Assembly: GCA_018827585.1 (NCBI GenBank)
Contig: JAHJXP010000016.1
Coordinates: 1-58,138, forward strand
DNA: 58,138 bases
From: Pseudomonadota bacterium
GTDB lineage: Bacteria > Desulfobacterota > Syntrophia > Syntrophales > UBA5619
Reading direction: 5' to 3'
Part shown: one piece after another, positions 1-58,138 of the stretch
Position numbering within the stretch: the first letter of the stretch is position 1
How the letters are laid out: each line of letters starts with the position of its first letter
Program-made: the position numbers and the translations under genes
Notes under the pieces: model-generated
What the model saw: the letters and a program-made list of their open reading frames with translations, nothing else
What the model was told of the DNA's origin: nothing
Databases searched by the model: none

Positions 1-1592
1 ACGATGAGGCGATCAGACGTTTGAGAAGATTAAAGCTTCGCGAAGAAAAGCCTTTTGCCGTCATGGTGAAAGACATCGAGCAGGCCTCGCGGCTGGCGAT
101 ATTAAATGACGAAGAAAAAGCCCTGCTCATGTATATTGAGCGGCCTATCGTCCTGGTCGTGAAAGGAAACAAAGACATTGTGGCGCCGTCTGTCGCGCCG
201 GGCCTTAAGGATTTGGGGATCATGCTGCCTTATACGCCGCTTCATCATCTATTAACTGAAGATTTTCAAGCCCTGGTCATGACGAGCGCCAATCGGACAG
301 ATGAGCCGATCTGCATCCGGAATCGCGAGGCTGTAACAAGACTCTCCGGTATTGCCGATTATTTCCTCGTTCATAACCGGGATATCCTGGTACGCTGCGA
401 CGATAGCGTTACCACGGTTCATGCCGGCCGGCCGCGATTGGTCAGACGTGCGCGCGGCTTTGCCCCAAAACCAGTTACACTTAGGGGAGACTATCCTGAA
501 GTCCTGGCCCTGGGCGCTCATTTGAAGGCGACATTGTGTATCATTAAGAAAAATCATGCCTTTCTGAGTCCCCATATCGGCGATATGGAAACGCCGCTGG
601 CGAGGGATTTTTTTCATGAGAATATCGCCCTGATGAAGCACATCACACAGTGTAATCCCTCTGTCGTGGCCTGCGATCTCCATCCCGGCTACTATTCGAG
701 CATGGCAGCCGGCACGCTGGGGGCTTCCGAGGTCATTGCGGTTCAGCATCACCATGCCCATATCGTCGGTTGCATGGCGGAAAACGGCCTCTCTGGGGAT
801 GTAATTGGCCTTGCGATGGATGGCGCCGGCTATGGGCCGGATGGTCAGGTATGGGGCGGAGAAGTGCTCGTTGCCAATGAGATGGATTTTCGGCGAGCTG
901 GCCATATCAGTTATTTCTTGCTTCCCGGCGGCGAAAAGGCGATTCATGAACCCTGGCGGATAGCCGCAGGCCTCCTGAGGCTTTCTTATGGAAACGACTG
1001 GCAAGATGTGGCAAAAAGCCTTAATATCATTACTGATCGCCAAATACTTGGCTTGACGGAAAAAATCATGGCTGGTCGGATCAACAGCCCTTACACATCG
1101 AGCCTTGGCCGACTGTTCGATGGCGTTGCTTCAATAATTGGCCTCCGCCGTAAGGTCCGATACGAGGGGCAGGCGGCGATGGAACTTGAGGCTCTTGCAA
1201 TCCATGCGGAAAGTCCCTGTTTGCCATATACAATTCAAAAAGATAAAGAGACTCTTACCTTTGATTTTGCCCCAACAATCAAAGCGATTGTGGAGGGGAA
1301 ACTGGCAGGACAATCCCAAGAGGCGTTGGCCAGTGTCTTTCATATTACACTGGTCGAGGCATTCGCGGCGATGGCCAATACTGTCCGTCAGGAATCGGGC
1401 TTGACCCGTGTCGTTTTAAGTGGTGGATGTTTTCAAAACAGGTTTTTGCTTGAGGGGTGTGTCTCGTCATTGGAGAAGGCTAAATTTGAGGTCTTTATCC
1501 ATCAGCGCATACCCACCAATGACGGTGGTATTTCCCTGGGGCAGGCGGTCATTGCAGGGTCACGAATAAAATCCAAAAGGAATAATTGTTAG
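1..1592 (+). CDS. hypF: [NiFe]-hydrogenase maturation carbamoyltransferase HypF, C-terminal ~530 aa (5' end outside window)
   Basis: The frame is open from the window edge (DEAIRRLRRLKLREEKPFAVMV...), so the TTG at 21 is not the true start. Sequence is YrdC-like followed by a Kae1/HypF-type C-terminal domain. hypE starts 2 nt after its stop. Confidence 0.9.
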   Translation, partial: DEAIRRLRRLKLREEKPFAVMVKDIEQASRLAILNDEEKALLMYIERPIVLVVKGNKDIVAPSVAPGLKDLGIMLPYTPLHHLLTEDFQALVMTSANRTDEPICIRNREAVTRLSGIADYFLVHNRDILVRCDDSVTTVHAGRPRLVRRARGFAPKPVTLRGDYPEVLALGAHLKATLCIIKKNHAFLSPHIGDMETPLARDFFHENIALMKHITQCNPSVVACDLHPGYYSSMAAGTLGASEVIAVQHHHAHIVGCMAENGLSGDVIGLAMDGAGYGPDGQVWGGEVLVANEMDFRRAGHISYFLLPGGEKAIHEPWRIAAGLLRLSYGNDWQDVAKSLNIITDRQILGLTEKIMAGRINSPYTSSLGRLFDGVASIIGLRRKVRYEGQAAMELEALAIHAESPCLPYTIQKDKETLTFDFAPTIKAIVEGKLAGQSQEALASVFHITLVEAFAAMANTVRQESGLTRVVLSGGCFQNRFLLEGCVSSLEKAKFEVFIHQRIPTNDGGISLGQAVIAGSRIKSKRNNC

Positions 1593-1594
1593 CC

Positions 1595-2605
1595 ATGAAA
1601 TATGACAACGTGTTGCTTGCCCATGGCGGGGGTGGTCTTTTAACCGGTCAATTGATTGCCGAAAAATTTTTACCTTTGTTTTCAAATCCCTATCTGGAGA
1701 AGATGGAAGACGGGGCGGTTTTCAATATTGGAGATCAAAAGTTTTGCTTTACCACGGACTCCTACGTGGTCAATCCGATTTTTTTCCCGGGCGGTGATAT
1801 CGGCGCCTTGGCCGTGAATGGTACGGTCAATGACCTGGCCATGTGTGGGGGAAGGCCGTTATTCTTAAGCGCCGGCTTCATTTTAGAGGAGGGTTTTCCT
1901 ATGGCGCATCTTGAGACGATTATCGCATCCATGTCAGAGGCGGCCAAAAAGGCAGGGGTAGCGATCGTTACCGGTGATACGAAGGTTGTTCCCAGAGGTG
2001 CGGCAGACGGCATTTTCATCAATACGGCCGGTGTTGGCGTCATCAATTATATCGGTAATGTCTCTGTAAAGGCCATCGAACCTGGCGATGTCGTCATTTT
2101 GAACGGAACCATGGGAGACCACGGGGTAACAATCCTCAATCAACGGCAGGCTCTAAGTTTCGACATGAATATCACTTCTGATACGGCGCCACTGGGCGGT
2201 CTTGTTGAGGTAATTCTTGATGCGAGTGCACATATACATGCCATGCGGGATGCCACAAGGGGTGGCCTGGGGGCAGTTATTGCCGAGATGGCTGTACAGT
2301 CACAGACCATCATTGAAATTGACGAGGCCCGGATACCCGTCCATGACGAAGTCCGAGGGTTCTGTGAAGTCTTAGGGATAGATCCCCTGTTTCTGGCCAA
2401 TGAGGGTAAGATGGTTGTTTTTTGCTCTGAGGCTGATGCCCTGGCAGTCCTTGCTGCCATGAAAAGCCACGAATACGGGAAGGATGCCGCGATCATTGGT
2501 ACGGTAAAAGAAAGAGACCGGGGACGCTTTGTTCTTAAGACCATCATCGGCGGCTTGCGGGAGATTGATCTACCGTCCGGGGAGCTCGTGCCGAGAATTT
2601 GTTAA
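1595..2605 (+). CDS. hypE: hydrogenase expression/formation protein HypE
   Basis: The ATG at 1595 (in frame with track ORF 1586) gives MKYDNVLLAHGGGG. The body is PurM/AIR-synthase-like and ends with the HypE-specific C-terminal PRIC motif. Confidence 0.9.
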   Translation: MKYDNVLLAHGGGGLLTGQLIAEKFLPLFSNPYLEKMEDGAVFNIGDQKFCFTTDSYVVNPIFFPGGDIGALAVNGTVNDLAMCGGRPLFLSAGFILEEGFPMAHLETIIASMSEAAKKAGVAIVTGDTKVVPRGAADGIFINTAGVGVINYIGNVSVKAIEPGDVVILNGTMGDHGVTILNQRQALSFDMNITSDTAPLGGLVEVILDASAHIHAMRDATRGGLGAVIAEMAVQSQTIIEIDEARIPVHDEVRGFCEVLGIDPLFLANEGKMVVFCSEADALAVLAAMKSHEYGKDAAIIGTVKERDRGRFVLKTIIGGLREIDLPSGELVPRIC

Positions 2606-2741
2606 AATTTTTGGTTCTTTCGCAAAAAAGTAGAATATCAGCCAGTCAATCGATAGAAGTTCTTTAAAAACAGTTGCATAAAAAAGCACATCGGGTGCAA
2701 GCAACGGCGGGTAACTTATTTCAGCACGACCGCCCTTTCAA

Positions 2742-3869
2742 TTATATTTTCCAATCACGAACATTGCCAGGAAATGAGTATCTCTCCAGCACCGCCATGG
2801 CATCGGGCGCCAAACCTCGTATTTCCTTGCCGACCTCTCCGGAAAACTTCCTCAGAAAGTGATGAATCAAGAGCGGCAGGTCTCCCTTCCTATCCTTCAG
2901 AGGAGGAAGATTCACCGGAATAACGTTGATGCGGAAAAACAGATCTTCCCGGAAGGCGCCTTTTGCCACCATGGCCAGCAGGTTTATGTTCGTGGCCACC
3001 ACGAGGCGGATATCGATCGGAACAGGCCGGGTGTCGCCGATGGGGGTCAGCACCCGTTCCTGCAACACCCTGAGCAGTTTAGCCTGGGTGGCAAGGCTGA
3101 TATTGGAAATTTCGTCCAGAAAAAGGGTGCCCCCGTCAGCCACTTTAAAAAGCCCAGTCTTGCTGTGGACGGCCCCGGTGAAGGAGCCTTTTACGTGGCC
3201 GAACAGCTCGCTTTCCAACAGTGTTTCCGGGAGGGACGTGCAATCCACGGCCACGAAGGGATGGTCATGCCTGGGGCTGTTTTTGTGAACGGCGCGCGCC
3301 ACCAGCTCCTTGCCTGTCCCGCTTTCGCCGGTAATCAATACCGTACTGTCGGTGGGGGCCACCTGCATGATCCGGCGATAGACCTTCTGCATCTCGACGC
3401 TTTCGCCGACAAAGTCATCAAAACCATGGCCGGCGCTGAGTTTTTTCTTTGCGGAAAAACTCTCCATCGCCAATGTTTTATAGTCGACCGCCTTCCGCAC
3501 CTTGTCGATGATCAGCTCGGAAGTAAACGGCTTGGCAATGTAATCGAAAGCGCCGTTTTTCATGGCCTCCACAGCGGTATCTACGGTTGAATAGCCGGTG
3601 ATAATAACGACCGGCACCTCAGGTTGCAGTATCTTTATGGTTTTAAGGACCTCCATCCCGTCCATGCCCGGCATCTTCAGGTCCGTAATCACCACGTCGA
3701 AATCCTGTTCCTGGATTTTTTCTACGGCCGTCCGTCCGCTGGCCGAGGTGTCCACGTGATAGCCTTCGGCTGAAAGAATGCGGCGCATCCCCTCCCTGAT
3801 CACTTCCTCATCGTCAACCACGAGGAGATGATGCTTACCCTGATTTTTTTCTTGCTTGTCTATTTCCAT
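2742..3869 (-). CDS. sigma-54-dependent response regulator (REC + AAA+) without a DNA-binding HTH; last codons look frameshifted
   Basis: Receiver (LLVVDDEE..., DVVITDLKMPGMDG), Walker A GESGTGKE and a GSFTGA sigma-54 contact loop. The ORF ends ...PGNVRDWKI*. Skipping one base after CGT GA restores the canonical ...NVR-x-LENIIERAVVLK* with a stop at 2716-2718. No Fis-type HTH is encoded in any frame. Confidence 0.8.
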   Translation of the reverse strand: MEIDKQEKNQGKHHLLVVDDEEVIREGMRRILSAEGYHVDTSASGRTAVEKIQEQDFDVVITDLKMPGMDGMEVLKTIKILQPEVPVVIITGYSTVDTAVEAMKNGAFDYIAKPFTSELIIDKVRKAVDYKTLAMESFSAKKKLSAGHGFDDFVGESVEMQKVYRRIMQVAPTDSTVLITGESGTGKELVARAVHKNSPRHDHPFVAVDCTSLPETLLESELFGHVKGSFTGAVHSKTGLFKVADGGTLFLDEISNISLATQAKLLRVLQERVLTPIGDTRPVPIDIRLVVATNINLLAMVAKGAFREDLFFRINVIPVNLPPLKDRKGDLPLLIHHFLRKFSGEVGKEIRGLAPDAMAVLERYSFPGNVRDWKI

Positions 3870-4122
3870 AATTTGACCGCAGAAAAAACCGCTGTCGTCT
3901 TTTTCCCTGAGGAAGCCAAAAGCGCTTATCCGGTTGCGTTTCCCGCCATTTCTTCATTGCCTGACTATTCATCTGTTTTTTAAAAAGCACCTGCCCTTGG
4001 ATCGGTTGAGCATATGAAGATGGCGATTGAGTGTCAAGAAAAAATGGCGCAAGGCGCGTCGACAACATGTGCTGCGCGCACCGGCTTCTCGATTGTCGGA
4101 GATCTGTAAAATCATGATGTTT

Positions 4123-4138
4123 TGGCGCTTAACGTGCA
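4123..4138 (+). promoter_or_regulatory. candidate sigma-54 (-24/-12) promoter TGGCGC-N5-GTGCA upstream of the sensor kinase operon
   Basis: TGGCGCTTAACGTGCA has GG and GC at the consensus spacing of TGGCAC-N5-TTGCA. It lies about 210 nt upstream of the kinase ATG, and a MITE-like element sits in between. Confidence 0.5.
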
Positions 4139-4197
4139 AGAATTATATTGCAATTGCCCCGCACTGGATGATAAGAACAATACAGTCATGACACATT

Positions 4198-4339
4198 CGT
4201 AAAAAGTCGTCCTTACTGTCTCCCCGGCGACTTCCTGATCGAGGTCCGGGACAGGCCCCGCGGTCCAGAACATATTGAAATAACTGTATTACCATTTTAA
4301 CCGGAATGACGACAGGAGGCGAGAAAGCACTTTTTTACG
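4198..4339. repeat. MITE-like intergenic element, family B (terminal inverted repeats CGTAAAAAG ... CTTTTTTACG)
   Basis: About 140 nt bounded by inverted CGTAAAAA(A)G / CTTTTTTACG ends. The internal CCGGAATGA...GAGGC...CTTTTT block is shared with the copy at 5942-6054. Confidence 0.5.
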
Positions 4340-4348
4340 AGTTCAATT

Positions 4349-5929
4349 ATGAAATCTCCAAAGATGTTCGATAAAATCATTGGCATTGCCAATTCGATCG
4401 GCGTAAAGTTTTTTATGCTGCTGGTTGTCTTGCTGATTCTTTCCTTCGGAATTATTACATATGTCAACATCTATTTCATGACCGCCCTTTTCCGGGAAGA
4501 TGTCGTCCGCAATGCAGTCCAGGTAAGCAACGTCATCAAGCGGGCCACTTACAACAGCATGCTGGAAAATCGCCGGGATGATCTGACCAACACGATTCTT
4601 AGCATCGGTAAGGAAGAGGAATTTGAGGGCATACGGATTTATAACAAAATAGGGATTATTGCCTTCTCCGACCGACTTGAAGAGCTTGGCCAGATTGCCG
4701 ATAAAAAAGCGGAACAGTGTTATGTTTGTCACGCGGAAGAGCCGGCAAAGGGAGTTGTGCCCACCATTGACCGCACCCGGGCGCTGAAATCCCCGAAAGG
4801 ATACCGCATCTTGGGTCTGATTAACCCTATCGAGAATGAACCGGCATGTTATAATGCCGCCTGTCACGCCCACTCTCCCAAGGAAAAATTGCTCGGCATT
4901 CTGGACGTCAAGCTGTCCCTGGAAAAGGGAGACAAGAGAATTATCGAGACGAGAAACAAGATGATCATCTACTCCGTCATTCTGATATTGATAACCGCCT
5001 TGGTGAAGTGGTGCTTCACCCAGAAAATGATCCGCAGTCCCATAACAAAGCTCAACTTGGCCACCAGAGAAGTGGCCAACCTCAATCTTGACTATAGGGT
5101 CGATATAACTTCCAGGGATGAGCTGGGGGTTCTGGCGGATTCTTTTAATAAGATGACCGGGGGGCTGAAGGCGTCCGCCGAGGAACTCAGAAAAGCCCAA
5201 TCAAGATTGATATTGTCGGAAAAGATGGCCTCATTGGGGAAACTTTCGGCAATGGTGGCCCATGAAATCAACAACCCTCTTTCAGGGATTCTCTCCTATG
5301 CCAAGCTCTCCTCCAAATATTTAGGTCAGGAAAAAATAGATTCCGGCACCTTGGGGATTGTTGACAAAAATCTTCACATCATCAGCAAAGAGGCCAAAAG
5401 GTGTGGCGATATCGTTAAAAATCTGCTCCTCTTTACAAAAAGGAGCTCAGGGGATTTTAAGGCGGAGCACCTCAATGAGATTATCGATGCCAGTATGGGC
5501 ATCGTTGCGCATAGCGCCGAAATGAATGATTTAAAGCTTATAAAAGAACTGGACGAGGGAGATGACTGCGTTCATTGTGATCCGGGCGATATTCAGCAGG
5601 TGCTGGTTGCTTTGATTATCAATTCCATCGAGCACTCCAATCGGGGGGGGAAGATAATTGTCAGGACCGATTATCGAGGCGATAATGATCAGGCCCGGAT
5701 AATGGTAATAGATAACGGCAAAGGGATCCCCAAAGACGCTCTTCCTCATATATTTGAACCGTTCTTCTCCATGAAGAAGTCGGAAAAGAATATCGGCCTC
5801 GGCCTTTCCGTGGTTTATGGCATTATAAAACAGTACGGGGGAACAATAGATGTGGAGTCCAAGGATGAGGAGGGGACAAAATTTACCATTGCCTTGCCCC
5901 GACTGCCGGCTGTGAAAAGGGATGCATAA
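4349..5929 (+). CDS. sensor histidine kinase with a periplasmic c-type haem-binding domain, HAMP, HisKA and HATPase
   Basis: Two TM segments flank a periplasmic region carrying CYVCH (CxxCH) and CYNAACH (Cx4CH). HAMP follows, then the H-box SAMVAHEINNPL and ATPase boxes (IDNGKGIP, GLGLSVV). Confidence 0.85.
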   Translation: MKSPKMFDKIIGIANSIGVKFFMLLVVLLILSFGIITYVNIYFMTALFREDVVRNAVQVSNVIKRATYNSMLENRRDDLTNTILSIGKEEEFEGIRIYNKIGIIAFSDRLEELGQIADKKAEQCYVCHAEEPAKGVVPTIDRTRALKSPKGYRILGLINPIENEPACYNAACHAHSPKEKLLGILDVKLSLEKGDKRIIETRNKMIIYSVILILITALVKWCFTQKMIRSPITKLNLATREVANLNLDYRVDITSRDELGVLADSFNKMTGGLKASAEELRKAQSRLILSEKMASLGKLSAMVAHEINNPLSGILSYAKLSSKYLGQEKIDSGTLGIVDKNLHIISKEAKRCGDIVKNLLLFTKRSSGDFKAEHLNEIIDASMGIVAHSAEMNDLKLIKELDEGDDCVHCDPGDIQQVLVALIINSIEHSNRGGKIIVRTDYRGDNDQARIMVIDNGKGIPKDALPHIFEPFFSMKKSEKNIGLGLSVVYGIIKQYGGTIDVESKDEEGTKFTIALPRLPAVKRDA

Positions 5930-5941
5930 GAATGACTACCC

Positions 5942-6054
5942 CGTAAAAAAGTTGTCACACCGGTGAAAACCGGTGTCCAGTGTTTTTGTGACTATTTGAA
6001 TGGATTCTGGCTTTTGCCGGAATGATATAAACGAGGCATTCGGGGCTTTTTCCG
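5942..6054. repeat. MITE-like intergenic element, family B, second (shorter) copy
   Basis: Starts CGTAAAAAAGTTGTCACACCGGTGAAAACCGGTGTCC (internal hairpin) and ends CTTTTTCCG. It lies between the kinase stop and the downstream regulator start. Confidence 0.45.
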
Positions 6055-6090
6055 AATTCGTTAAAAAATAATGGATGAGGAATCATTGAG

Positions 6091-7434
6091 ATGAAACCGG
6101 AAGAAATAGGAATACTGATCGTTGATGACGAACCCTCGGTGAGAGATTCTCTTTATCAATGGTTCACGGTCGACGGCTATCGGGTGGATACCGCCGAGGA
6201 TGCTGCTACTGCCTTGAAGAAGCTTCAGGAAAAACCATGGGACATTATCCTGCTGGACATCAAGATGCCGGGAATGGATGGGATAGAACTCCAGAATCGC
6301 ATCAAGCAGATTGATAAGAACATAGTGACCATTATCATCACTGCTTATGCCACCGTGGATACCGCCATCCAGGCGCTGAAGGACGGGGCCTTCGACTACG
6401 TTACCAAACCCATCGATCCCGATGACTTGAGCAGGCTGATCAGAAATGCCGTAGAAAAAAGAAGGCTTGTTACGGAAAACATTCAACTGCGCCAACAGAT
6501 TGAAGAGCTTATGCTTCCCGATGAAGTGGTGGGAGAGAGTCCTGCCATAAAAAAGGTGATGGAGATGGTCAATACCGTCGCCAAAACCGATTCCACCGTG
6601 ATGATTCTGGGGGAAAGCGGAACCGGTAAAGAGCTCATCGCCCGGGCAATCCACAGCCGAAGTTCACGAAAATATTTCCCGATTATTACAATTAACTGCG
6701 GCGCCTACCCGGAAGGTTTGCTGGAAAGCGAGCTCTTCGGTCATGAAAAGGGGTCCTTTACCGGGGCCATATACCGAAGAAAGGGCAAGTTAGAGATGGC
6801 CGACAAGGGGACCCTTTTCCTGGACGAGATAGGCAATATCAGTGAAAAGATGCAGATGGACCTTCTTCGGGTCATTGAAACCAAGAAATTTACCAGGCTG
6901 GGAGGCGACAAAACCATCGATTGCGATTTTCGGGTCATCTCTGCTACCAACAAGGACCTTGAAAAAGCGGTAAAGGATGAAAGCTTCCGGGAAGATCTCT
7001 ATTACCGGTTGAATGTTTTTTCCATTGTATTGCCTCCTCTCCGGGAAAGGAGATCGGACATTCCTCTGATTGCCAGATATTTTCTAAATAAATACACTCA
7101 ATCAATGAATAAGAATGTGACCGACTTTTCCCCGCGGGCGATGGAGATGTTTACCGCATACGATTGGCCGGGAAATATCCGGGAGGTTAGAAATGTAGTC
7201 GAAAGGGCCATGGTCGTGGCAAAGGGAAACCAGATTCAAGCGGAAGAGCTGTCTTTTCCCTTTCCGTCTTTATCCAGCCCTTCCGGCGGAGAATCCCTGG
7301 ACGATGTGGAAAAAGATCAGATCGTGAAGATATTGAATAAAACCAAGGGGAATATCGCTCAGGCGGCTGACATCCTCAAGATCAGCCGGCTTACCCTTTA
7401 CAATAAAATCGAAAAATATCATCTCAAGAGATGA
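6091..7434 (+). CDS. sigma-54-dependent Fis-family response regulator (NtrC/AtoC type, full length)
   Basis: REC (ILIVDDEP, DIILLDIKMPGMDG), Walker A GESGTGKE, GSFTGA, and a C-terminal HTH (GNIAQAADILKISRLTLYNKIEKY). Confidence 0.9.
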   Translation: MKPEEIGILIVDDEPSVRDSLYQWFTVDGYRVDTAEDAATALKKLQEKPWDIILLDIKMPGMDGIELQNRIKQIDKNIVTIIITAYATVDTAIQALKDGAFDYVTKPIDPDDLSRLIRNAVEKRRLVTENIQLRQQIEELMLPDEVVGESPAIKKVMEMVNTVAKTDSTVMILGESGTGKELIARAIHSRSSRKYFPIITINCGAYPEGLLESELFGHEKGSFTGAIYRRKGKLEMADKGTLFLDEIGNISEKMQMDLLRVIETKKFTRLGGDKTIDCDFRVISATNKDLEKAVKDESFREDLYYRLNVFSIVLPPLRERRSDIPLIARYFLNKYTQSMNKNVTDFSPRAMEMFTAYDWPGNIREVRNVVERAMVVAKGNQIQAEELSFPFPSLSSPSGGESLDDVEKDQIVKILNKTKGNIAQAADILKISRLTLYNKIEKYHLKR

Positions 7435-7455
7435 TCTGATAAAATAGTATCTGTG

Positions 7456-8046
7456 ATGTCTTATATTTATATTGTGCCTATTGAACTGGAGGATCATTCT
7501 TGCCTTGAAAAGCTGGAGAGCTTTTTTTTTGAAACTTTCCATCTGAAGACCAGGAGAAGAGAGTTTAAGATCAATTTAAAGGAGGCTTTCGATCCGAACA
7601 GGGGTCAATACAACTCTTCCCTTATCCTCCGGCAATTAATCATGAAGCCCCCCCGGGACGCGGAAAAGATACTGGCAGTCCTGGATGTGGATCTTTTTAT
7701 TCCCATTCTTACTTTTGTTTTCGGCGAGGCCCAGCTTAAGGGAATAGGGGCGGTAGTTTCCACCCGCCGCCTTCATAACCGGTTCTACGGTTTGCCGGAA
7801 GACGCAGAGGTCACAACCGATCGCCTGTTGAAAGAGTCGGTGCACGAACTGGGACACACCTTTGGGCTGATCCACTGTTCACAGCCAAAATGCGTAATGA
7901 ACTCTTCTACCTATGTGGAGAATATCGATCTGAAACAGGCTGAGCTGTGTCCCTTGTGTCAAAAGAGCATAAAGATCGATAGAACTCGCACCGCCCACAA
8001 GGGATTCCGGTTTTCGTGGTGGGGTAAAAACAGTAGGGTGGGTTAG
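7456..8046 (+). CDS. amzA: archaemetzincin-type zinc metallopeptidase (peptidase M54)
   Basis: HELGHTFGLIHCSQPKCVM...CPLC matches the archaemetzincin HExxHxxGx3Cx4CxM...CxxC signature. The ATG at 7456 is preferred over the GTG at 7453. Confidence 0.8.
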   Translation: MSYIYIVPIELEDHSCLEKLESFFFETFHLKTRRREFKINLKEAFDPNRGQYNSSLILRQLIMKPPRDAEKILAVLDVDLFIPILTFVFGEAQLKGIGAVVSTRRLHNRFYGLPEDAEVTTDRLLKESVHELGHTFGLIHCSQPKCVMNSSTYVENIDLKQAELCPLCQKSIKIDRTRTAHKGFRFSWWGKNSRVG

Positions 8047-8103
8047 CGAAGCGCAACCCGCCGGCTATTTCGGTGCGTGACGGCCGAGGCCCACCGCACC
8101 CTA
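8034..8103. repeat. REP-like palindromic element between convergent genes (TAGGGTG ... CACCCTA ends)
   Basis: Terminal inverted TAGGGTG/CACCCTA plus internal hairpins GGGTT-N10-AACCC and GGTGCG-N16-CGCACC. The stop codons of both flanking genes (8044-8046 and 8101-8103) lie inside it. Confidence 0.45.
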
Positions 8104-8943
8104 TCCTTCATTGCGCCCGTGTCGGGCATGGAGGTTGGATAGCAATTTTCTGTAATTTTTGGATCTGCCGATAAAGAACTCTAAAATCTTGGTCTTCTGC
8201 CTGGAAGTGACGATACTGAGCACGTCCTGCAGGCAGCCGATCCTGACCCCCCCATCCTGCATCGTGGGGCCGACCATTTGGGGGTTGTTTTTCAGCATCG
8301 AGTCGGTCAGGGCGATTATCTCCTGTTCCTCCCTTTGATACCATGAGAGGGCTTTTCTTCCAAAAAGGAGATTTTTCAGGTCGCTTTCAAGATTTTCCGG
8401 TTTTATTGTGACCAGCCAGCCATCTCCTCGCGGATCGGCGATGATCAGTTCCGGCTCCTTTTTCAGGCGTGGATTTACCATCTGAATTGAACCGGAAAGC
8501 GGAGAAATAACGGGCAGGATATAATCTTCCTGGATAATATGTGCGCAGCATTCCCCCTGGCGGGCAAAGCTCCCTGCCTGGGGCAGGATAACAACCTTGA
8601 CGTTGAAAATGAGCCCGGTTAAAAGATCGTCCAGTCCCATCCTCACTATTTCCGGATTTTCCACTTTCACCCAGCAATGATCGGGGTGATAGAAGACGGA
8701 TCCGTTGATCCGGGCGGAGGAACCGCCATTTGGCGATCCCTCCGCCCAATCTCCTTCCGCCTCCTGAAAATCACCTTCCCGGCTTTTCTCATTTTTTATA
8801 GCCAGGTCAAAAGGACAGAACTCGCACTGAAAGTTTCTGTCGCACAGTTTGTAGGATATCAATCCGGTCGTCATCCAGACGCACTTTCGCTCTTCCTCAG
8901 GTATCAGGGGATAACTTTTATTTCTTGCACTCATTGAAGCCAT
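8101..8943 (-). CDS. GcvH-fold protein with an N-terminal Cys cluster and a C-terminal extension (no lipoyl-Lys)
   Basis: Central region (FYHPDHCWVKVENPEIVRMGLDDLL...PLSGSIQMVN...DPRGDGWLV) aligns to the glycine-cleavage H fold. The N-terminus carries C-x12-C-x5-C-x2-C. The lipoyl-Lys position reads IIQEDYILPVISPLSG. Confidence 0.7.
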   Translation of the reverse strand: MASMSARNKSYPLIPEEERKCVWMTTGLISYKLCDRNFQCEFCPFDLAIKNEKSREGDFQEAEGDWAEGSPNGGSSARINGSVFYHPDHCWVKVENPEIVRMGLDDLLTGLIFNVKVVILPQAGSFARQGECCAHIIQEDYILPVISPLSGSIQMVNPRLKKEPELIIADPRGDGWLVTIKPENLESDLKNLLFGRKALSWYQREEQEIIALTDSMLKNNPQMVGPTMQDGGVRIGCLQDVLSIVTSRQKTKILEFFIGRSKNYRKLLSNLHARHGRNEG

Positions 8944-8964
8944 TTTGCTCGCTGCCTTGACCTT

Positions 8965-9660
8965 TTAAGAAACCAGAAGAAATTCCCTTACTATCTCATC
9001 CCATCTTTCCCGATCTATGTTTTTTGCTATTCCGTCAACCGGCACACCGCCATCCTGGGATACGGCGCCAAGGTTGTAATTCATCCGCGCAAGCAGCTTT
9101 TCCCTTACCTCTTCCATCCATTTTCTGGCAAGCCCGCCCGACAATAAATTCTTTAGATTGGCCGAAACTCTCGGCGCCTGAACCTTCATCAGCCAGGACT
9201 GACCGTAAGGATCCTTGCCGATACTCTCCGGCGAATTCAACAGACTCTCATTTATATCCAGTATTTTCCCATCTACTGGCGAGAGCATGTCGATGGATTT
9301 TGAGCCCACCTGCAGGCTCCAGGCCTTTTCTCCCTGCGAGACCTGGGAGCCGACCTGCGGAAGTTTTATCGCATCGATCTTTCCCACCAGCTTTTGGGCA
9401 AAATCGTCGATCCCGACTCTTACCACATTGTCGCCCTCCGGCTTCGCCCAACTGTGTCCCTGATGAAAATACATTCCTTCCAGCGGGAGATGGAACCAAT
9501 CGCTGATGGCGGGAAAAACGTTCGCGTATTCCCGGTAAACCGCCACCGCTGGTCTGCTCAAAAACCTCCAGAAGTAGGCGAAGAACAGAAGACCGCTGAT
9601 CACCAGCAAATATTCAATGCCCTTGGTTGCGAAAATGTCAACATACGTGAAGCCATCCAC
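8965..9660 (-). CDS. membrane-anchored GcvH-fold protein (paralogue of 8101-8943)
   Basis: GTG start, one N-terminal TM (YLLVISGLLFFAYFWRFL), then HQGHSWAKPEGDNVVRVGIDDFAQ...LQVGSKSIDMLSPVDGKI...DPYGQSWLMKV. A Lys sits near the canonical lipoyl position. The C-terminal extension contains the same QDGGV motif as the paralogue. Confidence 0.7.
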   Translation of the reverse strand: MDGFTYVDIFATKGIEYLLVISGLLFFAYFWRFLSRPAVAVYREYANVFPAISDWFHLPLEGMYFHQGHSWAKPEGDNVVRVGIDDFAQKLVGKIDAIKLPQVGSQVSQGEKAWSLQVGSKSIDMLSPVDGKILDINESLLNSPESIGKDPYGQSWLMKVQAPRVSANLKNLLSGGLARKWMEEVREKLLARMNYNLGAVSQDGGVPVDGIAKNIDRERWDEIVREFLLVS

Positions 9661-9692
9661 CGTAAAACCTCCTTTCTTATCGGGAAAATGCC

Positions 9693-11024
9693 TTACTTTT
9701 TCTCTTTATCGATGGAGCTGCCGCCATCGGCCATGGTAAGCCCCAGTTGAAGACCGAGAGCAACAGCCCGCTCCACGCTTTCCTCTTCCTGTTCTTGCTC
9801 AATTGCCCATTGGGGCGGTTTTTTCAAGATGGGGACCCGGTTGACGATCCATATGAATACCCACACCATCGTGAACACAATTGCCAGGGTTATGACCACC
9901 TCCATCCAGGAGGGAATATATCTCTCACTCAACGGCAGATACCATTTGTAGGCAATGATGGAATAATCAACCCGGTTGATAATGACCCCGATCATGGTCA
10001 GGACCGCTGCAATTCGGATCGGAGCGGGGTTTCCGGACTTTACGCCCCAGCTGAAGAGAAAGCCGGGAATCAACAGGAGTCCGATGAGTTCGGTAAGATA
10101 CCAGTAGCCCATGCCGGTATTCAGGAGCGACCAGTGTTTGCCGTGAACCAATACCAGGATCTGCAGGAAGAAATAAACAAACATCGTAATTGCGCAGGCA
10201 TTCCCCAGATCTATAATGATATCATCCCACGACCTTCTATATTCTTCGTCAATCCTGTCCTTCTCAAAGACCCGGAAGCTTACCGTTCCAATGAATATCA
10301 CTACCGAGAGTCCCGCATAGATGCTGGAGACAAAGAAAAGCAACGGGATAAATTCCGTATACCACAGGGGATGGATCTTCCATTTGGCCATCAGGAACAG
10401 CGCCCCGAGGCCCGACTGGTGGAGCGTTGAAAGAGTAACCCCTGCTATCACAGCTCCCAGGGTAAGAGAAGCGAGGAACTTGCGGGCTTTCTTCAACCCA
10501 AGCCACTCCGCAAATGCGGGCGATATCTCGACAAGCTGGGCGAGCATGTAAAGCAGGAAATGCCAGGCGACCAGAAACAGCACGGAATTTACCCCAAATC
10601 TGTTTCCGATGAGCGGATTGGCTATATTCCACCAGCGACCAAGGTCGAGCAGGATTGCCCCGGCATAAAAAACGTAGGCAAGGAAGCCATTGAGGACCGC
10701 CATTCTCACAATGGAGTGATATTTTTCTCCCCGGAGCACGTAAACGATGAAGGCAGTCACATAGGCGCCTCCTGCAAAAGCGACCCCAACCATGACAATG
10801 AATCCGATCCATATTCCCCAAGGATATTCGCTGGAACTATGGACAACCGAGCCCAGTCCCATGAAAAACCGGTACAGAATGAGAACTGCGCCGAGCAGGA
10901 TGACCGAACCGGTAATCACATTGAAGGGGGTCAAGATCTTTCCTTTCGGCTTCAATTCGCTCCGCATAAAGACAAGAAAATCCTTAAGACTGCTTATTTG
11001 CACTGCTGTAGTTGTCCTGTTCAT
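9693..11024 (-). CDS. integral-membrane quinone-interacting subunit, NrfD/HybB (polysulfide-reductase NrfD) family
   Basis: Many hydrophobic segments, and HybB/DsrP-type motifs (EYPWGIWIGF..., LDLGRWWN). Its start overlaps the upstream stop (ATGA at 11021-11024). Confidence 0.85.
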   Translation of the reverse strand: MNRTTTAVQISSLKDFLVFMRSELKPKGKILTPFNVITGSVILLGAVLILYRFFMGLGSVVHSSSEYPWGIWIGFIVMVGVAFAGGAYVTAFIVYVLRGEKYHSIVRMAVLNGFLAYVFYAGAILLDLGRWWNIANPLIGNRFGVNSVLFLVAWHFLLYMLAQLVEISPAFAEWLGLKKARKFLASLTLGAVIAGVTLSTLHQSGLGALFLMAKWKIHPLWYTEFIPLLFFVSSIYAGLSVVIFIGTVSFRVFEKDRIDEEYRRSWDDIIIDLGNACAITMFVYFFLQILVLVHGKHWSLLNTGMGYWYLTELIGLLLIPGFLFSWGVKSGNPAPIRIAAVLTMIGVIINRVDYSIIAYKWYLPLSERYIPSWMEVVITLAIVFTMVWVFIWIVNRVPILKKPPQWAIEQEQEEESVERAVALGLQLGLTMADGGSSIDKEKK

Positions 11025-11908
11025 CGTTTCCCTCCCTCTTCGCTTCTCACTTTGTCTTTCCGTTTGGTTATGGCGCTTACTCCGCTTAAGAATGCAGGCC
11101 AGAGAAGAAGGATGACCGGAACGCTGTAGAGAAATCCTTTCGTGTACTCTGGATAAGCGGTTGTTCCCAAATCGGTCCGGAAGCCGATCTGTTCAAACGG
11201 AACCGATGAGAGGTAAAGGTATCCTGTGCCGCCCGCCTCATGTTCTCCATAAATGTGGGAGGCGTATTCTCCCGAATTCTTATAGATACGCCTGTTTGCT
11301 TCTTCAATAAGGTTTCTTCTGGCGCCGAAGGTCAGCGCCTCCGCCGGACAGGCTTCCACGCAGGCGGGCTTTTCTCCCTTCTGGAGTCTCTCCCAGCAGA
11401 GATTGCATTTCTGAAGTTTGGGGGCGGCACTGTGATGTTCGAACTTCGGGATGTCGAAGGGGCATGACACCATGCAATATCGGCAGCCCATGCAGTTGGT
11501 GTCCCAGGTCACCGGTCCTTCCTCCCTTTTTTCCATCGCCTTCACCGGACACGCCGCAACACAGCCCGGCTGATTGCAGTGCATGCACTGCTTCTTCGCG
11601 AAAATCTCGCCCTTTTCCGTCTTATAGCGATTGACCAGGGTCCATTGCTTCTCCGATGTATCCCGTACTTTTTCAAATGCCGATGCGTCGCCTACATCCG
11701 GGACCGGCAAATTATGCGCCTCGGCGCACGCCAGCTCGCAGCTTCGACATCCGACGCACCGCGTGGTGTCGACAAGGACCCCCATGAATTCCTTATTTGC
11801 GGCAACCCCTGCCGCCTCAAGTTTGCCCGGCAACGAGAAACACCCCGGAGCTGCCAGCGCGACTCCCGTTCCCAGACACTTTAGAAAAGTCCTTCTATCA
11901 ATTCCCAT
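11021..11908 (-). CDS. Tat-exported 4x[4Fe-4S] ferredoxin-type subunit, NrfC/HybA/DsrO family, with a C-terminal membrane anchor
   Basis: Twin-arginine signal (DRRTFLKCLGTGVALAAPG), four Cys clusters (CVGCRSCELAC, CMHCNQPGCVAACP, CMGCRYCMVSCP, CNLC...CVEACP), and a hydrophobic C-terminal helix. Confidence 0.85.
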   Translation of the reverse strand: MGIDRRTFLKCLGTGVALAAPGCFSLPGKLEAAGVAANKEFMGVLVDTTRCVGCRSCELACAEAHNLPVPDVGDASAFEKVRDTSEKQWTLVNRYKTEKGEIFAKKQCMHCNQPGCVAACPVKAMEKREEGPVTWDTNCMGCRYCMVSCPFDIPKFEHHSAAPKLQKCNLCWERLQKGEKPACVEACPAEALTFGARRNLIEEANRRIYKNSGEYASHIYGEHEAGGTGYLYLSSVPFEQIGFRTDLGTTAYPEYTKGFLYSVPVILLLWPAFLSGVSAITKRKDKVRSEEGGKR

Positions 11909-12071
11909 AATTATTCAGCTCCTCCCTTCTCCAATCGAATCTCCGCGATCGTCTCTCGCAAACCCCGGGGGGCTTGCCAGCCAAACATGATTTGTCGCTG
12001 TAACTTCCCCGCATGATCTTTCTTGAGGAGACCGGAGACAATGCGGGCATGCCGACCAGGTTAAGAGCGGC

Positions 12072-12278
12072 TCACTCTTTTTTCTCTTTATCAATGGAAT
12101 CGCCGCCATCGGCCATGGTCAGTCCCAGTTGCGGATTAAAGGCAACGGTCCGCTCTTTGCGGATTGCGCCAAACCCATGCCTACAGAAATAGACGAGGGA
12201 TGTCAGCGTTCCCGTAAGCCACAACAGGGGGATCGTCACCCCTAACACGCCGATAATAATTAAAATTGCGAGTTTCAT
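12072..12278 (-). CDS. 68-aa hydrophobic mini-protein whose C-terminal 18 aa repeat the tail of the NrfD/HybB-like subunit
   Basis: The ATG at 12278 is preceded by GAGGAGGAAAGGG. The N-terminus is hydrophobic (KLAILIIIGVLGVTIPLLWLTG). The tail QLGLTMADGGDSIDKEKK matches QLGLTMADGGSSIDKEKK at 9696-9749. Confidence 0.55.
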   Translation of the reverse strand: MKLAILIIIGVLGVTIPLLWLTGTLTSLVYFCRHGFGAIRKERTVAFNPQLGLTMADGGDSIDKEKKE

Positions 12279-12392
12279 AACCCTTTCCTCCTCTCTATTG
12301 AATCCATCCTCGCCGGACATCGCCACGGTTGTTCAATTCCTGTCATTACATCCGACCTGCCATCCCGGATCTTCTTTTTTGCCTTTTATTAG

Positions 12393-12408
12393 TCCAATAA
12401 CCATGCCA
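12393..12408 (-). promoter_or_regulatory. weak sigma-54-like -24/-12 element (TGGCAT-N5-TTGGA) facing the HybAB-like operon
   Basis: The reverse complement reads TGGCATGGTTATTGGA. Spacing is correct, but the conserved -12 GC is GG. It lies about 115 nt upstream of the mini-protein ATG. Confidence 0.25.
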
Positions 12409-12443
12409 AAGCGGAAAAGCCCGGATAATCTTCAGTCGGGACT

Positions 12444-12474
12444 TGTAAATACTGCATGATAGTAATAATTTACA
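12444..12474. promoter_or_regulatory. inverted repeat TGTAAAT-N17-ATTTACA (candidate regulator binding site)
   Basis: A perfect 7-bp inverted repeat in the AT-rich divergent intergenic region. The same half-site recurs at 12531-12586. Confidence 0.4.
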
Positions 12475-12530
12475 GGTATCAGTGAAAGATTGTCGGGATT
12501 TCTGGCACAGTGGCTGTCCCGCAAGAAGTG

Positions 12531-12586
12531 TTATAAATATTTACACATCCCTGTTAATAATTTTTACTGCCCGTGTAAATTTATAA
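12531..12586. promoter_or_regulatory. inverted repeat TTATAAATATTTACAC ... GTGTAAATTTATAA (candidate regulator binding site)
   Basis: A 14-16-bp imperfect inverted repeat sharing the TGTAAAT/ATTTACA half-site with 12444-12474. Confidence 0.4.
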
Positions 12587-12845
12587 AAAACAAACAATTA
12601 AGAGGATGCCGGGTGTTAAGAAAATGAACAATGTTTTTTATTATTAAGAACGAGATCTCCATCAGCAATTGTTCAGAGATCTCATAAGCACGTTTTTGTT
12701 GGCAATGAAAATCGCGATTGTATTAATTTATAAAAACTGGCATAAGGCGTCAGAGATATCTCCCCGTAAAAGGTCGCAGCGGCGGAGGGATAATTCAATG
12801 ATATCTGGCTTGATTGCGTTATGCCGTTAATGCAGAGGAGGAAGA

Positions 12846-13901
12846 ATGATGAGTTGGATGAAGTGGGTTCCGATTTTGCTCGCAGCAGTGCTCTTGTCCC
12901 CGCTCGCGGCGCCGGCGGCGGGTGCGGCGGCGAACCATTATTGTATAACCTGTCACGGTGAAAAGACCGTCATTAACAAGGGGGCGCACCTCTATATCGA
13001 TCCGGTGAAATATGAGCTGACGACGCATGCAAAAATCGGGTGCGTTGCCTGTCATGACAATGTAACGAAGCGTCATCCGGCGGACGGCGTCCGGCCGTCG
13101 CGGGCAAAATGCCAGGATTGTCACTCCTCTGTCTTTTCCGAATACCAGCAAAGCTCGCACAGCCAGTACGCCGGATGCACGGATTGCCATAAGCCTCATG
13201 CAACGAAGCCGCTGCTGGCGGTGTCCAGTCGCGACATCAACAGCCAGTGCGCCAAGTGTCACGAATATTCCCAAACGGTCAAAAGCCATTCCAAATGGCT
13301 GCCTCGGGCGGCGCTCCACATAGACGCCCTGCCGTGCATCACCTGCCATACGGGTTCGGAAAATTATTTCATCACCCTGTATATGGCGATAAAGGCATCG
13401 GGATCGCCTCTGGGCGGCTTCAATCTGGCCGATTTTGACGATTTGCGTCCGTTTTTATCGGCAGGGAAAAACGCTGAGACGATGATCGACAGCGACGGCG
13501 ATGGGGCCATATCGGTGAGCGAGTTGAAAAAATTCAATACAAACAGCCGGTACCGAAACATAATTCTCCTGGGGACCATGATGCCCGAGGTGGTAACGCA
13601 CAGTTACCAGATCCTGAATAACCGCTGGGACTGCACTTTCTGCCACGTCTCGGGGTCAAAGGCGCAGCAGATAAGCTACCTGGCGTTTCCCGGGCAGGAT
13701 GGCGCTTACGGCCGCATGGAAGTGGAAAAAGGCGCCATTCTGGACATCCTTTACGGGACCCCAGATTTCTATATGATCGGCTTTACGCGCAGCAAAATCT
13801 TGAGCATCATCGGGGGGCTGATCGCCGCCGCGGGACTTATGGTGCCCATTTTGCACGGTACGCTGCGCTTTCTCACCAGAAACAGAAGAAAGGAGCAATG
13901 A
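12846..13901 (+). CDS. membrane-anchored heptahaem c-type cytochrome (CbcA-like)
   Basis: RBS AGGAGG, a signal peptide, seven CxxCH motifs (CITCH, CVACH, CQDCH, CTDCH, CAKCH, CITCH, CTFCH), and a C-terminal TM helix (ILSIIGGLIAAAGLMVPILHG). Confidence 0.85.
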   Translation: MMSWMKWVPILLAAVLLSPLAAPAAGAAANHYCITCHGEKTVINKGAHLYIDPVKYELTTHAKIGCVACHDNVTKRHPADGVRPSRAKCQDCHSSVFSEYQQSSHSQYAGCTDCHKPHATKPLLAVSSRDINSQCAKCHEYSQTVKSHSKWLPRAALHIDALPCITCHTGSENYFITLYMAIKASGSPLGGFNLADFDDLRPFLSAGKNAETMIDSDGDGAISVSELKKFNTNSRYRNIILLGTMMPEVVTHSYQILNNRWDCTFCHVSGSKAQQISYLAFPGQDGAYGRMEVEKGAILDILYGTPDFYMIGFTRSKILSIIGGLIAAAGLMVPILHGTLRFLTRNRRKEQ

Positions 13902-13902
13902 C

Positions 13903-14559
13903 ATGTCGCCAGACACGACTATGGAAAAGATCTACCTTACTCCTACGCCGGTCAGAATATGGCACTGGCTCAACGCACTCGGCATCGTGACCCTTTGCGT
14001 CACGGGCCTGCAGATCAGATTTCCTGAATATGCCAACATCTTTGGGACTTACAAGGCGGCAATCAAATTGCACGATGTCGCCGGCGTAACGGTTTCGATC
14101 TCCTTTTTAATCTGGTTTTTTTACTACCTGTTCGTGGCCAGAAATCTGGTAAAGCTCTATGTCCCCAATCTGGACGATATCAGACAGGGGCTGTTCAAAC
14201 AGGCGTTTTTCTATTTCTTCGCCTACTTTCTGGGCCGGCAGAATCCCCATACCGCAACGCAGGAAAGCAAGTTCAACGCCATCCAAAAGCTGAGCTATCT
14301 GTTCATCATGTTTCTGTTTCTGCCGCTCGTGATCGTCAGCGGCCTGCTGCTGATGAATATTGAGCCTCTGCGGGGATGGATCGTCATGATCGGGGGGATC
14401 GCGTTCCTCGCCGACGCCCATTACCTGATTGCCTGCTCCTTTTTTGCCTTTCTGTGCGTCCACATCTATATGGCCACGCTTGGTCACACGCCTTTTTCCC
14501 ATTTCCGGCAGATGTGGACGGGTTGGGAAGAGGTGGAAAGCGGCGGAAGAAGCAAATAG
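13903..14559 (+). CDS. b-type cytochrome, PhsC/FdnI/hydrogenase cytochrome-b family (CbcB-like)
   Basis: Starts 1 nt after the upstream stop. The RIWHWLNALGIVTLCVTGLQI N-terminus and several TM helices with conserved His are typical of this dihaem cytochrome b family. Confidence 0.8.
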   Translation: MSPDTTMEKIYLTPTPVRIWHWLNALGIVTLCVTGLQIRFPEYANIFGTYKAAIKLHDVAGVTVSISFLIWFFYYLFVARNLVKLYVPNLDDIRQGLFKQAFFYFFAYFLGRQNPHTATQESKFNAIQKLSYLFIMFLFLPLVIVSGLLLMNIEPLRGWIVMIGGIAFLADAHYLIACSFFAFLCVHIYMATLGHTPFSHFRQMWTGWEEVESGGRSK

Positions 14560-14602
14560 AGGACAGTGATTCTGTTCCTTTTATTTTTCAGGAGGCGACA
14601 AC

Positions 14603-15376
14603 ATGAAGCAGCGGTGCGCGGTTTTCATCTTGATCGTGACGGTTTTAGCCTGCTCTTTTGCCTATGCTGTCGACATCAAGGATGTCACCATTAAAATACC
14701 CAATTTCGGTAAGGTGGTATTCAACCACAGCAAACACTTTCTCCAGGAGGGGATCAAGAACAACTGCAAGGCCTGCCACAATGCCATTTTCAACCTCAGG
14801 GCCAAGCCCCGTACCCATTTTACCATGGCGGACATGGAAAAGGGGAAATCCTGCGGCGCCTGTCACAACGGCAAACGCGCCTTCGGTCTCGCCGATTGCA
14901 TCAAATGCCATAAAGTCGCGGACGTGACTATGAAGGTCAAGGAGACTGGACCGGTGACCTTCAGTCATAAAAAGCATCTCGCCGCCGCCGATAAGTGCGC
15001 CGTCTGCCATCCCAAGCTTTACGACATGACTCCTAATAAGCCGGTTACCATGGCCCAGATGGAAAAAGGGAAGTCCTGCGGCGCCTGCCATAACGGTAAG
15101 AGCGCCTTCAAGGTCGATGAATGCACCAAGTGCCATCCCGTCAGAGATGTGGATTTTAAGGTAAAGGATGCCGGGGATGTCATGTTCAGCCACGAGCTGC
15201 ACACCGGCATCTACAAGTGCGGCGATTGCCATGTGAAGCTCTATCTCCCTTCCGCGAAGAACAAGAGGGTGACCAAGGCGGAGATGGAGGCGGCCAAATC
15301 GTGCGGCGCCTGCCATCTCGACGGCAAGGACGCCTTTACCGTGAAGGAGAATTGCGACCGCTGCCACAAGATGTAA
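14603..15376 (+). CDS. periplasmic nonahaem cytochrome made of three tandem c7-type trihaem modules
   Basis: Signal peptide and nine CxxCH motifs. A thrice-repeated ~80-aa module carries FxHxxH...CxxCH...M(E)KGKSCGACHNGK.AF...CxKCH. Confidence 0.85.
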   Translation: MKQRCAVFILIVTVLACSFAYAVDIKDVTIKIPNFGKVVFNHSKHFLQEGIKNNCKACHNAIFNLRAKPRTHFTMADMEKGKSCGACHNGKRAFGLADCIKCHKVADVTMKVKETGPVTFSHKKHLAAADKCAVCHPKLYDMTPNKPVTMAQMEKGKSCGACHNGKSAFKVDECTKCHPVRDVDFKVKDAGDVMFSHELHTGIYKCGDCHVKLYLPSAKNKRVTKAEMEAAKSCGACHLDGKDAFTVKENCDRCHKM

Positions 15377-15379
15377 TGA

Positions 15380-15430
15380 GGGACAGATACCTATTTACCC
15401 AGGGGAAATAGGTATCTGTCCCCATTTTCC
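15380..15430 (+). terminator. Rho-independent terminator of the cytochrome operon
   Basis: A perfect 17-bp stem GGGACAGATACCTATTT / AAATAGGTATCTGTCCC with a 9-nt loop, followed by CATTTTCC. It starts 4 nt after the stop codon. Confidence 0.8.
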
Positions 15431-15530
15431 AAGTGGCGTCTGTCTCGTAATAATATTTGACAAAGGGGATTTTATTGTTAACTTACGTGAAAATCACCGG
15501 ACCTGAAGAGGGTCCAACAAGGAGAGGAAA

Positions 15531-15848
15531 ATGTTTTCAGTATCTGAAAAAGCAAGTGATATGATTAAGGAATTCCTTAATAGTCGCACGGAGGCCCCTT
15601 CCATCCGGGTCCTGATGCAGGAGGGCGGCTGAGCGGGGCCCTCTCTGGGCATGGCTCTGGATGAGTCAACACAGGACGACGATGTATTCGAGGATCGGGG
15701 TGTCAACTTTTTAGTCGAAAAGTCGCTCTTTGCGAGGGTCAAGCCGATCGAGGTCGATTTCATCACCACCCCGCAGGGCGCCGGATTCAAGGTTACATCC
15801 AGCCTGAGTCAGGAAGGCGGCTGCGGCTCTTCCTGCAGCAGTTGCTGA
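15531..15848 (+). CDS. HesB/IscA-like selenoprotein (in-frame UGA at 15630-15632 read as Sec), 105 aa
   Basis: The ATG at 15531 has RBS GGAGAGG upstream. MFSVSEKASDMIKEFL...IRVLMQEGG-TGA-AGPSLGMALDE... continues in the same frame as track ORF 15651-15848. The TGA sits exactly where IscA/HesB proteins have the GGC(S/A)G cysteine. The C-terminus is Cys-rich (GGCGSSCSSC). Confidence 0.7.
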
Positions 15849-15972
15849 GATCATGCCCCGGAGGCTCCGGTCTCCCGGGGCGGAAGCCGCTCATCGGGAG
15901 CGGGTCCGAAGATCCCGGCTGAAACGGGCAGATTTTTTCCGGCCCGGCTTCCCAGGCCGGAAGACCGAGGAA

Positions 15973-16488
15973 TCAGGTCTTTCCCATCTTCTGCAGAGTC
16001 TCCCGAAAAACGTGATAAAAGGCGGCGTTATCGCCCACGCCCCGCTTGATGATCTTTCCCGCCTCGTCGATACTCTTGAGATTGAGGATGAGATTGACGC
16101 TCCGGTTGAAGGCGGCCATGTTGTCCATTGTCCGGTGCTGCCCGCTGACCAGGACGACGAAGATTTTCCTCCGTATTACCGCGGCCAGGTTTTCCAGATA
16201 AAGCAGGACGTCGTTCGCTTGCGGGTCCTCCGTGTCGAAGCGTTCGTTGAGAACCACGAGATCGTAAACATGGAACCGCATGTACCTCAGGGCTTCCTTG
16301 GCCGTGGCTGGTTCCGTAATCTGATAGTTCACCTCCCGGAGGGCGCCGCTGATCTTTTCCCGGACGGCCGGATCCGGTTCGCACACCAGGGCGGTTTCGC
16401 CCCCTTCTCCCACGAAGTCGAACGGCCGATCCGCGGCGTCGTAACCCTCCGCCGCGACTTCATTCAACAGGCTCTTCTCGTCTTCCAT
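15973..16488 (-). CDS. stand-alone receiver-like (pseudo-receiver) protein downstream of the pilT paralogues
   Basis: CheY-like pattern, but the phospho-acceptor position reads YDLVVLNERF (Asn instead of Asp) and the acidic pocket is VCEPD. The ATG is 12 nt after the upstream stop. Confidence 0.6.
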   Translation of the reverse strand: MEDEKSLLNEVAAEGYDAADRPFDFVGEGGETALVCEPDPAVREKISGALREVNYQITEPATAKEALRYMRFHVYDLVVLNERFDTEDPQANDVLLYLENLAAVIRRKIFVVLVSGQHRTMDNMAAFNRSVNLILNLKSIDEAGKIIKRGVGDNAAFYHVFRETLQKMGKT

Positions 16489-16500
16489 CACACGCCTCCC

Positions 16501-17676
16501 TTACCAGGGTCTCTTCGGTTTTCCGTAATCCTTGTCCACTTCGAGCTTGCCGAGGTCGGTTGTCGCCTGCCCGCGCGCGCTCTTGATGGTGTCGATGCCG
16601 CGGCCGACGATCCCCTTGTTGGAGGCGTAGGCCTTGCCGGTCTCCTCGCTGATCAGCCCCTGCTTGAATAGCTCGATGATGTAATCGTCGAAGGTGACCA
16701 TCCCGAAGGCCCTCCCCGCCTGGATGATCTCGTAGAAGGTCTTTCCCTCCGATTCTCCATGGAGGATGGCGTCCTTCACCCGGAGGTTCGCCCCCATGAT
16801 CTCGAAGGCCGCCACGCGGCCCCCCCCTTCCTTGGGGAGGAGGCGCTGGCAGACGATCCAGCGGACCGTATCGGCCATCCGGATGCGCACCTGGTTCTCC
16901 TCGTCGGTGGAGAACATGCCCAGAATGCGGTTGATTGTCTGCCCGGCATCCACCGTGTGGAGCGTGCTGAGGACCAGATGGCCGGTTTCCGCGGCGGACA
17001 GGCCGATCTCCACCGTCTCCCGGTCCCGCATCTCGCCGACGAGGATGATCTTCGGCGCCTGGCGGAGCGCGGCGCGGAGACCGCTCGCGAAGTTGTCGAA
17101 ATCGCTCCCCATCTCCCGCTGGTTGAAGGTGGCCTTGCGATGGGGATGGGAGAATTCCACCGGATCCTCGAGCGTGACGATATGGACCGCTTTCTTGTCG
17201 TTGATCTCATTGAGGAGCGCCGCGAGCGACGTCGATTTTCCGCTCCCCGTCGCGCCGGTCACGAAGATGATCCCGTTTTTCTCCTCGGCCATTTTGCGGA
17301 AGGTCTCGGGGAGGTTCATGCCCTCGAAGGTGGGGATCTTGGACTCCAGCTTTCTCAGGACGATGGAATAGTTGCCCCGCTGGGAGAAGATGTTCACCCG
17401 GAAACGGGCCCGGCCCGGCAGTTCGTACGATAAGTCGCACGACCCCTCGGCGAGGAGGTTCTCCGTCAGCCGCCGGTCCTGATTGATCAGGTTCAGGGCG
17501 AATGTTTCCGTCTGGAAGGGGGTCAGTTTCTCGAAGGGCAGGTCCATCTCCACGGGGACGAGCTGGCCTGCGCTTTCCACCTGAAAGGGCCTCCCCACGG
17601 TGATGTTCAGGTCCGATACGTTATTGTGGATATCGAGCATCTTGCCCAGGATATAATCGATCTCCTGAATTCTCAT
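16501..17676 (-). CDS. PilT/PilU-family type IV pilus retraction ATPase paralogue (391 aa, extended C-terminus)
   Basis: Walker A GATGSGKST, Asp/His boxes (LVGEMRD, VLSTLHT), and RBS GGGAGG. Confidence 0.85.
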   Translation of the reverse strand: MRIQEIDYILGKMLDIHNNVSDLNITVGRPFQVESAGQLVPVEMDLPFEKLTPFQTETFALNLINQDRRLTENLLAEGSCDLSYELPGRARFRVNIFSQRGNYSIVLRKLESKIPTFEGMNLPETFRKMAEEKNGIIFVTGATGSGKSTSLAALLNEINDKKAVHIVTLEDPVEFSHPHRKATFNQREMGSDFDNFASGLRAALRQAPKIILVGEMRDRETVEIGLSAAETGHLVLSTLHTVDAGQTINRILGMFSTDEENQVRIRMADTVRWIVCQRLLPKEGGGRVAAFEIMGANLRVKDAILHGESEGKTFYEIIQAGRAFGMVTFDDYIIELFKQGLISEETGKAYASNKGIVGRGIDTIKSARGQATTDLGKLEVDKDYGKPKRPW

Positions 17677-17712
17677 TGCTCACCTCCCGAAAAATGAAAA
17701 AGCCTGCGGCCG

Positions 17713-18795
17713 CTAAACCTCGGTGAAGTCAGCCGGCGGGGTCTTCAAAAACTGGCGGAACCGCTGTTTGTCGTTGGCCTTCATGTAGGCCTCGTCCGGA
17801 CCGATCCATCCCTTCTGCAGGAGCTCCTGGATCGCGTCGTCCAGAAGCTGCATGCCGTATTTCTTCCCCGTCTGGATCATGGAGGGGAGCTGGAAGGTCT
17901 TCGATTCCCGGATCAGGTTGCGCACCGCGGAGTTCGCGATCAGGATCTCCAGGGCGGCGCAGCGACCCTTGCGGTCGATCCGCTTGAAGAGGACCTGGGC
18001 GATCACCGCCCTGATCCCGTCGGCGAGGGTGGAGCGGATCTGCATCTGTTCCTCGGCGGGGAAAACCTCGATGATCCGGTCCACGGTCTTGGCGGCGCTC
18101 GTCGTATGGAGGGTGCCGAAGACGAGATGCCCCGTCGAGGCCGCTTCGACGGCGAGCGAGATCGTCTCCAGGTCGCGGAGCTCGCCGACGAGGATGATGT
18201 CGGGGTCCTCGCGCAACGCCCCGCGCAGCGCCGCCGCGAAGGATTTCGTATGCCGGCCGACTTCCCGGTGATTCACGATGCAGCTCTGGCTCTGGTGGAC
18301 GAACTCGACCGGGTCCTCGATCGTGATGATGTGGTCTTTCCGGTTAAGGTTCGCCTCGTGGATGATGGCCGCAAGCGTCGTCGACTTGCCGCATCCCGTC
18401 GGCCCGGTGACCAGGACCAGGCCCCGGGGGAGAGAGGCCAGCTTGGGGATGACCTGGGGGAAGCCCAGTTCGGCGCAGGTGACGATCTTGCTGGGGATCT
18501 CCCGAAACACCGCCCCGCAGCCGAACTGCTGCTCGAAGAAGTTGGCGCGGTAACGGGCAACTCCCGGGATCTCATAGGCAAAATCGACATCGCCCGTCTC
18601 TTCGAACTGCTTGATCTTGTGTTCGGGGGCGATCTCATAGATCATCGCCTTCAGACCGTCGTTGGTAAGGACGTCGAACTTGATCCGCTCCAGGTCCCCC
18701 CGGAGCCGGAGTGCCGGCTGCTGGCCGGAGACGAGGTGCAGGTCGGATGCCCCCTGGTCGTGCATCAGTTGGAAGAACGCATCGATTTTTGCCAT
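17713..18795 (-). CDS. pilT: type IV pilus twitching-motility ATPase PilT
   Basis: MAKIDAFFQLMHDQGASDLHL... N-terminus, Walker A GPTGCGKST, LVGELRD and FGTLHT. RBS AAGGAGG. Confidence 0.9.
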   Translation of the reverse strand: MAKIDAFFQLMHDQGASDLHLVSGQQPALRLRGDLERIKFDVLTNDGLKAMIYEIAPEHKIKQFEETGDVDFAYEIPGVARYRANFFEQQFGCGAVFREIPSKIVTCAELGFPQVIPKLASLPRGLVLVTGPTGCGKSTTLAAIIHEANLNRKDHIITIEDPVEFVHQSQSCIVNHREVGRHTKSFAAALRGALREDPDIILVGELRDLETISLAVEAASTGHLVFGTLHTTSAAKTVDRIIEVFPAEEQMQIRSTLADGIRAVIAQVLFKRIDRKGRCAALEILIANSAVRNLIRESKTFQLPSMIQTGKKYGMQLLDDAIQELLQKGWIGPDEAYMKANDKQRFRQFLKTPPADFTEV

Positions 18796-18980
18796 GGGTG
18801 ACCTCCTTTGTGCAATTTGTGAACGGATTCTTTCGGGAACACTGCGCTTCTCCCATCCCGGGGATGTTACAGCGTCATTCTGATATGCCCGAGCCCGACC
18901 GGATCATATTGGAGGTCCGGCGTCGCGACGGTCACAAAGTATAGGAAAAAGGGAGGCCTTGTCAAGACAAAAGGGGGGGG

Positions 18981-19022
18981 AATTCCGCCGTTCCTGCATG
19001 AAGATGCGGAAACGGCGGAATT
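18981..19022 (-). terminator. hairpin downstream of atoE (possible terminator)
   Basis: A 12-bp stem AATTCCGCCGTT / AACGGCGGAATT. On the minus strand it is followed by C8 then TTTT, so the U-tract is displaced. Confidence 0.35.
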
Positions 19023-19084
19023 GAAATCCCACAGACATCCGTGCGATTTAGGATGCCTGATTTTCTTCCCGCTTCCTCAGAGCT

Positions 19085-20470
19085 CTAATACGGGAAGAAA
19101 TACAGCCCGAGGCCGATGAAAGGCGCCGCTACGACCATGAGAACTATGCAGTACCCCATGATGTCCCTGGCGCGAAGACCGGTGATCCCAAGCAGAGCAA
19201 TGGCCCAGAAAGGCTGAAACATGTTCGTCCACATGTCGCCGCATCCATAAGCCACGATCGATTTGCCTACCGGAACGCCGAGTTTCAAAGAAATCTCTGA
19301 GATGATGCCGCCGATTACGCCCCATTCACCGCCGCCCGAGGGGATGAAGAGATTGACCAGTCCGGCGACGAGCCAGGTGATGACCGGGAACGTGGCGGCG
19401 GTTGCGAAGCCGAGGAACCAGGTCGTGATTATCGCTGCCAGACCGGAGAAGGAAATCAATCCCATGATTCCGGCATAGAAGGGGAACTGGAGGATGATGC
19501 CGGCGGAGCCCGGGGTCGCTTCCGTAATCGCCCGAACGTAGCGGATGGGCGTCCGGTGCAGGATGATCCCGGCGGCCAGGAAAATGAAGTTGAAGATGTC
19601 CAGGTTCAGGTCCAGCCCTTTGGTTGCGAAATAATAGACGATATAGATGATCCCCGCGAGGCCGACCACATAAGAGATCAGCGTACTGTTCTCCAGTATG
19701 TCCGCCAGACCTTTATTCTTAACGGGAGCGGAGTTATTCCCTTTCTCTAACTTTGCCTCCCCTGCGATTTCCGCAGAGACCTTCTCGGCGCCGAGAAGCC
19801 GGTCAATACCATGACTGTCTTCGTCTTTCGGCGTCATGAGCCACATGGTGATGGGGACCACGATCAGGCAGAGCATGATGGCCATCAGGATTGCGTACCA
19901 GGTGAAAATGGACTCGGTGACCGGAACGATGCCGATAATTTTTTCAAAGACATGTCCCTTTGTCGCGGAGAGGAGCCCGGCCGAAGACGATGGGCCGACA
20001 TGCCATACCATCTGCCCCGTGTAAGCGGCTGCCGCCAGAAGGGGATAGTGGAGGGGGATCTTCTTTATAAAACCCTGCTTGGCGACTTCCCGTGCAAAGA
20101 TCGCAGCCACGATCAGGCCGAGCCCCCAGTGGAGATAGGTCATTATCGTGGCGATATAGGCTGTCATCAGCACGGCTTGCCCCCCCGTCTTGGGTATCTG
20201 CGCCAGCTTTTTCAAAAAGGGATGCACACCCGGGGCGATCGCCAGGGCGTGACCCGTAACGAGGATAAGGACCATCTGCATGGCAAACGTCAGGTATTTC
20301 CAGAACCCGGCGTACCAGTGCTTCAGCATGTCCATAGGTCCGTTGTTGGTCAGAACAAGCCCCATGATGTAGGCGATAAACGTGAGCAGAATCGCGAAAA
20401 GATAAGGATTGGGCATGTTTCTTTCTGACCAGTCGGACATCACACTACCGCTTTTAGCAATGATGTTCAT
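19085..20470 (-). CDS. atoE: short-chain fatty acid transporter, AtoE family
   Basis: Polytopic membrane protein. The N-terminus (...SERNMPNPYLFAILLTFIAYIMG...) and overall length are typical of AtoE/TIGR00366-type transporters. Confidence 0.75.
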   Translation of the reverse strand: MNIIAKSGSVMSDWSERNMPNPYLFAILLTFIAYIMGLVLTNNGPMDMLKHWYAGFWKYLTFAMQMVLILVTGHALAIAPGVHPFLKKLAQIPKTGGQAVLMTAYIATIMTYLHWGLGLIVAAIFAREVAKQGFIKKIPLHYPLLAAAAYTGQMVWHVGPSSSAGLLSATKGHVFEKIIGIVPVTESIFTWYAILMAIMLCLIVVPITMWLMTPKDEDSHGIDRLLGAEKVSAEIAGEAKLEKGNNSAPVKNKGLADILENSTLISYVVGLAGIIYIVYYFATKGLDLNLDIFNFIFLAAGIILHRTPIRYVRAITEATPGSAGIILQFPFYAGIMGLISFSGLAAIITTWFLGFATAATFPVITWLVAGLVNLFIPSGGGEWGVIGGIISEISLKLGVPVGKSIVAYGCGDMWTNMFQPFWAIALLGITGLRARDIMGYCIVLMVVAAPFIGLGLYFFPY

Positions 20471-20636
20471 CCTTCGTCCCTCCTTTCAGCAGGGTTATCA
20501 GCATGGTTAACGGTTGATGAAATAGTTCGCTTCCGCCAAACTTAAATAACCACCCCCCTCCTCGATCCGTAATTCGACAGGGAAAAAACATTGCCAGGCA
20601 AAGCGCGCGGCTTTGCAGAATCCCTGAATCGTTCCT

Positions 20637-21413
20637 CTAATGGGCGGTCCATCCGCCGTCAATGTGCAGGATATGACCCGTGACCATGTCCGAGGCGTCG
20701 GAGGCCAGGAAGATGAGCCCCCCGGTCAGGTCCTCGGGTTTACAGAGTCTGCCCAGGAGAATGTTGCCCATCACATACTCCCGGAAGGATTTTTCTTCCA
20801 GCATGGGACGGGTCATGGGCGTCTCCACAAATGTGGGCGCGAGGGCGTTCACGCAGATATGGTGCTTGCCCCATTCCAGGGCAAGCACCCGCGTGAGCTG
20901 ATTAATGGCACCCTTGCTGGCGCCGTAGGCCGACCGCTTGATCAGGCCGACGCTGCCGGCCTGGGATGAGATGTTGATGATCTTTCCCTTCTTCTGCCGG
21001 ATCATCACCTTGCCTACAGTCTGGGCGCAGAAGAAAACCCCTTTCACGTTGAGAGCCATCACGCGGTCCCAGGCCTCCTCGGTCACCTCTTCGGCCCACT
21101 GGGGGACGTTGACCCCGGCGTTGTTGACCAGGATATCGATACGGCCAAAGCGCTCCACGGCTGCTGCGGTCATCCGCTCGATCTCGGCAACAACGCCCAC
21201 GTCTGCCGGCAGCGCCAGCGCCTTTCTTCCCAGGGTCTCCACCTCACTGCCCACCTGCTCCAGCTCCGAGAGGGTCCGGCTGCACAGCACAACGTCTGCC
21301 CCGTAGCGGGCAAGATCCAGTGCCATCTGCCGTCCGATCCCCCGTCCGGCCCCCGTGACGAGGGCCACCTTGCCGGAAAGATCAAACTCGGGATAGGGAA
21401 TCCTGTCGCTCAT
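20637..21413 (-). CDS. SDR-family oxidoreductase (FabG/gluconate-5-dehydrogenase-like)
   Basis: TGAGRGIG cofactor motif, NNAG, and the catalytic S...YxxxK (YGASK). The internal ATG at 21413 with RBS GAGGAG is preferred over the track start at 21452. Confidence 0.85.
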   Translation of the reverse strand: MSDRIPYPEFDLSGKVALVTGAGRGIGRQMALDLARYGADVVLCSRTLSELEQVGSEVETLGRKALALPADVGVVAEIERMTAAAVERFGRIDILVNNAGVNVPQWAEEVTEEAWDRVMALNVKGVFFCAQTVGKVMIRQKKGKIINISSQAGSVGLIKRSAYGASKGAINQLTRVLALEWGKHHICVNALAPTFVETPMTRPMLEEKSFREYVMGNILLGRLCKPEDLTGGLIFLASDASDMVTGHILHIDGGWTAH

Positions 21414-21467
21414 AAGGTCTCCTCGGGGTAAGCGTTCCAGTACCAAAGCCACGGCCTTGTCGACTTT

Positions 21468-23303
21468 TTACGGGAGCATCAATTGCCGGAGCTTTTCCGC
21501 GGTGGGCAGGCCCTCTTCGCTCCAGCCCCGGTATTCGTAGTAGTCGGCCAGCAGCTGTCCCATCGGCGGCAGCCGGGTGGTAATCTCCTCGCCTTTGCGG
21601 TTGCGGGTCAAAAACCGCGGAGGGAGAAAATCGTCCTTGCGGCTGACCCCCAGGCGCGCGTTGAACAGCCTCTTGAGCGTGAAGACCCTCTCGCCGACTG
21701 TCATCAGCTCTCCGATATCCGTTTCCCTGCCGGTGATCATGTTATACCAGTCGACAATGTTTGTGGCGGTCACCGCTTTGCCGACCTGGGTAAAACGGCA
21801 GATGACCAGGGTGTCGTTCATGGTCTGGTAGTTTTGCATTTTGGCGGTCATCTCGGCCGTGCCTTCCAGCTGGCAGGAAGGGTGGGGTTTGTCGATGCCG
21901 ATTTCCGACATGAACAGCGCCAGCTCGTAGGGATGGCTCCAGCTTGCATTGTGGCAGGCCCCGCGGGCCGCCGTGCCGTAAGACAGGGCCTGGCTCCAGA
22001 ACCGCCGCGGATCGTGCGCCGAGGGCTCGAGCCCCTTGACGTGCATGGCGAATTCCATGGCGTGTCCCCCCAGGGTGCGGGCCATGCGCAGGACCCCTTC
22101 CCCCATGAGCTCCCCGATCCCCTCCCGGAGGGCGATTTTTCGGGTCATTTCCACCAGGGCCTCGCCGCTGCCCCAGCGCAGCTCGATCCCGTCCGTGTCC
22201 GCGGCTGTGATCAGCCCCTTTTCAAAGGCCTCCATGGCAAAGGCGATAACGGACCCCGTGGACATGGTATCGAGCCCGTAGCGGTTGCACAGGTCGTTGG
22301 CCTTGCAGATGGCCCCCAGATCATCGACCAGGCATTCGCCTCCCATCGTGCCGATGGTTTCGTACTCCGGACCTTCTCCCTCCAGAGGGGCGTACGGCCC
22401 TTCGTCGATCCGGATGTGACGGCCACACGCGATGGGACACTGCAGACACGCCGTTCTTCCCTTGAGGATCGTGTCGTGCATGGTGGCCCCGGAGATCTTG
22501 ACCGCGTCGGCCCAGCGGCTCCCCCGCCAGTTCTGGAGGGGGAAATTACCCAGTTTCTCGTAATTTTCCACACCGCCGGAAGTTCCGTATTTGCCGAAGG
22601 TCTCGGTCGCCTTCCGGATATGCGGCAGGACGGTTTTCATCTGCTCCTGCAGGTCGTTCTCACGGGCCTGAAGGGTCTTCTGCGTTCCGTAGGCCACCAT
22701 GGCCTTCAGATTTTTTGACCCCATGACCGCACCCAGCCCGCACCTCGCCGCTTGCCGGACGATGCTCCCCACGTGCGGAATGCCGGCGATCCGGGCCATC
22801 CGCTCCCCGGCGGGACCGATCACCGCGGCGCTGGCCTTGTCCGTCGTCTGATTCTTCAGCCATTCTGCCGATTCCAGGGAATCCTTTCCCATGATGGGAT
22901 GCGCATCCCGGATTTCCACCCCGCCATCATGAACCCACAGGTAAACCGGCCCATCGGCCTTCCCCGTCACGACGATCCCGTCGTATCCGGTTTTCTTGAA
23001 ATGGACCGCCCAGGAGCCGCCGATGCTCGACTCCCCGAGGAAGCCCGTAAGCGGCGAACGTCCCATCACGTGATGCCGGCTCGAGGCGGGAACCCGGCTG
23101 TCGGTAAAGGGGCCGGTCATTGCCGTCAGGATGTTCTCCGGACCGAGAGGATCGGTGGCTGGGGTGGTTTCGTCGTAAAGCAGCCGCGCCCCGAAACCCG
23201 CACCGCCCACATATTTTTCCAGCAGGGAATCATCAAGATCCTGAACCTCGGTCTTACGGGCGGTCAGGTCAACCCTTAAAATCCTCTTGTGATAGCCGAA
23301 CAT
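21468..23303 (-). CDS. aor: tungsten-type aldehyde:ferredoxin oxidoreductase (AOR family)
   Basis: 611 aa. The AOR N-terminal domain (MFGYHKRILRVDLT...YVGGAGFGARLLY) is followed by the pterin/4Fe-4S domain with conserved Cys (CLQCPIACGR). Confidence 0.9.
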   Translation of the reverse strand: MFGYHKRILRVDLTARKTEVQDLDDSLLEKYVGGAGFGARLLYDETTPATDPLGPENILTAMTGPFTDSRVPASSRHHVMGRSPLTGFLGESSIGGSWAVHFKKTGYDGIVVTGKADGPVYLWVHDGGVEIRDAHPIMGKDSLESAEWLKNQTTDKASAAVIGPAGERMARIAGIPHVGSIVRQAARCGLGAVMGSKNLKAMVAYGTQKTLQARENDLQEQMKTVLPHIRKATETFGKYGTSGGVENYEKLGNFPLQNWRGSRWADAVKISGATMHDTILKGRTACLQCPIACGRHIRIDEGPYAPLEGEGPEYETIGTMGGECLVDDLGAICKANDLCNRYGLDTMSTGSVIAFAMEAFEKGLITAADTDGIELRWGSGEALVEMTRKIALREGIGELMGEGVLRMARTLGGHAMEFAMHVKGLEPSAHDPRRFWSQALSYGTAARGACHNASWSHPYELALFMSEIGIDKPHPSCQLEGTAEMTAKMQNYQTMNDTLVICRFTQVGKAVTATNIVDWYNMITGRETDIGELMTVGERVFTLKRLFNARLGVSRKDDFLPPRFLTRNRKGEEITTRLPPMGQLLADYYEYRGWSEEGLPTAEKLRQLMLP

Positions 23304-23322
23304 AGCATTGTTCCCTTTCCAG

Positions 23323-23595
23323 TCAGCCGCCCGAGGGCGGCAGCATAACCCTTACGATATCGTCATCATTGATGAAGTCATCGAGCCTGAGGAGCCGTAC
23401 CTTGTTGAAAAACATGACATGGGCGCAGAGTTCGACATCGGAGATCGAATCCCCGTGGTGGATCATCTTGACGAGTTCTGAGGGCAATCGGCCGATCAAC
23501 TCCCTTAAGGAAACAGGGTGTGAGAGCCCCAATTCCAGTTCCTTCCCGGCCACCTTTGTAAAGGGATTAGACAAGAGAAACCGCATCAGAACCAT
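23323..23595 (-). CDS. MoaD/ThiS-family ubiquitin-like small protein
   Basis: About 90 aa ending in ...VMLPPSGG (C-terminal Gly-Gly). It lies immediately upstream of aor on the same strand. Confidence 0.6.
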   Translation of the reverse strand: MVLMRFLLSNPFTKVAGKELELGLSHPVSLRELIGRLPSELVKMIHHGDSISDVELCAHVMFFNKVRLLRLDDFINDDDIVRVMLPPSGG

Positions 23596-23597
23596 CC

Positions 23598-24758
23598 TTA
23601 AAATGCGTTTTCAAACACCTTTTCGGAATCTTTCGCCGTCATCCGTCTCGGGTTGTTGGCCATGAGCCGCGTGACGTTGATGGATGCGGCCGCCATCTCA
23701 GGAATGGCTGATCGCGGGATATTCAGTTCGGTCAAGGTTTTGGGCATATCAATGTCCCGAAGAAGGTTCTTTACTGCCTCCACAGAGCGGTAAGCTGCTT
23801 CCACAGGCGACAGGTGTTCCACCTGCTCGCCCAAAAGCCTGGCCACCTCGGCGAATTTGACGACGTCGCCGGGGACATTGAACTCCATGACGTGGGGCAA
23901 GAGAATACCGTTGGCGATTCCATGCGGAACGTTGAATTGCCCTCCGAGCGGGTAGGCCAGGGCATGAACGGCGCCCACCCCGGCGTTGGCCAAGGAGATC
24001 CCCGCATAGAGGCTTCCGATGGACATGTCGTACCGGGTGTCCCGACGGTCACCCCGGGCCACGGCCGTCCGGAGACTCCCGCCGATGAGGCGGATCGCCT
24101 CCCGGGCGTACATGTCGGTCAGCGGTGTGGCGTTCATGGAGGTGTAAGACTCGATGGCATGGGTGAGGGCGTCCATGCCGGTGAAGGAGGTCACCCGTGG
24201 GGGCATGGAAAGGGTCAGCTCCGGATCGACTACCGCTGCTCTGGGCAGAATATAGGGGCTGACGATGCCCTTTTTGAGTCTAACAGCCGTGTCAGTCAAA
24301 ATGGCATTTGGGGTGACCTCGGCGCCGGTGCCGGCAGTAGTCGCCACCAGGAAGGCGGGGATACCCTGTTTTTTTAAAAGATTGACGCCGAAATAATCGT
24401 GAACGGTGCCGGGGTTGGTGCACAGGGTAGAGGTAACGGAGGCGATATCCATGGAACTGCCGCCGCCGACACCGACGATCAGATCGTACCGACCGGCCTT
24501 GGCCTGATCGATGCATTTTTCGCAACAGGCGATATCGGGATCGGGTATGACCTGGTCAAAAATGTCCACACTGATGTTCCGATCCGTCAGGACCTTCTCG
24601 ACCTTCGCGCTGATCCCCGAATCGACAATGCCCTTATCGGTGACCAGGAGCGCCTTTCTTGCCTCGAGGTTCCCGGCCTCTTCTCCCATCTTGGCCAGAG
24701 CGCCAAAACCGGCAAGGATGAGGCTCGGCGATTTGAGCGTGATCAGATTGCGATCCAT
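23598..24758 (-). CDS. iron-containing (group III) alcohol dehydrogenase
   Basis: VGVGGGSSMDIA motif and His-rich metal site (THAIES, HALAYPLGG...HG). The internal ATG at 24758 (MDRNLITLKSP...) with a GGGGGAG RBS is preferred. The upstream 83 codons of the track ORF have no ADH similarity. Confidence 0.85.
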   Translation of the reverse strand: MDRNLITLKSPSLILAGFGALAKMGEEAGNLEARKALLVTDKGIVDSGISAKVEKVLTDRNISVDIFDQVIPDPDIACCEKCIDQAKAGRYDLIVGVGGGSSMDIASVTSTLCTNPGTVHDYFGVNLLKKQGIPAFLVATTAGTGAEVTPNAILTDTAVRLKKGIVSPYILPRAAVVDPELTLSMPPRVTSFTGMDALTHAIESYTSMNATPLTDMYAREAIRLIGGSLRTAVARGDRRDTRYDMSIGSLYAGISLANAGVGAVHALAYPLGGQFNVPHGIANGILLPHVMEFNVPGDVVKFAEVARLLGEQVEHLSPVEAAYRSVEAVKNLLRDIDMPKTLTELNIPRSAIPEMAAASINVTRLMANNPRRMTAKDSEKVFENAF

Positions 24759-25240
24759 GGCGACTCCCCCTCTTCCGATTCTACCGACAATCGATAATGT
24801 GCACACAAGGACATCAAGCAGCGAACGTCTCTCTGGGAATGGAGCGGATAATTCCCCTATTTGCGAGAACTGACCATCGGGTGCGGAAAGACTAAAGGAT
24901 AAGATGTTGTCTGTCAAGGAAAAATAGCGGTCCCTTGACCAGTCCGCTCCCCCTGCAACATTGCAAGTGGTTTGAGGCCGCTCCAAGGCCCCGTCAAAGT
25001 TAGACAAAAATGCTTAATATTCAACTACATACGTTTTATTACGGTTTCTTTATAATATTCATGTAATTTCAGATACTTATGCACATATATGACTTAGCCC
25101 TGAGGCCGCTCGGGCGTCTGTTGAAAAGATCCGGTTCGTGGTGTATACTCTCCGCCATCGCAAAAGACCCCCCTTGCCTGCCTGGCTCAGGCGCGCCTGA
25201 GGGGAGATGGTCATCGTTCTGAAAGCGGAAAGGCGAACGG

Positions 25241-26104
25241 ATGATGGGACCGGGCAAATTGAGCCGCCTGATTGCGGATCCGGGCAGTCCAGCCCTGCTT
25301 CGGGGAGAGATCTGGGTCAGCCCGGATGTCCTTGCGCAAGCTGGTTTCGCTCGGGGACCCCAGGGTCTGGTAGCATTGGCCTCATCCCTGGGGGCGGATA
25401 TCTGTTTCTTCCCCTGGCCGGGACCGGCCGCGGTCCCCGATTTAAAGGAACTGGCGGAACTCGCCCATTTCGCCGGTCTGGACTGCGGGTTGACGATCGA
25501 CGGGCCTTTCCAGCGCCTTGCCTCTGCAGGAAACGTTCTTGACGTCTTCCTGGAACTGGGCAGGGATCCTGCCGGTTTCCGGCGCCGCCTTAACCGGGAG
25601 ATGGAAGGAATAACCAAATTCCTGGGCCTGATCGAGGAAGCGGGGATCGGACTGGTCGTGATCGGCGAAGATGTCGGTTATGCCGGGGGGCTCTATTTCT
25701 CTCCGGAGGTTTTCCATTCGCACCTGCTGCCTTTTTACAGGGTCCTGGTCGGCCGTCTCTCTCCGGAAGGGATTGCCGTGGGATGGCATTCGGACGGCAA
25801 AGTGGCGCCCATCCTGCCGGACCTGTTGCAGTGCGGATTTCGTTTCTTTGCCCTTGAGCCGGAGTGCGTGGATCTTCTCCGTTTCAAGCGGGCCCACGGC
25901 CCTCGGGCGACACTGATCGGGGGTGTCCGGACGGAGTGGCTGACCACGGAAGAACCCGGTCCGGAACAGCAGGCCCGCTGGCGTGAGGAAATAAGGGAAC
26001 TGGCCGGGGAGGGGGGATTGATCGTCGCGTCGTGCTGCGGGATCCACAGCCCTCTGTTTCTTTCACGTTTAAGACGACTTTACCGTCTGTTCGACGGGAT
26101 TTGA
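25241..26104 (+). CDS. uroporphyrinogen-decarboxylase (URO-D/MtaA)-like family protein, function unknown
   Basis: Weak by-eye resemblance to the URO-D fold (…SPEVFHSHLLPFYRVLV…HSDGKVAPILPDLLQCGF…ALEPE). The start is uncertain. Confidence 0.4.
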   Translation: MMGPGKLSRLIADPGSPALLRGEIWVSPDVLAQAGFARGPQGLVALASSLGADICFFPWPGPAAVPDLKELAELAHFAGLDCGLTIDGPFQRLASAGNVLDVFLELGRDPAGFRRRLNREMEGITKFLGLIEEAGIGLVVIGEDVGYAGGLYFSPEVFHSHLLPFYRVLVGRLSPEGIAVGWHSDGKVAPILPDLLQCGFRFFALEPECVDLLRFKRAHGPRATLIGGVRTEWLTTEEPGPEQQARWREEIRELAGEGGLIVASCCGIHSPLFLSRLRRLYRLFDGI

Positions 26105-26167
26105 AAGGCCCCGGACTGGGGGTCACGGATGACGCTGGGAAAATTTATGGACCCCTGCAACTATTTC

Positions 26168-26195
26168 TTGACAGTCTCTCCGGGAATCATATATT
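26168..26195 (+). promoter_or_regulatory. sigma-70-type promoter TTGACA-16 nt-TATATT upstream of tRNA-Ala
   Basis: Perfect -35 and a near-consensus -10, about 80 nt upstream of the tRNA 5' end. Confidence 0.4.
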
Positions 26196-26277
26196 ACAGC
26201 GCCGTGAAAAGTCATAAAAGCTCCGCCACCACATCGGCGTAGGCGGCCCCTTGCCGCGCCGCTTAAAGGAAACGGAT

Positions 26278-26353
<76 letters not shown>

Positions 26354-26365
26354 AATAGGTAAAAA

Positions 26366-26411
26366 GGGGACAGATGGTTTCCATCCGGAAACCGCCTGCC
26401 CCCTTTTCTTT
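26366..26411 (+). terminator. Rho-independent terminator after tRNA-Ala
   Basis: A long hairpin GGGGACAGATGGTTTCC-ATCC-GGAAACCGCCTGCCCCC followed by TTTTCTTT. Confidence 0.7.
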
Positions 26412-26445
26412 CGTTTCCTTCGCTGACTTTTATCCCGCATGATCA

Positions 26446-26576
26446 TGAGAGCTTTATGCCCTCCCAGTCATTGCGAGGCGCACAGCGCCGAAGCAATCTC
26501 ATGAATGATCGAATGCTTATGGGATTGCTTTGCTTCACTCGCAATGACTCTGGCGTATTTTTTAAAAGGTCTCGTC
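26446..26576 (+). repeat. REP/MITE-like palindromic element, family A, copy 1
   Basis: TGAGAGCTTTATGCCCTCCCAGTCATTGCGAGG...CTCGCAATGACTCTGGCGTATTTTTTAAAAGGTCTCGTC. Near-identical copies lie at 42248-42383 and, inverted, at 48024-48144. Confidence 0.8.
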
Positions 26577-26608
26577 ATGTCTGATGATGCTCCGGGGCGT
26601 ATGGGCTT

Positions 26609-27628
26609 TCAGTCCTTGAAGAGCCTGGCGAACCGCCAGGGCTTCCGTTTTTTCCATTTTCCCTGGTGGTAGGCGCTGCTCGCCAGGAGCGGCAGGACCG
26701 AGGTGGCCTCCGCATAGACCATCTGCTCGCAGGTGCTGTCCACCTTTCCCCAGGAGTTTGCCTCCTTGAGCGTGGAGCTGGAACAGGCGCCGTCGCGGAC
26801 ATCGGCCACCGTGATCTGGACGGCGTACTTGTGCATCGGCACGTTCTTCCCGAGGATCTCGGCGCAGACCACCGTGTCCTGGGCGAAATTCTTCGGCACG
26901 CCGCCGCCGATCATCAGCAGGCCCGTCATCCCCGCCTTGATCTTGATCTGGGTGAGCTCCCGGAAGTCCTTCACCGAATCGATGGAGACGTGAGCCTGCG
27001 GGTATTTCACCTGGTGGAGGACGAGGCCGAAACCGGCGCTGCTGTCGGAAAAGGCGGGGCAGAAGATCGGTACGTCGCGCTCGAAGGCCGCCTGGACGAG
27101 GGAATCCTTCTTCACGGCGTGTTCGGTCAGGTGTCTACCCATCTCCCGGATGAACTCCCGCGAGGAATGCGGGCGGGGCGGGAGGCCGTCGGCGATGGCC
27201 TGGACGGTCCGGTCGCAGGCCTGGAGGTCCTTCTCGTTGATGTAGGTGTCGTAGATCCGGTCGATGTAAAGCCGCCGGAGCTCCCGGTCGTCCACGAACG
27301 GCGTCCCCTGATAGTGGCGAAAGCCCAGGGCCTCGAAGAAGTCCATGTCCACGACCGCCGCCCCCGTGGCCACGATGGCGTCCACCATGTTGTTTTTCAC
27401 CATTTCCACGTAGATCTGCATGCAGCCGGCGGCGCTGGTGCTCCCCGCGATGGTCAGGATGATGCCGCACTTCTTTTCGGAAAGCATCCGGTCGTAGATC
27501 TCGGCAGCCGTCGCCAGGTCCCGGGCGGTGAAGGACATCCCCCGCATCGCCTCGACGATGGGCGTGGCGTCGAACGAGGTGATGTCTATGTGCCGGACCG
27601 GCGTTTTTAAATAGTCTTTCTTTTTCAT
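26609..27628 (-). CDS. deoxyhypusine synthase-like protein (DHS / homospermidine-synthase family)
   Basis: The internal ATG at 27628 (MKKKDYLKTPVRHIDI...) with RBS GGGGAG. DHS-family sequence runs throughout (ILTIAGSTSAAGCMQ..., MIGGGVPKNF). The 114 upstream codons of the track ORF look non-coding. Confidence 0.8.
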   Translation of the reverse strand: MKKKDYLKTPVRHIDITSFDATPIVEAMRGMSFTARDLATAAEIYDRMLSEKKCGIILTIAGSTSAAGCMQIYVEMVKNNMVDAIVATGAAVVDMDFFEALGFRHYQGTPFVDDRELRRLYIDRIYDTYINEKDLQACDRTVQAIADGLPPRPHSSREFIREMGRHLTEHAVKKDSLVQAAFERDVPIFCPAFSDSSAGFGLVLHQVKYPQAHVSIDSVKDFRELTQIKIKAGMTGLLMIGGGVPKNFAQDTVVCAEILGKNVPMHKYAVQITVADVRDGACSSSTLKEANSWGKVDSTCEQMVYAEATSVLPLLASSAYHQGKWKKRKPWRFARLFKD

Positions 27629-27832
27629 AATCTCCCCTAAGCGATGACGGCTTCGTAATAAGTAGATGATTTTACACTGTTCTGTTATTCCGTGCTTGAC
27701 ATGGGGCGTCACGCCCCTGTTTTCCCGGCGGGCGGCATTATAAGGGGAGAAGCGGGCAAAAGTCAACGGATCATTGGCTTTGCCCCCAAATTCGGTCTTG
27801 TCACAGCGTCCGATATCTGATACTCCCCCGCC

Positions 27833-29215
27833 ATGGAAAAGGGAAACATGAGGGATATCCTGACCGTTTCGATGCTCAACGAGCGGATCAAGTCGCTCCT
27901 CGAGGAAGGTTTCGTCCTCGTCTGGGTGGAGGGGGAGGTCTCGAACCTGCGGCGGCCGGCCTCGGGCCATCTCTACTTCACCCTCAAGGACTCCAAAAGC
28001 CAGATCCGGGCGGTGATCTTCCGGAACCTTTTTGCCCGTCCCCGGGGACGGACCTCCGACTTCGCTCTCGAAGAGGGGATGAGCGTCGTCTGCCGGGCGC
28101 GCCTGACCGTCTATCCGCCCCGCGGCGAATACCAGCTCGTCGTCGACGCGGTGGAGCCCAGGGGGCTGGGGGCCCTCCAGAAGGCCTTCGAACAGCTCAA
28201 GTCGCGTCTCGAGGCGGAGGGGCTCTTCGCCGCCGGCCGCAAGAAACCCCTCCCCTTCCTGCCGGCGAGAATCGGCGTCGTCACCTCGCCGACCGGCGCC
28301 GTCGTCCGGGACATCCTGACCGTCACCCGCCGCCGCTTTCCCTCGGTAGACGTCCTGATTGCACCGGTCCGCGTCCAGGGAGCGGAGGCCCCGGCTGAAA
28401 TCATCCGGGCCCTAAGTGATTTGCAGATCGTCCCGGGCGTGGACGTGATCATCCTGGCCCGGGGCGGCGGCTCGCTGGAGGACCTTGCCCCGTTCAACGA
28501 CGAGGGGGTGGCCCGGGCGATAGCCCGTTCCCGGATCCCCGTAATCTCGGCGGTCGGCCATGAAACGGACTTCACCATCGCCGACTTCACGGCAGACCTC
28601 CGCGCTCCGACACCTTCGGCGGCGGCAGAGCTGGCCGTGCCGCTCAGGGCGGAGCTTATGGAATCCGTCGGGACGCTCCGACTACGCCTGATCCGCTGCC
28701 GGCGACAGGAAGCCGAACGCCTCCGGGAGCGCCTCGCGGGACTTTCAAGGCGGCTCCGGGACCCGAAGCGCCACCTTGCCGACATCCGGATCGCCCTGGA
28801 CGACTACAGCGAGCGGATGAGGGCCTCTCTCGCTCATCTGCGGGCGATCCTCCGCCGGGAATGGCAGAACCTTTCCCTCCGCCTGGAACACAGGAGCCCG
28901 CAGTTGAGGATCGTCGAACAGCGGACGCTGTTAGGGAGCCTCGGAAAGGCGCTGGGCGTGGTCTGGGAAAAACAGGCGGAACGGCGGAGGGGTCGTGTCC
29001 GCTCCGCAATGGCTCTCCTGGATTCACTGAGCCCCCTGGCCGTCCTCAGGCGGGGCTACAGCATCACGCAGCGGCTTCCGGACGGTCTCATCCTCCGGCG
29101 GGCCGATAGCGCCGTAGCCGGCCAGGATATCTCCATTATGCTTTCTGCAGGACGTCTGCAGGCAAAAATCACAAGAATCTTCAAGGAGCAATCCGATGGC
29201 GAAGGAAAGATTTGA
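27833..29215 (+). CDS. xseA: exodeoxyribonuclease VII large subunit
   Basis: N-terminal OB-fold region (LTVSMLNERIKSLLEEGF...VWVEGEVSN), catalytic core, and a coiled-coil C-terminus. The start could be the ATG 15 nt downstream. Confidence 0.9.
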   Translation: MEKGNMRDILTVSMLNERIKSLLEEGFVLVWVEGEVSNLRRPASGHLYFTLKDSKSQIRAVIFRNLFARPRGRTSDFALEEGMSVVCRARLTVYPPRGEYQLVVDAVEPRGLGALQKAFEQLKSRLEAEGLFAAGRKKPLPFLPARIGVVTSPTGAVVRDILTVTRRRFPSVDVLIAPVRVQGAEAPAEIIRALSDLQIVPGVDVIILARGGGSLEDLAPFNDEGVARAIARSRIPVISAVGHETDFTIADFTADLRAPTPSAAAELAVPLRAELMESVGTLRLRLIRCRRQEAERLRERLAGLSRRLRDPKRHLADIRIALDDYSERMRASLAHLRAILRREWQNLSLRLEHRSPQLRIVEQRTLLGSLGKALGVVWEKQAERRRGRVRSAMALLDSLSPLAVLRRGYSITQRLPDGLILRRADSAVAGQDISIMLSAGRLQAKITRIFKEQSDGEGKI

Positions 29216-29432
29216 AGAGGCGCTGGAAAAACTCGAAGAGATCGTCCGCAGGATGGAAGAGGGGGAGATGACCCTGGAGGAGTCCCTCAATGCCTTCGAG
29301 GAGGGGGTCAAGCTCTCCCGTCTCTGCGCGAAAAAACTCGACGAGGCCGACCGCCGCGTCGATCTCCTCCTGCGGGAGGAGGGCGGACTCACGACCCGGC
29401 CGTTTGCGGAGGAAGAACGTGAACCGGAGTGA
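29196..29432 (+). CDS. xseB: exodeoxyribonuclease VII small subunit
   Basis: 78-aa helical protein (FEEALEKLEEIVRRMEEGEMTLEESL) overlapping the xseA end. Confidence 0.9.
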   Translation: MAKERFEEALEKLEEIVRRMEEGEMTLEESLNAFEEGVKLSRLCAKKLDEADRRVDLLLREEGGLTTRPFAEEEREPE

Positions 29433-30327
29433 AGGCTTCCCCCTGAAGGGATACCTTGCCGAACGGAAGGCGGTGATCGATCGGGCCCTCAATGGGTATC
29501 TCCCCGGCGAGGGGAACGACCCTCCGGTCCTGTTCGAGGCCGTCCGCTACAGCCTCTTCGCGGGGGGGAAAAGGCTCCGGCCGATCCTCTGCCTGGCCGC
29601 CGGGGAGGCGGTCGGGGGCAACAGCGAAGCGCTTCTGCCGGCCGCCTGCGCCCTGGAGCTGATCCATACCTACTCGCTGATCCACGACGATCTGCCCGCG
29701 ATGGACAACGACGATTACCGCCGGGGCAGGCTCACCTCGCACAAGGTCTTCGGCGAGGGGATCGCCATCCTGGCCGGCGACGCCCTTCTGACGGAGGCCT
29801 TTCGTCTCCTGACCCGCCGGGAGCTGATGCCGGGCATCGAACCGGGGCGACTGTTGGCGGTCGCAGGCGAGATTGCGGAGGCGGCGGGCGGGGTCGGCAT
29901 GGTCGGCGGCCAGGCGTTGGACGTCCGGTCCGAGGGGGAGCAGGTCGATCTGGAAACCCTCCACAGGATCCACAGGCTCAAGACGGGGGCGCTCATCCGC
30001 GTCTCCCTCCGGGCGGGGGCGATCCTGGCCGGCGCCTCGGAGACGGAACTCGCCTCTCTGTCCGACTACGGCCGGCAGATCGGCCTCGCCTTCCAGATCG
30101 CCGACGACATCCTGAACGTGGAGGGAGACCGGACGAGTTTAGGGAAGGAAACGGGTAGCGACGCGGCCCGGGGAAAGGTCACCTTTCCCGCCCTTTTGGG
30201 GATCGACGCGTCGCGCGCCCGGGCCGAGGCGCTCGTCATCGAGGCGCTGGGTTCTCTGGCCTCCTTCGGCGAGAAGGCGGAACCGCTCCGCGCCATCGCG
30301 CGGTACATTACGGCAAGAGATTCCTAA
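29419..30327 (+). CDS. ispA: (E,E)-farnesyl/geranyl diphosphate synthase
   Basis: The GTG at 29419 overlaps the xseB end. Both Asp-rich motifs are present (IHDDLPAMDNDDYRRG and FQIADDILN). The track ORF start at 29290 lies inside xseB. Confidence 0.85.
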   Translation: MNRSEGFPLKGYLAERKAVIDRALNGYLPGEGNDPPVLFEAVRYSLFAGGKRLRPILCLAAGEAVGGNSEALLPAACALELIHTYSLIHDDLPAMDNDDYRRGRLTSHKVFGEGIAILAGDALLTEAFRLLTRRELMPGIEPGRLLAVAGEIAEAAGGVGMVGGQALDVRSEGEQVDLETLHRIHRLKTGALIRVSLRAGAILAGASETELASLSDYGRQIGLAFQIADDILNVEGDRTSLGKETGSDAARGKVTFPALLGIDASRARAEALVIEALGSLASFGEKAEPLRAIARYITARDS

Positions 30328-30396
30328 CGGGAGACGGGGGTTGCCGGAGAAAAGGGGCGGGGGGATTTTAAAAATGGAAAGAGAAAAAAGATAAGG

Positions 30397-32310
<1,914 letters not shown>

Positions 32311-32330
32311 ATTTCAAGACCTGACCCCAT

Positions 32331-33128
32331 ATGGATATAAAAGGAAGAGTGAAAAAGATCCGGCTGGATTGCCTGCTCGTCGAGCGGGGGCTGGCCGAGA
32401 CCCGGCAGCGGGCGCAGGCGCTGATCCTCTCCGGTGTGGTCCTTGTGGGCGACCGGCCGGCGGAAAAGGCGGGGATCCCGGTCCCGGCAGATGCGGAGAT
32501 CCGGATCCGGGGCGAAAACAACCCCTATGTGAGCCGCGGCGGTCTCAAGCTTCGGGGGGCGCTCGACGCCTTTGGCCTCTCTGTGGAGGGACTCGTCGCG
32601 CTGGATGTGGGGGCCTCCACCGGGGGATTCACCGACTGCCTCCTCCAGGCGGGGGCGGCGCGGGTCTACGCCGTTGACGTGGGCTACGGACAGCTGGCCT
32701 GGAAACTCCGCGAAGACCCGCGCGTCGTCAGCATCGAAAGGACGAATATCCGCCATTACGACGGCGCCGGCATTGCAGAGGGGATCGACATCGCCGTGGT
32801 CGACGCCTCCTTCATCTCCCTGAAGCTGATCATTCCTCCTGTCCTGAAACTGATCAGGGGCGGTGCGGTTCTCCTCGTCCTGGTCAAGCCGCAGTTCGAG
32901 GTGGGAAAGGGCGAGGTCGGGAAACGCGGCGTCGTCCGGGACCCGGAGCTCCACCGGCAGGTTCTTTGCGGGATAGAGTCCTTCTGCCGGGGATTGGGAC
33001 TGACGGTCCTGGGGAGCTGCGAGTCTCCCCTCACGGGTCCCGCGGGAAACCGGGAATTTTTCATTTGTCTCAGGAAACCGCCGGAAGGCGGGACCGCGGG
33101 AGATACGGGAGATAACGGATGGGCGTAA
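32331..33128 (+). CDS. tlyA: TlyA-family rRNA (cytidine-2'-O)-methyltransferase
   Basis: S4-like N-terminus (RLDCLLVERGLAETRQRAQALI) and an FtsJ-type SAM motif (LDVGASTGGFTDCLLQ). Confidence 0.85.
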   Translation: MDIKGRVKKIRLDCLLVERGLAETRQRAQALILSGVVLVGDRPAEKAGIPVPADAEIRIRGENNPYVSRGGLKLRGALDAFGLSVEGLVALDVGASTGGFTDCLLQAGAARVYAVDVGYGQLAWKLREDPRVVSIERTNIRHYDGAGIAEGIDIAVVDASFISLKLIIPPVLKLIRGGAVLLVLVKPQFEVGKGEVGKRGVVRDPELHRQVLCGIESFCRGLGLTVLGSCESPLTGPAGNREFFICLRKPPEGGTAGDTGDNGWA

Positions 33129-34864
33129 AACTGGCGAAAACCGCCGGCTTCTGCATGGGAGTGAAGCGGGCCGTGGACATGGTCATCGACATGGCGCGGC
33201 GCAAGGGCGGCGAGACCATCTACACCTACGGCCCCCTGATCCACAACCCCCAGACGGTCGAACTGCTCCGGAAGCGCGGGATCGTCCCGGTCCGGGGTCT
33301 CGAGGAGATCGACAGCATCCCCGCAGGGGCCATGCTGGTGATCCGCGCCCATGGGGTCTCCCCCGCCGAGAGGAAGATAATCAAGGAAAAGGGGTTCCGG
33401 ATCATCGATGCCACCTGTCCCAAGGTGGGCCATGTCCAGGCGATCATCCGGAAGCATGCGGCTACAGGTTTCACGATCCTGATCGCCGGCGACCGGGAAC
33501 ACCCGGAGGTGAACGGCCTGTTGGGCTTTGCGGGCGGGGCCGGGATCGTCCTGGGCTCCGTGGCGGAGGTGGAGGACCTCCCCGAGCTGCCGAAGGTGTG
33601 CGTCGTCGCCCAGACGACGCAGAGCGTCGAAGAATACGCCGCCATCTGCCGCAGAATCCGGACGCGGTTTCCGGAGGCGGTCGTCTTCGACACCATCTGC
33701 GACTCCACGGAGAAGCGGCAGAAGGAGATCAGGGAGCTCGCCGCCGGGACGGACGCCGTCTTCATCGTCGGCGGCCTGAACAGCGCCAACACGCAGCGCC
33801 TGGCGGAGCTGGCAAAGCTCCAGGGCAAGCCTGCTTTCCACATCGAGACCGCCGATGAGCTCAAGGAGATCGATATCGAGCCGTACCGCCGGATCGGCGT
33901 CTCCGCCGGGGCCTCGACCCCCAACTGGATCATCGACCGGGTGGCGGACTACCTGACCGGCCGTCAGGGAAGAAAAGAAGAGTTTTTCCGGCGCCTCTTC
34001 AAGGTCTGGGTCTTTGCCGTCCGCACGGACATCTATTCCGCCGCGGGGGCGGGCTGCCTGTCGCTGGCGGCGATGCTCCTCCAGGGAATCCGGGTGAATC
34101 CCCTCCACATCCTGACCGCCTCCCTTTACGTCTACGCCATGCACGTCCTCAACCGGTTCATCAACCGGAAGGCGAGCAGCATCAGCTCTTTCCGGGAGGA
34201 GTCCTACCTCCTCCACGAGCGGATCTACATGACGCTGGCCGTTCTCTCCCTGATCATCGCGCTGGGCGCCTCCCTTGTTGCGGGGCCGGCGCCCTTCATC
34301 CTGCTTTTCGTCATCTCGCTCGCCGGCGCCCTCTACAATGCACGCCTCCTGCCGTCCGGATGGCGTTTTCAGAGCCTCAGGGACATCCCCGGCTCCAAGA
34401 ACGTCGCCATCGCCGTTGCCTGGGGGGCGGTGACGGCCCTCCTGCCGTGGATCGAAACGGGGGGCGCGCCCACGCCCGGTCTGGCCGTCGCCTTTTTCTT
34501 TGCCGCCGCCCTCGTCTTCATCCGTTCCTCGCTGTCGGACATCCTCGACGTCCAGAGCGACCGCCTGATCGGCCGGGAGACCCTCCCCGTGCTAATCGGC
34601 GAGAAGCGAACGCTGCTGCTCCTCCAGGTGGTTTCCGGTCTGCTGTTCGTCCTGTTCGCGATCGCCTCGCCGGCGGGGTGGTCGACCCCTTTCAGTTTTA
34701 TCCTTCTGAGCTCGGTATTTTATATATGGATTTGTTTCAAACTTTATGATAGAAGGTCCGGGTTTTCCGGGGTCGTTCTGGAGGGCCTGCTGGAGAGCAG
34801 CTACATCGTTGCCGGGGTTGGCGCCCTGTTGTGGCTTATGGCGGGCGGAGGCGTGACCGCCTGA
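33119..34864 (+). CDS. ispH: 4-hydroxy-3-methylbut-2-enyl diphosphate reductase (IspH) fused to a C-terminal UbiA-like polytopic membrane domain
   Basis: Residues 1 to about 285 are IspH with the three cluster cysteines (FCMGV, ATCPKV, TICDST). Residues from about 300 to 581 form about 8-9 hydrophobic helices with a UbiA-type second Asp-rich motif (SDILDVQSDRLIGRETLPVLIG). It is one uninterrupted ORF. Confidence 0.8.
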   Translation: MGVKLAKTAGFCMGVKRAVDMVIDMARRKGGETIYTYGPLIHNPQTVELLRKRGIVPVRGLEEIDSIPAGAMLVIRAHGVSPAERKIIKEKGFRIIDATCPKVGHVQAIIRKHAATGFTILIAGDREHPEVNGLLGFAGGAGIVLGSVAEVEDLPELPKVCVVAQTTQSVEEYAAICRRIRTRFPEAVVFDTICDSTEKRQKEIRELAAGTDAVFIVGGLNSANTQRLAELAKLQGKPAFHIETADELKEIDIEPYRRIGVSAGASTPNWIIDRVADYLTGRQGRKEEFFRRLFKVWVFAVRTDIYSAAGAGCLSLAAMLLQGIRVNPLHILTASLYVYAMHVLNRFINRKASSISSFREESYLLHERIYMTLAVLSLIIALGASLVAGPAPFILLFVISLAGALYNARLLPSGWRFQSLRDIPGSKNVAIAVAWGAVTALLPWIETGGAPTPGLAVAFFFAAALVFIRSSLSDILDVQSDRLIGRETLPVLIGEKRTLLLLQVVSGLLFVLFAIASPAGWSTPFSFILLSSVFYIWICFKLYDRRSGFSGVVLEGLLESSYIVAGVGALLWLMAGGGVTA

Positions 34865-34873
34865 GCCGGAGAT

Positions 34874-35497
34874 ATGGCTTTACCGATTTTTTATGAGAAC
34901 GTCGTGATTGGGCACAAATGGGAAAGAATTGTTATAGCAATCATATTCCTGGGGTTCTTCTTCGGCTGCGGGGGGCTTCGCTATTCCGATCTCTCGCCTG
35001 AGGCGAAGGACTTTCGCCCCCAGCGGATCGCAGTCCTGCCGGCCGACGCGAGGATGTTTCCGGAGGCGAAGGGATCGGTCGACCGTCTCTTCGCCGAGGC
35101 CCTCGGCGAGCGTAAGTGGTTTGCTTCCGTCGTTGGGGGCGAGGAGATAGGACGCCGCCTGGAAAGGGATGGACAGCTCAGACAGGCAGTAGAAGAATAC
35201 CTGACCAAGCTCGACAAGGTCAGCTTCTCCGATTCGGCATTGAGCTGCCGCATAGGGGAATTGACCGGCGCCGAGGCAGTTGTGCTCGTCCGGGTCGATT
35301 ATTGGAACTACACGACGGAGAAAGACACGAAGGTGGGGAAGGTCGGTCTCAGCCTGAGGCTGATCGACGCCGCGACCGGGAAGATCGTCTGGACGGCTGG
35401 CCACCACCGGGCAAGCGAATACCGCATCATAAAACCGGACCTGCCCGACGTGGCGAGGGATCTCATCCGGGAGATGATCGGTTATATGCCGCATTGA
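34874..35497 (+). CDS. putative lipoprotein, unknown function
   Basis: Hydrophobic leader ending in a lipobox-like FFFGC, then a soluble alpha/beta-looking domain. No family was recognised with confidence. Confidence 0.5.
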   Translation: MALPIFYENVVIGHKWERIVIAIIFLGFFFGCGGLRYSDLSPEAKDFRPQRIAVLPADARMFPEAKGSVDRLFAEALGERKWFASVVGGEEIGRRLERDGQLRQAVEEYLTKLDKVSFSDSALSCRIGELTGAEAVVLVRVDYWNYTTEKDTKVGKVGLSLRLIDAATGKIVWTAGHHRASEYRIIKPDLPDVARDLIREMIGYMPH

Positions 35498-35567
35498 AGA
35501 TGCGAACGATGCGCTCCGGTTGCGGACAGACCGAGGCCGGGCGGCAAAATAAAAGGAGGAATGCGGG

Positions 35568-35789
35568 ATGAGGGAAGAGGTGCAAAAGGCGATCGACCTG
35601 ATCAGACCCAATCTCCAGGCGGACGGCGGCGATGTGGAACTGATCGACGTGGGCGCAGACGGAGTGGTGAAGGTGAAGCTCACCGGGGCCTGCCACGGCT
35701 GTCCGATGGCCCAGATGACCCTGAAGAACGGGATCGAAAAATTCCTAAAAAAGGAAGTACCTGCTGTGAATTCGGTAGTTTCCGTCTAA
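35568..35789 (+). CDS. NifU C-terminal-domain (Nfu-type) Fe-S scaffold/carrier protein
   Basis: 73 aa with IRPNLQADGGDVELIDV...VKLTGACHGCPMAQMTLK, the CxxC Nfu signature. RBS AAAGGAGGA. Confidence 0.85.
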   Translation: MREEVQKAIDLIRPNLQADGGDVELIDVGADGVVKVKLTGACHGCPMAQMTLKNGIEKFLKKEVPAVNSVVSV

Positions 35790-35840
35790 GAAGACCGGAT
35801 TGGGCCGGCCTGAATAATAAAATGTTGAAGGAGAAGAGAT

Positions 35841-36014
35841 ATGGCGTATACCATCACCGATGAATGCATTGCTTGCGGTTCCTGTCAGGATGAGTGTCCC
35901 GTGGAGGCGATCAACGAAGGCGAGGACAAGTACACGATCGATGCCAAACTGTGTACGGATTGCGGCGCGTGCGCGGAACAGTGCCCGGTTGAGGCGATCA
36001 CGCCCGGCGAATAG
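35841..36014 (+). CDS. 2x[4Fe-4S] clostridial-type ferredoxin, 57 aa (below the ORF-track size cut-off)
   Basis: MAYTITDECIACGSCQDECPVEAINEGEDKYTIDAKLCTDCGACAEQCPVEAITPGE has two CxxCxxCxxxCP motifs. RBS GAAGGAGAAGAG. A strong terminator follows. Confidence 0.85.
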   Translation: MAYTITDECIACGSCQDECPVEAINEGEDKYTIDAKLCTDCGACAEQCPVEAITPGE

Positions 36015-36046
36015 AAGCAGGTTCGCAGCGGGTCGGACAGAAAAAT

Positions 36047-36096
36047 GGGGGAAATGCCGCACCGGAGACGGAAAGCGGCTTTCCCCTCTGTTTTAT
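36047..36096 (+). terminator. Rho-independent terminator after the ferredoxin gene
   Basis: GGGGAAA(T)GCCGC-N14-GCGGCTTTCCCC (12 bp with one bulge) followed by TCTGTTTTAT. Confidence 0.75.
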
Positions 36097-36199
36097 GGTC
36101 ATTTCTGATATTTGATGCCGATGTTTTACCGGGGCTCAGGATATTTTTTCGCCCCTCGCAAAAATCGGCATCCTTCAGGAAATATCCAGGGCGGTCAGG

Positions 36200-36835
36200 A
36201 TGGGACGATTTATCACCTTTGAGGGGATTGAGGGGTGCGGCAAGACCACCCAGATCAGGCTCGCGGCGGCATGGCTCGCCAAGCGCGGCGTCCCCGTCCT
36301 TGCCACCGCCGAACCCGGCGGGACGCCGCTCGGCCTGAAGATCCGCGATCTCCTGCTGAATAGGAGCGCCTTTTCGGTCGGCGCCGAGGCGGAACTTCTC
36401 CTGTTTGCCGCCGCGCGCGCCCAGCATGTGCGGCAGGCCATCATCCCGGCCCTCCGGGCGGGACAGTGGGTCCTCTGCGACCGCTTTCACGACGCGACGC
36501 TTGCCTACCAGGGGTACGGCCGGGGACTCGACGCCGGTTTCATCCGGACCCTGAACGGGTTTTCGGCCCTGTCCGTTTCGCCGGACATGACGCTCCTGTT
36601 CGATCTCCCCGTGGAGACCGGCCTGGCGCGGGCCGAAAAGCGGACGGCGGGCATCAGGCCGGAGGCGGCTGAGGACCGCTTCGAGCAGGAGGATCGGGCG
36701 TTTCACGGAAGGATCAGGGAGGGGTATCTGACCCTTGCGGCCGGGGCGCCGGAGCGCTTCCGGGTCATCGACGGCGCGGCGGACGTCGAGACGATCCACC
36801 GCGAGGTCTGCCGCCATCTGGCGGCGCTGTTCTAA
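36200..36835 (+). CDS. tmk: thymidylate kinase
   Basis: P-loop FEGIEGCGKTTQ and DRF/LID-region motifs. 211 aa. Confidence 0.9.
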   Translation: MGRFITFEGIEGCGKTTQIRLAAAWLAKRGVPVLATAEPGGTPLGLKIRDLLLNRSAFSVGAEAELLLFAAARAQHVRQAIIPALRAGQWVLCDRFHDATLAYQGYGRGLDAGFIRTLNGFSALSVSPDMTLLFDLPVETGLARAEKRTAGIRPEAAEDRFEQEDRAFHGRIREGYLTLAAGAPERFRVIDGAADVETIHREVCRHLAALF

Positions 36836-36865
36836 TGCCGCCGGCCCTGGTTTATTGAGGAAGCC

Positions 36866-37834
36866 ATGACGTTCGGAGAGATCTACGGCCACGAAAGACC
36901 CATCGCGATCCTCAAGAGCGCCATGGGGAAAAACCGCATCGCCCACGCCTATCTCTTCTACGGGATGGAGGGAGTAGGCAAGAGGACAACGGCGGCGGTC
37001 TTTGCCCAGGCCCTCAACTGCGACGCCAAGGACCCGCCCTGCGACGCCTGCCTCTCCTGCCGGAAAGCGAAGCGCAACAACCACATCGACATCATTACGG
37101 TCAGGGCGGAGGGACAGTTCATCAAGATCGGCGCGGTCAAGGAACTCCAGGAACAGATAAAATTCCGGCCGTACGAGGGACTGCGGCGGGTCTTCATCCT
37201 GCCCGAGGCGGACCGGATGAACGCTCCCGCGGCCAACGCGCTGCTCAAGACCCTGGAGGAGCCGTCGGCGGGGAATATCCTCCTCCTGACGACCTCCCGG
37301 CCCCACGCCCTGCCGATGACGATCCTCTCCCGCTGTCAGCATTTCCGTTTCACCCCTCTGTCCCGGCAGGAGGTGGCCCGCTTCCTCCGGGAGAAAGAAG
37401 GCTTGGACGCAGCAGCCGCGGAGGTCCTGGCTGCCTCGTCCGGCGGCAGCATCGGCCGGGCGCGGGAGATGAACCGGGAGGACTACCTCGTCCTGCGCAA
37501 CGGGATCCTTGAACACTTGGCCGAAGACGGGCCGGCCGATCCCCTGAAGCGTCTCGCCTTTGCCGGCCGCTTCGGGACGGAGAGGGAGGAGGTAGTCGAG
37601 AGGCTCCGGATCCTGCGGAGCTGTTACCGCGACGCCCTGGTCCTCCGGGAGACCGAGGAAGAGGAAAGACTGCTCTTCCGGGATCGGGCCGGGACCATCC
37701 GGGTTATCGCCGGACGACTGCCGGGCCGCGAACTGCTGGCTAACATCGCCGCGGTGGAGGCGGCCATAAGCGCCATCGAGCGGAACGCCAATAAATCGTT
37801 GACTTTGGAAGCCCTGATGGTTAAGCTCACCTGA
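36866..37834 (+). CDS. holB: DNA polymerase III delta' subunit
   Basis: AHAYLFYGMEGVGKRT clamp-loader P-loop variant, a Cys-rich zinc module (CDACLSCRK), and SRC (ILSRCQ). Confidence 0.85.
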   Translation: MTFGEIYGHERPIAILKSAMGKNRIAHAYLFYGMEGVGKRTTAAVFAQALNCDAKDPPCDACLSCRKAKRNNHIDIITVRAEGQFIKIGAVKELQEQIKFRPYEGLRRVFILPEADRMNAPAANALLKTLEEPSAGNILLLTTSRPHALPMTILSRCQHFRFTPLSRQEVARFLREKEGLDAAAAEVLAASSGGSIGRAREMNREDYLVLRNGILEHLAEDGPADPLKRLAFAGRFGTEREEVVERLRILRSCYRDALVLRETEEEERLLFRDRAGTIRVIAGRLPGRELLANIAAVEAAISAIERNANKSLTLEALMVKLT

Positions 37835-37862
37835 AAATAAGAGACAGGGGTTATAGAGAACC

Positions 37863-38672
37863 TTGAAAAATATCGTCGGCATCAAGTTCAAAAAAGAGGG
37901 GAAAATCTACAGTTTCGACACGGCCGATCTTCCGGTGAAGCGGCACGATCTTGTCGTGGTCAGCACGGACAACGGCTTGGCCATCGGCACGGCGGTGACG
38001 GAGGTGACGGCAGTGCCGGATCAGGAATTGGCCGCCAATCTCAAGAGTGTCCTGCGTCTGGCCACGGAGGAGGACCTTCAGACAAGGGAAGGCAACCGGA
38101 AATTAGAGCAGGAGGCCTTCCAGTTCTGCCTCCGCAAGATAGACGAACGCCGGCTTCCCATGAAGCTGATCGATGCGGGATGTCTTTTCGACGGGAGCAA
38201 GATGATCTTCCACTTCACGGCGGAGAACCGGGTTGACTTCCGGGAGCTGGTGAAGGACCTCGTGCAGCGGTTCCGGATGCGCATCGAGCTCCGGCAGATC
38301 GGCGCGAGGCAGGAGGCCCGCATCATCAAGGGACTCGGGATCTGCGGGCGGGAGGTCTGCTGCGCGACGCTCTTGCATAACCTGGACAGGGTCTCGGTAA
38401 AAATGGCCAAGGAGCAGAACATGTCCCTGAATCCCGAGAAGATCTCCGGTCTCTGCGGGAGGCTGATGTGCTGCCTGGGCTACGAATACGACTGCTATAC
38501 GGATCTGAAGAAAGACATGCCGAAGTGCGGGAAGATGGTCCAGACCCCCGAGGGACGAGGCAAGGTTATCCGCCAGAACGCTCTTAGGGAGGAGATCGTC
38601 GTCGTCCTGGAGAGCGGCAAGGAGGCGACTTTAAAGGCGAAGGACGTCCGTCGCCCCCCGGAGGGCCGCTAA
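37863..38672 (+). CDS. PSP1-domain protein (YaaT/RicT family)
   Basis: PSP1 C-terminal domain sequence with a Cys cluster (GICGREVCCATLL...GRLMCCLGYE). The conserved tmk-holB-yaaT-metG order supports the call. The start codon (TTG) is uncertain. Confidence 0.8.
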   Translation: MKNIVGIKFKKEGKIYSFDTADLPVKRHDLVVVSTDNGLAIGTAVTEVTAVPDQELAANLKSVLRLATEEDLQTREGNRKLEQEAFQFCLRKIDERRLPMKLIDAGCLFDGSKMIFHFTAENRVDFRELVKDLVQRFRMRIELRQIGARQEARIIKGLGICGREVCCATLLHNLDRVSVKMAKEQNMSLNPEKISGLCGRLMCCLGYEYDCYTDLKKDMPKCGKMVQTPEGRGKVIRQNALREEIVVVLESGKEATLKAKDVRRPPEGR

Positions 38673-38907
38673 AAGAGGCGGGTGAAAGCCCGCGGAACAG
38701 CATCTTCTCCGAGGCACGGATCTTTTTTCGACCATGCACATCCTCGCTACGCTGCCGGGAAAAAACTCGCGCTAAAGCACTCAGACAGTTTTCCCGGCGG
38801 GTGCTCCGCTGCGGTGGCATGGCGCCCGAAAAAATCTTCAATATGCCCCGGCGAAGAAGCTGTTCCGGTTTGCGGCCGGTTTCCCAATGACTTGAGAAAG
38901 GCAACTT

Positions 38908-40812
38908 ATGGAAAGCGCGTTTTACATCACCACCCCGATCTACTACGTGAACGCCTCGCCCCACATCGGGCACGCCTACACGACCATCGTTGCCGACGTC
39001 CTGGCCCGCTACCACCGGCTCCGCGGCTGCCGGACCTTCTTTTCGACCGGGACGGACGAGCACGGCGAGAAGATCGTCGAGGCGGCCGGGAAGGCGGGCG
39101 TCACCCCCAAGGAGTACGCTGATACGATCAGCGCCCAGTTCCGGGACCTCTGGCCGGAGCTGGCGGTCGCTAACGACTATTTCATCCGGACTACCGACGC
39201 TAACCACATCGAGACGGTCCGGCGCATCCTCCAGAAGGTCTATGATGCGGGGGACATCTACTTCGGCCAGTACGAGGGGTTCTACTGCGTCGGCTGCGAG
39301 CGCTTCTACATGGAAAAGGAGCTTCTCGACGAGAGATGCCCCCAGCACGAGACGGTCCCCGAACACCGCAAGGAGAGCAATTACTTCTTCCGAATGAGCA
39401 AATATCAGCCATGGCTCATCCGCCACATCGAAGAGAACCAGGACTTCATCCGGCCGGAGCGCTACCGGAACGAGGCTTTGGCGTTCCTGCGCGAACCCCT
39501 GGAGGACCTCTGCATTTCCCGGCCGAAGAGCCGCCTCGCCTGGGGTATCACGCTGCCGTTTAACGAAAATTACGTGACCTACGTCTGGTTCGACGCCCTG
39601 ATCAACTACGTCACGGCGGTCGGCTACCCCGACGGCGAGAACTTCCGGACCTTCTGGCCCGTGGCCCAGCATCTGATCGCCAAGGACATCCTCAAGCCTC
39701 ACGGGATCTACTGGCCCACGATGCTCAAGGCCGCCGGCATTGAACCCTACAAGCATCTAAACGTCCATGGCTACTGGAACGTGGACCAGAGCAAGATGTC
39801 CAAGAGCCTCGGCAACGTCGTCAGGCCGCTCGACCTGAAGGACAAGTACGGTCTCGACCCTTTCCGCTATTTCCTGCTTCGGGACATGGTCTTCGGCCTC
39901 GATTCAAGCTTCAGCGAGGAGGCCTTTGTCCAGCGGATCAACTCCGACCTCGCCAACGATCTGGGGAACCTCGTCAGCCGGACGATGACGATGGCCGTCA
40001 GATACGGAAACGGCCGCGTCCCGGAACCGACGGAAGCGGCCGCTGAAGACCGTATCCTGAAGGAGACGGCGGCCAGGGTCGTGGCCGAGGTGGAGGCCTG
40101 CTTTGCGGAACTTGGCCTCCACAAGGCGCTGATTGCGATCTGGGAGTTCATCAACGTCACTAACAAGTACATCGTCGAGCGGGAGCCCTGGGTCCTGGCG
40201 AAGGACCCGGCCAGGAAGGGACGGCTGGAGACGATCATCTACAACCTCCTGGATGCCCTCCGCATAACGGCGGTTCTGATCTCCCCCTTCATGCCGGACA
40301 CGGCCGCGAAGATGATGGATCAGTTGGGGATCGTCGTCGCCCAGGATTTCGAGAGCATCCGGAACTGGGGCGGCCTGAAGGCGGGAAACGAGCTGAAACG
40401 AGAAGATTCCCTCTTCCCCCGCGTGGAGTTCAAGAAGGAGGAGAAGAAATTGGAGGAGATCCAAAAGGCGGTTTCTCCGCCGCCGCTCAAGCCCGAGATC
40501 GGCTACGAGGAGTTCGAGAAGGTAGACCTCCGGGCGGCGAAGGTGATCGCCGCCGAGATGATCCCCAAATCGAACAAGCTGATCCGCTTGACCGTCGAGA
40601 TCGACGGAGAGCGGCAGATCGTCGCCGGGATCGGGAATGACTACACGCCGGAGCAACTCGTCGGAAAATCGATCGTCGTCGTGGCGAACCTCAAACCCGC
40701 GAAGCTGATGGGTGTCGAGTCCCGGGGGATGCTCCTGGCCACCGACACTGAGGGCGGCCTCACCGTCCTCGGTTTCGACCGACCACCCGCGACCGGCGCC
40801 AAGATCCGCTGA
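38908..40812 (+). CDS. metG: methionine--tRNA ligase with a C-terminal tRNA-binding (EMAP-like) domain
   Basis: HIGH (PHIGHAYT) and KMSKS motifs, the Zn knuckle region (CVGCERF...CPQH), and a C-terminal OB-fold tRNA-binding domain. Confidence 0.95.
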   Translation: MESAFYITTPIYYVNASPHIGHAYTTIVADVLARYHRLRGCRTFFSTGTDEHGEKIVEAAGKAGVTPKEYADTISAQFRDLWPELAVANDYFIRTTDANHIETVRRILQKVYDAGDIYFGQYEGFYCVGCERFYMEKELLDERCPQHETVPEHRKESNYFFRMSKYQPWLIRHIEENQDFIRPERYRNEALAFLREPLEDLCISRPKSRLAWGITLPFNENYVTYVWFDALINYVTAVGYPDGENFRTFWPVAQHLIAKDILKPHGIYWPTMLKAAGIEPYKHLNVHGYWNVDQSKMSKSLGNVVRPLDLKDKYGLDPFRYFLLRDMVFGLDSSFSEEAFVQRINSDLANDLGNLVSRTMTMAVRYGNGRVPEPTEAAAEDRILKETAARVVAEVEACFAELGLHKALIAIWEFINVTNKYIVEREPWVLAKDPARKGRLETIIYNLLDALRITAVLISPFMPDTAAKMMDQLGIVVAQDFESIRNWGGLKAGNELKREDSLFPRVEFKKEEKKLEEIQKAVSPPPLKPEIGYEEFEKVDLRAAKVIAAEMIPKSNKLIRLTVEIDGERQIVAGIGNDYTPEQLVGKSIVVVANLKPAKLMGVESRGMLLATDTEGGLTVLGFDRPPATGAKIR

Positions 40813-40829
40813 AAATTTTTGCCTGTATT

Positions 40830-42230
40830 TTAGGCCAGGCCGGCCGGCGCCTTCAGCGGGACGTCCACCGGCTTCACGTATCGGTTCACCGTCTCCATCG
40901 TGCCGCCCACATTGAGTTTCCTGAACAACAGGGCGAACTGGGCCTCCAACTCGGCGCCGATGGCCGCCCGGATCTCCGCCGGCAGGTCCCACAGTTCCCG
41001 CTTGAAGGGGCCGAGCCCCTTCTTGCGGGTCTTGTAGAAGAACTGCTCGTCCGTGTCCCCCTCTTTCCTCTCGGACGCCGCTTCCTTCTTCAGGTAATCG
41101 TAGACCTGCTCGCGGAGCGCCGCCGGAAAGCTCGCGCTGTCGTAGATAATGTTCTGGAATCCCGTCGCCAGGTGGACCTCCGCCGTTCCCGTCGCGGGGA
41201 ACCGGTCGAAGGCCTCCTCCGGCAGCGTCGAGGCGCCGTGCTGCACCGCGCCCGCCAAGCCGTAGTCGGTTCTCGCCACCCGCGAGAGCTGCTCCAGGGT
41301 AGCAAAATCGAGCTTGACCCGCGCGACGGTGCCGTCGGCCAGCGGGACGCCGCCGTGGGTCGTCCCCGTCTGGACGCTGATCTTGCTGATCCCCTTGAGG
41401 TCTGCCCCGCTCTGCTGTAGGGTTTCCCGGTACCCCTCCATAAAGGCATGGAGCTCCTCCACGGTGCTGTTCTTTCCGCCGACCTCGCCGATCTCGCCCC
41501 CGACCGAGATGCAAATCCCGGCCGGCTCCAGGTCGCGGATCATCGTCGTGAGCTCGGCGGCCAGGCTGTAGTTGAGCCGCTGCTGCTCTTTCACCGTCGC
41601 TTCCGCGAGGTCCACGAGGGTAGAGGTGTCGATGTCGATGTTGTAGAAGCCCGCCTCGATCGCCTCCCAGATCAGGTCCTTGACGGCCCTGACCTCGGCT
41701 TCCGGGTCTTTCGCATATTTCTTCGCCCCCACCTGGAAGTGGTCGCCCTGGAGAAACAGGGGGCCCCTGAATCCCGTCTTGATCGCCGCCGCCGTCACCG
41801 CGCATGCGTACTCCTCCGGCCGCTGGCTTGTGTAATCGATTTCCGACCGGGCGATCTCGAAGATCACCGCCCCGACCCCGGAGACCCGCGCGGCCCGGAA
41901 GACCGCCTGGGCGGTGTCGTAGGTGAGCGCGCGGATGTTGATCGCCGGAACGGTAAAGCCGGAGACCTCCCCGCGGCCAATCGCCTCATAGAGCCCCTGG
42001 ATCGACGCGGCATGAACGCCGGCCGCCGCCGCGGCCCCCCGGATCAGCCGGCGGGCGGCCGTCCGCGTTTCTTCCTCCAGGGAAAAGACCGCCGTCCGAA
42101 TCAGATCGTCGATCAGCGTTTCCCGCAGGCGGTTCTCGTCCATGACCCGTACGTCCGCTCCCTCGACGGCCAGGACTCCTTCCCCCGCCTTTTTCAGCAA
42201 TTCCGTATTGTCGTAGATCATCGGCATCAC
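40830..42230 (-). CDS. fba: class II fructose-bisphosphate aldolase family protein (long form)
   Basis: FBA-II TIM-barrel motifs (LQGDHFQV, NIDIDTS, QTGTTHGG, VQHGASTLP). 466 aa. Confidence 0.75.
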   Translation of the reverse strand: MMPMIYDNTELLKKAGEGVLAVEGADVRVMDENRLRETLIDDLIRTAVFSLEEETRTAARRLIRGAAAAAGVHAASIQGLYEAIGRGEVSGFTVPAINIRALTYDTAQAVFRAARVSGVGAVIFEIARSEIDYTSQRPEEYACAVTAAAIKTGFRGPLFLQGDHFQVGAKKYAKDPEAEVRAVKDLIWEAIEAGFYNIDIDTSTLVDLAEATVKEQQRLNYSLAAELTTMIRDLEPAGICISVGGEIGEVGGKNSTVEELHAFMEGYRETLQQSGADLKGISKISVQTGTTHGGVPLADGTVARVKLDFATLEQLSRVARTDYGLAGAVQHGASTLPEEAFDRFPATGTAEVHLATGFQNIIYDSASFPAALREQVYDYLKKEAASERKEGDTDEQFFYKTRKKGLGPFKRELWDLPAEIRAAIGAELEAQFALLFRKLNVGGTMETVNRYVKPVDVPLKAPAGLA

Positions 42231-42247
42231 CTCGCAAAGGTTTGTCT

Positions 42248-42383
42248 TGAGAGCTTTATCTTAGGCCCTCCCAGTCATTGCGAGGTGCACAGCGCCGAAG
42301 CAATCTCATGAATGATCGAATGCTTACGGGATTACTTCGCTTCGCTCGCAATGACTCTGGCGTATTTTTTCAAAGGTCTCGTC
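42248..42383 (+). repeat. REP/MITE-like palindromic element, family A, copy 2 (inside the fbp-fba intergenic spacer)
   Basis: Same sequence as 26446-26576 apart from a few substitutions and a 5-nt insertion. Its end abuts the fbp stop codon. Confidence 0.8.
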
Positions 42384-43328
42384 TCATGAATTGGCGGCCA
42401 GAAACTCCATGGCCTTTTCCACCTCGAACCGGCTTCCGATGTAGATCGGACAACGCTGATCCAGGTTGTCCACCTTAAGGGAGAGGATCTCCTCCTTGCC
42501 GTCCGTGGCGATCCCCCCGGCCTGCTCGATGATGAAGGCCATCGGTTGCAGTTCGAACAGAAGCCGGAGCTTGCCCCGGGGGCTCTTCTTGAGGGCGGGG
42601 TAGGTGAAAACCCCTCCCCGCTTGATCAGGACCTGGTTGATGTCCGGCACGAATCCTCCGCTGTAGCGGAGCTTGTAGCCCTGCGCTTCGAGATATTCGA
42701 GGTACTTTAGATGATTTTCCGTGCAGTCCTTCCGGAGCCCTCCCGGGCTGTAGATGGAGCCCCGCTCTTCGAGAATGATGTGCTCCTGGGAAAGGACGTA
42801 CTCCCCTTCCCGGTTCAGGACGAACTCATGGGTCCCCTTGCCCGCGGAATAGACCATTGTGATGAGCGGCCCGTAGGTGATGTAAAGCGCCGCGACGATC
42901 GAATCCCTGCCCCGTGTGAATACGGACTTCTTGTGGATGCCGATGATGGTCCCGATGGAGAGGTTGGTGTCGACGAGGGAGGAGCCGTCCAGCGGGTCCG
43001 CCGTGATGAAGTACTTTTCCGCGCCCTTCCCGATCTGAACGACCGCATCCTGCTCCTCCGAGACATACTCCCGGACGAAACCCGAATACTGGAGCTGATT
43101 CCGAAGGATGTCGTCGGCGCTCCGGTCGAGGGAGAGCTGCTCCTCCCCGTAGAGGTTCTTGTAACCGGCCAGTTTCCGGTTCGATTCATGGATCTTGGCG
43201 GAGATGTACTTCCCCATCACCGCAATCTGCCAGATGAGCCGGCGGAGTTCCTCCTCAACGCGGGCCATCCACATGTGGCGCCGCAGATCGATGATAAACC
43301 TTGTGTAATCCGATATCCCGTCTCCCAT
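42384..43328 (-). CDS. fbp: class 1 fructose-1,6-bisphosphatase
   Basis: FBPase metal-site motif (DPLDGSS), GTIIGI and YGGL-type motifs. The ATG at 43328 with RBS GGGAGGA is preferred over the track start at 43346. Confidence 0.85.
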   Translation of the reverse strand: MGDGISDYTRFIIDLRRHMWMARVEEELRRLIWQIAVMGKYISAKIHESNRKLAGYKNLYGEEQLSLDRSADDILRNQLQYSGFVREYVSEEQDAVVQIGKGAEKYFITADPLDGSSLVDTNLSIGTIIGIHKKSVFTRGRDSIVAALYITYGPLITMVYSAGKGTHEFVLNREGEYVLSQEHIILEERGSIYSPGGLRKDCTENHLKYLEYLEAQGYKLRYSGGFVPDINQVLIKRGGVFTYPALKKSPRGKLRLLFELQPMAFIIEQAGGIATDGKEEILSLKVDNLDQRCPIYIGSRFEVEKAMEFLAANS

Positions 43329-43575
43329 CGTCCGTTCCTCCCTCACCCCATCACTAAGAAATTATCGTCAAAAATGCAACCCCTTTTTTGGTGTTTCCGC
43401 TTGTCTTGCTTGATCTGCTGCATAAAAATACATTGACAGAGACCGCCGCTCATTATATAAATAACGCGTGAAAAATGTGTACTTTGTCATTCCCGCCCCC
43501 GCTTCCGCGAGGGAAAACTCCACCGGCCGGTTGTTCCTGGCCGGGCAGCGAATTTAAATGCGAAAGGAGATTGAT

Positions 43576-43791
43576 ATGAAACGCTTTTTTGTCATTGTGA
43601 TGGCCACCCTTTTTCTCTCCGGCTGTGGCGCCGCGGCCCGCGAGTCTGGATTCTACGAACACAGCACCATGTACAAGAGCTGGGATCACCTCAAATTCAG
43701 CATCTGCGGCTACAAAAGCGTGGATCCGATGGAAATCAAGCAGTCCAAGGAGCAGGGGTGGTGGGGGATCACCGTCATGGGATCGAATTAG
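43576..43791 (+). CDS. small lipoprotein, unknown function (71 aa)
   Basis: RBS AAAGGAG and a signal peptide with lipobox LSGC (MKRFFVIVMATLFLSGC). Confidence 0.55.
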   Translation: MKRFFVIVMATLFLSGCGAAARESGFYEHSTMYKSWDHLKFSICGYKSVDPMEIKQSKEQGWWGITVMGSN

Positions 43792-44020
43792 CAGGGCTTT
43801 TTTTAAGGGGATCAGGCCTGATATCTTTTGAGGATCATGGCCGGGTTGCCCTCGCAACCTCTGAGAATTTCCCCTGCGCATTGAGAGCTTTAAATTTTGT
43901 CATTTCGCAGTTTTGCAAAGCTCTCTCGTCCTGATTGCCGGACCGGAACCGCCGCCTGTTGGAGCGGCGTTTTCCGTCCTGACCATATCCTACAGGCCTG
44001 GGTGCCAACAAAGAGGGTTT

Positions 44021-44872
44021 TTAGCTTTCCGCCTCCATAGTCAGTAAAATGTCGATCCGGGCGGCCGTTTCCGCGATGAGCCGGGCGGCGGCGTCTTCCG
44101 GGGCCCGCGGATCTTCCTCCAGGCGGAAAGGGATGACCTCGGCCGCGGTCTTAAATACCTCCTGCAGGAGGGCCGTCGTCCGCTCTTGTCTGAGGGAGAT
44201 TGCCGCCCGTTCGCCGTAGCGATCCCCCGCCTGTTCATTGAAGCCGAAATCGTCGATGAGGATGATCAGCCGGGGAACGCCGAGGGAAAGTTCCCTTTTA
44301 ACGCTTTCCCAGAAGCGGCGGTCCTCCTTCCAGGCGCCGAGGTCCGCGGAGTTGGCCACAAAAAGGGGGGACAGCGCTTCAGCCTCTCCGACGCGGAAGG
44401 CCGGGGTGTCCCAGGCCCTCAGAAATCCGATTATCGCCTCCGTGGCTTCGGCGTAGTGATCGGTCGCGATGATCAGGCCCGCGTCCCGGCGGGCGACCAG
44501 ATACGAGAGGATGGGACGCCAGTGAGGATCGATTCGCGACTCGGCGAGGTAGCGCTCCACGAAGCGGGATGCCGCCGCTTCGATCCGCCCTTCCGGGATC
44601 CCGGTTGCAAGACCGAGAACCGCAATCCTCCCTGCCATCACTTTCTTGTAACCTACCTGCGTGGTGCTCCCCTCGACCCAGGTCGGATTGACGATCTCGT
44701 CCCAAAAAAGCTCCGGGGTCGCTATACCGAGGGCAGCAAGTCCAGTCTCCGCCAGCGCGCCCACGAGGTTCTCCCTCCGGGCGAACCGGGGGGCCTCCAG
44801 GCTCAGCGTTCCCGAATAATCGAAGATGACAAGCTTTTCCAGCGTGGTCATGGCTGTATCGACCGATTCCAA
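44021..44872 (-). CDS. hypothetical protein, possibly HAD-like fold with a degenerate motif I
   Basis: LVIFDYSGTLS resembles HAD motif I, but the second Asp is Ser. IIATDH and ILIDDFG are motif II/IV-like. It lies 19-40 nt downstream of thiE on the same strand. The start (TTG 44872 or ATG 44851) is uncertain. Confidence 0.4.
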   Translation of the reverse strand: MESVDTAMTTLEKLVIFDYSGTLSLEAPRFARRENLVGALAETGLAALGIATPELFWDEIVNPTWVEGSTTQVGYKKVMAGRIAVLGLATGIPEGRIEAAASRFVERYLAESRIDPHWRPILSYLVARRDAGLIIATDHYAEATEAIIGFLRAWDTPAFRVGEAEALSPLFVANSADLGAWKEDRRFWESVKRELSLGVPRLIILIDDFGFNEQAGDRYGERAAISLRQERTTALLQEVFKTAAEVIPFRLEEDPRAPEDAAARLIAETAARIDILLTMEAES

Positions 44873-44891
44873 CAGAATGACAACGACCCTT

Positions 44892-45536
44892 TCAAATAGG
44901 GGAAAGCCCTCTATTTGTCAGGGCGGCGCGGATGATTTCGGCCAGCTCCCGGGAGACCGCATAGGGGTCGGGGGCGGCGCAGATTGCGGAGACGACGGCG
45001 ACGCTGTCGGCGCCCGCCATGACCACCGCCTCGGCATTGGAGGCGTTGAGCCCGCCGATGCCGACCAGCGGGTGGCGCGAGAAGGCCCGGATCCGGGCAA
45101 GGCCCTGCAGTCCCCAGGGCTCCTTGGCGTCCGTCTTGGTCGGCGTCGCAAAGATGGGGCTGACGCCGAGATAATCCACGTTGAGCCCCTGCGCCCGCTC
45201 CACATCCTCCCAGGTCTCCACGGAAAGACCGACGATCGCCTTCGGCCCCATCAGCTTCCGGGCGATCTCGTAGGGCATATCCTCCTGCCCCACGTGAACG
45301 CCGTCGGCCTCCACGGCCAGGGCGACATCCAGGCGGTCGTTGATGATGAGAGGCACCATCAACGGCGCGAGGAGGGCCTTGATCCTGAGCGCCTCCTCGA
45401 CAAAGAACCGGGTGGCGACCTCCTTTTCCCGGAGTTGGATGCAAGTCGCTCCGCCACGGACCGCCTGGAGGATGACATCCGCCAACGGCTTGTCTCCGCA
45501 CAGGCCCCGGTCGGTGACGAAATAGAGCCCCTTCAT
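44892..45536 (-). CDS. thiE: thiamine-phosphate synthase
   Basis: LYFVTDR..., IQLREK, and INDRLDVALAVEADGVHVGQEDMP, typical of ThiE. Confidence 0.9.
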   Translation of the reverse strand: MKGLYFVTDRGLCGDKPLADVILQAVRGGATCIQLREKEVATRFFVEEALRIKALLAPLMVPLIINDRLDVALAVEADGVHVGQEDMPYEIARKLMGPKAIVGLSVETWEDVERAQGLNVDYLGVSPIFATPTKTDAKEPWGLQGLARIRAFSRHPLVGIGGLNASNAEAVVMAGADSVAVVSAICAAPDPYAVSRELAEIIRAALTNRGLSPI

Positions 45537-45556
45537 GTCCGATACCCCCTGGCAGG

Positions 45557-46357
45557 CTATTCGATCTTCAGATAACGATCGATGTCATCGGCAGAAAGGC
45601 GGTACAACGCATCCAGGAAGTGGAGCTGGAGGCTGCCCGGCCCCTCCGATCGCGCCGCCCCAATCTCTCCGGCGATTCCCATCACGGCCATTGCCTCTGC
45701 AGCTGCCGCCGCCGGGTCGGGGTTGACCGCGGCAAAGGCGCCGCAGAGGGCCGTCGCCGTGCAGCCGAGACCCGTGACGCGGGTCATCATGATGTGGCCG
45801 TTCCTGACCTTGACGACACCGGTTTTCCCGATGACATAGTCCGTCTCGCCGCTGATGCAGATGGCGGCGCCGCATTCCGTATGCAACTCCCTGCCGATCG
45901 CCACGGCGGAATCGGAGGAGGCGGCGCTATCCACCCCCTTGGTGCGGGCGCCCGCGTCAAGAATCGCCATGATCTCCGAGGCGTTCCCGCGGATGATCTC
46001 CGGGGGGACGGCCCGGATCAACTCGCGCGCCGTCTTCGTCCGGTAGGAGGTGGCGCCCGCCCCGACCGGGTCAAGAACGATCGGGATCTTCTTTGCCCGC
46101 GCCGCTTCGGCCGCCCGGAACATAGCCCGGACCCACGTGGGGCTCAGGGTGCCGATGTTGATGACGAGGGCGGAGGCGATCCCGACCATCTCCTCCACCT
46201 CCTCCTCCGCGTGGGCCATGACCGGCGAGGCGCCCAGGGCGAGCAGGGCGTTGGCCGTGCTGTTCATGACGACGTAATTGGTGATGTTGTGGACAACCGG
46301 GGCCTTTTCCCGGATCGCCCGGATCGCCGACCAGAGATCGTTTGTTGTGACGTTCAT
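45557..46357 (-). CDS. thiM: hydroxyethylthiazole kinase
   Basis: [29 protein letters not shown] and [10 protein letters not shown] motifs. Confidence 0.9.
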
Positions 46358-46438
46358 AGAGTGCTTCTCCTTTTATCTTTATCTTACCTTCATCCGGGGG
46401 GAGTTGCAAGAAGGGGAATGGAAAGAGAAAGAATGGAA

Positions 46439-46828
46439 TTATCGTTCAGAATAGAGAAAGCCTCGCTCGCGCATCCACGTGAGGCGCGCCTCCGCGCGGG
46501 CGGGGATGAAGGCGCCGCACTCGCAGCTCTTGGCCATCATCCTGGCTGCCTGCTTCGGGGTCTTCCGCCGCATGCGCACCTCGTCGATCATCTTCCGGAT
46601 GAGATTGGCCAGGTAGCCCAGTTTGAAGAAGGAGAGGACCTTCCGGATAGGGCGGACGAACCAGGGGCGGTACCCCTCGTCCCGCAGGACCCTGTGACAG
46701 GTGGAACACTCCACGCATTCATCCTGATTCACAACGGATTTGCCGTCCGCATCGAGGGAGATCACCCCCATCGTACAGATGATGTGGCAGTTGCCGCAGC
46801 CGACGCATTTGGTCGTGTCGATATCCAT
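46439..46828 (-). CDS. 4Fe-4S ferredoxin-domain protein with a basic C-terminal extension
   Basis: CVGCGNCHIIC and CVECSTCH cluster motifs in the first ~45 aa. The remainder is Arg/Lys-rich. It lies upstream of thiM on the same strand. Confidence 0.6.
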   Translation of the reverse strand: MDIDTTKCVGCGNCHIICTMGVISLDADGKSVVNQDECVECSTCHRVLRDEGYRPWFVRPIRKVLSFFKLGYLANLIRKMIDEVRMRRKTPKQAARMMAKSCECGAFIPARAEARLTWMRERGFLYSER

Positions 46829-46965
46829 ATTGCCCTGTTATAAAGATGCTATTTTCATCCTTCGTTGAGTAGGCAACTCGCGGGCATGAGGGTTAGCCGG
46901 AGCTGGCGGGGACCTCCATAGGCCCCCGCCTGTTTTATACTTGACGACACATTGATCAAACTGTT

Positions 46966-47030
46966 TGTCATGCAGGACTTGATCCGGCATCCATTTTTCC
47001 CGGATGCCGGCTTGCGCCGGAATAAGTGCG
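46966..47030. repeat. REP-like palindromic element (CCGGCATCC-N9-GGATGCCGG core)
   Basis: A 9-bp perfect stem at 46984-46992 / 47002-47010, just downstream of the SPFH gene. The spurious ORFs across it read ...IPAQAGI..., as for other intergenic palindromes. Confidence 0.4.
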
Positions 47031-47055
47031 CAACGCATTATGGCGCTTGTATAGT

Positions 47056-47916
47056 TCATTTCTTGCCTGCTACGTCGCCCACACCGATAAAAGGCACGGC
47101 CCCCGCGCCGGTGACCTGCGGCAGGATCCCGTTCCACTTGTCGATGGCCTTCATGTTGGCCTCGATCTTCCTCAGCTCGATCAGGTCGGTGGAGATGTTG
47201 GCCCGCTGCAGCCGGAGGGATTCCGCCTCGGCCCTGGCGGCGGTGATCTTCTGTTCCGCCTCGATCTTGATCCTATCCAGGTCCCGTCTGGCCTTCAGGG
47301 CGAGCTGCTCGGCCGTCTGCTTCGCTTCGATGGCCTCGGTGAACACCTTGGAGAAACTGAAGATCACAATGGAAAAGGCGTCCACGGCGATATTGTTGGC
47401 TATCAGCCGCTCCGAAAGTGCCATCCGCATGGCCTCGCTCACGGCCGGACGCTTGGTGATGAGCTCCTCCGCCGTATACTTGGCGGTGACGGCCTTGACG
47501 ACCTCCAGGATGGCCGGATCGATGATGCGTTCCTTGAAATGGATGCCGAGATTCTGGTAGACGACATTGGCCTTGTCGGGGACGATATGATAGTTCAAGG
47601 CCACCCGGGAGCTGACGTCCTGGAGATCCGCCGAAGCCGCCGCCGCGTCCGTCTCGGCCTTCTGGACCTTCACATCCACCAGGACGATCTCCTGCATGAT
47701 CGGTATGCGCGCGTGGAGCCCCTCTGCGAGGACCTCCTTCTGCACCGCCCCGAAATTCATGACGATGCCCCTTTGGCCTGCCCCCACCTGGACCCATGGT
47801 CTGGAAAAGAAAATAAGCAGGACGATCGCGCCGATGATCGCAATTACCCGCATAGGCCCTTTCTTCAACACCAACTTCATGGCATCCTTTGCTCCGTACT
47901 GATCCTGATGATTCAT
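47056..47916 (-). CDS. SPFH/Band-7 (prohibitin-like) membrane protein
   Basis: N-terminal TM (VIAIIGAIVLLIFF), then an SPFH domain (VQVGAGQRGIVMNFGAVQ...) and a coiled-coil C-terminus. Confidence 0.85.
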   Translation of the reverse strand: MNHQDQYGAKDAMKLVLKKGPMRVIAIIGAIVLLIFFSRPWVQVGAGQRGIVMNFGAVQKEVLAEGLHARIPIMQEIVLVDVKVQKAETDAAAASADLQDVSSRVALNYHIVPDKANVVYQNLGIHFKERIIDPAILEVVKAVTAKYTAEELITKRPAVSEAMRMALSERLIANNIAVDAFSIVIFSFSKVFTEAIEAKQTAEQLALKARRDLDRIKIEAEQKITAARAEAESLRLQRANISTDLIELRKIEANMKAIDKWNGILPQVTGAGAVPFIGVGDVAGKK

Positions 47917-48023
47917 TTGTAACCTCCTTTTTTGTCGTCTTTATTTCAATCCTATATTATCTATCACAGTCGACCGGATAAAGGCAAACGATTCCGCATT
48001 GAAAGAATCTAAATACTTGCAAA

Positions 48024-48144
48024 GAGACCTTTGAAAAAATACGCCAGAGTCATTGCGAGCGAAGCGAAGCAATCCCATAAGCATTCGATCATTTATGAGA
48101 TTGCTTCGGCGCTGTGCGCCTCGCAATGACTGGGAGGGCATAAA
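48024..48144 (-). repeat. REP/MITE-like palindromic element, family A, copy 3 (inverted orientation)
   Basis: Reverse complement of the 26446/42248 element (GAGACCTTTGAAAAAATACGCCAGAGTCATTGCGAG...CTCGCAATGACTGGGAGGGCATAAA). It marks the left edge of the AT-richer accessory region. Confidence 0.8.
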
Positions 48145-48284
48145 TTTCCTGAATGTCAGGGAATTCACATCCATGCCTTCGTAACTGACCAAAACGCGGA
48201 TGAATTCCAATTTCCCGTAAAAGACGCATTACGGAGAGATTGATCGGTTTCGACTGAATGGAGGTAGAAAGGCCGCTTTTCGTG

Positions 48285-48339
48285 TTGACATCGCGCATAA
48301 TCCCATTTAAGATGCACAAAAAACAAACATTATGTGCAT
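48285..48339 (+). promoter_or_regulatory. sigma-70-type promoter TTGACA-17 nt-TAAGAT with an overlapping palindrome ATGCACA-N14-TGTGCAT
   Basis: Perfect -35. The palindrome starts inside the -10 and ends 12 nt before the ATPase ATG, an operator-like arrangement. Confidence 0.45.
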
Positions 48340-48351
48340 CATGGGTGACAC

Positions 48352-49599
48352 ATGAACAAGGATGTCATTCTCGTTCAAAAAAGAGAGCTGGAGAATCGCC
48401 TTCAGGAAACCTACATCGAGAGAAAGCTGTCGGTCCCCTGGGACCTGGGAGATGATCTAATCAAGGTCATCTCCGGACCGAGGCGAGCGGGAAAATCATT
48501 CTTTGCCATCCATCTTCTGCGGCAGACCGGTTCTTACGGGTACGTCAACTTCGATGATGAACGGCTGGCCGCCATCGAAGACTATGATGAAATCGTCAGC
48601 GCCGTGAACACCGTCTACGGCAATCCGCGTTATCTGCTTTTTGACGAAATCCAAAATCTTCCCCGCTGGGAACTTTTCGTCAATCGCCTCCAGCGCCAGG
48701 GTTTCCGGCTTCTGATCACCGGGAGCAATGCCAATCTGCTCTCTTCGGAACTGGCCTCGCACCTGACGGGTCGTCATGCCGTCTGCGTTCTGTTTCCCTT
48801 TTCTTTCGGCGAATATCTGGCGGTGTCGGGCGAGCAGCGGACGGCGGTCGAGAAAATGGCAGCTCTCGATGCCTACGCGGAGCAGGGCGGCTATCCGGAG
48901 CCCCTGCTCAAAAAGATCGACCGGCGCGATTACCTGCGCACCCTGCTGCAATCGACCCTGTACAAGGACATCGTCAAGCGGTTCCATATCCGGTCGGTTC
49001 AGGGAATCGAGGACCTGGCCCTGTATCTGCTTTCGAACATCGTCCGGGAATATTCCTTCAACGCCCTTTCCGGCGTGACGAAGTGCCGTAGCGTTCATAC
49101 GATCGACAAATATATCCGCCATCTTCAGGAGGCCTATCTGGTTTTTTCGCTCCCGCGCTTCTCCTTCAAATTGAAAAACCAGGCGGGCTACAACAAGAAA
49201 ATTTACTGCACCGACAACGGCTTGGCGGTTTCTGCGGGCTTCCGTTTCAGCGCCGACAGGGGGGCGCTCCATGAAAACCTCGCGGCTGTCGCTCTCAAAA
49301 AAGAGGAACTCGCCGGTCGGATTTCTCTGTTCTACTGGAAGCGCCCGCCAAACGGGGAAGTGGATTTTGTCGTCAAAGAGGGCCCGCGTGTGGCGCGGCT
49401 GATCCAGGTCTGCTCGGATATTTCGGACCCGAAGACCCTGAAGCGGGAGATGCGGGCGCTGATCAAGGCCTCTCAGGAGCTGCACTGCGACGAGCTGTGG
49501 CTGCTCAATGACCGGGAAGACCGGACGGAGACCATCCAATGGCATGGTATCGAGCGCCGGATTCGGCTGATGCCGTTGTGGCAATGGCTGGATCGATGA
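48352..49599 (+). CDS. AAA+ ATPase of the AAA_14 / DUF4143 family
   Basis: Walker A GPRRAGKS, Walker B LLFDEIQ, and a C-terminal DUF4143-type region. Confidence 0.8.
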   Translation: MNKDVILVQKRELENRLQETYIERKLSVPWDLGDDLIKVISGPRRAGKSFFAIHLLRQTGSYGYVNFDDERLAAIEDYDEIVSAVNTVYGNPRYLLFDEIQNLPRWELFVNRLQRQGFRLLITGSNANLLSSELASHLTGRHAVCVLFPFSFGEYLAVSGEQRTAVEKMAALDAYAEQGGYPEPLLKKIDRRDYLRTLLQSTLYKDIVKRFHIRSVQGIEDLALYLLSNIVREYSFNALSGVTKCRSVHTIDKYIRHLQEAYLVFSLPRFSFKLKNQAGYNKKIYCTDNGLAVSAGFRFSADRGALHENLAAVALKKEELAGRISLFYWKRPPNGEVDFVVKEGPRVARLIQVCSDISDPKTLKREMRALIKASQELHCDELWLLNDREDRTETIQWHGIERRIRLMPLWQWLDR

Positions 49600-49762
49600 A
49601 TCCGCCACTGCCAAGCACTTTTCGGGGCTCAAAGTCTTGCAGGGGCTTGCCGGGGAACGGTGGATCGCCGGCGTCGTTCTGTATGTGGGCGAGGCCGTGA
49701 TTCCCTTTGGTGAAAGGCTGTGGGCTGCGCCTATCTCCACCCTTTGGGAAAAAGAGGAATAG
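49600..49762 (+). pseudogene. 3' remnant (~54 codons) of a second DUF4143-type ATPase gene
   Basis: The frame reads ...SATAKHFSGLKVLQGLAGERWIAGVVLYVGEAVIPFGERLWAAPISTLWEKEE*, the typical C-terminal end of this family, with no upstream body. Confidence 0.5.
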
Positions 49763-49763
49763 A

Positions 49764-49862
49764 AAATTCGAGATCCGCATCAGCAAGGGATACCGCCTGA
49801 CTTTGTGCCTCGACAAAGGCGTGGTCGAACTGCGTCGTGTAGGCGGATATCCTGAGGGATGA
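49764..49862 (+). pseudogene. 3' remnant of a RelE/ParE-type toxin gene
   Basis: KFEIRISKGYRLTLCLDKGVVELRRVGGYPEG* resembles the C-terminal beta-strands of RelE/ParE toxins (...RIG.YRL.Y..d...v.il.vg...). There is no start codon and no N-terminal part. Confidence 0.35.
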
Positions 49863-50034
49863 AGGATAAATGGCGCTGTTTAGTTTTGCGTGCATGTGAC
49901 TTTTTTCCCGCCGGGGTTGTATATCAAATAAAGGGAAGTTTCCGACTACCCGGCGACAAACGGGGCGCCTCAATCTGGTAAGAATGGAACTTGTTTGGGG
50001 ATGACAAATAGTTTTAATGGTTTATATTCATGAA

Positions 50035-50531
50035 TGAATTCAAATCCGTAAGTGCGCCACGAGGCTGCACAAGAGATGAGGGTAGGTCCCTCGAAGTCGG
50101 CTTGCAGGAGCGGGCTTCAAACCACCTTAAGCTGCATTGGTAAAGAGCCAATGTGGTGAGCGTTAAGGAAAAGGCATGGCAAAAGACCATGTCAGGTGAG
50201 GATCAGGGAGGCGAGCGCAAGCGAACTACTTCTGAGATGTCGAAATGAATTGGATGATGTCAAAACTGGGGGACTTACGGATCTCCAGGATAAGTTCAAG
50301 GGGGACCTGTTTACTGCTTGGGCGACTTCGCGATCGATGCAGAGGGGGCAACGGGAACAGGGGGAGGGAACGTTTATCTGCAGTAACCACCGCGGCCTTG
50401 GGATTTCCGGGTCGGTCTCCAAGAGAAACTGTGATCTGCCTTAGCAATTGGCTTTTCCCATCATGGAGTGATGAACCCACGATAGCGGAGAAATTTACGA
50501 AGGGGATCCGATTTCTCGGCCCCCCTTTTTT
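50035..50531 (+). ncRNA. candidate ~0.5-kb structured non-coding RNA of unknown class (or a degenerate group II intron 5' fragment)
   Basis: Promoter-like ATGACA-16 nt-TATATT (50001-50028) and a terminator GGGGAUCCGA-UUUC-UCGGCCCC + U6 (50502-50531). No credible ORF. Long helices at 50125-50168, 50173-50193, 50078-50092 and 50266-50288. GUGCG sits at 50052. Confidence 0.35.
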
Positions 50532-50602
50532 CGGTGTAGTCGAATTGGAGGCTGAAAAACGGAAACCGGGCGCTTGCCGCGCATTAACACCGGAGGTTCC
50601 GC

Positions 50603-50634
50603 TTGACAATCAATTATATTAAGACTTATATAAT
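50603..50634 (+). promoter_or_regulatory. sigma-70-type promoter (TTGACA-17 nt-TTATAT/TATAAT) ending 6-9 nt before the toxin ATG (leaderless mRNA predicted)
   Basis: Perfect -35 at 50603-50608. An overlapping -10 lies at 50626-50634. There is no room for an RBS before the ATG at 50640. Confidence 0.5.
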
Positions 50635-50639
50635 AAGCC

Positions 50640-50877
50640 ATGTACGACATCGATTGGCGGGCCAAAGCGTACAGACAGCTTTACAAAATCCGCAGCCGGC
50701 AAATCCGGCAGGAGATTTACGATGCAGCGGAAACGCTCCGGCACTGGCCGGACTGCCGGAACGTGAAGGCCTTGATCAGCCACGAATACGGTTTCCGGAT
50801 GCGCGTCGGCAACTGGCGTATCCTGTTCGATGTCGAGGATCACATCAGGATCATCATGATCCAGGAGGTCAAGAAAC

Positions 50878-50897
<20 letters not shown>
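50640..50897 (+). CDS. RelE/ParE-superfamily type II toxin
   Basis: 85 aa: ...ALISHEYGFRMRVGNWRILFDVEDHIRIIMIQEVKKRDERTY, the canonical RelE/ParE C-terminal pattern. It is toxin-first, as in HigBA. Confidence 0.8.
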
Positions 50898-51436
<539 letters not shown>

Positions 51437-51603
51437 TGACGCGATCGCCATCATTGAAATCGCAAGACGCGAAGGGGAGACATAACCATCCCGTAGGTGC
51501 TGAGGGGTCGTCTCCCCGTTGCCATTCCCTTCCCAATCGGGCGCTTGCCGTTTTCTATTTGCACTTCCGGGAACCAAATCCGGCAGATGTTTACACCTCC
51601 CCA

Positions 51604-51639
51604 TTGACATGAAGCGAATAGCCCATATAATCGCTTCAT
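51604..51639 (+). promoter_or_regulatory. consensus sigma-70 promoter TTGACA-16 nt-TATAAT embraced by a 9-bp palindrome ATGAAGCGA / TCGCTTCAT
   Basis: Both hexamers are perfect. The palindrome spans the spacer and the -10 (operator-like). It lies 26 nt upstream of the Fic-stub ATG. Confidence 0.55.
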
Positions 51640-51664
51640 AATATGAAGCAGTAAAGGGGTCAAA

Positions 51665-51799
51665 ATGCCTCAATACCTTTGGGAGCGTCCCGAGTGGACA
51701 CGCTTCCGTTGGAGAAACGAGCTTCTCGCACTCGGGATACTGAAACAAAATCCCGGCAGGGGGCGGAGCGCAAGCTACGATTTGAATTGGCCGGATTAG
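51665..51799 (+). pseudogene. 5' stub (44 codons) of a Fic-family gene (DUF4172-type N-terminus)
   Basis: MPQYLWERPEWTRFRWRNELL... matches the ...W..P.WP.FRW... start of Fic/DOC N-terminal domains. The frame stops at 51797-51799, and no Fic core (HxFx[D/E]GNGR) follows in any frame. Confidence 0.35.
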
Positions 51800-51932
51800 C
51801 GGGGCGAATCGCTGCCGAAAGACAGATCCTCATTTCCAAAACCGCCAATCCCGCGGAAAATGAAGCCATGATGTCCACAAAACTCAGAGGATTCCTGGCG
51901 CATCTGCTGAAAATCCCATTTTCCGCCGACGC

Positions 51933-52466
51933 ATGGATCATGACCAGGAAAGAGAGATCGTCGCTTCCGTTCTCAAAGGGGACCGCGAGGCCTACAAGAC
52001 CTCCGTCTTCAATCTCGCCTACCGGATGACCGGCAGCCTCCCCGAGGCGGAGGACCTGGCCTAGGAGACCTTTCTCCGCGCCTACGAAAGCCTGTGGTGC
52101 TGGCGCCCGGACAAGAGTTTCTTCGTCTGGCTCTACACGATCGCCCTCAACGGAATCCGGAACCATCTCAAAAAGAAACGGGGATCGGAAACCCGCGGCG
52201 CCGACTGGGCGGAAGAAATCGAGCGGGAGAGCGCCGAGGCCCGGGCGGCGGACCAGCCGGAGGGGATCCTCCTGGAGGACGAGAAGCAGAGAAGGCTTCA
52301 GGCGTGCCTGCTGAAGCTCCCGGCGGACCTGCGGGAGGCGGTCGTCCTGCGCTTCTACGACGATCGCTCCTTCGAAGAGATCGCCCGGATCTGCGGCATT
52401 TCGCTCAGCTCCGCCAAGATGCGCGTCTACCGCGGGATCGAAAAGCTGAAGGGGATGATGGAATAA
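51933..52466 (+). pseudogene. ECF-type sigma-70 factor gene interrupted by an in-frame TAG at codon 44
   Basis: MDHDQEREIVASVLKGDREAYKTSVFNLAYRMTGSLPEAEDLA-TAG-ETFLRAYESL...FVWLYTIALNGIRNHL...LREAVVLRFYDDRSFEEIARICGISLSSAKMRVYRGIEKLKGMME*. Regions 2 and 4 are intact. The TAG (52062-52064) replaces the conserved Gln of AEDLxQETF. Confidence 0.75.
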
Positions 52467-52526
52467 TCGGGCGCCGCCGCACCGTCATGGCGCTGATGGA
52501 ATTTGGTATTATACTCACGGCTTGTA

Positions 52527-52561
52527 CAATATGAAGATTGAACTTGCAGATTGCACCATTT
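52527..52561 (+). repeat. 35-nt direct repeat, copy 1 (CAATATGAAGATTGAACTTGCAGATTGCACCATTT)
   Basis: Identical 35-mer at 55764-55798. It contains an ATG plus nine shared codons (MKIELADCTI), and here it is preceded by TTGGTA-16 nt-TACAAT. Confidence 0.8.
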
Positions 52562-52713
52562 CCTGCTGTGGGTGCGGAGCATTATCTGATCCGCGACAAG
52601 ATCCAGATCTTAAGGAACTGCAATTTCAGCAAGATACACTCGGCCAGCACTGCGGACTTCGCAATATTGGAGCAAAAAAGGCCGAGAAATTGGTTTCTTG
52701 CTCATTTTCATCC

Positions 52714-52743
52714 TTGACATTTCATTAATTTATTATTTATGAT
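52714..52743 (+). promoter_or_regulatory. sigma-70-type promoter TTGACA-18 nt-TATGAT ending 6 nt before the abiEi ATG (leaderless mRNA predicted)
   Basis: Perfect -35 and a good -10. Only CAGTTC separates the -10 from the ATG at 52750. Confidence 0.5.
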
Positions 52744-52749
52744 CAGTTC

Positions 52750-53349
52750 ATGAAATACAATGATTTGGTTTCTGCCATCAAAAGTCCCATATTTTCTCTG
52801 AATGACCTGGCATTGTCGGGGCTTGACGTCTTCGACTACCAACTCAGCCTCTGGGTGAAGAAGGGGCATCTGATCAGACTCAAAAACGGCCTGTACGCCT
52901 TCAGCCGGGACAAGGAAAAGCTTCAGGGCGAGGGCATCGCCTTCCTGCTATATCAGCCGAGCTATCTGAGCCTCGAAACTGCTTTGGCCTGGTACGGCTT
53001 CATTCCGGAGATCGTGTACGCCTATACCAGCATCACCGCCAAAACCACCCGGACCTTTGAGAACGCATGCGGTCGCTTCATCTACCGGCACGTAAAAAGC
53101 GAACTCTTCTGGGGATATGTCCAGATGAATACGGATCACGGCCCCTACCTCTTGGCCGAGCCGGAAAAGGCTCTCCTCGATTATTTCTACCTCAACCTAT
53201 CCCGGATCGATAACGAGGAGGATTTCGAAAATATCCGCCTGAACGAGGAGGAGATGGAAAAGACGCTCGACAAGGGGAAATTAATCAAATATCTTGATGC
53301 CTTCGGCGTAAAAAAAATGGAGAGATGGGCAAAGCGATGCTTACCGTAG
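52750..53349 (+). CDS. abiEi: AbiEi-family (type IV TA) antitoxin / transcriptional regulator
   Basis: N-terminal winged-helix region (FSLNDLALSG...LWVKKGHLIRLKNGLYAF) and SYLSLETALAWYGFIPE, typical of AbiEi antitoxins. It overlaps the downstream AbiEii gene. Confidence 0.75.
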   Translation: MKYNDLVSAIKSPIFSLNDLALSGLDVFDYQLSLWVKKGHLIRLKNGLYAFSRDKEKLQGEGIAFLLYQPSYLSLETALAWYGFIPEIVYAYTSITAKTTRTFENACGRFIYRHVKSELFWGYVQMNTDHGPYLLAEPEKALLDYFYLNLSRIDNEEDFENIRLNEEEMEKTLDKGKLIKYLDAFGVKKMERWAKRCLP

Positions 53350-54113
53350 AACAGATTGCCGGCCATTTTCCGCCGCCCCTGCGGCAGAGAAATCCCCGGG
53401 GCATGCTGGTCGAGTATCTTCAGTATGAACTGCTCGATTCGCTGTTCAAGAATCACGCTGCATCGGCGTTGAGTTTCATCGGCGGAACCGCAATCCGAAT
53501 CCTTCACGACAGCGATCGTTTCTCCGAGGATCTGGATTTCGACAACTTCCGACTTTCTTTCGCCCAGTTCGAGGAGCTGCTGAAAACGGCCTGCCGGGAT
53601 ATGCAATACAAGGGTTTTCTGGTCGAATACCGGATCGTTGAAAAGGGTGCCTGGCACTGCTATATCCGCTTTCCGGAAATCCTCCATCGGGCGGGACTGG
53701 CGTCGGATGCCGGGCGGAAGATCCTGATCCGAATCGACAGCGAGGAGAAAGAAAGGCTCTACGAGCCGAAAAAGGCATTCCTGAATAAATTCGCCGTGTA
53801 TCGGCAGATCCTTGCGGCGCCGGCCGGGATTCTCCTCGCCCAGAAGATGATGACCGTCCTCTACCGGAAAAGGGAGAAGGGAAGGGATCTCTATGATGTT
53901 TCCTTTCTGACGGGATTTGCCGATCCCGATTTTGACTACATCGGAAGGATCATCGGCCTCGATCGGGAGGAATTTCTGAACCGTTTCGACGAGAGGCTTT
54001 CGGAACTGGATCTCAATTTTCTGGCCCGTGATGTCGAACCGTTCCTCTTTTCCACGGAGCAGCAGGGGCGGATCGTCACTTTCCGCGATTATTGGCGCAG
54101 CAAACGAGGATAG
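53325..54113 (+). CDS. abiEii: AbiEii/AbiGii-family nucleotidyltransferase toxin (DUF1814)
   Basis: FIGGTAIRILHDSDRFSEDLDFD nucleotidyltransferase motif and ...KGRDLYDV.... The start may be the ATG at 53337. Confidence 0.8.
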   Translation: MGKAMLTVEQIAGHFPPPLRQRNPRGMLVEYLQYELLDSLFKNHAASALSFIGGTAIRILHDSDRFSEDLDFDNFRLSFAQFEELLKTACRDMQYKGFLVEYRIVEKGAWHCYIRFPEILHRAGLASDAGRKILIRIDSEEKERLYEPKKAFLNKFAVYRQILAAPAGILLAQKMMTVLYRKREKGRDLYDVSFLTGFADPDFDYIGRIIGLDREEFLNRFDERLSELDLNFLARDVEPFLFSTEQQGRIVTFRDYWRSKRG

Positions 54114-54115
54114 AA

Positions 54116-54184
54116 CCCCGCAAGATGCGCGTCTACCGCGGGCTCGCAAAGCTTCAGGTGATGAAAACTTACCCGTCATCATAG
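54116..54184 (+). pseudogene. 3' remnant of a second ECF sigma-factor gene
   Basis: (A)KMRVYRGLAKLQVMKTYPSS*. The 22-mer CAAGATGCGCGTCTACCGCGGG (54121-54142) is identical to 52415-52436 in the amber-mutated sigma gene. It begins 2 nt after the abiEii stop. Confidence 0.6.
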
Positions 54185-54239
54185 GGGATAGGGGGCTGTT
54201 TCTCTTCATCCGATGAGGGATGATGAAGCAACCCTTCCA

Positions 54240-54269
54240 TTGACATTACACATTAACACGTGCTTTAAT
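54240..54269 (+). promoter_or_regulatory. sigma-70-type promoter TTGACA-18 nt-TTTAAT with a CACGTG palindrome in the spacer
   Basis: Perfect -35, followed by RBS AGAGAGG and the antitoxin ATG at 54293. Confidence 0.4.
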
Positions 54270-54292
54270 ATACACCATAAGAGAGGTGTTTT

Positions 54293-54541
54293 ATGCATTC
54301 AGAAAATGTGCGATTGAATGTGACCCTGCCACGGGACCTGGTGGAATCCCTGAATCAGATTGCCGGCCCCCGGAATCGCAGCCGGATGATCTCGGAATCC
54401 GTCCAGGAATACATTTGGCAAAGAAAGAAAACCGAATTGGAAAAACGGCTTGAAGAAGGGTACCGCGCCTCGGCCGCGGAAAATATCGCCATGACCAAGG
54501 AATTTGAAGCCATCGATCTGGAGGGATGGGATGAATATTAA
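54293..54541 (+). CDS. ribbon-helix-helix (CopG-type) antitoxin
   Basis: The N-terminal beta-strand/helix pattern VRLNVTLPRDLVESLNQIAGPRNRSRMISESVQEYI is typical of RHH antitoxins. Its end overlaps the MazF start. Confidence 0.75.
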   Translation: MHSENVRLNVTLPRDLVESLNQIAGPRNRSRMISESVQEYIWQRKKTELEKRLEEGYRASAAENIAMTKEFEAIDLEGWDEY

Positions 54542-54875
54542 AAGAGGCGGCATTTATCTTGCGGCCCTTGATCCCGTCGTGGGAAGGGAAATATCTAAAA
54601 CCCGGCCAGTCGTGGTGGTTTCCAACGATAAAAACAACGAATTTTCCGGAACGGTGACGATTTTGCCCATCACCTCGAAAAACTCCCAATCTGTCTATCC
54701 ATTTAACGTATTTCTTCCCAAGGGCATCGCCAATTTACCCAAAGACTCCAAGGTCAAAGCGGACCAGATCCGCACCCTCGACAGGAGCCGGCTGATCAAA
54801 CACATTGGCGTCCTTGAGCAAAAAGATTTGGATGCGATCGACAAGGCGATGAAAATCCACTTGGCCCTGCCTTAA
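54531..54875 (+). CDS. mazF: MazF/PemK-family endoribonuclease toxin
   Basis: MNIKRGGIYLAALDPVVGREISKTRPVVVVSND...ILPITSK...KADQIRTLDRSRL is the canonical PemK pattern. The ATG at 54531 is preferred over the track start. Confidence 0.85.
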   Translation: MNIKRGGIYLAALDPVVGREISKTRPVVVVSNDKNNEFSGTVTILPITSKNSQSVYPFNVFLPKGIANLPKDSKVKADQIRTLDRSRLIKHIGVLEQKDLDAIDKAMKIHLALP

Positions 54876-54884
54876 CAGTTTCAT

Positions 54885-55277
54885 TCAAGGAACCTTGTGA
54901 AGCCTCAGGCCGTCTACCTTGTGGAAATGTGTATCGATCGTGAAAATTTCATGGCCTCCGGAGAGCGCCACGGCCGCGATGATCAGGTCGGAGAGCGGTA
55001 TGGTGCCCCCCGCGCCCCGGAGGGATGCCGACATTTTGCCGGCTGTTTCCCAGATTTCCCGCGTGACTTCCAGGTATGGCAGTTTTCCAAGGCTTTGTTT
55101 TACAAGGTTCGCTTCTTTCAGAGCTTTCACACCCTGTAATATCTCGGCCATCACCATACCGGCCATAATGACTTTACGCTCCCGCAGAAGCCCCTTGAGA
55201 TGGATGGTGAGTTCAGATTCCGGCTCGCGGAAAAAGACAATCCATACGCAAGTATCAACGATGATTCCGATATTCAT
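54885..55277 (-). CDS. vapC: PIN-domain toxin VapC
   Basis: IIVDTCVWI (first acidic residue), ...AEILQG..., and LSDLIIAAVAL...IFTIDTHF, a PIN-domain pattern. Confidence 0.8.
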   Translation of the reverse strand: MNIGIIVDTCVWIVFFREPESELTIHLKGLLRERKVIMAGMVMAEILQGVKALKEANLVKQSLGKLPYLEVTREIWETAGKMSASLRGAGGTIPLSDLIIAAVALSGGHEIFTIDTHFHKVDGLRLHKVP

Positions 55278-55473
55278 TCAGTTCCGCCTCTTCTTCCTTT
55301 TGCCAGTTTGAATCGATATTGATTTTACCGCTAAGGGAGAGAAGATCTTCAAGGGATTTTTTTTCGATATACTCCCGGATGGACAATTCAATGGCTTCGG
55401 TCTTGGTCTTCGCCTTTGTGTGGGTCAAAAGCGCCTCCATAAGATCATCTCGTATGTTAATTGTCGTCCTCAT
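55255..55473 (-). CDS. vapB: VapB-type antitoxin (72 aa)
   Basis: MRTTINIRDDLMEALLTHTKAKTKTEAIELSIREYI. The ATG at 55473 has RBS AAGGAG. It overlaps the vapC start. Confidence 0.7.
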   Translation of the reverse strand: MRTTINIRDDLMEALLTHTKAKTKTEAIELSIREYIEKKSLEDLLSLSGKINIDSNWQKEEEAELNEYRNHR

Positions 55474-55763
55474 GATATTCTCCTTCGAGCATATATTATT
55501 GAGTATAAAATACATCATTGCCATCACATGTCAATATATTCTTAGGCAACAACCACAAACCCGTCAGAACGTTGAGATGGTTCCCTGGCAGCTCCTGCCG
55601 CGATCGATGGAGATTTTAATCCCTTATGCCTTCAGTCTAAGGCCCACTGTTGTGGATGTCTAAGTATGTTTCACGCGATACGATCTGGCAACCGGGAAAT
55701 GATCGACGACGATCCCGAGGAACAATAGGCCTCCATTTAAATGATCTCACCCTCTGTTATTCT

Positions 55764-55798
55764 CAATATGAAGATTGAACTTGCAGATTGCACCATTT
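55764..55798 (+). repeat. 35-nt direct repeat, copy 2
   Basis: Identical to 52527-52561. One extra T after the repeat closes the shared reading frame after 12 codons (MKIELADCTIFR*). It lies 45 nt upstream of the ATPase ATG. Confidence 0.8.
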
Positions 55799-55842
55799 TC
55801 CGCTAAGAAAGGACAGTAAAGAAAAAGCAGAGGTGATGAAAT

Positions 55843-57015
55843 ATGATTGACAGGGCAATTGAACCCATTTTGAAGGAACTGGCCGGCAAGTATCCCGTTG
55901 TGACCATTACCGGACCGAGACAGAGTGGGAAGACGACCCTGTGTCGTAAAGTTTTTCCCGATATGGCTTATGCGAACCTCGAACGGCCGGATACACGCGA
56001 CTTTGCCGCAGGCGACCCCAAAGGGTTCCTGGGCAGTTATCCAGACGGGGTGATTCTCGACGAAATCCAGAGAGCGCCCCATCTGCTGTCCTATATCCAG
56101 GTCATCGTGGACGAACAGGGCATCCCCGGACGTTTCATTCTCACGGGAAGTCAGCAATTTGAAGTCCTCAACACCGTCTCCCAATCCCTGGCCGGCCGCA
56201 CGGCCTTGCTGAAGCTCCTGCCGTTCAGCATAGCGGAACTTGGCCGGCGCCATCTGACTTCCTCTCTGGACAGTCTCCTTCTGACAGGTTTCTACCCGCG
56301 GATTTATGACCGGCAGCTCGACCCTACGCAGACCCTTGGCGATTACTTTGAGACCTATGTGGAACGGGATATGCGGCAGATTGCCGCCATTAAAGACCTC
56401 GGCCTCTTTGAGAAGTTCGTTAGGCTTTGCGCCGGACGGATCGGCCAGGTCCTGAACCTGCAGAGCCTCGGCAACGATGCAGGTGTTTCTCACACCACCG
56501 CCCGTGCCTGGCTGAGTCTTCTGGAGGCCAGCTATATCCTGTTCATTCTGCCGCCCTGGTATCGGAACATTTCAAAACGCCTCGTCAAATCGCCGAAACT
56601 ATACTTCTATGATGTAGGTCTGGCGAGCTACCTCCTGGGATTGGAAAACGAACGGCACGTCAGCCGTGATCCTCTGCGGGGGAATCTATTCGAAAATCTC
56701 GTCGTCATGGAGGCTCTGAAATACCGTTATAACCGGGGCCGAAAGAGCAATCTGCACTTTTACCGCGATGCGAAAGGAAACGAGGTTGACCTGATCCTGG
56801 AAATCGGTCCTGACCTTTTTCCCATCGAAATCAAGGCTGGGGAGACCATCGCATCGGATTATTTCAAAGGGTTGAAACATTTTACAAAGGTCATCCCCGA
56901 CCTGCCCTGGGGATCCGGATTGATCTACGGCGGCCTTGAACGACAGGCGCGCAGTGATACCCGGATCTATCCCGTTTACGCCATGGAAGAGATGTTGAAC
57001 GAAATCGGGGAATAG
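55843..57015 (+). CDS. AAA+ ATPase of the AAA_14 / DUF4143 family (second intact copy)
   Basis: Walker A GPRQSGKTT, Walker B VILDEIQ, and a DUF4143-type C-terminal half (YFETYVERDMRQI...LEASYILFILPPW...SPKLYFYDVGL). Confidence 0.85.
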   Translation: MIDRAIEPILKELAGKYPVVTITGPRQSGKTTLCRKVFPDMAYANLERPDTRDFAAGDPKGFLGSYPDGVILDEIQRAPHLLSYIQVIVDEQGIPGRFILTGSQQFEVLNTVSQSLAGRTALLKLLPFSIAELGRRHLTSSLDSLLLTGFYPRIYDRQLDPTQTLGDYFETYVERDMRQIAAIKDLGLFEKFVRLCAGRIGQVLNLQSLGNDAGVSHTTARAWLSLLEASYILFILPPWYRNISKRLVKSPKLYFYDVGLASYLLGLENERHVSRDPLRGNLFENLVVMEALKYRYNRGRKSNLHFYRDAKGNEVDLILEIGPDLFPIEIKAGETIASDYFKGLKHFTKVIPDLPWGSGLIYGGLERQARSDTRIYPVYAMEEMLNEIGE

Positions 57016-57076
57016 ACAAGGCATGCGGGAGGAACCGATCACATCGGATCTCGAGATAGTCGATCGCCGGGGCGGA

Positions 57077-57740
57077 TTAGAAACCCTTTTCAGGAGTGAA
57101 CAGGCGGCGGGAGGGGATGGCCCAGATGGAAGGTTCGGCGAGTTTGAGGATCTGATCGCCCTGGTAGATCACGAGACCGCCCCGCCAGTCGCCGCCGAGG
57201 CCTGCGGCGACTTCTTTCATGGCGGTCATATCCTTTTGGGCCAGTTTCTTTCGGCCCTTGATTTCCATGCCGATGATCCCTCCCGGGGTCTGGAGCAGCA
57301 CATCCACTTCCAGACCGGAACGGGTCCGATAGAAGAAAATCTCCCCGTCGCGCCGGCTTGTTTTCATCCATTTCATCAGCTCGCCGAACACCATGGTTTC
57401 ATAGATTTCGCCCGTGGTCTCGCCGCGGAAGCCCGTCAATTGCCTTAGGATGCCCGTGTCAATCCAGTAGAGTTTGGGCGTTTTGACCGCGGAACTGGTG
57501 AGGTTGCGGTGATAGGGCTGCATCAGAATCGTTTGATAGGAAATCCGGAGATATTCGAGGTAGCGCCGGGCGGTGTCCACGCTGACGGCGGCGTCCCGGG
57601 CCAGTTCGGAATAATTGAGGAGTTTGCCGGACCGCAGCGCCGATAGACGCTGGAATTTCCGGAAAGGAACGAGGTCCGCAATCCGGGTCAGGTCCGACAG
57701 GTCTCTTTCCAGATAGGTATAGGTAAGATGGTTTATCCTG
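57077..57740 (-). pseudogene. DUF4143-type ATPase lacking its N-terminal AAA domain (5'-truncated)
   Basis: Homology to the C-terminal half of the family begins at ...HLTYTYLERDLSDLTRIADLVPFRKF... and runs to the stop at 57077. The first ~40 codons of track ORF 57077-57865 are unrelated and overlap the transposase fragment. Confidence 0.6.
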
Positions 57741-58045
57741 AAGGGTACACGAAAGACGGATTTTCGCTCTGCCCCTGGGGAGTCCCCATGAAACCAAAGG
57801 GCATCGAATATGACCGCAGAAGAACAAAGTACGCCTGCTTCAAGGGGTGCAGAAAAAAAGAACAATCAAGCCTTCCGTGTGATTATGAGAAAGAGCAATA
57901 CAAGTACGGATACACTTGCTATACCTATTTCAGTGACGGCTACCGAAAATATGGACCGGCATTACCGCACAATGCCATCTATCAAAAACTCAAACCTCTT
58001 CGCACTGGGATCGAAAGAACGTGTCCTTCCGGCAAGCCTGCGTGA
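57728..58045 (+). mobile_element. C-terminal fragment of a DDE-type transposase gene (IS4/IS5-superfamily-like, family uncertain)
   Basis: ...DGFSLCPWGVPMKPKG...YACFKGC...KYGYTCYTY...LRTGIERT... resembles the Cys-rich region and the ...RT.IER... motif near the C-terminus of DDE_Tnp_1-type transposases. The N-terminal half and inverted repeats were not seen. Confidence 0.35.
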
Positions 58046-58098
58046 AAAATCGTAACGGAGGAGGTAGCATCGGTTATCAAGCCTAAGGAGGATAACCG

Positions 58099-58138
58099 AT
58101 GGATCAGCAATTCACCCCTACAGCAAAGCCAACCATTG
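58099..58138 (+). CDS. 5' end of an unidentified ORF running off the window
   Basis: ATG (MDQQFTPTAKPTI...) preceded by AAGGAGG. The RBS lies in the loop of an 8-bp hairpin CGGTTATC / GATAACCG (58071-58098). Confidence 0.3.
   Translation, partial: MDQQFTPTAKPTI

Follow-up and report, generated by a model that had tools for sequence, protein, structure and literature searches.

A conserved seven-gene cassette encodes an Hmc-like membrane pair and two GcvH-fold proteins together with a two-component system and an archaemetzincin

Analysis of a 58,138-nucleotide stretch of contig JAHJXP010000016.1 (hereafter, the window) showed that five of its genes make up the membrane side of a conserved cassette of seven genes, which occurs in two bacterial phyla and for which no description was found in the literature. 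The cassette comprises genes for an NrfC-type FeS protein, an NrfD-type membrane protein, two GcvH-fold proteins, a sensor kinase, a sigma-54 regulator and an archaemetzincin; the gene of a mini-protein is a Syntrophales addition to this set. A previous sequence-only reading had recognized the five genes as an operon, and these are real, but it had left the convergent kinase, regulator and archaemetzincin genes (4349-8046) unlinked to them. We consider it most likely that the five genes act in redox signalling, not as a lipoyl carrier, because the existence of kinase and receiver fusions, the availability of cytochrome partners and the wider conserved unit favor signalling over new carrier chemistry.

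All five minus-strand genes were found in the ORF listing as a co-directional series (Table 1), and the gaps claimed previously (163, -4, 32 and 21 nt) agreed with the ORF coordinates. Pfam profile searches and motif inspection reproduced the earlier domain calls and motifs. The five-gene operon contains no hydrogenase, molybdopterin or cytochrome gene, as had been claimed, and profile searches and haem-motif counts located hypF and hypE (21-2605) and the divergent multihaem cytochromes. The ATG of the mini-protein gene sits after a conserved AGGAGG. Its product, which had no family match in the Pfam and NCBIfam searches, is predicted to have a single N-terminal TM helix (residues 3-21) and a cytoplasmic tail terminating in NPQLGLTMADGGDSIDKEKKE; this tail motif was seen in all Syntrophales-type loci examined.

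Table 1. Features of the cassette and its surroundings, in window coordinates.
Feature	Position	Strand	Basis or remark
Sensor histidine kinase	4349-5929	+	Pfam: TM, periplasmic domain, TM, HAMP, HisKA, HATPase_c
Sigma-54-dependent response regulator	6091-7434	+	Pfam/NCBIfam: REC, AAA+, HTH_8
Archaemetzincin (Peptidase_M54)	7453-8046	+	NF033823 165 bits (cut-off 145)
GcvHcys (Cys-rich GcvH-like)	8101-8943	-	GCV_H E 1.1e-17
C4 coding stretch, CxWMxxGxxxYKLCDRxxxCxxC(PFD)	8815-8883	-	Mobile domain
GcvHtm (anchored GcvH-like)	8965-9660	-	GCV_H E 2.5e-26
HmcC/NhcC/HybB-like NrfD-family membrane subunit	9693-11024	-	Pfam NrfD E 6.5e-11
77-nt direct repeat, first copy	9697-9773	-	Encodes HmcC-like tail with DGG motif
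HmcB/HybA-like periplasmic 4x[4Fe-4S] protein, Tat signal, C-terminal membrane anchor	11021-11908	-	Fer4_11 E 7e-21
Mini-protein	12072-12278	-	ORF, 68 aa from ATG; first operon gene
77-nt direct repeat, second copy	12079-12155	-	Encodes mini-protein tail
Sigma-54-like -24/-12 element TGGCATGGTTATTGG, atypical -12	12394-12408	-	About 115 nt upstream of mini-protein start
Conserved GTGTAAATATTTATAA(CAC) box	12531-12546	-	Upstream of sigma-54-like element; candidate activator site
Boxes related to GTGTAAATATTTATAA(CAC)	12573-12589, 12720-12736	+	Candidate activator sites
Divergent cytochrome operon	12846-15376	+	Haem counts, NCBIfam, Pfam
CbcA-like seven-haem cytochrome, C-terminal anchor	12846-13901	+	
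CbcB/PhsC-like cytochrome b	13903-14559	+	
Nine-haem protein, three c7 domains	14603-15376	+	

Synteny in other genomes bore out the pairing of genes, and the combination, as the earlier reading had it, is no named complex. The GcvH-like genes are linked to the NrfCD-like pair in about 20 loci from the Syntrophales, the Acidobacteriota and a third lineage, so that the synteny expected by the sequence-only reading holds in related genomes. The seven-gene set recurs in the Syntrophales-type loci L002-L006, L009, L011, L026, L107 and L108, although some of the Syntrophales-type contigs stop inside the kinase-regulator unit, and the cassette is also present in the divergent third lineage (L029, 29-62% identity). 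In Acidobacteriota it forms one co-directional cluster in L022, L023, L024 and L106, and is partial in L015 and L028.

The signalling genes resemble a system known from Geobacter sulfurreducens, in which BccR (GSU0598) induces cbcBA when the redox potential falls and the adjoining kinase GSU0599 is reported to carry two c-haem motifs. The kinase of the cassette likewise has two periplasmic c-haem motifs, CYVCH and CYNAACH, both kept in Syntrophales and Acidobacteriota. The regulator is 85-92% identical among Syntrophales loci, with 62% identity in L029 and 57% in L016; we regard it as BccR-like by its position and by the haem motifs of the kinase, a likeness set by context and not by comparison of regulator sequences. 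The adjacent operon also resembles CbcBA: its cytochrome c has seven haems and a C-terminal anchor, its dihaem cytochrome b is PhsC-like, and sigma-54 promoters are involved in both systems. However, the accounts of the Geobacter system consulted here describe neither GcvH-like nor NrfC/NrfD nor archaemetzincin genes. Neighbors of the CbcA/CbcB type adjoin the cassette in this window and at six further loci (L004, L005, L009, L021, L026 and L108), but were not found beside the cassette of L107. Elsewhere, cytochrome partners lie inside the operon (L029) or are fused to NrfD (Acidobacteriota). The divergent cytochromes are probable redox partners or regulatory targets of the cassette.

In both phyla, the first cassette gene is preceded by a sigma-54-type element with conserved boxes or palindromes upstream. 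We found TTTGGCAT-N5-TTGG upstream of the mini-protein gene in eight of nine Syntrophales-type sequences, the ninth (L005) having TGGCAC-N5-TTGT, and canonical GG-N10-GC elements upstream of the first gene of the acidobacterial cassettes. The GTGTAAATATTTATAA(CAC)-type boxes may be binding sites of the activator. Two points weigh against the reading proposed below: the -12 element TTGG of the Syntrophales is atypical, and a convincing sigma-54 promoter was not found upstream of the cbcA-like gene.

Both GcvH-like proteins carry additions to the GcvH fold. GcvHtm consists of an N-terminal TM helix, a cytoplasmic GcvH fold, a long helix, the disordered loop LGAVSQDGGV and a C-terminal helix, and GcvHcys of an N-terminal C4 domain, a GcvH fold, a long helix, the disordered loop NPQMVGPTMQDGGV and C-terminal helices. 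The C-x12-C-x5-C-x2-C cluster previously noticed in GcvHcys (C21, C34, C40 and C43) is present and invariant among homologues. We collected 747 representative proteins with C4 homology (E<=1e-3) and determined the architectures of the top 149: 93 combine one to four C4 copies with a GcvH-like domain, 10 have a REC domain with two C4 copies, and one has C4, GcvH, HisKA and HATPase. Judged from these architectures, the C4 domain is a mobile module whose fusion partner is mostly a GcvH-like domain, sometimes a receiver and in one case a complete kinase core. Three fusions join GcvH-like domains to kinase cores: P0366 (505 aa; C4, GCV_H, HisKA and HATPase_c), a fusion of C4-GcvH with a kinase core adjoining an archaemetzincin (L025/P0072), and a GcvHtm fused to HisKA and HATPase in L016, where regulator and archaemetzincin follow. 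The support from these fusions is weakened by an in-frame stop in GcvHcys of L016, a locus that may be decaying, and by a frameshift in the L025 gene in that assembly; P0366 is intact.

On this basis we propose, with middling confidence, that an Nhc/Hmc-type cytochrome c:quinone module uses GcvH-fold adaptors to signal to a two-component system, which in turn regulates the cassette itself and probably the neighboring CbcAB-like cytochromes. The FeS protein and the 10-helix NrfD-type subunit would form the module on the periplasmic side, which would link the menaquinone pool to c-type cytochromes by electron exchange. Beside this module, GcvHtm would be held by an HmcD-like helix, its lipoate-free GcvH fold facing the cytoplasm; GcvHcys, its soluble paralogue, would bind metal through its four-Cys domain. 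As signalling adaptors and not cofactor carriers, the two may inform the kinase, from the cytoplasm, of the module's state or of a redox cue that the Cys domain senses there, and the kinase's own periplasmic haems would sense the redox poise of the periplasm. Once phosphorylated, the regulator would activate the sigma-54 promoter of the cassette and probably also the cbcAB-like low-potential cytochrome operon. The flexible loop with the motif NPQxxGxTMxDGG in both GcvH-like proteins, which recurs on the cytoplasmic tails of the mini-protein and HmcC, would be a common docking or cleavage site, with the archaemetzincin as its most likely partner. What the analysis establishes is the gene content, the folds and motifs, the missing lipoyl Lys, the synteny across phyla, the fusions and the promoter-like elements; that the proteins form a physical complex, which way the signal runs, what the regulator targets and what the protease does are inferences.

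This reading is supported by the recurrence of the seven-gene set in Syntrophales-type loci, in L029 and in Acidobacteriota, by the GcvH-kinase and C4-REC fusions, by two loci (L014 and L016) in which the GcvH-like pair occurs without NrfC/NrfD, by the loss of the lipoyl lysine described below, by the dihaem kinase like GSU0599, by the flanking CbcA/CbcB-like genes and sigma-54-type elements, and by the loop motif, which lies in disordered loops and is confined to four proteins (see below). On the other hand, the kinase owns a haem sensor domain, so accessory input is not required, and a structural-subunit role fits the co-operonic placement with HmcB/HmcC equally well. Also against this reading are the HmcD match of the GcvHtm anchor helix, which is below the cut-off (NF045712, E 6e-5) and missing from the acidobacterial GcvHtm, and the relaxation of the DGG motif to D-A/S-G in L029. 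In some two-component systems a respiratory or transport complex serves as co-sensor, as with cbb3 oxidase and PrrBA or BceAB and BceS, and probably reports its own activity to the kinase. By analogy, the cassette may also be a self-regulating unit in which a respiratory complex is encoded with a kinase-regulator pair; it differs in that its proposed coupling would run through dedicated GcvH-fold adaptors, and in its metalloprotease.

A purely respiratory role is possible, although we consider it rather unlikely. Here a new cytochrome c:quinone oxidoreductase of the Nhc/Hmc kind would be built from HmcB, HmcC, GcvHtm in the manner of HmcD/NhcD, and GcvHcys, which would contribute a metal cluster on the cytoplasmic side; the GcvH folds would be structural or gating, the two-component system would only control expression, and the archaemetzincin would mature or turn over the complex. 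In this reading as in the preferred one, the module resembles the transmembrane complexes Hmc and Nhc of sulfate reducers (HmcABCDEF, NhcABCD). The FeS protein has a Tat motif (DRRTFLK), four ferredoxin-type groups totalling 16 Cys, and a predicted C-terminal hydrophobic helix (263-281). The NrfD-type protein is predicted, from hydropathy and K+R distribution, to have 10 TM segments with both ends cytoplasmic and a C-terminal tail of QLGLTMADGGSSIDKEKK; according to PMC8076601, NrfD-like subunits with 10 TM segments have their C-terminus on the N-side. These two proteins had been labelled HybA/HybB-type, but HmcB (NF045715, 339.6 bits against 233 for HybA) and HmcC (NF045714, 367.9 against 235 for HybB) are their top curated matches, and all scores are below the family cut-offs (420 for HmcB and 550 for HmcC). 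Shared with Hmc/Nhc are also a small single-helix partner, a multihaem cytochrome c as the likely periplasmic partner, and the lack of a catalytic molybdo- or NiFe subunit. The tight spacing with an ATGA overlap in one operon, the order HmcB-HmcC-GcvHtm-GcvHcys kept in three lineages, the weak HmcD match and a cytochrome partner always at hand speak for the respiratory role, and in Desulfovibrio regulator genes reportedly come after the hmc operon. Unlike Hmc and Nhc, the operon lacks HmcA/NhcA, the HmcE cytochrome b and the HmcF CCG protein, its HmcD-like helix bears a cytoplasmic GcvH fold, and the cassette adds the C4-GcvH-fold protein, kinase, sigma-54 regulator and archaemetzincin. Given that NrfD-type subunits carry no redox cofactor (PMC8076601) and that the operon has no cytochrome b, electrons would have no route to the cytoplasmic Cys cluster. 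The GcvH pair without NrfC/NrfD and the fusions to kinase cores and receiver domains also speak against this role.

We also considered the possibility that the proteins with the DGG motif are chiefly substrates of the archaemetzincin, whose cleavage at the motif would set their stability or membrane release, the GcvH fold being only a scaffold and the kinase and regulator independent. The QDGGV motif had been described as shared by the two GcvH-like proteins; it is present in both and invariant in homologues, but the mini-protein and the NrfD-type protein also bear DGG on their C-terminal tails. When the whole window was translated in six frames, the loop motif NPQxxGxTMxDGG was confined to these four proteins, and a repeat search showed that the two tails are encoded by 77-nt copies with 81% identity. 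AlphaFold2 models both GcvH-like proteins with a disordered motif loop (pLDDT below 50 for residues 196-205 of GcvHtm, which has 76 overall, and for 223-234 and the N-terminus of GcvHcys, whose GcvH core exceeds 90), which would suit a linear docking motif. The archaemetzincin is encoded in the cassette in every phylum, closes the kinase-regulator unit convergently with GcvHcys, and lies beside the regulator wherever the contig extends far enough, except in L014. It has the motif HELGHTFGLIHC-x4-C-x-M-x16-C-x2-C and, like AmzA, AMZ1 and AMZ2, conforms to HEXXHXXGXXHCX4CXM...CXXC, but with a spacer of X16, not X17, and as a bacterial member inside a sigma-54 two-component unit. The natural substrates of all archaemetzincins are unknown (PMC3427221), and the accessible position of the motif in loops and tails, spread to two further membrane proteins by the duplication, would suit cleavage. 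However, the tail copies are missing in Acidobacteriota, L029 retains the protease but has a relaxed motif, and the kinase and receiver fusions are left unexplained; a role chiefly as substrates is therefore improbable.

Finally, the sequence-only reading had suggested lipoyl or swinging-arm carriers, with a Lys close to the lipoyl position in the anchored paralogue and none in the Cys-rich one. Alignment with the E. coli H-protein placed the GcvHtm Lys in LQVGSKSIDMLSPVDG (K121) one residue past the lipoyl-Lys column, so that a Lys is there but is not the canonical one; the column itself holds Ser here and Ser, Asp, Asn, Gln or other residues in GcvHtm-type sequences. GcvHcys indeed lacks this Lys, having Asp in the column, and its homologues have Asp or Ala. 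By this alignment, neither protein retains the lipoyl lysine. Of 24 Syntrophales-type sequences, 23 have Lys at the neighboring GcvHtm position, whereas every one of the 34 Acidobacteria-type sequences has Arg or His. In lipoyl hairpins generally, moving the target Lys by one position abolishes lipoylation. Neither protein reached the NCBIfam cut-off for GcvH, not_gcvH or GcvH_rel_desulf, and Pfam/NCBIfam searches found no lipoate ligase, LipS, Hdr, DsrE, TusA, GcvT or GcvP gene within about 8 kb. Thus, despite a genuine GcvH fold and the adjoining Lys of the Syntrophales-type GcvHtm, it is very improbable that the two proteins behave like LbpA of sHdr and carry reducing equivalents or sulfur between cytoplasmic metabolism and a quinone-linked module. 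Compared with H-proteins, LbpA and GcvH-L of the SirTM operon, they lack the lipoyl Lys, ligase and partner enzymes and add the N-terminal TM or C4 domains and a C-terminal extension of roughly 50-80 aa with the DGG loop. They share the barrel-sandwich fold (rmsd 1.4-1.6 A to solved H-proteins; the top Foldseek match of GcvHtm is the H-protein 1onl, TM 0.91) and retain the N-terminal HxW motif and the (S/A)P(V/L)xG hairpin, and GcvH-L (5a35) was also matched structurally by the GcvH-like model.

The five minus-strand genes reported by the sequence-only reading, together with their spacing (gaps of 163, -4, 32 and 21 nt) and their domains, were all borne out by our ORF check and by Pfam searches, in which Fer4_11, NrfD and GCV_H (twice) scored well over threshold. 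The hypF and hypE genes and the divergently encoded cytochromes were likewise seen as it had said. The Pfam search assigned the mini-protein to no family. The FeS protein carries a Tat motif (DRRTFLK), 16 Cys arranged as four ferredoxin-type groups, and a hydrophobic C-terminal helix. The NrfD-type protein has ten hydrophobic segments, with both ends placed in the cytoplasm by the distribution of Lys and Arg, which agrees with the topology given for 10-helix NrfD-like subunits in a review of NrfD (PMC8076601). The best curated NCBIfam matches were HmcB for the FeS protein (339.6 bits against a cut-off of 420) and HmcC for the NrfD-type protein (367.9 bits against 550), both sub-threshold; the scores for HybA (233 bits against 263) and HybB (235 bits against 450) were under those for HmcB and HmcC, and also under their own cut-offs. 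Residues 10-35 of GcvHtm, the membrane-anchored GcvH-fold protein, weakly matched HmcD (NF045712; E = 6e-5, 22.9 bits against a cut-off of 34), and the anchors of acidobacterial GcvHtm proteins are unlike the Syntrophales anchor in sequence. A precomputed PF28260.1 match also lies on the N-terminus of GcvHtm and of many orthologues among the related proteins P0121-P0240, and possibly represents an HmcD-like or anchor domain.

Positions of the features discussed in the text
Feature	Position	Strand	Remark
hypF and hypE	21-2605		
Second sigma-54-type response regulator	2742-3869	-	
Kinase-regulator-protease unit	4349-8046		
Histidine kinase	4349-5929	+	HAMP, HisKA, HATPase_c
Sigma-54 response regulator	6091-7434		REC, sigma-54 AAA+, HTH_8
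GcvHcys, Cys-rich GcvH-like	8101-8943	-	280 aa
GcvHtm, anchored GcvH-like	8965-9660	-	231 aa
NrfD-type protein	9693-11024	-	443 aa
77-nt direct repeat, one copy	9697-9773		
FeS protein	11021-11908	-	295 aa
Mini-protein	12072-12278	-	68 aa
77-nt direct repeat, other copy	12079-12155		
Sigma-54-like element	12394-12408		
AT-rich box	12531-12546	-	
AT-rich box	12573-12589	+	
AT-rich box	12720-12736	+	
Nine-haem protein	14603-15376		three c7 domains
ORF without Pfam/NCBIfam match	15853-16671	+	272 aa

Membership of Hmc, Hyd-2, Dsr, Qrc, Ttr and Nrf was rejected, because the curated scores are all under the cut-offs and the defining partner genes are missing. Hmc (HmcABCDEF) has the 16-haem cytochrome HmcA, the cytochrome b HmcE and the CCG-type FeS protein HmcF, whereas the operon found here lacks all three; the cytochromes beside it are of the CbcA/CbcB and c7 types, and the operon itself consists of five genes only. 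In Nhc (NhcABCD), the nine-haem NhcA is encoded with NhcB, NhcC and NhcD; the window also encodes a nine-haem protein, which lies in the divergent operon and is made up of three c7 domains. Between 1 and 16 kb the only hydrogenase-related genes found were hypF/hypE, with no structural hydrogenase gene (hybO, hybC) of a Hyd-2 context, and no sHdr, lipoate ligase or DsrE/TusA gene of an sHdr-LbpA context. The kinase and regulator show the Pfam domains of an NtrC-type sigma-54 two-component system. Each part of the cassette is of a known kind (NrfCD module, sigma-54 two-component system, H-protein fold, metzincin), and we found no description of them in combination: our literature search gave no paper joining GcvH with NrfD, HmcC, HybB or archaemetzincin, and the NrfD review makes no mention of such a GcvH-containing cluster (PMC8076601).

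A search with an alignment of GcvHcys, the paralogue with an N-terminal four-Cys (C4) domain, over one genome per GTDB species gave 21 loci, and further loci were obtained by a metagenome scan and contig look-ups, with the window proteins mapped by tblastn. The metagenome scan used two peptide patterns, one of which also matches ordinary GcvH, and its informative loci were L026-L029 and L050. The Syntrophales-type loci (L002-L006, L009, L011, L026, L107 and L108) have the order mini-protein, HmcB, HmcC, GcvHtm and GcvHcys, with convergent genes for archaemetzincin, the sigma-54 response regulator and the histidine kinase, an arrangement identical to that of the window. L029, from a third and divergent lineage, has the same architecture at 29-62% identity, and adds a four-haem cytochrome c immediately upstream of HmcB and one more anchored GcvH-like gene. 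The cassettes of Acidobacteriota (L022, L023, L024 and L106; truncated in L015 and L028) consist of seven co-directional genes, in the order GcvHcys, GcvHtm, NrfC-type, NrfD-type, HAMP kinase, sigma-54 regulator and archaemetzincin, and their NrfD-type gene is fused to a cytochrome c7 domain. The exceptions are L014, with the mini-protein and the GcvH pair only, L016, with the GcvH pair, the regulator and the protease without NrfC/NrfD, and L025, with a fusion of GcvHcys to the kinase. The GcvH-like genes thus lie next to the NrfC/NrfD pair in the Syntrophales-type loci, in L029 and in the Acidobacteriota, the lack of synteny by which the sequence-only reading could have been refuted is not seen, and the conserved unit exceeds five genes.

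Both GcvH-like proteins were modelled with a confident H-protein fold by AlphaFold2. In Foldseek comparisons, GcvHtm matched solved H-proteins (1onl, 3ab9) with a TM-score of 0.9 and an rmsd of 1.4-1.6 A, and H-proteins were the only matches in a PDB sequence search with GcvHcys. After the fold, both models continue with a long helix, a low-confidence loop that holds the DGG motif (NPQxxGxTMxDGG), and one to three further helices. Neither the C4 domain of GcvHcys nor the motif loop of either protein was modelled with confidence. Judging from the charges that flank the N-terminal TM helix, the GcvH fold of GcvHtm is predicted to be cytoplasmic.

The sequence-only reading had proposed a lipoyl-type or swinging-arm carrier, pointing to a Lys of GcvHtm close to the lipoyl position. 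In an alignment with E. coli GcvH, GcvHtm has Ser and GcvHcys has Asp in the lipoyl-Lys column, and the flagged Lys lies one residue after it. Among 58 GcvHtm orthologues, this +1 position is Lys in 23 of the 24 Syntrophales-type sequences; the 34 of the Acidobacteria type all have either Arg (25) or His (9) there, and acidobacterial GcvHcys has Ala or similar at the lipoyl column itself. The pair scored 98.5 and 65.1 bits against the NCBIfam GcvH cut-off of 117, and neither protein reaches the cut-offs of not_gcvH or GcvH_rel_desulf. Because the Lys column varies and the scores are sub-threshold, we regard the feature as a conserved basic residue near the hairpin tip and not as a lipoate attachment site. 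The neighbour genes include neither gcvT nor gcvP. Thus the unnamed combination of cassette parts and the GcvH/NrfCD synteny stand, but the lipoyl-carrier role does not, since the lipoyl Lys is not conserved and partner genes are missing. The H-protein fold of glycine cleavage appears to be reused here without its cofactor, and both genes are now annotated as 'glycine cleavage system protein H', which misleads the metabolic reconstruction of metagenome-assembled Syntrophales and Acidobacteriota genomes.

We also searched for the C4 domain (C-x12-C-x5-C-x2-C), using the first 64 residues of GcvHcys as the query, and obtained 747 cluster representatives at E<=1e-3, for which architectures were classified in 149 of the best 150. 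Among these listed matches, one to four C4 copies precede a GcvH-like domain in 93 of 149, and a REC domain precedes two C4 copies in 10, including the response regulators P0387, P0392, P0405, P0435, P0449, P0451, P0463 and P0474. P0364 and P0365 have three or four C4 copies in tandem. A further 44 are short or without another recognised domain, one is a eukaryotic zinc-finger false positive, and one, P0366, joins C4 and the GcvH-like domain to a kinase core in an intact protein of 505 aa (C4, GCV_H, HisKA and HATPase_c). No model among the Pfam families searched matched the C4 domain. By these architectures C4 is a mobile domain; it is widespread (747 cluster representatives) and occurs together with GcvH-like and receiver domains. 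A C4-GcvH-kinase fusion, frameshifted in that assembly, also occurs in L025 (P0072), where it adjoins GcvHtm and a convergent archaemetzincin. In L016 (9941-12245), from a Blastocatellia metagenome-assembled genome, GcvHtm runs in frame into the HisKA and HATPase half of the kinase. Comparison with close relatives showed that this fusion is a deletion that took out NrfC, NrfD and the sensor half of the kinase, and the GcvHcys of this locus has an in-frame stop between its Cys domain and the GcvH fold; we therefore gave the L016 fusion little weight, the locus being either decaying or a streamlined variant.

The DGG motif is shared by more than the GcvH-like pair. A 77-nt direct repeat, with 81% identity between its copies, gives the HmcC-like protein and the mini-protein near-identical ends (...QLGLTMADGG(S/D)SIDKEKK), and this tail peptide resembles the loops of GcvHcys (NNPQMVGPTMQDGGV) and GcvHtm (NLGAVSQDGGV). 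In a six-frame translation of the whole window, G-x-[TV]-[MS]-x-D-G-G was restricted to these four proteins. The DGG tail is found in all Syntrophales-type mini-proteins examined and in about half of the HmcC orthologues, the acidobacterial cassettes carry the motif solely on the two GcvH-like proteins, and L029 has a relaxed D-A/S-G form. Two related proteins with two C4 copies and a GcvH-like domain, P0385 and P0395, have an extra N-terminal Cys segment (MKCPFLEE..V..CKA) and keep ADGG in the C-terminal extension, which shows the DGG loop to be common to the family at large. The archaemetzincin of the cassette scored 165.3 bits with NF033823 (cut-off 145) and has the family motif HEXXHXXGXXHCX4CXMX17CXXC, with a spacer of X16 here. 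The peptides NPQLGLTMADGGDSIDKEKK and NNPQMVGPTMQDGGVRIG are perhaps candidate partners of this protease. No physiological role is known for archaemetzincins (PMC3427221), and the cassette is the first consistent genomic context for the bacterial ones.

The periplasmic domain of the kinase has two c-type haem motifs, CYVCH at residue 124 and CYNAACH at residue 167, and both are kept in Syntrophales and Acidobacteriota. Three proteins are encoded in the divergent operon: a C-terminally anchored cytochrome c with seven haems, a cytochrome b that resembles PhsC, and the nine-haem protein. The first two agree with Geobacter CbcA and CbcB as described. The cassette has CbcAB-like genes next to it in the window and in L004, L005, L009, L021, L026 and L108, but not in L107. 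In Geobacter, the CbcA/CbcB operon is switched on at low redox potential by a divergent sigma-54 regulator, BccR (GSU0598), in a study that names the regulator but not its signal (bioRxiv 10.1101/2021.04.15.440034), and the gene beside bccR, GSU0599, appears in published lists as a two-component protein carrying two c-haem motifs (PMC8396549, PMC3831638). The window has the same arrangement of a dihaem-motif kinase, a sigma-54 regulator and a cbcBA-type operon, and the orthology of its regulator and kinase to GSU0598 and GSU0599 is positional. A second sigma-54-type response regulator in the window (REC and AAA+) ends right after the AAA+ lid without HTH_8, and L004, L006 and L026 have orthologues of 78-86% identity close to their cassettes. 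This regulator is reminiscent of GSU0596, an extra RpoN-dependent response regulator in the Geobacter cbcBA operon.

Upstream of the mini-protein gene, at 60-240 nt, TTTGGCAT-N5-TTGG is found in eight of nine Syntrophales-type sequences, the ninth (L005) having TGGCAC-N5-TTGT, and a GTGTAAATATTTATAACAC box is conserved ahead of this sigma-54-like element. In the acidobacterial loci L015, L016, L022, L023 and L024, a canonical GG-N10-GC element and a TGTTGAGAnTCTCAACA palindrome lie upstream of GcvHcys. The palindrome is near-perfect (TGTTGAGA-n-TCTCAACA, ~100-250 nt upstream of GcvHcys, two copies in L015) and precedes a canonical sigma-54 promoter with the sequence TGGAAC or TGGCAT, N5 and TTGC. 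Since sigma-54 elements precede its first genes, it looks as if the cassette regulates itself via its own sigma-54 activator, although for Syntrophales, with an atypical -12 element, we only infer this. A scan of the window for TGGCAC-N5-TTGC gave fewer matches (28) than shuffles (47), and became informative only once orthologous loci were compared. The scan for sigma-70 promoters and terminators was no better than chance. Comparison of five loci upstream of the cbcA-like gene revealed no conserved GG-N10-GC element, and for this reason we do not claim on sequence that the cbcA-like operon belongs to the regulon. The divergent intergenic region also contains three related AT-rich boxes (GTGTAAAT[A/T]TTATAA), which are candidate regulator binding sites; orthologous loci also keep the first of them in the table ahead of their sigma-54-like element.

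The most economical reading, to which we give about an even chance, is that the GcvH-fold proteins serve in signalling. The HmcBC-like pair would be a cytochrome c:menaquinone module of the Nhc/Hmc type, and the two GcvH-fold proteins would be cofactor-free adaptors from this module to the dihaem kinase and the sigma-54 regulator; alternatively, the C4 domain may sense a cytoplasmic cue that the pair relays. The DGG loop, together with its copies on the membrane tails, would be a shared site of docking or cleavage, with the archaemetzincin as a possible partner. In the main rival, which we consider less likely, the GcvH-like proteins would play a structural or gating part as subunits of a respiratory complex, which the neighbouring two-component system only regulates. 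Redox cofactors are absent from NrfD-type subunits and the operon encodes no cytochrome b, so that electrons have no ready path to the cytoplasmic Cys domain; this disfavours an Hmc-like complex that transfers electrons across the membrane. A protease-substrate module without signalling seems improbable, and the lipoyl-carrier idea, which we rejected on the Lys-column analysis and the lack of partner genes, is very improbable. The observation itself is confirmed, and the earlier interpretation is partly supported.

Adaptors between the respiratory module and the two-component system could belong to a broader scheme, which we offer tentatively and consider doubtful as a whole. The lipoate-less GcvH-fold proteins, together with the hitherto undescribed C4 domain, would be a new class of two-component transducer, with the archaemetzincin as a signalling protease for the DGG motif, and would couple NrfCD-type cytochrome c:menaquinone electron flux to the dihaem kinase and the BccR-like sigma-54 regulator. 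If this is true, the cassette is a dedicated respiratory redox-potential sensor of anaerobes that turns on low-potential cytochromes such as CbcAB, and NPQxxGxTMxDGG is the site of the first physiological role for the archaemetzincin family. This bears on redox-potential sensing in metal-reducing and syntrophic anaerobes and on their switching between inner-membrane electron routes, and the presence of a BccR-like regulator, a dihaem kinase, a quinone/cytochrome module and two adaptors in one unit provides testable candidates for the sensing.

The G+C content steps from 0.47-0.53 in positions 1-16000 of the window (hyp genes, kinase, cassette and cytochromes) to 0.58-0.67 in 16000-48000, a region of housekeeping genes (two pilT, dxs, ispH and metG). 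This step, with the occurrence of the cassette in two phyla, hints at horizontal acquisition, or possibly at a chimeric assembly. The 272-aa ORF downstream of the nine-haem cytochrome is found at the same position in L004, L005 and L009, with 36-46% identity. The acidobacterial cassette L022 lies on a 634-kb contig, and its flanks (17774-18696 and 2299-7779) hold further respiratory genes. These encode a CbcL-like fusion protein, in which a multihaem cytochrome c is joined to a Ni_hydr_CYTB cytochrome b, as well as a Rieske protein, a protein with a cytochrome b C-terminal domain, and three multihaem cytochromes.

Follow-up and report, generated by a model that had tools for sequence, protein, structure and literature searches.

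Which part of the non-coding DNA in front of the ParE/HTH cassette belongs to a structured RNA, and to what kind of RNA? In the window (the whole 58,138-nt stretch of DNA that was analyzed), the region in question lies downstream of a gene for an AAA_14/DUF4143 ATPase and upstream of genes for a ParE-family toxin (ParE_toxin) and an HTH_3 antitoxin. A preliminary description had read it as a single unit of ~500 nt, running from a promoter to a terminator, and had offered two options: a decayed 5′ fragment of a group II intron or an unclassified large structured RNA. The first of these is borne out by an Rfam match, near-identical full-length relatives, covariation, and EBS1-IBS1 pairing. We put the probability at roughly 90% that the segment from 50052 to ~50326 is the dead 5′ fragment of a retrohomed group II intron. 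What had been framed as one unit from promoter to terminator is made up of three pieces with no relation to one another: DNA of the target site, the stub of the intron, and an orphan spacer that contains a terminator-like hairpin. The kind of object is already known: it is an ordinary genomic fossil, and well understood.

An intron domain I and its 5′ junction

At the gathering threshold, the Rfam search recommended in the preliminary description returned just two matches in the whole window, a tRNA and RF01999 (group-II-D1D4-2). The latter lies at 50078-50197 on the forward strand and spans the model from end to end (1-118 of 118) with 121.6 bits (E = 1e-24; the gathering cut-off of this family is 36 bits). 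A permissive rescan of 49000-53500 (E <= 10) gave nothing further of relevance and no other family. When 49900-50640 was searched against 60 related genomes using blastn, 13 of them (the window's own counted) gave matches, which start at 50035-50053 and all end at ~50324; further copies were obtained by scanning the genome_contigs collection with the reverse transcriptase (RT) of an intact relative. The best among the copies fetched is L046 (CAISJV010000064.1, from a MAG of an uncultured delta proteobacterium), whose identity to the window is 98.3% over 50043-50329; L025 is 86% identical to the stub. With homologues confined to 50043-50329 and no other Rfam family present, the reading as an unclassified large structured RNA finds no support.

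The four helices singled out in the preliminary description are real. Three of them (50078-50092, 50125-50168, and 50173-50193) are helices of RF01999, and the fourth (50266-50288) lies in the continuation of the match. The covariation analysis that had been suggested was run with RNAalifold on the window and 11 homologues from several phyla (plasmid copies from Priestia, Mesorhizobium, Acinetobacter, E. coli, Streptomyces, Burkholderia, and Sulfobacillus included), and compensatory double changes were found in 37 of 57 pairs, touching all four helices. This covariation supports an intron domain I, not a new RNA. On folding, 50052-50325 reaches -99.5 kcal/mol (z = -3.6), a stability that none of 200 shuffles equaled.

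The GUGCG at 50052-50056, already suspected of being an intron start, is where the intron truly begins: the 5′ ends of >15 copies (GUGUG, GUGCG, or UUGCG) align with it, and the upstream flanks diverge at once. Group II introns recognize their targets through a defining interaction between EBS1 and IBS1. Here, EBS1 (UUACGG, 50275-50280) sits in the loop of the domain I hairpin at 50266-50288 (forward strand), and all six of its bases form Watson-Crick pairs with IBS1 (CCGUAA), the last six bases of the 5′ exon (50046-50051, CCGTAA in the DNA). The pairing covaries among copies (EBS1/IBS1 are CAACGA/UCGUUG in L011, UGAUAA/UUAUCA in L052, and CAGUAA/UUACUG in L055; L072 is a further case). The 6/6 pairing, together with this covariation, shows that the intron came in by retrohoming and that the 5′ junction is authentic.

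Upstream of the junction, what independent copies have in common is confined to ~9-16 nt (type TTTCAA(T/A)-xxGTAA), and it is on this short common motif that we identify 50036-50051 (forward strand) as the remnant of the homing site. The TTCAAAT that precedes IBS1 resembles the TTTCAA(T/A) of the other copies and is probably IBS2. A mobile group II intron would have retrohomed into an intergenic site of a toxin–antitoxin (TA)/defence island, its RNA reverse-splicing into the DNA at ...UUCAAAU CCGUAA/ (here and below, a slash marks the junction), guided by the pairing of the EBS1 loop with IBS1.

The breakpoint and the missing remainder

None of 100 homologue matches extends beyond 50329, and all of them stop at 50324-50329. 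Aligned to each other, the window and L046 both read ...GGGCGAC, after which the window continues with TTCGCGATCG and L046 with ATCCGGCATAAAGG; in a wider alignment, both read ...TTGGGCGAC, followed by TTCGCGATCGATG in the window and by ATCCGGCATAAAGG in L046. This base-level divergence places the breakpoint within 50327-50333. The 3′-truncated intron, with its GUGCG and proximal domain I, occupies 50052-50326 on the forward strand. It is ~275 nt long, or up to 281 nt if homology reaches 50332, and keeps approximately the first 15% of a ~1.84-kb element, including about two-thirds of domain I; 85% is gone. Homology, covariation, and excess structure all end at ~50326-50332, so the single ~500-nt unit does not hold together. 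The earlier observation that the ~590 nt from GUGCG to the next ORF matches the size of domains I-III is a coincidence; only proximal domain I (~275-281 nt) is present.

The distal part of domain I, domains II-III, and the 3′ splice site are missing, the sequence past 50324-50329 being unrelated to that of the relatives. The absence of a domain V and of an RT, remarked on from the outset, is confirmed: RF00029 (domains V/VI) has no match in 49000-53500 at E <= 10 and none on this contig (the five matches in the genome are all on other contigs), and no RT ORF was found in the region, either in the ORF list or using Pfam. A search of the stub's own genome (98% complete) for a cognate RT found none, the best candidates being partial segments at 37-39% identity. 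Given that distal domain I, domains II-IV, D5/D6, and a cognate RT are all lacking, the stub can neither splice nor move, and there is no helper in the genome.

Two other places in this genome deserve mention. At C4:7281-7643 there is an RT-like segment with 37% identity to intron RT residues 150-278, which lies within a 1756-aa open frame that may encode a large RT-domain fusion protein. The other came from a search of the genome with the 3′ portions of L012, L024, L025, and L009, which matched nothing except C29:117-232 (L002:117-232). That match is a 5′-truncated D5-D6 piece, 91% identical to a mini-intron of the L016 type (described below). The 3′ end of this piece forms a proper junction (...CCCGGCGAT/GAACC), which an AAAGGAG ribosome binding site (RBS) and the ATG of a gene follow after ~21 nt; its contig begins just 116 nt upstream of the piece. 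The domain I of the L016 type is only 76% identical to that of the window. The C29 piece is of another sub-lineage, and the genome has no matching 3′ half.

The intron could, in principle, be split or expanded rather than truncated, with the TA cassette inside domain IV and D5/D6 downstream, or with trans-splicing to a 3′ piece such as C29:117-232. The C29 fragment does have its proper 3′ junction just before the RBS of a gene, and cargo in domain IV is conceivable given that the RT ORF of full-length relatives starts ~470 nt after the 5′ end. However, there is no D5/D6 on this contig, the break is inside domain I and not domain IV, distal domain I and domains II and III are missing too, the C29 piece differs in sub-lineage, and no coding 5′ exon lies upstream to be joined. 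We consider a split intron highly improbable, and the first two of these points led us to reject the TA cassette as domain IV cargo. Also rejected was a complete ORF-less mini-intron with a divergent 3′ part, in that copies 86-98% identical to the stub stop matching it abruptly at 50324-50329, yet keep matching each other.

It is important to ask whether the junction at ~50326 could be a chimera, made during metagenome assembly by way of repeated intron sequence. The genome is a MAG of 292 contigs, and the Logan contigs of one run (SRR26275510; L127 ends and L123 starts there) break inside the stub, at 50101-50207, as they would at a repeat. Such a break is expected if there are further copies of this domain I segment in the community. 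For comparison, contigs were fetched on the basis of identical ParE and ATPase proteins: an NCBI MAG contig of 55.6 kb (GCA_018825885.1) and Logan contigs of the runs SRR26275510 and SRR10598176. All of these independent contigs are 100% identical to the window, junction and spacer included, and the Logan contigs that start at 50207 and 50265 (SRR26275510 and SRR10598176) run via the breakpoint and the spacer into the TA genes. Because the intron-spacer-ParE join is found at 100% identity in three other assemblies, it is not the artefact of one assembler, although the Logan runs may share, or be related to, the samples of the MAG and show only that the junction is independent of the assembler. 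Moreover, no second copy of the sequence beyond the break was found in the own genome. We give a chimeric join very little credence.

Returning to a truncated intron, a later rearrangement would have taken away everything 3′ of intron position ~275-281, that is, the distal part of domain I, domains II-IV together with the RT gene, and the catalytic domains V/VI. We infer this order of events, and that the loss came about by deletion or recombination. As to what produced the breakpoint and the spacer, no IS end, repeat, or empty-site allele (...TTCAAATCCGTAA/...) was found.

The spacer, its hairpin, and the ParE/HTH promoter

The DNA at 50334-50611 is orphan non-coding DNA and not a recognizable decayed gene. 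No homologue was found in the own genome (blastn and tblastx), in the 60 relatives, all fetched loci, and plasmids and phages (blastn), or in metagenome contigs (exact 32-mer scan); a tblastx match to C29:713-840 was weak, with inconsistent offsets, and was treated as compositional. The preliminary description had seen no credible ORF here, and we agree. The overlapping ORFs (76-127 aa, both strands) gave nothing using Pfam at E <= 10, tblastn of both long frames gave nothing better than E = 0.4, and GC by codon position is flat (0.50-0.57) in all six frames, compared with ~0.60/0.36/0.71 in neighboring genes. It is the lack of homologues, the lack of any Pfam or tblastn signal, and the flat codon GC that mark the spacer as orphan non-coding DNA. 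A decayed protein-coding gene, which the preliminary description had named as one outcome that would overturn its proposal, was not found by translated searches. Those overlapping ORFs on both strands are what speaks for it; the same Pfam, tblastn, and codon GC results stand against it, and the 5′ half of the region is demonstrably intron RNA. The decayed gene is, in our judgment, scarcely credible.

Folding of 50326-50535 is no better than that of shuffles (z = +1.22). A canonical G-quadruplex motif, GGGGGCAACGGGAACAGGGGGAGGG, lies within the spacer at 50344-50368 (forward strand), shortly past the intron breakpoint. Further along, the GC hairpin followed by T6 that had been pointed out previously does exist at 50499-50531 (forward strand; -16.1 kcal/mol, z = -3.0). 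A simple terminator scanner missed it because of its internal bulge; it resembles a terminator, and its function as such is putative, being suggested by the predicted fold. The cassette's own sequence (promoter/operator) starts past the spacer, at 50612-50640 (forward strand), given that only these last 29 nt before the ParE ATG recur at a homologous TA locus, where they are 86% identical to the region upstream of the ParE homologue in G052 (L027). The possibility that the TA cassette travels with the spacer was rejected, as ParE homologues in relatives have nothing beyond this promoter in common with it. In the history that we propose, ~280 nt of unrelated non-coding DNA would have come to follow the stub, with the terminator-like hairpin near its end and the ParE/HTH promoter next.

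At the other end of the supposed unit, the sigma-70-like ATGACA-16-TATATT (50001-50028, forward strand) fared less well. The hexamers are present (10/12 match), but their frequency is that of chance, with one site found and 0.9 +/- 0.9 expected per 1.5 kb from shuffles. The site lies outside the intron, in 5′ exon DNA that is not conserved; beyond ~16 nt the flanks of other copies are unrelated.

These two signals do flank the stretch, and one could suppose that 50029-50531 is a functional noncoding RNA of ~0.5 kb, transcribed from a promoter at 50001-50028 to a terminator at 50499-50531 and exapted from the stub to serve the TA cassette, perhaps as an insulator or a cis-regulatory leader. According to one speculation, 5′ remnants of introns that are conserved close to transcribed genes could take on cis-regulatory roles (Toro et al. 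2014, PMC4181065), and the stub shows little decay, being 98% identical to a relative that looks active. Against this, the promoter match is at chance level, the 3′ half folds no better than shuffled sequence (z = +1.22) and gave no homologue in any search, and intron ancestry fully accounts for the conservation and covariation. The 98% identity itself points to recent arrival and not to long retention under selection. An exapted RNA is therefore, in our view, decidedly unlikely. We regard as very unlikely, too, that the stub has been co-opted as a leader or insulator RNA shielding ParE/HTH from read-through, or as a pairing module for CCGUAA targets; such an RNA would run from the promoter-like site to the 50499-50531 hairpin and would keep its EBS1 loop intact within a compactly folded domain I.

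Relatives of the lineage and known systems

Two of the relatives, L046 and L072, are intact at ~1.84 kb, and each has D1D4-2, a 430-aa ORF, and D5/D6. The RT of another, L025 (G025:C187), scores 434 bits against TIGR04416 (group II intron reverse transcriptase/maturase). The lineage, with its RT/maturase of ~430 aa, is widespread in Smithella/Syntrophales-like “delta-proteobacterial” MAGs and occurs also in rhizobia, Bryobacterales, and others. As to the class of the intron, the literature on D1D4 motifs held nothing decisive. The stub resembles the full-length copies L046, L072, L055, and L025 in that the first ~275 nt are 86-98% identical, and it has in common with them a 5′ end that reads GUGCG, the RF01999 block, an EBS1 loop at the corresponding position, and a target of the TTTCAA-N-xxGTAA type. 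Unlike the stub, these copies go on via distal domain I, domains II and III, the RT/maturase (TIGR04416), and D5/D6. In two plasmid homologues that were inspected (E. coli and Burkholderia), no intron RT gene is annotated, and IS transposase genes lie downstream.

A mildly interesting by-product of the search is a set of ORF-less derivatives of this intron family (~640 nt), in which D1D4-2 is followed by D5/D6 with no RT. They occur in sister genomes (L016:1500-2140 in G028:C119; L015 in G024:C6, reverse strand; L012:1-555 in G018:C134; L024:1-479 in G025:C288) and on a Methylomonas plasmid (CP157007, L009:~3490-4110). Their D5/D6 score 47-55 bits and start ~410-540 nt past the start of D1D4-2 (about 520-540 in complete copies). 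L015 and L016 are near-identical, but the species that carry them and their flanks differ, which suggests that they moved recently. Some of the MAGs lack a detected cognate RT: G024 and G028, both incomplete, have no RT >38% identical to that of the lineage. ORF-less bacterial introns have been described as rare (PMC4424553). The minis are like the stub in having a domain I of the RF01999 family and no RT ORF, and their overall size is near that of the 0.5-kb unit originally proposed. However, they keep distal domain I through domain III and D5/D6, where the window has unrelated sequence and no D5/D6; the window positions that correspond to their D5/D6 (~50490-50620) fall at the end of the spacer and in the ParE promoter.

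Two further copies show other arrangements. L013 (G009:C1:~126330-126710) is internally deleted, with domain I to approximately position 210 joined to the last ~53 RT codons and D5/D6, which is a route of decay other than the 3′ truncation seen in the window. L054 (CAWIRY010000098.1) has two 5′ ends of the lineage, at 793 and 2626, which point the same way and are separated by ~1.8 kb. Immediately before the second stands ...CGCCACTCAAC, a sequence similar to an intron 3′ end, and this suggests that the copies are tandem or nested.

The use of this analysis goes little further than correct annotation, in that a candidate “new large structured RNA” is replaced by a known fossil. In addition, retrohoming into the TA/defence island is dated as recent by the 98% identity of the stub to an intact intron in another MAG. 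The stub also illustrates the usual decay of bacterial group II introns, in which the 3′ end is lost. A 3′-truncated remnant is the commonest fate of such introns. Most bacterial copies are truncated or inactivated (PMC4424553), and fragmentation typically costs these introns their 3′ terminus (Toro et al. 2014, PMC4181065).

The closest described parallel in this respect is FRE652, a 5′ remnant of 652 nt with intact EBS sequences (Toro et al. 2014, PMC4181065), and the stub can be seen as a shorter, younger example of its class. Both keep the 5′ end and the exon-binding sequence and have lost the 3′ terminus, both are intergenic among accessory or mobile genes, and FRE652, too, carries the ncRNA annotation ‘group II catalytic intron D1-D4’. 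They differ in extent, as the stub ends within domain I at ~275 nt, whereas FRE652 reaches domain IV at 652 nt. They differ also in sub-lineage, with RmInt1-bearing Sinorhizobium plasmids matching the stub over just ~67 nt at 79%. Finally, the two seem to differ in age: FRE652 has been described as ancient and conserved (PMC4181065), and the stub, at 98% identity to an intact copy, looks recent.
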